Notes: generated by a model from the letters alone, not told the origin. Positions 1-20,000 are shown, numbered from the stretch's first letter. The stretch: DNA of 20,000 bases from an uncultured virus (IMG/VR IMGVR_UViG_3300044616_002167) (IMGVR_UViG_3300044616_002167); one strand, 5' to 3'. Numbers and translations: made by a program.

Positions 1-2199
1 CAGGGCTCGGGTAAGAGCTTTTCCATGCTCTTTTTCGCCGGGCGGGCTGCGCGTCACCCGGCGATGAAGAACCCCACCATCGTGGTACTGACCGACCGCA
101 ACGATCTTGATGACCAGCTTTATGGCCAGTTTGCCCGCTGCCGGGAGTTCCTTGGGCAGACCCCCGCGCAGGCGGAGTCGCGGAAGGACATGCGGGAGCT
201 TCTCAAGGTCGGCAGCGGTGGCGTGGTGTTCACCACCATCCAGAAGTTTTTGGTGGAAAAAGGAACCAAGCCGGAGCCACTCTCCACGCGCGAGAACATT
301 GTGGTGATCGCTGATGAGGCCCACAGGAGCCAGTACGACCTGATCGACGGGCTTGCGGCGTGCATGAGGGACGCTCTGCCCAAAGCCTCCTTCATTGGGT
401 TTACCGGCACGCCCATAGACAAGAAGGACGCCAGCACCTGCGCCATCTTCGGCGACTACATCTCTATTTACGACATTCAGCGGGCAGTGGAAGATAAGGC
501 GACCGTTCCCATTTACTACGAGAGCCGGGTGGCAAAGCTCTCGCTCAACGAAGGCCTGATCGACAGGCTCGATGCCGAGTTCGACGAGATCACCGAGAAT
601 GAGGAGGCGGACACCAAGAGCCGTCTTAGGAGCAAGTGGGGAGCCGCCGAGGCGCTGGTGGGGGAGCCCAAGCGTCTCAAGCTGGTGGCGCGTGACCTGG
701 TGGACCACTTTGACCGGCGGCAGGAGGCGATGGAAGGCAAGGCGATGGTGGTGTGCATGAGCCGCCGCATCTGTGTGGATTTACTTAATGAGATCCTCAA
801 GCTGCGGCCGGAGTGGGCCGGGGCGGAGGGGGACGACATCGAGCAGGAACGCAACAAGCCCTGCGTTGCCAAGATCATCATGACGGGCAACGCTGCGGAC
901 GGCCCGGAATGGCAGAGGCACATTCGCAACGGCGATGGCCGGCGGAACCTGGCTTACAGGTTCAAGGACGCGCGCGACCCGTTCCGCATCGTCATCGTGC
1001 GGGACATGTGGCTGACGGGCTTTGACGCGCCGTGCTTGCACACCATGTATGTGGACAAGCCGATGCAGGGGCACGGGCTCATGCAGGCCATTGCACGAGT
1101 GAACCGGGTCTTCAGGGACAAGCCCGGCGGGCTGGTGGTGGACTACCTCGGGCTGGCCAACCAGCTTAAGAAGGCGGTGGCGACCTATACGGAAAGCAGC
1201 GGCAAGGGCGAACCCACGCACGATGTTGATCTGGCTGTCCAAGCGCTTAAGACCTGCCACAGCGTAATCGTGGCGATGCTACACGGATGCCCGTGGGAGC
1301 AGGCACTGGCCGGGGCCAACGGTGATGGTCTCAGGCTCCTCCCCGCCATCCAGCAGCACATCCTTGTTCAGGAGGATGGAAAGGCCCGGTTCATCAAGGC
1401 GGTGACCAACATTTCCCAGGCGTTCGCCCTGTGCGCCAGCACGGACGAGGCCAAGGAGATGCGCGCGCAGATCGCCTTTTTCCAGGGCATCCAGGCGGTG
1501 CTTCGGAAGACCCAGGGCGAGCGCCAGAAAAGCCCGGAAGAGCTCGACGCCGCGGTGAGGCAGCTTGTCTCCAAGGCTATCGTCGCCAACGGCGAGATCG
1601 TGGATGTCTTCACGGCGGCGGGACTGCCCAAGCCCAATATCGGCATTCTCTCGGAAGATTTTCTTTCGGAGGTTCGGGACCTTGAGCATAAGAATGTCGC
1701 CGCCGAGCTTCTTGAAAAGCTTCTACGGGACGACATCAAGACCCGCTCCAGGAAGAATGTCGTCCAGGCGCAGCTTTTTTCGGAGAAGCTCAAGTCCGCG
1801 CTCAATTCCTACCACAACCGCTCGATCACGGTCGTTGAACTCATCGAGCGGATGATCCAGATGGCCAAGGAGATGGTGGAAGCCGACAAGGGCGGCGACA
1901 GGCTCAAACTGACCGGTGATGAATATGCCTTTTACGAGGCGCTGGCACTGAACCAGTCGGCGGTTGATATCCTCGGGGACAATCAGCTCGCGGTGATCGC
2001 CACGGAGCTGGTGATGAAGGTGAGGGACAGCGCCACTATTGACTGGAGCGAGTTCGAGCAGTCGAAGGCAGCAATGCGAGTACTTGTGAAAAAAATACTC
2101 AGGAAACACGGCTATCCACCGGACCTTCAGGATGGTGCGGCTGACCTTGTACTGCAACAGGCTAAGCTACTGTGCAACGAGCTTGTCGAGGCGATGTAG
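1..2199 (+). CDS. hsdR: Type I restriction-modification endonuclease subunit R (5'-truncated by window edge)
   Basis: Frame is open from base 1 (QGSGKS Walker A at 1-18). Motifs [23 protein letters not shown] (DEAH), [28 protein letters not shown] and a DUF3387-type C-terminus ([10 protein letters not shown]). Confidence 0.96.
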
Positions 2200-2293
2200 G
2201 GCTCAACTTTGGCGCCGAAAGCGCAGGCCATCAACTTGCCATTCGCAAGCTGGTGCATGTGGACATACCGCTCGAGCTTGTGGTGTTTGAACC

Positions 2294-3679
2294 GTGAAAA
2301 GCGTCAACCTTGTCATCTCACTGCCATTGGAGGCCTTCCGCCACGGCGTCCTCATCCTGGGCGCCCCGGGCACGGGCAAGTCCGTGCTTCTCAAGGCACT
2401 CCGTGCGAGCATCGCCACAGAAATGTCTTTGTCATCCGATGGGATAGTCGTTTGCGACTTTGACACCAAGGAGGACCTTTACGACATCGCCCGGCTTTTC
2501 CCGTCCAATGTCCCCTTCTATAATCTCGACCCATTCGTCGACGGCAACCCGTGGAATCTCGCCGGGGAAATTGATTCTCCGCTCGCAATCAAAGAGCTGG
2601 CCAACGCGCTGATCCCCAACGCAAATCAGAACCAGCCCTACTTCTCCGAGATGGCTCGTTATTCCTGGAGCCAAAACCTTTTGGGCCTCTGGCTGCGCGT
2701 CAAGGAAAAGCTCACCTTCCGGGACATGGTCCTCGCCGGGATGTCGCCTAACAATATCCGCAAGGTCGCGCGCTCAAGCAGCCTTTCCGAGAGCATTGTC
2801 CCGCTGTTTCAGGACACCGAAAGCGGCCTATCGTTGGCGGCGACTTCGGTGCACGCCATGAGCAGGTTCGCCGAGGCCGCGGCGCTCTACTCCACATCCA
2901 AGGGCGCCCCAGTCACAACACGGAGCATCCTTTCCCGGACCCGGGCCGTGGTCAGACTGCCATTCAACCTCAAGGCGGCCTACACCCTCGGGCCGTTGGC
3001 GGCGCTTTTTGCCATGATGCTTCAACTACGGGCGATGATTGAGAGCGTCAAGGGGCGGATTATAATCTTCATCTGGGATGAACTTTCGCTCATTCCGGGA
3101 GGTCTCGACCTCACCCTCAGCTCGATCTTCGGCAGAGAGGCGGGCGTGGTGAACACTTTGGCGTTCCAATCACAAGCCACCACCGCCGAAAAGTTTGGAA
3201 AGGACAAGCTGGAGGCGCTAATCTCCCTTCCGAAAACAATCATTGCCCTTCAGCAACCACATTACAAAGACGCCGAAGACACAGCGCGGAGGTTCGGAAA
3301 CTATCAGGGGTTCGTCAAGACCTGGAGCCACACCTATAGCAAGGAAAACTCCAGCACGCTCGGCGAATCCTTGCAGACCATCGAGAATGTCACGGCGTCC
3401 GACATCATGTCCCTACCGGTGCCCGCCCCGGGTCACCCCTACATTGAAGGCTTCATGGCGACCATTCCCTTCAAGCCCTTCCGATTCAAGCTCTCAATCC
3501 CGGAGCTCGTCAAAACCTATATTCCCAAGGTGGAGAGGATGGCCGAGCCCAAGGCGCGCGACCCCATGGACATGATTTTGAGACCTTGGGACGATGCGGA
3601 TCTCGACAGACTGGGCCTCCGGGAGTACTCCGGCGACGCCGAGGTTATCGCGCCGCCGGCGCCGCGGCGCGGGCGCTGA
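2294..3679 (+). CDS. Type IV secretion coupling protein (TraD/TrwB/VirD4-like ATPase), no N-terminal TM segment
   Basis: Walker A GAPGTGKS, then FDTKEDL, NLDPF, QPYFSE, Walker B IFIWDE and a TraD-C-like stretch (LAFQSQ...KDAEDTARRFG...VTASDIMSLP). Confidence 0.85.
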   Translation: MKSVNLVISLPLEAFRHGVLILGAPGTGKSVLLKALRASIATEMSLSSDGIVVCDFDTKEDLYDIARLFPSNVPFYNLDPFVDGNPWNLAGEIDSPLAIKELANALIPNANQNQPYFSEMARYSWSQNLLGLWLRVKEKLTFRDMVLAGMSPNNIRKVARSSSLSESIVPLFQDTESGLSLAATSVHAMSRFAEAAALYSTSKGAPVTTRSILSRTRAVVRLPFNLKAAYTLGPLAALFAMMLQLRAMIESVKGRIIIFIWDELSLIPGGLDLTLSSIFGREAGVVNTLAFQSQATTAEKFGKDKLEALISLPKTIIALQQPHYKDAEDTARRFGNYQGFVKTWSHTYSKENSSTLGESLQTIENVTASDIMSLPVPAPGHPYIEGFMATIPFKPFRFKLSIPELVKTYIPKVERMAEPKARDPMDMILRPWDDADLDRLGLREYSGDAEVIAPPAPRRGR

Positions 3680-4334
3680 CACCCGACTCAAGGCATTCAA
3701 ATACTATTATTTATCTGCCTGTATAGTAGCAAAACCGTTCTGGTGGCGTGACCGATTGAATTCTGCTGTCCGTCAAATAATTCGTCTAGGTCGCAATCCT
3801 CATCAATCGCATCCGTGAAAACTCCGCAAAGCACAAAGCCTTTCCCAAGAACAGAGCCGATTTTCAGCTCGGCCTCAATCCTGTCCAAGGCGTAATTCGC
3901 GCCGGCCGTGCAAACCGCCTCGATTTCCTCATCTTGTGGAGCGGCTACAACCTCGACGAAATAGGTGTCATTGTCGGTCTTGTGCTTGATCACGAAATAT
4001 TCGAGGGACCAATCATAATTCGAGAAATTTTCGGGCATGCGCGCGAAAGAAAATGACCTTTGGGTGCGCTCGGAAAACGAAACCCAAGACGGTAGCGCGT
4101 TGACGGAGTTCAATGCGACCTCCATCGCTGACCCGAAATCGATCCCGCCATACTTGACCCACTTCTCTGGCTCGGACATCGTGGTGACCTTTATGTTTCG
4201 ATGTGATTGAGCGTCGGGAAATCACACTGACCAGAGTACCGTATGGAACGGTAGAGGTAAAACTGGTGGATGAAGAGGCAGTGAAGGCGGGTCTGACAGA
4301 AGATGAGAATCCTATCCCGCGGCGCGGGCGCTGA
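3662..4334 (+). repeat. Perfect 18-bp direct repeat CCGCGGCGCGGGCGCTGA at 3662-3679 and 4317-4334, bounding an inserted cassette
   Basis: Both copies read directly from the sequence. The first copy is the last codons (PRRGR*) of the coupling-protein gene. Confidence 0.9.
3697..4179 (-). CDS. Acidic hypothetical protein (160 aa), cargo between the direct repeats
   Basis: ATG start, globular-looking composition, D/E-rich C-terminal half. No family recognised. Confidence 0.7.
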   Translation of the reverse strand: MSEPEKWVKYGGIDFGSAMEVALNSVNALPSWVSFSERTQRSFSFARMPENFSNYDWSLEYFVIKHKTDNDTYFVEVVAAPQDEEIEAVCTAGANYALDRIEAELKIGSVLGKGFVLCGVFTDAIDEDCDLDELFDGQQNSIGHATRTVLLLYRQINNSI

Positions 4335-4491
4335 AAGTCACTCCCTCGCCTGGCTTACAAACACTTTGCTTGGGGAAGTCCATCTGCCAGCGTGCCAGTC
4401 GACACGAAGGGTGGCTTAGCTACGGCGCTCCGCCGCCTACGCACGCCCTCCTTCGGTCTCCTTCTGATATTGCCGCATACGCCCCAAAATC

Positions 4492-5598
4492 CTATCCCCC
4501 AACAGGAACTGCAAGAACCCGGAAGCCGAGGATGGAGTCGCGGAGGCCTGGGCCCTGCCCGCGCCGGAGCGACGCCTTGCAGGAGTCCCCGAAGCTGAGC
4601 CTACTGCCGCCACAGAACACACGGGCCGAGCCTCTGTTGGTAGACGTCCATTCCCACACGTTACCATGCATGTCGTATATTCCCAGAGGGTTGGGGAGGT
4701 AGTTTCCCACAACGCTGGTACTTTTAAGATACGGGCCTTTTTTGCCAGAACCTGCTGGATAATTACCGTTGAAATTGGCTTGTGTGGAAGACAGATCGTT
4801 GCTGCCAACTGTCGTTAAGTCAGTCTTACTGCGGGCAAAATAGTAGTCGTACTGGCTTTGGGATTTTGAAATGGTCCCACCCCGAAGAATGTATTCCCAT
4901 TCATCAGCCGTCGGCAAGCGGTACAAAAAGCCACTTCGGCTGCTGGCAGCATTCAACTTCTGCAAAAACACTTGAACATCGTTCCACGATACACGTTCCA
5001 CAGGGTTCTTGGGATTGCCTTGAAAATGGCTCGGATTATCTCCCGTTACTGCCTGCCACTGTTCCTGCGTGACCGGGTAAATACCGCACCATAGACCTTT
5101 TTCAAGTGTGTAGGCAGTTGTACCTTCTTCGCCACCACCACCGCCCAACCAACTTTCACCAGGTGGCACCCAACCCATGGTGATATTTTGTGCTTCCGTC
5201 AGCGGCAATTCTACCCGGTCACCAATGCCCAACACCAAATCTGAAAATGGTGCCACCAAGCGGGCTTCCAATGCTGACAGCGTTTGCCATTTGGATGCAT
5301 CATGCCTCAATACCTCATCGCGCCTGAAAAAACCGCACAGCAATCGACCTTCTTCGCCGCCGTAACGCTCCACCCAATCGGCAAAAATCTGACGGTGTAC
5401 TCGTTCTTCGCAGTGAGCTCGCGCCAAACGCAACAGCTCGGTCGGGATTTCGCCTTGGAACCACTCTGGTAGTGACACGGCACACAGACTCCAATGACCA
5501 TCGCTGCGGGATTCTCCCTCTTTCAATTCGGGGACCCCGTCTCGGACGGGCCCGTTCCAATTCGCGTGGATGAAATCCCGCAGCTCCGCTAGCCGCAC
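4492..5598 (-). CDS. FGE-sulfatase/SUMF1 (CLec-fold) domain protein with N-terminal TIGR02996-like motif; candidate DGR target
   Basis: Motifs YPVTQEQW, NPSHF, PVERVSW, YRLPTADEWEY, PNPLGIYDMHGNVWEW and LGFRV. N-terminal RQIFADWVERYG...GFFR resembles the planctomycete RLxYADWL motif. Start codon uncertain. Confidence 0.88.
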   Translation of the reverse strand: MRLAELRDFIHANWNGPVRDGVPELKEGESRSDGHWSLCAVSLPEWFQGEIPTELLRLARAHCEERVHRQIFADWVERYGGEEGRLLCGFFRRDEVLRHDASKWQTLSALEARLVAPFSDLVLGIGDRVELPLTEAQNITMGWVPPGESWLGGGGGEEGTTAYTLEKGLWCGIYPVTQEQWQAVTGDNPSHFQGNPKNPVERVSWNDVQVFLQKLNAASSRSGFLYRLPTADEWEYILRGGTISKSQSQYDYYFARSKTDLTTVGSNDLSSTQANFNGNYPAGSGKKGPYLKSTSVVGNYLPNPLGIYDMHGNVWEWTSTNRGSARVFCGGSRLSFGDSCKASLRRGQGPGLRDSILGFRVLAVPVGG

Positions 5599-5668
5599 CT
5601 CGGTAAGGGCGTCCTTGCCCTCACCGGGATGTCGCCGACTGGAAAATCGCCGGGAAAGCTGTGAAGCC

Positions 5669-5923
5669 TCACGGCGCGCCCTTCCGGTTCAAGAACCAGT
5701 CGGGCAAGGGTTGATGGGGCGCGGGCGGGACGACCGCCCGGACCTCGTTGCGGCGGAGGTACTCCAGAAGGTGGGCCTCCGAAAAGGCGATTTTGCCGCG
5801 GCCAAGGCCGAGACGAACATGGCTGATGGCCTTGGCAGCCACCAGAGAGTAGATGGTCGCCAGGCTGACCCCCAGGGCACTTGCGGCGTTTCTGGGGCTC
5901 AAAAGGGTTTCCCTGCCGGTCAT
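5669..5923 (-). CDS. Excisionase-family (HTH_17) DNA-binding protein
   Basis: LLSPRNAASALGVSLATIYSLV...HVRLGLGRGKI winged-HTH pattern. GGAGG RBS; ATGA overlap with the upstream gene. Confidence 0.88.
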   Translation of the reverse strand: MTGRETLLSPRNAASALGVSLATIYSLVAAKAISHVRLGLGRGKIAFSEAHLLEYLRRNEVRAVVPPAPHQPLPDWFLNRKGAP

Positions 5924-6129
5924 TGGGGACCTCCTTTAAGGTGAAGGTGTTTCACAAGGAGCGCAATCACCGCCCTCTTTGGAATGAGGCGTCGGCGGCC
6001 GAGGTTGATGAAAGGCAAATTGCCCCTCCGCATAAGGTCATAAACGGCGGTGCGCGAGATGCCGAGCAGCCCGCAGGCTGCCCGGACATCCAGAACGCCG
6101 TCGCTCACCAGGAGTTCCTGGGGGGTCAT
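5920..6129 (-). CDS. Excisionase-family (HTH_17) DNA-binding protein
   Basis: VLDVRAACGLLGISRTAVYDLMRRGNLPFINLGRRRLIP. ATGA overlaps at both ends. Confidence 0.9.
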   Translation of the reverse strand: MTPQELLVSDGVLDVRAACGLLGISRTAVYDLMRRGNLPFINLGRRRLIPKRAVIALLVKHLHLKGGPQ

Positions 6130-6389
6130 GGCCGCAACCCCAGCATCGTCACGACGGTGCAGAGCTTCATGACGGTTTCAGCGCTGGCACCCTTCTTGGC
6201 TTCCAAGCCAAGGCTCGCCCTGACCTCGTCGGGAATGGGTTCCCATTCAAGCTCATAGACGAACATCAAGGCGGCAAGGTCCTCGTCGGCGAATCCCAGG
6301 ATCTTGGATAGGCTGTCGCTATCCAACCAAGAGTCTTCGCCCTCATGGATGAAGGAACGAAGCATTTGTTCTCGGGTCTGTTTTCGCAT
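6126..6389 (-). CDS. Hypothetical protein (87 aa)
   Basis: AGGAG RBS, ATG start, stop overlaps the next start. Confidence 0.7.
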   Translation of the reverse strand: MRKQTREQMLRSFIHEGEDSWLDSDSLSKILGFADEDLAALMFVYELEWEPIPDEVRASLGLEAKKGASAETVMKLCTVVTMLGLRP

Positions 6390-6394
6390 TGCTT

Positions 6395-6598
6395 TTACTC
6401 CTGTTTCTCAAGAACACCACTGAACAACGCCACATCGGGTTGGGGCTGCTGGTTGCCGGCTCTGTCGAGCAGGTCGAGCAAGCCCCGGATGGTTTCCAAA
6501 TTGGGCTGGATGCCCTCGCTGCGCGCGAGGAGATTCAGGAGCCCCATGAAGAGCGCGGCGGTTTCAGCGCCCGGGCGTTTCTGTTTTCTGGACATCAC
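6395..6598 (-). CDS. Hypothetical protein (~67 aa)
   Basis: GGAGAGGAG RBS upstream; fills the gap in the operon. Confidence 0.65.
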   Translation of the reverse strand: MMSRKQKRPGAETAALFMGLLNLLARSEGIQPNLETIRGLLDLLDRAGNQQPQPDVALFSGVLEKQE

Positions 6599-6619
6599 TC
6601 CTCTCCTTTCTGTTTGTTT

Positions 6620-7462
6620 TTACCGTGAGAAACGGACCGCTCTTGTGGGAGCCGGGTTCGGTCGACGTGTTGGGACTGCATCTACCGATGAATCGTCTCC
6701 CGGTTGCTCGAATTTAATTTCCACATCCACAGAGTTATTCCTCTGTTTCTCCTCCTTTTTGGGTTTGATGTCCCCAATAATGCCCCGAATGGCCGAGTCG
6801 ATGGCGTTGTTGTGTGATTCATATTCGGCCATCCGTGCCATGACGGTTTCAATCGCCTGAGCCGGAGCGAGAATGACTGCGGATTCCGCCAGGATCCGCT
6901 CGGTCGCCATCAGGGCCTCTGTTCGTCCTTCAAGGTCGGTTATGGCGTTTGGAAATTGGCCTGACAGGCTTTCTGGCGAGTCATCGAAGCCGATCAGACA
7001 CAGCCTCGCCTCGGCCGCTTCAAGGGCAGCATTGGCCAAGTCGAGGGATCGTTGCCAGTCCTCCATGACCTTCGGCCTGGTTGCCGAAGCTAATATTTTC
7101 ATCTGGCATTCGGTGATCTGAATAGTCAAATACTCTTTCAGGCCCTCCACGCCCACTTTGTAGTCTTTAATTGCGGAAGATGTTCTTTTCAAGAGCTGGG
7201 CCAGATCCTTGGCGCGGGCGATCTGGGTGGCGATCAGGTCCCTGGTCTGACCGATGGTTTCCGGCGCGGGTCGACCAATGGTCGGTGCGGCGTTGACCTT
7301 CAGGCTGACCCTTGTGAGCAGTTGTTTCAGGTCACTGTCGAGCTGTTCCAACGATTTCTTTGGGTGCTGCTCGATACCATCCTCGTTCGAAACTGCGTAA
7401 GTTTCTGCCTTGCCTACAAAGGCAAGTGAGACCGTTGCCAAAATTCCACATATCAAACGCAT
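6620..7462 (-). CDS. Secreted coiled-coil protein (280 aa from ATG 7462)
   Basis: GAGGAG RBS before ATG 7462. Signal peptide MRLICGILATVSLAFVGKA, long amphipathic/heptad helices, disordered C-terminal tail. Confidence 0.75.
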   Translation of the reverse strand: MRLICGILATVSLAFVGKAETYAVSNEDGIEQHPKKSLEQLDSDLKQLLTRVSLKVNAAPTIGRPAPETIGQTRDLIATQIARAKDLAQLLKRTSSAIKDYKVGVEGLKEYLTIQITECQMKILASATRPKVMEDWQRSLDLANAALEAAEARLCLIGFDDSPESLSGQFPNAITDLEGRTEALMATERILAESAVILAPAQAIETVMARMAEYESHNNAIDSAIRGIIGDIKPKKEEKQRNNSVDVEIKFEQPGDDSSVDAVPTRRPNPAPTRAVRFSR

Positions 7463-7485
7463 GACACTCTCCTCAAAATGGGGCA

Positions 7486-7851
7486 TCAGCCCCCGACATC
7501 GAACCAATCCGAGGCGGCCTGTTCCGCCTCATCATGGTCCGTGGCTTGTGGACCGCCGCGCCAGCGAGTGACTCTCCACTCGCGGCGCTGACGGGTGTAA
7601 AACGTGATTCCGATAAAAATGAAAGCGACGCCAAGCCACCCGATCGCCCACCTGGTGTTGGGGTCTTGTTCTCCGGCGCTTACAGCCGCTCCAAAAATCA
7701 GGATGCCGCCTACCAGAATGGGGGAGAACCACCAAAGGGATCCGAATAGCGTTGCGAAGGCGCCAACACCTTTGGCCAACCCGCTGTACTGCGGATCGAT
7801 GGCGTCCGCAGAAAACGACAGCAGTAGTCCGAGAGGGAAGACCAGCATCAT
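7486..7851 (-). CDS. Small multi-pass membrane protein (121 aa)
   Basis: ATG 7851 overlaps the upstream stop (ATGA). 3-4 hydrophobic segments followed by a basic tail. Confidence 0.75.
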   Translation of the reverse strand: MMLVFPLGLLLSFSADAIDPQYSGLAKGVGAFATLFGSLWWFSPILVGGILIFGAAVSAGEQDPNTRWAIGWLGVAFIFIGITFYTRQRREWRVTRWRGGPQATDHDEAEQAASDWFDVGG

Positions 7852-8231
7852 GGTCGGCCCTCCGTCAGGGCGGCTCGCCCAGCCGCGATGACCAGAGGAG
7901 TGACCCAGAAGATGCTCGGGCAGGTCACCACGGCCTTGGCCATTGTGGCCAGGAGATGGTCGAGAGATTGGGGGCTGCGCAGGTCGGGTGTGCACGCAGC
8001 GGCTGCGATAAGTACCAAAGCCGCGGGGAGGCCCACGGTCTTGGTGTAAAAGGTGGCGACACTCTCATCGGGATCGCTCGGAAACAGCAGAGTCGCCATG
8101 GCAACGATGAGTGAGATTGGCAGTGAAACCATTCCGCCGGTCACGGCGTGGGTTCCCCAGGCGATCAACACCACCCCGCCCGACTGGGCCAGGGTCTTGA
8201 GAAACACTTGATTCGCTGCTTTCCTGCTCAT
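7848..8231 (-). CDS. Small multi-pass membrane protein (127 aa)
   Basis: About 4 hydrophobic segments; ATGA overlaps at both ends. Confidence 0.75.
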   Translation of the reverse strand: MSRKAANQVFLKTLAQSGGVVLIAWGTHAVTGGMVSLPISLIVAMATLLFPSDPDESVATFYTKTVGLPAALVLIAAAACTPDLRSPQSLDHLLATMAKAVVTCPSIFWVTPLVIAAGRAALTEGRP

Positions 8232-9961
8232 CGCCTGACCCCCTGGCGTTGGGACTGCTGCTGGCGGCGGATTTCGACATCCGTCAGTTGCGAGAGGCGC
8301 AGCGCGTTGCCGGTGGCGAGAATGCAGTGCGCCCCTGTCTTGGCGGCTTTTTTCACAAGGCGTTCAGTGCACCTGGACTCCATGCTTTGGGGAGAAATCA
8401 GGAGGATATCGCCACGGCGCAAAGCGTTTGCGGGCTTTGCCCTCCTGATGAATCCCGCCCGGCCGAGAAGGTCGTTGCCAAATCCCCCCTCCCGGATAGC
8501 TCGGGCGAAGGCCTGAATGTGGCTGGCGCGTTGGGTGGACTCAAGAAAGGTCGTCGCGCTGATGGGGGCGGGGAGTCCGGAGTCGGCGCAGAGCTTTTTG
8601 TCCAGCGCGATGGTGTAGACGGCTCGACCTCGTTTGGTGGCAATGTTCGCCGCGTCCAGATGGGCTTTGTCGAGTGAGCCCGAGATGGTCACCCGATTTG
8701 CGAGAGCATTCCGAAGGTTTGTCACCTCCCTGTCATCGAGATCGCTGCCCGCCGTGGCCTCGATGACCCTCTCTGGCCTCACCTTGCTGGCTTGCCGGGT
8801 GAGCATGGCGAGGGTGCTCACAAGGCGCTTTTCGTTCGCAGCCTCCTTGGTGTTTTCAAACAGTGCATTTTTGTCGGCATATTGCTTGACCTTTTCTAGC
8901 CCGATTCGCGCGAGAAACGTTGTGTTCCTTGCCAAAAACCTGACCGCCGCGGCGGCTTTCTTAGGCGTAATGTCTGGACACACGATTTGCCTGGTGGTGG
9001 CGTTGATCTGCCAAAGGGTTGTCTGGAACTGGCCGGAACGGGCGTGGTAGTAAAACGCCAGCTTGGCCGCCTTGACCGCCGCGATTCTCTTGAGCCGCTT
9101 GTCAGCCCGGCTCAGAAAGTTGACGGCGCGGGCCAGCAGGGTTGGCTCAGTGATCTTGTAGTCGATCGCCTCCATCGCCTTTTCAAAGGTTGGCATCTCC
9201 TTCGCCTTGAACTTGGCCTGGCGGGTGGCTTGGGCCGCGGCCCTCCTTGCCTTGGCGGAGACGATCTTGCGCCCGGTCTTCTTTTCGATGGCCTTGGTTC
9301 GTTCGGTTTTCGCCACCTCGATGCCAGCGGCCTTGAGGCCTGTCGTTCCTGTTGGTTCCGAGTTGATTTTGAAGCGTTCCCAGACCTCCCTGGCGATGGT
9401 CGCCGAGGCAAAGCTCTTCAATTCGGTCTGGGCCTTCATCAAGTGCCTTGTGGACACAGCGCGGATCTTGCCGTCCTTGGTCTTGCCGCTTGATTTAAAA
9501 ACGATATTTATAGTTAGTCCTGCCGCTTTATCCCGGTTAAGGTACCCTAGTGTGACGCAGTAGGGTGCTTCTAGAAGCTGTTCCAAACGATTCTCAGCAC
9601 CCCTTCTTGCAAAAAAATGCTTAGCCGTTTCCATGGCGAACTTGTGACCCACTGCTAGGGCGAACTTGCTGATGGCCTCCTTGTGTGCGCCCATTGCGTT
9701 GATCGCGGCCACCGTCTCCATGGGCACAGAAGCGGTGAGCTCCAACAGGTCAGCGCTTTTGGCTTTTCGCTTCAGGTCGTAACTTTCCCACCACATTTCC
9801 CTGGCGGGGTAGGACCCCTTGAACAACTCCTCCCCGGTTACTCCGTTAAAAACGACCGCCATCCGGGCGTCGCGAACCAGGATATCCTCAGGCCGGTTGT
9901 AGGTCGTCCAGCCCTTGAGTGTCCTGTGGGCGACCCGGGATGACGCAATGAACGCGCTCAC
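8228..9961 (-). CDS. Divergent TrwC/MOBF relaxase-helicase homologue with degenerate catalytic motifs
   Basis: LELTASVP ~ DLTFSAPK; GYLNRDKAAGLTINIVF ~ HxTSRxxDPxLHTH; DGKIRAV; TERTKAIE ~ FSxRxxxIE; ATRQAK ~ TRxxK. C-terminal AAA_30-like scaffold (GRAVYTIA, GDILLISPQSM, GAHCILATG). GTG 9961 has a GGAGG RBS and overlaps the kinase stop (ORF track starts at 9976). Confidence 0.72.
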   Translation of the reverse strand: MSAFIASSRVAHRTLKGWTTYNRPEDILVRDARMAVVFNGVTGEELFKGSYPAREMWWESYDLKRKAKSADLLELTASVPMETVAAINAMGAHKEAISKFALAVGHKFAMETAKHFFARRGAENRLEQLLEAPYCVTLGYLNRDKAAGLTINIVFKSSGKTKDGKIRAVSTRHLMKAQTELKSFASATIAREVWERFKINSEPTGTTGLKAAGIEVAKTERTKAIEKKTGRKIVSAKARRAAAQATRQAKFKAKEMPTFEKAMEAIDYKITEPTLLARAVNFLSRADKRLKRIAAVKAAKLAFYYHARSGQFQTTLWQINATTRQIVCPDITPKKAAAAVRFLARNTTFLARIGLEKVKQYADKNALFENTKEAANEKRLVSTLAMLTRQASKVRPERVIEATAGSDLDDREVTNLRNALANRVTISGSLDKAHLDAANIATKRGRAVYTIALDKKLCADSGLPAPISATTFLESTQRASHIQAFARAIREGGFGNDLLGRAGFIRRAKPANALRRGDILLISPQSMESRCTERLVKKAAKTGAHCILATGNALRLSQLTDVEIRRQQQSQRQGVRR

Positions 9962-11184
9962 TGTTGGTCCCTCCACAGCCTTAATGGAATGTTTGGCTGA
10001 TATTTCGGCCTTCTCCTAAAGGAAGGCTCCGGCGAATGCCACAGGCCAACCGCCGTTGTAGGTTCGTTTTTGACGACAGTTTGCGGTGGGTTTTCATGCT
10101 GGGTTGACAGAATCGAGACCGAAACCCTTTCAGTCGCAAACGTCGGTACCGCCGGAATTGTCCACCTGAAATGGGCGGTGTTTTGAAAAATCGAAAATGC
10201 AAGTGTCATCGCCGCGCCGACGGTTAGGCACGCGAACTTCCTTCGTCTTGCAGATCTTCCGGCGACCTTGCAGCGGGTTGATAACCCAATGACCAATCCC
10301 CTCCAGTTGATGAAAGCTCGCTTAGGACTCGGCGCCATGCCCAATGCCGTTTCCCACATGGCAAGCGTCGGCCGCCTGCCGGCTGGCCCGGTGATCGCCT
10401 GCTCGAGGTAGGAGCGGATGACCGGTGGAAGGCTGTCGAACTGTCTCCGGACTTCAGAGTTCGGTTCCACGCCGAATATGGATAGCTTTCCGGCCTCAAT
10501 CAGGTCAGCTGGAGCTCCGGGTTCGCCATGGTCAAGTGTGCTCCCGCCGGTGAATACCTTGAACAAAAGGCATGCCAGCGCCCCGGCCGCTTGGTCCTCC
10601 CCCCAGGTGTGAATAGAGCCGCTCCTGAACTCAACGATGCATTCTCTTGGCAAAAAATCTGGCATGACCACCGCGCTGGCGGGAATTGGGCGGTGGTTCA
10701 CGGTGAATCCACATCCCGCGGCGACATCGATCCGTTGGACTCCTGTGACTTTGCCGAAGGATGTGGCGAAGAGATAGTTGGCCGGGTTGTGATCGACGAC
10801 TGCGATGTCCGCCTTCTGGATCGTGATGAATAAATCGACCAGACATTTTGCGATTGCGAACCGCTGGGAGTCGAAATCGATCTTCAACCGCGCCCGTTCG
10901 CTTGGCAGGAAGAAGTTCTCCAAGGAGTGGTGCCCTACGATCTCCGGCATCGTCCACCCGACCGCCTGTCCGCAGTCAAAGAGGATGGCCCTTGGCAGGG
11001 CGACATTCGGGATGGTGAGTGCGGTGAGAGCCTCCACCACGGCGATACGGTCGGCGGAAGGCTCCTCGATGCAGATGGCGGCAAGAACGCCCGGAGATAC
11101 TCTGTAGATCTCACTCTCCGCGCCTCCCTTGCCCAGTGGCGTGAGAGGTACCGGGGAGCCGGATGCGGTCTGAACAACTTTCAT
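9958..11184 (-). CDS. TerY-triad-type Ser/Thr kinase-like protein with C-terminal TM segment; probable pseudokinase
   Basis: Gly loop LGKGGAESEIY, VALP..ILFD...GWTMP, catalytic loop VDHNPANYL, RID, PDFLPRE, ALACLLFKVFTGG and RRPT. Ala at the expected beta3 Lys (VLAAIC). Hydrophobic FACLTVGAAMTLAFSIF. Confidence 0.8.
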   Translation of the reverse strand: MKVVQTASGSPVPLTPLGKGGAESEIYRVSPGVLAAICIEEPSADRIAVVEALTALTIPNVALPRAILFDCGQAVGWTMPEIVGHHSLENFFLPSERARLKIDFDSQRFAIAKCLVDLFITIQKADIAVVDHNPANYLFATSFGKVTGVQRIDVAAGCGFTVNHRPIPASAVVMPDFLPRECIVEFRSGSIHTWGEDQAAGALACLLFKVFTGGSTLDHGEPGAPADLIEAGKLSIFGVEPNSEVRRQFDSLPPVIRSYLEQAITGPAGRRPTLAMWETALGMAPSPKRAFINWRGLVIGLSTRCKVAGRSARRRKFACLTVGAAMTLAFSIFQNTAHFRWTIPAVPTFATERVSVSILSTQHENPPQTVVKNEPTTAVGLWHSPEPSFRRRPKYQPNIPLRLWRDQQ

Positions 11185-11954
11185 CGCCCGGCCCCCCGAA
11201 GCTTCCTCGATATCGCTGCGGTCGCGATGTCCTTGAGGCTCCCTGGGCGGCTAACCGAGCTGGAAAGCGATCTTCCAAGGATTGAAAAAAGTTCGGACAA
11301 GGGGACCAGGTTGGCGGGAACGGGAGGAGTGTTGGAGATCATCCCCGCCATGTTGCGGTCAAAGGCGCCTACCATCGCGGAAATGACGGTGATATCGCGG
11401 GCGATGAAGTCGATGTGATTCTGGAGTTCCCCAGGTTGAAAAGGCGTACAATTTTGAAAATCGGATACGATCAGCCAGAGAGAGTCGAAATGCCTCACCC
11501 GCTGTTGACTGCAATGCTCTCTGAATTTGAGGGAGTCATGGCGCAACGCCGACAAAAGGCGCGGGACATTGGTTCCCGGGAGGCTTGGCGGTCTTTGAGG
11601 TACAACGAACTTACCAGCAGCAGCTCCGATGAGTTCGACATTTTCGGCCCAGGTGTAGCTGAGACAGAAAATGCACTCCTTTGCCAGCGGATTTTCCGCA
11701 AGGCTAACCTCCATCGGTGCGATTGCCGCCTGGAGTTCCTTGAAGTAACCGCCGAGGCTCCCTGACTCGTCTACCGCTAAAGCGACTTGTTGGTAGGGCA
11801 TGGACCCCCTTTGCGCGGGAGTCATGATTGCCTTGGCCTGCTCTGCGAGAACAAGCCCTCCCGGAATCACCAACTTGTCATCCATCGGCATCGGCATTAG
11901 GTTGGTGACGCTGGGCGGATTGGTGCCGCCGTTGTTGGAGAACAGGTTGCGCAT
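11181..11954 (-). CDS. TerY-like von Willebrand factor A domain protein (257 aa from ATG 11954)
   Basis: MIDAS VALAVDESGSL, then LAENPLAKE, PGTN and WLIVSD. GGAG RBS before ATG 11954; the longer ORF-track start overlaps the divergent gene. Confidence 0.82.
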   Translation of the reverse strand: MRNLFSNNGGTNPPSVTNLMPMPMDDKLVIPGGLVLAEQAKAIMTPAQRGSMPYQQVALAVDESGSLGGYFKELQAAIAPMEVSLAENPLAKECIFCLSYTWAENVELIGAAAGKFVVPQRPPSLPGTNVPRLLSALRHDSLKFREHCSQQRVRHFDSLWLIVSDFQNCTPFQPGELQNHIDFIARDITVISAMVGAFDRNMAGMISNTPPVPANLVPLSELFSILGRSLSSSVSRPGSLKDIATAAISRKLRGAGR

Positions 11955-12070
11955 GAACGGGCTCCCGATTGGGCGTGTTGTGGGGAATACCGACGCGGGA
12001 AAAGCGTCGATAAGCAACGGTACCCTTCGGGAAAACCGATTTACAATGGCATCCCTTGAGGAGTGCAAAA

Positions 12071-12121
12071 ATAGTTCTAAATGGTTCCGAATGGCGATGA
12101 TTCCGAACCATTCCGAACCAT
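12071..12121. promoter_or_regulatory. Candidate operator: two tandem 10-mers facing two inverted 10-mers in the divergent intergenic region
   Basis: ATAGTTCTAA-ATGGTTCCGA (12071-12090) and TTCCGAACCA x2 (12101-12120). ATGGTTCCGAAT vs ATTCCGAACCAT is an inverted repeat with 1 mismatch. Confidence 0.55.
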
Positions 12122-12190
12122 CTTTCACTTCGACCAAATCGCTGGCGGCCGGCGGTATATTGTCAGTGGAGCCAATTGGAGGTGAAGCAG

Positions 12191-12715
12191 ATGCCGGCAA
12201 AACGAAACGACACACTGCAAGATCGCGAAGAGGCCTGGAGCCGGATCAATTTGATTTGGGACAAGGTTTTTCCAATGGGCAGCATCAAGTTTCTTGCAAA
12301 CGACATCTCCCCGTCCCAATACAAGAAGATTTCGGCTTATCACCCCGTTGGAAAGGACGTGATGGTCAAGGTGGCCAACATCCTTGGTGTGCCGGTTCGG
12401 GAAATTGATCCGCAGAGGAGGAAGGAGTGGACGAGAGACATCGACTCGGTGATTCAAGACGCGATGGAAACGAAGGGCTCCGGGGGTGGCTTGATGTTGA
12501 TGAATTCCTCGGTTGAGGTCGCCAACCTCATTTTCCAGGCGCTTGAAATGATTTATGTCAAAAGAAGTGCAATAATTAACGAAGCCATTGCCGAAATGGT
12601 TACCTCCCGGGAGGAGTATGCCGCGATGGCGATCACCCAGCTACTGATGGGAAACAAAAAATTCTTTGAGGATGCCGAAGAGGAGGGGGATGGCGCACAG
12701 GAATTGCCATGGTAA
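12191..12715 (+). CDS. Putative XRE-like HTH transcriptional regulator
   Basis: GGAGGTG RBS before ATG 12191. ISPSQYKKI...VMVKVANILGVPVREI matches the XRE helix 4-5 pattern. Divergent from the vWA operon. Confidence 0.65.
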   Translation: MPAKRNDTLQDREEAWSRINLIWDKVFPMGSIKFLANDISPSQYKKISAYHPVGKDVMVKVANILGVPVREIDPQRRKEWTRDIDSVIQDAMETKGSGGGLMLMNSSVEVANLIFQALEMIYVKRSAIINEAIAEMVTSREEYAAMAITQLLMGNKKFFEDAEEEGDGAQELPW

Positions 12716-12742
12716 CCCCAAACTCGTCCAATCGCCTTCACT

Positions 12743-12774
12743 ACCACCGGTCAAACCTGGTGGTTTTTCTTTTT
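12743..12774 (+). terminator. Rho-independent terminator after the HTH gene
   Basis: ACCACCGG-TCAAA-CC(T)GGTGGT hairpin followed by TTTTCTTTTT. Confidence 0.65.
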
Positions 12775-13052
12775 ATAGCCATAGATATTTTAAGATTGGC
12801 ATCCAAGTCTTAATTCTAATCATTGATGTCGGGCCAGTCCCGGGAAGGTTTTTCAATCCGACCTTACCCTGCGAAGAGGGTATTTATAAGATGATGGCTG
12901 GTTGAATTTTCTTGTCCCTGAATTGTCCCCATCAGTGTCCCCAACACGGGCTAAAATAGTGGGGACAATTCGCAAATGGTGGAGCATGAAGGAGGATTTT
13001 CAGCAAAGAAAAGGTGTTTAAACAAGGCCTTTTAGTGCAACTTATGGATTAA

Positions 13053-13125
13053 GCGCCCGTAGCTCAGGGGATAGAGCATCGGTTTCCTAAGCCGTGGGTC
13101 GTTGGTTCAATCTTTGCCGGGTGTA
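13053..13125 (+). tRNA. tRNA-Arg(CCT)-like sequence, probably a pseudo-tRNA/att core
   Basis: GCGCCCG-TA-GCTC..GAGC D arm and anticodon loop TTCCTAA (CCT at 13086-13088). The 3' half pairs poorly: TCGGT/GCCGT, T-stem GTTGG/TTTGC, two G-T pairs in the acceptor stem, no encoded CCA. Confidence 0.8.
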
Positions 13126-13140
13126 ATAAATAGGGTCTCT

Positions 13141-13172
13141 TAGGGGCAAGCTGGGCTTGCCCCTATTTTTTT
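13141..13172 (+). terminator. Rho-independent terminator downstream of the tRNA
   Basis: Perfect 11-bp stem TAGGGGCAAGC-TGG-GCTTGCCCCTA followed by T7. Confidence 0.85.
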
Positions 13173-13357
13173 AGTGTATTTAATCAACTATCGACGGCCT
13201 TTCTGCGCCTTTTGGCGCAGTTTGGGGACAGGTTTGGGGACGGGAAAAGGGCTGGTTGTCCCCGATTTTGTCCCCGATAGCATCCGAAAATGGGACAAAA
13301 AAACCGCATCCGTTGGAAGTAGCCCTCGGCCAGCGTGAGTCCTTTGGAGGTGTTCAA

Positions 13358-14587
13358 ATGGCGCGCGGCAGAAAAAAGTCGGCGCAAGGGGAGCCGCGCC
13401 AACGGAAGCCGTTCTTCAAGAAATCCCACGACTGCTGGTATGTGCATCAAGACGGAAAGATGGTCCGGCTTGCAAAAGATAGGGACGAGGCATTTAGAAA
13501 ATGGGAAGACCTTCGCCTCCAACGGCGTCTTGAGGAGGAGGGCAGGGCAGAGAGGGAAGCCGCCGGGATCACGCTGGTGAACATGGCCCAAGAGTTCTTC
13601 ACCATGCACTTCAGGGGCAAGAGCGAGAAGACTCTGCAATTTCACAAGGAGAAGATCGTTCCGCTTTGCCGCGAGCTGGGGGCCGATTTCCTCGCCGCCT
13701 CGCTGACGGTTCTCCACATCAACGAGTGGATCGCCAAGCATCCCGCATGGTCGACCGGCACCGCCCGGACCGTGTGGCAGGCCGTCAAGGCGCTGTGCTC
13801 CTGGGGGTATGTCAACGAGAGGATTCCGCGCCTGCGCCTGCTGGAGCACCGCAAGCCCGCGGCCAACCGCCGAGAGGTGGTCATCTCGCCGGAGGAGTAC
13901 GAAAGGATCCGGGCTGCCGTCGTCAGCGAAGAATTCAAGGCACTTTTGGACATGGCTTGGGAAACCGGAGCTCGCCCGCAGGAGCTCTGGAAAATGCAGG
14001 TTTCCCACTGCGATTTCGAGCGGAAGCTTATCGTTTTCAAAGCCTCGGAGTCCAAGGGCAAGAAGCGGCCGCGCGTCATCTTCCTCGAGCCCGGCAACGG
14101 GCTGGAGATCGCCCAACGCCAGGCGGAGCTCTACGGGACCGGGCACCTGTTCCGCAACACGGAGGGGAATCCTTGGACGCCGGGAACCAGCAACCTTGCA
14201 TTTCAGCGTTTAAGGAGAAAAATAGCGGCGGAGAGAATGCCGGAGCCCACCGAGAAGGATATCACAACCTTTCTGGCCAAGGTCTCGCCCACGGTGAAAG
14301 AGGCCGGCGTGGAAAGGCTGAAGACGGAGGCGGAAAGGATTGCCCAGGCCAAGCTCAAGTTCAGGGCCTCCGCCGCCAAAAAACTCGCTCCCAAATATTG
14401 CCTTTATCATTTTCGCCACAGTTGGCTGGACCGGAGGATCAAGCAGGGTGTCGGAATCTTCGAGGCGGCGAAGCTGATGGGTCACGCGGACGCTAGCATG
14501 ATAATCCGCCACTATGAGCATCTTTCGCAAAGTCCTGAATTTCTTAGGGCGGCGCTGATGAAAGCTACCGGAGGGGGGAATCCATGA
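13358..14587 (+). CDS. int: Tyrosine recombinase/phage integrase (409 aa from ATG 13358)
   Basis: Catalytic R (TGARPQE), K (KGKKR), HxxR (YHFRH), H (LMGH) and Y (HYEH). N-terminal arm-binding-like KPFFKKSHDCWYV. GGAGGTG RBS; adjacent to the tRNA. Confidence 0.95.
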   Translation: MARGRKKSAQGEPRQRKPFFKKSHDCWYVHQDGKMVRLAKDRDEAFRKWEDLRLQRRLEEEGRAEREAAGITLVNMAQEFFTMHFRGKSEKTLQFHKEKIVPLCRELGADFLAASLTVLHINEWIAKHPAWSTGTARTVWQAVKALCSWGYVNERIPRLRLLEHRKPAANRREVVISPEEYERIRAAVVSEEFKALLDMAWETGARPQELWKMQVSHCDFERKLIVFKASESKGKKRPRVIFLEPGNGLEIAQRQAELYGTGHLFRNTEGNPWTPGTSNLAFQRLRRKIAAERMPEPTEKDITTFLAKVSPTVKEAGVERLKTEAERIAQAKLKFRASAAKKLAPKYCLYHFRHSWLDRRIKQGVGIFEAAKLMGHADASMIIRHYEHLSQSPEFLRAALMKATGGGNP

Positions 14588-14961
14588 GTCGCCGCCGTCA
14601 TTTCAAAAATAATCCCCGGGTCCGCATGTTCGGCATCACGGCGCCTGTGGCCCGGCACGTTTGGGCGATCGTTGCGATGGTGGTCGGTGCCGCCCTCGTG
14701 GCTTTTAGCTGTTTTCTGATGGCCGACTTTCGCTCCTACGACGAGGAGGTGTCCCAGTACGAGGGGCTGTGGGACGAATACAAAAATTCAAGATATTGGG
14801 GGCCGGGGATGCTGGCGAAAAACCGCCTGCAAGAGCTCAATGACATGGGGCGATTCCGCTATGAGCTGACGCCTTATTGGGGCCTTGGGCTGTCGTTGAT
14901 CATGACCATTGCGATGGTCTATAGCGCCTACAACTCCAAGGATTGCGAGTGGCACTGGTGA
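14584..14961 (+). CDS. Two-TM membrane protein translationally coupled to the integrase
   Basis: ATGA overlap with the int stop. Two hydrophobic helices flank a ~50-aa loop. Confidence 0.7.
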   Translation: MSRRRHFKNNPRVRMFGITAPVARHVWAIVAMVVGAALVAFSCFLMADFRSYDEEVSQYEGLWDEYKNSRYWGPGMLAKNRLQELNDMGRFRYELTPYWGLGLSLIMTIAMVYSAYNSKDCEWHW

Positions 14962-15029
14962 TGGGGGAGGTGGTGGCGTTCCGTGCAACCTGAATGCCGC
15001 TTGATCAAGCCGCAAAACCTCCCCGCGGT

Positions 15030-15440
15030 TTATTCGATGCCGTTGTCGACATCCTCGGGGCTATCGTCTCCCGGCTCCCGTTGGTTTTTCGGGAGCGGGT
15101 TGGCGAGCATCCACCTGAACGCCTCCTGCGAGAGGAGCGCCAGGGTCAGGAGCTCGTTTGAGTTGAAGCGCGAACCGCTCTTCCACTCACCGGACTTGCC
15201 GTCGCGGTAGCGCCTGACGATCTGCGTCGAGTAGAACTGACCGCCGTTCTCACGGGAGTCGTTCACCCAGATGGAGATCCGGATCGAGCCCGCCGCAAAC
15301 TCGCGCGCGGGCTGGTTGCCCTGCTGCTCGTCCCCGCCGCGCCTCTGGGGCGCCTCGGGGGCCTGCCTGCGGACGGCGCCGTTACCGTTACCGTTACCGT
15401 TACCGTTGCCGTTACCGTTGAAACGCCTTACTGATGCCAT
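15030..15440 (-). CDS. Small mobile-element protein, possibly PC4/SSB-like ssDNA-binding; N-terminal (NG)7
   Basis: GGAGG RBS. Beta-rich core IRISIWVN...FYSTQIVRRYRD...EWKSGSRF, then a helix and an acidic tail (REPGDDSPEDVD). Function is inference. Confidence 0.65.
   Translation of the reverse strand: MASVRRFNGNGNGNGNGNGNGAVRRQAPEAPQRRGGDEQQGNQPAREFAAGSIRISIWVNDSRENGGQFYSTQIVRRYRDGKSGEWKSGSRFNSNELLTLALLSQEAFRWMLANPLPKNQREPGDDSPEDVDNGIE
15379..15420. repeat. Hexamer microsatellite (CCGTTR)7 encoding (NG)7
   Basis: Seven consecutive CCGTTA/CCGTTG units read directly. Confidence 0.95.
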
Positions 15441-15497
15441 AAATCCTCCGAACTAGGGGAAACACCAGACACCGACCACCAACCCGGGGAGTCCGGG

Positions 15498-16238
15498 TCA
15501 GACCGCTAGCGCGGCGCCCATCAGCAGCCCGTTGAGCCGCATGGATCGCCGCGAATACTGGAACGGGTCGCCGCTCACCTCCGGGGCCGACATCGGCCGG
15601 GTGAAGGCGTTCTGCAAGGTCCAGAAGGACCGCTTCGAGAACTGCGGGATCGCCAGGCTGCGCCACCGTTCGAGGACGGGGCCGACCTGGCGGATCGTGA
15701 TGACATCCTGCTCGTAGGCCCTCAGGATGAGAGCCTCCGCCAGAGTTTCCGGCACCTCTTTCTGCTCCAGATACCGAATCCTTTCGGACTCGCTTTGCTG
15801 GAATAGGTTGAGGGTCGAGACGGCGAGCTGGATCCCTTCCGAGAACCGCTCCGCCCCGTGCCGGGTATGCTTCTTGGCGACGACAACATCGCTGACAAAC
15901 GACAGATTGTCGCAGACAAGGCAGTGAGAACCGGCGCAAAAGCCGATGGGAAAACTTTTGTCATAGGAGTTCCTCACACCGACCATGAGCATGGTCTCAT
16001 CACCTATCGCAGACCCCAGGGTGAGCACCCCGAAGAAACGGTTGTTGCTTCGGGAGACCGCATAGGACTCTTGCGAGACCTTGAACCCGGCGCCCGTCAG
16101 GATCTCCTTGGTTTCCATGACCACATCGCTGTGCGCCACGGGAAACCACCTGCCCTTTGGCTCCGGCGGTCTCATCTCCGCAATCTCGTCGAGGCCCGCC
16201 TGTCGGGAGCCCCGCATCATCAAAACCTCTCCAGCCAT
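15498..16238 (-). CDS. DUF932-family protein (plasmid/phage mobile-element protein)
   Basis: WFPVAH, RFFGVL, VGVRNSYDKS, LVCDNLSF, KKHT and WTLQNAFT motifs. Likely start ATG 16238. Confidence 0.85.
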   Translation of the reverse strand: MAGEVLMMRGSRQAGLDEIAEMRPPEPKGRWFPVAHSDVVMETKEILTGAGFKVSQESYAVSRSNNRFFGVLTLGSAIGDETMLMVGVRNSYDKSFPIGFCAGSHCLVCDNLSFVSDVVVAKKHTRHGAERFSEGIQLAVSTLNLFQQSESERIRYLEQKEVPETLAEALILRAYEQDVITIRQVGPVLERWRSLAIPQFSKRSFWTLQNAFTRPMSAPEVSGDPFQYSRRSMRLNGLLMGAALAV

Positions 16239-16380
16239 GGCCTTATGACCCTCGGTCGAGGGGCGGCCGTGGAAAGAACCTTCCACTGGAACGCCAACCC
16301 CTCAAAGGTTTGAAGGGTCGTGCATGAAATCTTCTACCCGCGGCGGAGGCTTGCACGATTCCGCAGGATGATCAAGGGAA

Positions 16381-17049
16381 TCACCCGGGCGGGTAAGATC
16401 GCATGAGCTCAATCATCTCCGGGCTGGAGGATACGAGCGCTGGGACGGGCTTGATGCGCTTCCTGACGCAGCGCCGCCAGTCGATCGGCTGGAGCCGGAG
16501 CTGCTTTCGGCAGCGGTTGAGGAAGTTCAGAATGCGGAACACGTCGTCCCGGACTCCCTTGAAGGGCAAAAACGGCAGCCGCCAGAAGAACGACTCCCAG
16601 GACCTTGCCGACCAGCCTACGCGCTCGAGCACGAGACGCTGATAGCGCTTGATGGTGTTTCGGTGGAGCTTGACCAGGACCTTCTTGCTCTGGCGGTTGA
16701 CGGACAGGGAATATCCGCCGACCACGATGGCGTTCTCCCGGGCGTCGAGGAACTCCTCGCGCTGGAAGAACTCCCCCTTGCCGTGCGTGGCCAGAAGGAT
16801 GAAGAACCTGCCGGAGCGGAGGTATCGGACGGTCGCCCTGCCGCCGCGGCGCCTGCGCCTGGCTCGGTCCTTGGGCATGTGGCAGGCGTAGCGCAGAATG
16901 AGCCTGGCGTCGGTGAGTTCGGGGTCCTTGGCCTCGGGGATGACGCCGGAGACATGGAACCAGTAGCCGTGCGGGAGCAGGTTGCAGGCGAGGAGCTGCA
17001 CGAGCCGGTGGTCGTCCTTTGCGAGGTAGTGGTGGTTCAGTCCCTTCAT
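16381..17049 (-). CDS. Basic hypothetical protein (222 aa) of a mobile-element family, likely nucleic-acid binding
   Basis: GYWFHVSGVIPEAKDP, RRRRRGG..VRYLR, FILLATHG, GGYSL and LPFLPFKGVR blocks look like conserved family motifs; very Arg-rich. Confidence 0.75.
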   Translation of the reverse strand: MKGLNHHYLAKDDHRLVQLLACNLLPHGYWFHVSGVIPEAKDPELTDARLILRYACHMPKDRARRRRRGGRATVRYLRSGRFFILLATHGKGEFFQREEFLDARENAIVVGGYSLSVNRQSKKVLVKLHRNTIKRYQRLVLERVGWSARSWESFFWRLPFLPFKGVRDDVFRILNFLNRCRKQLRLQPIDWRRCVRKRIKPVPALVSSSPEMIELMRSYPPG

Positions 17050-17767
17050 GTCGGATTCAGTGGGGGGTGTTCAACTGGCGGCACACCCCCGAAAGCCGCC
17101 GAGAAACCATCGCCCGCCCGTCCGAAGGGATCGTCCCCGCCGTGCAGGACATCAGCCGTTCGGGTCAACCTCGCGCCGTGGGGGCTGTCGTCGTCTGTTG
17201 AGAACGCGGCGGAGACTGCCCTGCCTCCCCTGCGCCGGGCCTCCGGCCCGCTCCTACCCGCCCCGCGCAATCCCCGCCCAAAACCTTGTCGAACTTCCAA
17301 GGGCGGGGTCCCGGTGTTGGCGGCGAGCTTCTCCGGGGGGTGGCGTCGTGAGCGGCTTTACCCGCCGCCGGGTCCGGTGGCGAAGCCCGGCGTTCCCGCC
17401 GGGCCCGTTCCCTATGAAGGTTTCGCGGGCAGGAAAGTACAAGGGTCCCGCTACCGTCCACCGTCACTCCCGAGTTCCAGTCTGGCCCCGCCTCCCTTCC
17501 GGAGCTGACCCGCGGCCGTTGTGCTACCTCCCGCGGCTCTCGCCGCGGAATCCCGGCGCGGGCGGCGTCGAAGGTTTCCCGACCCCGCCGGCGGGATTCG
17601 TCACCCGCTTCGCTTGCCGCCGTTCCCGTCGCATTTTTTTCCGTGTGGAAAAGTTTCCCGCACCCGCCGGGCACCTCTCGATGCGGCGGGCGCTACGCGC
17701 GCGAAGCGGAACGCCGTTTCTCGCTTTCCGGGGAGGCTACATTTTTGGCGGGTGAAAAGCCACAGAC

Positions 17768-18007
17768 CTAATCCGGGTCGTTTTCGGCGACAAGCCCGTG
17801 CCGTTTGGCGACGGATGCGAGCGACACCTCCCTCGCCGACACGAAATCCATCAGGGAGCGCAAAGCCTCGCGCTTCGCAAAGGCGACGAGCCGCGGCAGC
17901 TCGCCCTGGGATTCCTCGACGAGAATTTCCAGATTCCTCTGGCAGTGCTCGATCCACTCCCAGAGTTCGAGGGCGTCCACGAAGTAAGGTTCCTTGCCCC
18001 CGCCCAT
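17768..18007 (-). CDS. Hypothetical helical protein (79 aa)
   Basis: ATG 18007 overlaps the upstream stop (TGATG); natural composition. Confidence 0.65.
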   Translation of the reverse strand: MGGGKEPYFVDALELWEWIEHCQRNLEILVEESQGELPRLVAFAKREALRSLMDFVSAREVSLASVAKRHGLVAENDPD

Positions 18008-18228
18008 CAGACATGGGCGTCGCACGGCGGCGGCGCCTTCGGCCGGACGGAATGCGGCAGGGCCGAGCCGCAGATGAACGCAAGCGCTGCCAGCGAGAGG
18101 AACGCCAGCGTCAGGAGGATCATGCCCGCCAGCGTCCCGGGTCGGGGCTGGTTGTCTAGGAGTGGGGAGTCAAGCCGGACCTCGAATGTCTTGCCGTTGC
18201 GCGTGACCTTGGTGGTTTTAGTTCTCAT
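18007..18228 (-). CDS. Small single-TM protein (73 aa)
   Basis: Basic N-terminus plus hydrophobic helix LAGMILLTLAFLSLAALAFIC; overlaps both neighbours. Confidence 0.65.
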   Translation of the reverse strand: MRTKTTKVTRNGKTFEVRLDSPLLDNQPRPGTLAGMILLTLAFLSLAALAFICGSALPHSVRPKAPPPCDAHV

Positions 18229-18442
18229 CTGTCGCCCCGTCGAAAGCCAGGCTTTCCATGGATTGGGTCTCTATGACGGTGGCGAGCACCGCCTCGATCG
18301 GGTTGACCCCGCGACGGTGGAGCTCATCCCAGTAGATGCCGCCGAACGAGTCGGAGTCCCTTTCGAGGCAAAACCTTAGGTACCTATTGACGCAATTAAG
18401 CCACTCCTGGAGCGGCGGTTTCTTGATCTCACCGATTGCCAT
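18218..18442 (-). CDS. Hypothetical protein (74 aa)
   Basis: Strong AGGAGG RBS and ATG start. Confidence 0.7.
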   Translation of the reverse strand: MAIGEIKKPPLQEWLNCVNRYLRFCLERDSDSFGGIYWDELHRRGVNPIEAVLATVIETQSMESLAFDGATDEN

Positions 18443-18518
18443 GTCGTCCTCCTGTTTGATTGACAGGAAGGACGATCGCCTTTTTTCGGATAGAACGGAA
18501 GCGGCGAAAAATAGAACG

Positions 18519-18794
18519 CTATGACTTCCGCTTCTTTTTCTTGATTTCCTTGTGCGCCAGTCCCACGGTCAGGAACGACAGGCCGACGTCGTCGAGGAAC
18601 GTCGACACCTGGTCGATGACATGGGCGGCCACTGGAATCCATGCGACATGCGGGAACGCCGGGGCGACCTCCTCCAGTCCGTGCAGGACGGCGGAGATGA
18701 TGACGGCCACGCCGCCGATGACGGTCTTCTTGCCGTCAAGCTGGCGTCCGAGCCACGAGTCCGAGAGAAGGTAGGTGAAGATTCTTCCAAGCAT
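18519..18794 (-). CDS. Holin-like small membrane protein (91 aa)
   Basis: LDGKKTVIG followed by hydrophobic helices and a highly basic tail (HKEIKKKKRKS). Downstream of a lysozyme; AGGGGG RBS. Confidence 0.6.
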   Translation of the reverse strand: MLGRIFTYLLSDSWLGRQLDGKKTVIGGVAVIISAVLHGLEEVAPAFPHVAWIPVAAHVIDQVSTFLDDVGLSFLTVGLAHKEIKKKKRKS

Positions 18795-18835
18795 GTTCCC
18801 CCTGGTTGATGGGTTGTGGGAAAAGCCTAGCACGT

Positions 18836-19681
18836 TCAGCGACCCGAGCGCATGTACCAGAGAAGGATGAGGAACTCGGCGGCCCGTGGACGGGTCTTTC
18901 GCCTTCCGGGAGGCTCGAAGGTTCTTTTTCCGGGTTCCAGGAGGTTGAACCCGGGAGCCCAGATGAAGGCGAGGTCGGCCCGGCTGGCCGCCCGATTGAA
19001 GGCCTCCTGCTCGACCTCCAGGATGTCGTCCCCGTCGGTGTCGATGACGCAGCGTCCCGTTGGGGGGCATCTCGGCGCCGCCCCGTGCACCTCGCAGGTT
19101 GTCCCCGGCAGGCAGGGGCCCCGGAGCGGGTTGTCCACAAAGGATGACGGGGGCAGCCCCGGGAACGCGGCTTGCGTCTCTTCCAGGAGGACTTTGCGCG
19201 CCGCCGGTGACAGCGGGCATTCCAGGCACGGGCTCAGGAGGATCTCGGTCCGGGCGTCGGCTGCGTCCAGGGTTCTCCGGGCGTTCAAGAGGTTCCGGCG
19301 GAAGCGCCCAATGACGCCCCTGGAGCGTCGGAGCACCTTGCGCTCGGCGCTGGCGACGGTCTCGCCCATGAACGGCTCTCCCCTCATGCACCGCCTCCCG
19401 CGCTCGGGGAAGCAGGTGCCGTTGGCGAGGTGGACCCTGACGGTTTTTGGGCCCGGCAGGGCGAGGAACCTCCGCGGGCACTTACATTCGGAGCCGAAGG
19501 TCCTGACGAGCCAGCCGACCCTCGGCACTGGGGCTCCGCGCAGGGCTGTGAGGCTCTCTTCGCAGGGCCAAAACCTGGAGCACATGGCGATGTAGGATGC
19601 GCCGAAGTTGTTCACCTGTGATGAGGCCGCTGCTGGGGCGAGCAGCATGGCGAGGGCGATGACGGCGGCTTTAATCCTCAT
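18836..19681 (-). CDS. Secreted cysteine-rich protein (281 aa), possible TIM-barrel hydrolase
   Basis: Signal peptide MRIKAAVIALAMLLAPAAASS, 12 Cys, alternating beta/alpha pattern. GGAGGAG RBS; overlaps the lysozyme end. Confidence 0.7.
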   Translation of the reverse strand: MRIKAAVIALAMLLAPAAASSQVNNFGASYIAMCSRFWPCEESLTALRGAPVPRVGWLVRTFGSECKCPRRFLALPGPKTVRVHLANGTCFPERGRRCMRGEPFMGETVASAERKVLRRSRGVIGRFRRNLLNARRTLDAADARTEILLSPCLECPLSPAARKVLLEETQAAFPGLPPSSFVDNPLRGPCLPGTTCEVHGAAPRCPPTGRCVIDTDGDDILEVEQEAFNRAASRADLAFIWAPGFNLLEPGKRTFEPPGRRKTRPRAAEFLILLWYMRSGR

Positions 19682-20000
19682 ACGGGAACTCCTCCCGGAC
19701 GATCATGCCGACGACGCGCCCGGCGCGGGCCGGCGAGTCCTTGGCGGCCCATTTCGAGGCCAGCAGGTGCTTCTCGACCCTTTGCCAGTTTTCGGAGCGC
19801 GCGTGGTCGAGCGTGTTGCGGAAGGAGAGCATCCCTCCCTTGCCGAGCTGGAAGCGGAAGTTCACCCAGCCTAGGCGGCGGACCTCGCCCCATGAGTTCC
19901 AGAGAGCCGTGCCGAAGATCTCCTCGCAGTCGCGGGTGGCGCGGGCGATGTCGTTGTCGAGCAGGATGTAGGCCTCGGCCCGGGAGATGCCGACATCGTC
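19671..20000 (-). CDS. T4-like (GH24) lysozyme/endolysin, C-terminal part (cut by window edge)
   Basis: Frame is open from base 20000: DDVGISRAEAYILLDNDI...VRRLGWVNFRFQLGKGGMLSF...W......LLASKWA..SPARAGRV, matching the T4 lysozyme C-lobe pattern (LxNMxFQMG, SRWxxQTPNRA). Confidence 0.85.
   Translation of the reverse strand, partial: DDVGISRAEAYILLDNDIARATRDCEEIFGTALWNSWGEVRRLGWVNFRFQLGKGGMLSFRNTLDHARSENWQRVEKHLLASKWAAKDSPARAGRVVGMIVREEFPYED

Follow-up and report, generated by a model that had tools for sequence, protein, structure and literature searches.

A rare mobile element of freshwater Gemmataceae has its conserved core in the operon at positions 5669-11954 of the stretch of DNA analyzed here (20,000 nucleotides from an uncultured virus, IMG/VR IMGVR_UViG_3300044616_002167; hereafter the window). 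As judged from the sequences of its members, the window's family is a stable, catalytically stripped derivative whose genes are intact and under purifying selection. A sequence-only reading of the same DNA had described ten co-oriented ORFs joined by start/stop overlaps, and this structure was verified: all ten run in one direction on the minus strand, with six 4-base overlaps, of which five are ATGA (11181-84, 8228-31, 7848-51, 6126-29, and 5920-23) and one is GTGA (9958-61), and the listed ORFs have a GC3 above both GC1 and GC2. The TerY-like vWA protein, the membrane proteins and the twin Xis-like HTHs named in that reading also agree with the fold, hydropathy and curated cut-offs obtained here. 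The divergent gene placed upstream is indeed present (12176-12715), but its proposed HTH is supported by no library, since the product had no significant family match in Pfam or NCBIfam. Moreover, the operon does not stand free but forms the core of an integrative element whose partner ATPase (2294-3679) lies beyond the range then considered. The features of the locus are:

11181..11954, minus strand: TerY-like vWA protein, 257 aa, MIDAS intact (fold and conserved residues)
9958..11184, minus strand: protein-kinase-like protein, 408 aa, no beta-3 Lys; hydrophobic stretch and tail at the C-terminal end
8228..9961, minus strand: TrwC/TraI-like relaxase fold followed by a RecD2-like domain, 577 aa, lacking His triad and Walker A/B
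7848..8231, minus strand: small membrane protein, 127 aa, three hydrophobic segments
7486..7851, minus strand: second small membrane protein, 121 aa, two hydrophobic segments
6620..7507, minus strand: protein with N-terminal hydrophobic signal/anchor and mostly polar body, 295 aa
6395..6598, minus strand: small ORF, 67 aa, no family assigned, GC3 0.75
6126..6389, minus strand: small ORF, 87 aa, no family assigned
5920..6129, minus strand: excisionase-type HTH protein, 69 aa (HTH_17, TIGR01764)
5669..5923, minus strand: excisionase-type HTH protein, 84 aa (HTH_17, TIGR01764)
3697..5598, minus strand: FGE-sulfatase-domain protein (4492-5598) and 160-aa ORF (3697-4179), downstream of the operon, probable cargo
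2294..3679, plus strand: TrwB/TraD-type coupling ATPase, 461 aa, without membrane domain
12067..12125, no strand: inverted and direct repeats (ATTCCGAACC units), intergenic, upstream of the vWA gene
12176..12715, plus strand: divergent upstream gene, 179 aa, family unconfirmed
12924..13275, no strand: TGTCCCC/GGGGACA heptamer cluster flanking tRNA-Arg(CCT)
13053..13125, plus strand: tRNA-Arg(CCT)
13256..14587, plus strand: tyrosine integrase, 443 aa (Phage_integrase E 1.1e-12)

The first protein of the operon had no match in Pfam, NCBIfam or PADLOC; a protein-language search placed it with VWA clusters (score 0.94), and its AlphaFold2 model (pLDDT 78.1) gave 336 PDB matches at E <= 0.001, of which the best were vWA domains (lowest E 2.8e-08). 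Its MIDAS motif (DxSxS...T...D) is complete, with D62, S64, and T128 invariant across two alignments, S66 invariant among six derived sequences and D165 invariant in a seven-sequence alignment. A vWA homologue lies upstream of the kinase gene at all eight loci that have that DNA to inspect, the copy in locus L020 being frameshifted. The kinase-like protein was assigned to Pkinase clusters (score 0.97) and had no Pfam Pkinase match, while its profile gave weak matches (E 0.02-1.4) that were nearly all protein kinases and spanned the catalytic core; a relative with 74% identity bears the source name "protein with protein kinase domain". Its C-terminal hydrophobic stretch falls below the hydropathy threshold used. 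Residues D131 and D153 do not vary, and seven of eight sequences have N136, whereas the beta-3 lysine column, occupied by A36 in the window, contains lysine in none of six derived kinases, compared with both canonical ones. The earlier claim that both enzymes lack key catalytic residues therefore stands for the beta-3 lysine and for the His triad and Walker A/B motifs of the relaxase, but the kinase-like protein retains Asp and Asn of the catalytic loop as well as a DFG-like Asp, so that it is not shown to be dead.

Complex prediction for the vWA and kinase-like proteins gave a score of 0.69, with the best of three controls at 0.00, and the runs showed contact agreement of at least 96% and partner pLDDT of at least 82. 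In the benchmark, 116 of 157 solved complexes came up to this mark, as did 2 of 215 mismatched pairs, counts that are only rough here because the analyst's own alignments were used. The predicted complex supports binding of the two proteins to each other. No PP2C gene was found among the 17 window proteins scanned, nor among the module genes of the relatives. By sequence relationship the pair is of the TerY-P kind, since the kinase of a canonical relative finds VWA-PP2C-kinase triads on plasmids (26-30% identity to the triad kinases, for example that of a Sinorhizobium meliloti plasmid).

The third protein has the fold of a MOBF relaxase-helicase. In Foldseek, its model (pLDDT 79.0) matched F/R1 TraI 5n8o (E 9e-10), TrwC 1zm5 (E 5.3e-09, target TM 0.65) and RecD2 3e1s (E 1e-06); the N-terminal trans-esterase fold reached a target TM of 0.63-0.67 against TrwC and pKM101 TraI, and the family profile found TrwC 1omh in the PDB (E 1.9e-10). 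The metal-binding histidines of MOBF relaxases form an H...HxH triad, which two canonical Gemmataceae TrwC proteins retain. The corresponding columns in the window are G139, T150, and N152, and histidine is found there in none of the eight aligned family sequences, nor in the family profile aligned to TrwC. Inspection by eye located neither GxxxxGK[ST] nor hhhhDE at the expected places of the family alignment, and the window's protein had no AAA_30 match, compared with three canonical proteins that did. It also scored below curated cut-offs (PF08751, 18.6 bits against 25; NF041492, 19.8 against 100), and five of nine family members matched PF08751 at E <= 1. Members are about 575 aa long, compared with 829-1175 aa in canonical Gemmataceae proteins, and share 21-78% identity, with the motif loss extending throughout.

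The coupling ATPase matched TrwB_AAD_bind PF10412 (E 5.3e-17, 62.2 bits against a cut-off of 20.5) and TraG-D_C PF12696 (E 1.6e-09, 38.2 bits against 22), and carries Walker A, from about residue 23, and hhhhDE (Walker B). Hydropathy detected no hydrophobic segment that would provide an N-terminal membrane anchor; canonical Gemmataceae coupling proteins measure 529-672 aa and have N-terminal extensions. The ATPase is 38-42% identical to the product of the gene adjoining the TrwC-like gene at all six related loci, although its own gene is inverted and 4.5 kb off, unlike in all relatives. The 121-aa protein (7486-7851) stands where relatives have the coupling-protein gene, while the 127-aa protein (7848-8231) corresponds by position to the product encoded in relatives between the TrwC-like and coupling-protein genes, aligning weakly to proteins of 123-157 aa at the same position in five loci. 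The single hydrophobic segment of the 295-aa protein (6620-7507) is N-terminal, and this protein aligns weakly (16-23% identity) to proteins of 256-375 aa that follow the coupling protein in five loci. Relatives also have ORFs of 63-64 aa at a position similar to that of the 67-aa ORF.

The operon and coupling ATPase module was recovered at six further loci, and its spread is patchy: full-length matches occurred in 5 of 252 Gemmataceae genomes, one of them with two copies, and across the phylum in 1 of 401 sampled genomes, which was the centre genome itself. The sequence-only reading had proposed a search for conserved synteny, and the vWA-kinase-TrwC-membrane order does recur in Gemmataceae loci rather than being random. 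At five of the six loci (L002, L019, L020, L021, and L022, in five genomes; the sixth, L001, begins at the TrwC-like gene), the TrwC-like gene is grouped with the kinase homologue and the coupling ATPase, and the same five have a small membrane protein between the TrwC-like gene and the ATPase. Among the best 10 kinase-family matches in the 252 genomes, nine adjoin a TrwC or TrwC-like match, and the tenth is on a short contig. Eighteen lake-water metagenome runs contained at least half of the sampled words, four of them being possible sources, and contigs from four such runs covered the window.

The claim that the genes are selected rather than decaying was borne out when the proposed dN/dS check was run. 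In the closest and least saturated pair (L020 and L022), dN/dS was 0.09-0.18 (kinase 0.18, TrwC-like 0.10, membrane protein 0.11, coupling ATPase 0.09, following gene 0.15), while saturated distant pairs gave 0.5-1.07, where the estimate is unreliable. The TrwC-like gene is free of internal stops in all six places. The same two loci are 88% identical across the module and 69-70% in the flanks, and the module is the sole block common to all these elements, with defence-like genes varying. Canonical counterpart modules were found in loci L027 and L028, consisting of a TerY-like vWA, a Ser/Thr kinase with the lysine, a small accessory protein, a full TrwC that keeps both the His triad and the AAA_30 helicase, a coupling protein with membrane domain and a secreted protein. 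Canonical motifs in close homologues had been taken beforehand as a sign of simple decay; they are kept, in distant modules of the same bacterial family, a result that shows an origin from an ordinary MOBF module and does not speak for decay. The existence of a canonical Gemmataceae version, the shared losses, and selection on intact genes argue for a stable stripped derivative. It is accordingly highly improbable that an ordinary conjugative or mobilisable element is decaying here and has left these genes as a remnant, as the residues lost in two enzymes, the rearranged coupling gene of the window and the L020 frameshift might suggest, given losses common to a family diverged to 21-25% identity, the absence of stops, the low dN/dS, the preserved translational coupling and the near-identical copies in many lake-water metagenome runs.

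The surroundings of the operon are those of an integrative element. Both HTH proteins exceeded curated cut-offs (5920-6129: HTH_17 E 3.4e-11, 43.7 bits against 27, and TIGR01764 37 bits against 28.8; 5669-5923: HTH_17 E 9.6e-09 and TIGR01764 31 bits), and four of six related loci have, downstream of the module, homologues of the latter at 37-43% identity. An integrase, two excisionase-family HTHs and a tRNA-Arg are thus all present, with an equivalent trio in L019, where an integrase 44% identical to the window's lies beside tRNA-Arg(ACG) at the end of a related element; the window's integrase is on the far side of the tRNA, an arrangement unlike all relatives. Six of the ten TGTCCCC/GGGGACA copies in the window fall at 12924-13275, three on each side of the tRNA, and are candidate recombinase arm sites; an 8-mer has six window matches against 1.04 expected. 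The ATTCCGAACC repeats at 12067-12125 may be a candidate operator or transfer-origin-like site. Neither tRNA half is repeated in the window, which contains no convincing direct-repeat family, and none was found up to 60 kb from the tRNA in the region of genome G646, so that no att repeat was seen in either; the ends of the element are consequently undefined. No counterpart of the probable cargo at 3697-5598 turned up in related loci. The module in relatives is accompanied by genes for tyrosine integrase, Xis, RPA replication initiator, ParA, ECF sigma, MT-A70, and DUF5131, and by defence-like cargo (caspase-Sel1, TIR, and CHAT). A type I restriction R subunit gene is present in the window. The VirB4 family PF03135 was found in none of the five relatives' genomes, while among 14 named genomes the control search with that family detected it in one. 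Four of the five host genomes also contain canonical TrwC genes, and host genomes have up to seven TrwC matches each, derived copies included; in G646 the sole match is the derived gene itself.

Taken together, the operon, the coupling ATPase, the Xis-type HTHs and the integrase may constitute the core that makes an integrative, plasmid-like element mobile, working through an adaptor, which is our best, if tentative, explanation. In this lineage, the relaxase-helicase has shrunk to about 575 aa, losing its metal-binding histidines and ATPase motifs, while the kinase has lost its ATP-anchoring lysine, the accessory protein has disappeared and the coupling ATPase has been split from a small membrane protein. 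The TrwC-like protein could still recognise element DNA via its relaxase fold and serve as a non-nicking adaptor that passes this DNA to the intact coupling ATPase; nicking and unwinding might come in trans from co-resident canonical MOBF elements, or might be unneeded. The vWA and kinase-like proteins may form a membrane-tethered complex that gates or scaffolds the apparatus instead of taking part in phosphorylation signalling.

Synteny, element context, purifying selection, folds, family-wide motif loss and the canonical counterparts favour this mobility core. It is weakened because the lack of VirB4 PF03135 in the five host genomes leaves no known channel at hand. The missing att repeats, the unusual placement of the window's coupling ATPase and integrase, the G646 genome without a canonical TrwC helper and the L020 frameshift also weaken it, as do the distant-pair dN/dS values of up to 1.07, the defence-like cargo and the description of TerY-P-like modules as defence systems (PMC11090510). 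Besides, Y21 is nearly invariant in the TrwC-like family, which would be unexpected for a purely non-catalytic adaptor.

The sequence-only reading had cast the operon as a non-enzymatic membrane-associated complex, for example for conjugation decoy or exclusion, DNA-sensing defence or atypical transfer. A decoy, exclusion or defence role is less well supported than one in the element's own mobility, and we consider it unlikely that the element carries an interference device in which a pseudokinase/vWA membrane complex, together with a catalytically inert mimic of a relaxase, would detect or tie up entering DNA or competing MOBF relaxosomes, through exclusion, decoy or abortive response. A dominant-negative homologue would have targets in the many canonical MOBF elements of the host genomes; TerY-P-like modules are described both as acting against phages on their own and as associating with FtsK/VirB4-like ATPases (PMC11090510); and defence-like genes occur in the window (the restriction subunit) and in relatives. 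PADLOC matches of the coupling ATPase and HTH1 to mad8 and mad1 point the same way, but they are weak, far weaker than the TrwB_AAD_bind match, and the vWA, kinase-like, TrwC-like and membrane proteins had none. Moreover, the module is constant where defence-like genes vary, as the contrast between module and flanks in L020 and L022 illustrates, and the vWA-kinase front end also precedes the full relaxase of the canonical module, which ties it to DNA transfer, not defence.

It is rather unlikely that Gemmataceae transfer DNA without type IV secretion by means of a TrwB-type ATPase, small membrane proteins, a secreted protein and a vWA/kinase gate, with the relaxase-helicase of the window's lineage as either a non-catalytic DNA-recognition subunit or a nickase free of the His triad; if true, DNA movement would dispense with nicking of the classical HUH type. 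Distinctly unlikely, in our judgement, is that the TrwC-like protein is an autonomous relaxase that cuts via a conserved N-terminal tyrosine independently of the His triad and makes the element self-mobilising, which could proceed with other metal ligands or by a metal-independent route via conserved Arg/Lys. Consistent with such activity are the near-invariance of Y21, the invariant R143 beside the former metal site (common to canonical TrwC in the alignment), the polar residue (N, D, S or T) that each of the 14 family sequences has in place of the last triad His, the strong selection and the host genome without any canonical helper. However, the three metal ligands are all replaced with no conserved substitute set in the family alignment, the helicase motifs for MOBF unwinding are also lost, and the alignments do not establish Y21 as equivalent to the catalytic tyrosines of TrwC, because the profile match begins at position 46 and the multiple alignment misplaces N-termini.

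By analogy with TerY-P-linked FtsK/WXG100 operons, the coupling-type ATPase, small membrane proteins and signal-bearing protein could form a protein-export device under vWA/kinase control, which the TrwC-like protein would serve as substrate or chaperone with no DNA handling, but this seems very unlikely. TerY-P triads have been reported beside FtsK/EssC-like secretion ATPases (PMC4978471, PMC11090510), VirB4 PF03135 was not found in the five host genomes, and the signal-bearing protein always follows the ATPase. Nevertheless, the ATPase matches the DNA-coupling families TrwB_AAD_bind and TraG-D_C, its partner has a relaxase-helicase fold, and a complete MOBF relaxase is encoded in the canonical module.

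Compared with the MOBF relaxases TrwC of R388 and TraI of F/R1 and pKM101, the window's protein shares a trans-esterase fold followed by a RecD2-like domain and, in related loci, a coupling-protein gene next to its own, but it is shorter than the canonical Gemmataceae proteins, has a non-His triad and lacks Walker A/B and AAA_30. The coupling ATPase resembles the type IV coupling proteins TrwB, TraD, and VirD4 in its Walker A/B motifs and in scoring above the TrwB_AAD_bind and TraG-D_C cut-offs; it differs in lacking an N-terminal membrane domain, in the absence of VirB4 (PF03135) from the five relatives' genomes and in that a separate small membrane protein fills the upstream position in the window's relatives. 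Conjugation by Streptomyces TraB uses one FtsK/HerA-superfamily ATPase and small membrane proteins, with no nickase and no type IV secretion, a scheme into which a non-nicking module would fit, and the FtsK-like TraB recognises double-stranded clt repeats unaided. The window's ATPase, unlike TraB, is TrwB-like and paired with a relaxase-fold protein, and the likeness is functional speculation only.

With the TerY-P triad, the window shares a vWA gene with intact MIDAS directly upstream of a kinase-like gene, and TerY-like vWA genes have been described beside FtsK/HerA-superfamily ATPases (PMC11090510). Unlike the triad, the window has no PP2C gene, its vWA and kinase-like proteins have no PADLOC matches, the kinase-like protein lacks the beta-3 Lys and has, in place of a zinc ribbon or OB fold, a hydrophobic stretch in its C-terminal part, and the pair is joined to a relaxase/coupling-protein module. 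Planctomycete chromosomes are reported in a preprint on planctomycete plasmids to carry MOBF relaxases, often with a coupling protein and without a complete mating-pair system, and RPA-type replication genes occur in integrated planctomycete elements (10.1101/2024.01.22.576637). The elements described here agree with those in phylum, in the relaxase and coupling-protein pairing, in having no complete mating-pair system and in RPA genes, while the passages of that survey consulted here make no mention of a vWA/kinase front end or of relaxase homologues free of catalytic residues (10.1101/2024.01.22.576637). Overall, pairs of MOBF relaxase and coupling protein and TerY-P vWA/kinase pairs are already known as kinds; what is new here is a MOBF-derived module fronted by a vWA/kinase pair, in which the relaxase-helicase and the kinase have been stripped of key residues and yet kept.

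The ten same-strand ORFs claimed in the sequence-only reading are present on the minus strand, from 11954 to 5669, together with the six start-stop overlaps described for them (ATGA at 11181-84, 8228-31, 7848-51, 6126-29 and 5920-23; GTGA at 9958-61) and the divergent gene upstream (179 aa, 12176-12715). The twin Xis-like helix-turn-helix (HTH) genes proposed at the end of the operon were also recovered, as its final two ORFs are excisionase-type HTHs satisfying both HTH_17 (E = 3.4e-11 and 9.6e-09) and TIGR01764. Pfam, NCBIfam and PADLOC account for the operon only in part, and the three genes at its head were assigned by the following evidence:

11181-11954, minus strand: vWA protein (protein-language search, AlphaFold2 model, PDB structure matches)
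9958-11184, minus strand: kinase-like protein (protein-language search, weak profile matches, named relative)
8228-9961, minus strand: TrwC-like relaxase-helicase, 577 aa (structure model and profile alignment to TrwC)

The vWA gene is recorded in its 257-aa form, a 344-aa alternative starting at 12215 having been rejected for its overlap with the divergent gene. The interval between these two genes (12067-12125) contains a 14-base inverted repeat (93% complementarity) along with two tandem ATTCCGAACC units and one inverted copy, and these repeats make it a candidate operator or origin-of-transfer-like site. Promoter and terminator scanning stayed at chance level (4 against 3.4 expected and 15 against 12.6 expected), and assignment to the MADS defence system was discarded, as it drew on just two weak generic matches (mad1 and mad8).

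The vWA protein has no match in Pfam, NCBIfam or PADLOC; its neighbours in the protein-language search are VWA clusters (score 0.94), and its AlphaFold2 model (pLDDT 78.1, alignment of six homologues) retrieves vWA domains as top PDB matches (best E 2.8e-08), while its profile found no vWA chain among PDB sequences. D62, S64 and T128 are invariant in both vWA alignments; S66 does not vary in the set of six derived sequences, nor does D165 in the set extended by two proteins of the canonical module. The metal-ion-dependent adhesion site is therefore intact. Besides, the vWA proteins of three related Gemmataceae loci (L019, L020 and L022) carry by eye an N-terminal RGRPxGSKNK stretch that is missing from the window's protein and that we take to resemble an AT-hook; this hints at possible contact between DNA and the vWA protein of some elements.

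The kinase-like protein also lacks matches in Pfam, NCBIfam and PADLOC. It scores 0.97 with Pkinase clusters in the protein-language search and has two close relatives; a relative at 74% identity is named by its source as a protein-kinase-domain protein, and a profile of eight homologues gave weak matches (E 0.02-1.4), nearly all to protein kinases, spanning the catalytic loop, DFG and APE regions. The earlier designation as a pseudokinase stands in one part only: the beta-3 lysine is lost, with A36 at its column in the window, one of A, G or L in each of the six derived sequences and K in the two canonical kinases, but D131 and D153 do not vary and seven of eight sequences keep N136, which leaves "pseudokinase" a plausible label. 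Complex modelling predicts that the vWA protein binds the kinase-like protein (score 0.69, against 0.00 for the best of three controls). Among solved complexes, 116 of 157 reach this mark, and among mismatched pairs 2 of 215, which is a rough calibration as our own alignments were used. The complex runs share at least 96% of contacts, with partner pLDDT of at least 82, and the predicted interface takes in the glycine loop and the catalytic loop of the kinase.

The TrwC-like protein falls below the profile cut-offs (TrwC, 18.6 bits against 25; NCBIfam MobF, 19.8 bits against 100), and a PDB sequence search with the single protein gave chance-level matches only. Its structure model (pLDDT 79.0, alignment of 14 sequences) matches full-length F/R1 TraI (E 9e-10), the trans-esterase domains of TrwC and pKM101 TraI (target TM 0.63-0.67) and RecD2 (E 1e-06), and the relaxase-helicase identity first proposed for it is therefore right. 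The absence of key catalytic residues was borne out as well: in alignments to TrwC and to canonical Gemmataceae TrwC, the histidine columns are occupied by G139, T150 and N152, none of the eight family sequences has a histidine at the triad columns, and both canonical Gemmataceae proteins read H...HxH. Moreover, neither Walker A nor Walker B was seen by eye at the expected places of the C-terminal domain in the alignment, and AAA_30, which matches three canonical proteins, gave no match in the window's protein. Some lake-water contigs contain same-length, strongly diverged patches at window positions 8320-8463, in this C-terminal domain, and 10378-10459, in the kinase gene, which suggests local hypervariability between strains.

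Gene order around this module is shared among six related Gemmataceae loci. In five of them the kinase homologue directly precedes the TrwC-like gene (the sixth, L001, starts at that gene), and the same fraction has a membrane protein of 123-157 aa after the TrwC-like gene, followed by a TrwB-type coupling ATPase. The latter is 38-42% identical to window ORF 2294-3679 and present in all six loci, on the same strand in five. The vWA gene lies upstream of the kinase wherever DNA is available; in L020, one of two module copies in its host genome (G457), a frameshift near residue 160 interrupts it (12052-12914), the remainder of that module being intact. Downstream follow a signal-bearing protein (256-375 aa), small ORFs and an HTH_17 gene, the last detected by BLAST in four of the six loci, and the module neighbours include MT-A70, DUF5131, an RPA replication initiator, ParA and ECF sigma factors. 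L020 and L022 share 88% identity across the module and 69-70% in the flanks. This common order, together with the element genes around it, argues that the operon represents the conserved core of an integrative, plasmid-like element family. In these relatives (L019-L022 and L002), the caspase-Sel1, CHAT-TPR, TIR/SEFIR, MT-A70 and DUF5131 genes look like variable, defence-like or phage-like cargo.

The window differs in that its coupling-ATPase gene is inverted and displaced by 4.5 kb, with a second small membrane protein at its position; the ATPase keeps Walker A and B, and no membrane domain was found in it. An exact 18-base direct repeat (3662-3679 and 4317-4334), which in its first copy makes up the 3' terminus of the coupling-ATPase gene, flanks a 160-aa ORF and may be the footprint of the rearrangement that displaced this gene. 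A type I restriction R subunit cut by the window start (1-2199), an FGE-sulfatase-domain protein (4492-5598) and a weak DUF932 match (15498-16286) are likely cargo or further mobile-element genes.

In one related locus (L019) a tRNA-Arg(ACG) closes the element, and the integrase that comes after it shares 44% identity with that of the window (13256-14587). Neither an att repeat nor the element ends were found in the window, and no such repeat was found in the 60 kb around the tRNA in the host genome G646. Six of the window's ten TGTCCCC/GGGGACA heptamers fall within 350 bases (12924-13275), three on each side of a tRNA-Arg that is the sole Rfam match, and the cluster includes a perfect 12-base inverted repeat (12920-12931 and 12960-12971). 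These heptamers look like recombinase arm sites around a core, and their position on both flanks hints at an attP-like site containing the tRNA, and at integrase and operon belonging to one element. Metagenome contigs from four runs break at the tRNA, where many unrelated contigs pile up (depth ~800-1100), a pattern compatible with an internal attP-like site and a chromosomal junction alike. By eye, the acceptor stem of this tRNA-Arg(CCT) (13053-13125) ends in two G-U pairs, as though element sequence had taken the place of its 3' end.

PF08751 matches occur in all five Gemmataceae host genomes of the derived module, up to seven per genome including the derived copies; several canonical TrwC genes are present in four of them, and G646 carries the derived gene alone. 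Two canonical loci (L027 and L028) encode, in order, a vWA protein (Pfam VWA E 1.3e-08 in L027), a kinase of the window's family with the beta-3 lysine, a 98-108-aa protein, a full TrwC with AAA_30, a coupling protein of 529-536 aa with an N-terminal extension, and a signal-bearing protein. Across 252 Gemmataceae genomes, nine of the ten best kinase-family matches adjoin a TrwC or TrwC-like match, the tenth being on a short contig; a broader, weaker tier of the family, for the most part longer proteins, appears in 64 of the 252. Searching with the canonical kinase retrieves TerY-P-type triads on plasmids, such as VWA-PP2C-kinase on a Sinorhizobium meliloti plasmid. The front end therefore derives from TerY-P but has no phosphatase, and the local canonical module is the source from which the window's stripped family is derived.

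The derived family is rare. A word-based search of 5.8 billion clusters found one other cluster for the TrwC-like protein, and nine representatives were retrieved at E <= 0.001 among 1.84 billion. Scanning genome and metagenome contigs with the single protein gave no locus; a sub-alignment of four sequences, used since the full nine-sequence alignment was too divergent for locus search, gave two, both in MAGs titled Gemmataceae bacterium. Profile searching located full-length, stop-free matches at six places in five of the 252 Gemmataceae genomes, one genome having two copies, and across 401 sampled genomes of the phylum only the centre genome itself gave a full-length match. In the PLSDB plasmid collection, searches with the operon DNA, the kinase and the TrwC-like protein all came back empty. 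A later metagenome scan returned a single contig, 2760 bases long, with the same sequence as window 11013-13772. Many lake-water metagenome runs contain a near-identical copy of the stretch around the tRNA: half or more of the sampled words occur in 18 of them (four of these being possible sources), and contigs from four such runs span the window with even coverage. The element bears on gene flow in freshwater planctomycetes because it is common in lake-water metagenomes.

Building on the folds, motif losses, synteny, selection and element context observed here, we favour, with confidence somewhat short of even, a non-cutting adaptor role in mobility. The TrwC-like protein would retain DNA recognition and dock to the coupling ATPase without cutting, and cutting and unwinding would be supplied by co-resident canonical elements (present in four of the five host genomes) or be dispensable. 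An interference or defence device is unlikely; variable caspase-Sel1, TIR/SEFIR and CHAT-TPR genes do adjoin the module in related elements. Less probable still is an autonomous relaxase with altered chemistry; R143, beside the former metal site, is invariant in the family and N-terminal Y21, a candidate counterpart of the TrwC catalytic tyrosines, nearly so, and the triad histidines are missing from all eight aligned family sequences. We give little credence to a protein-export device. VirB4 (PF03135) has no match in the five host genomes, in agreement with a preprint describing chromosomal MOBF relaxases in Planctomycetes, often with a coupling protein and with no complete mating-pair system, and stating that conjugation between planctomycetes is not reported (10.1101/2024.01.22.576637). 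Decay is very improbable, and the suggestion of selection in its place held up in the dN/dS values of the least saturated pair, L020 versus L022 (dS 0.2-0.7): kinase 0.18, TrwC-like protein 0.10, membrane protein 0.11, coupling ATPase 0.09 and following gene 0.15. The stripped relaxase (0.10) is therefore under constraint equal to that of the intact ATPase (0.09). These ratios come from Gemmataceae loci more distant than the relatives at 65-78% identity (P0002, P0004 and P0005), and farther pairs (dS >0.8, ratios 0.13-1.07) are regarded as unreliable.

Planctomycete chromosomes hold many MOBF and coupling-protein pairs without a recognisable channel. The present results show that a TerY-like vWA/kinase pair heads a subset of them, and that purifying selection still acts on the whole module in one lineage despite the loss of the relaxase metal site, the helicase ATPase motifs and the kinase lysine. 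Genomes that contain a live module beside a stripped one offer a natural comparable pair for asking what the module does, what control TerY-type vWA/kinase pairs exert over FtsK/HerA-superfamily ATPases, and which role is left to a relaxase fold no longer able to cut.

With respect to known systems, passages in two papers record TerY-like vWA genes next to FtsK/HerA-superfamily ATPases (PMC11090510, PMC4978471). In agreement with the sequence-only reading, which knew of no such architecture, the literature covered contains no account of a vWA-kinase-relaxase-coupling-protein operon, and a relaxase family without the histidine triad was not found described. A defining feature of MOBF relaxases is the His triad, of TerY-P triads the PP2C gene and of type IV coupling proteins the membrane anchor; the first is missing from the window's TrwC-like protein, the second from the operon and the third from the window's ATPase. 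Because at least one defining feature of each kind is thus absent, the operon is set apart as a variant, rather than a member, of the MOBF, TerY-P and coupling-protein kinds.
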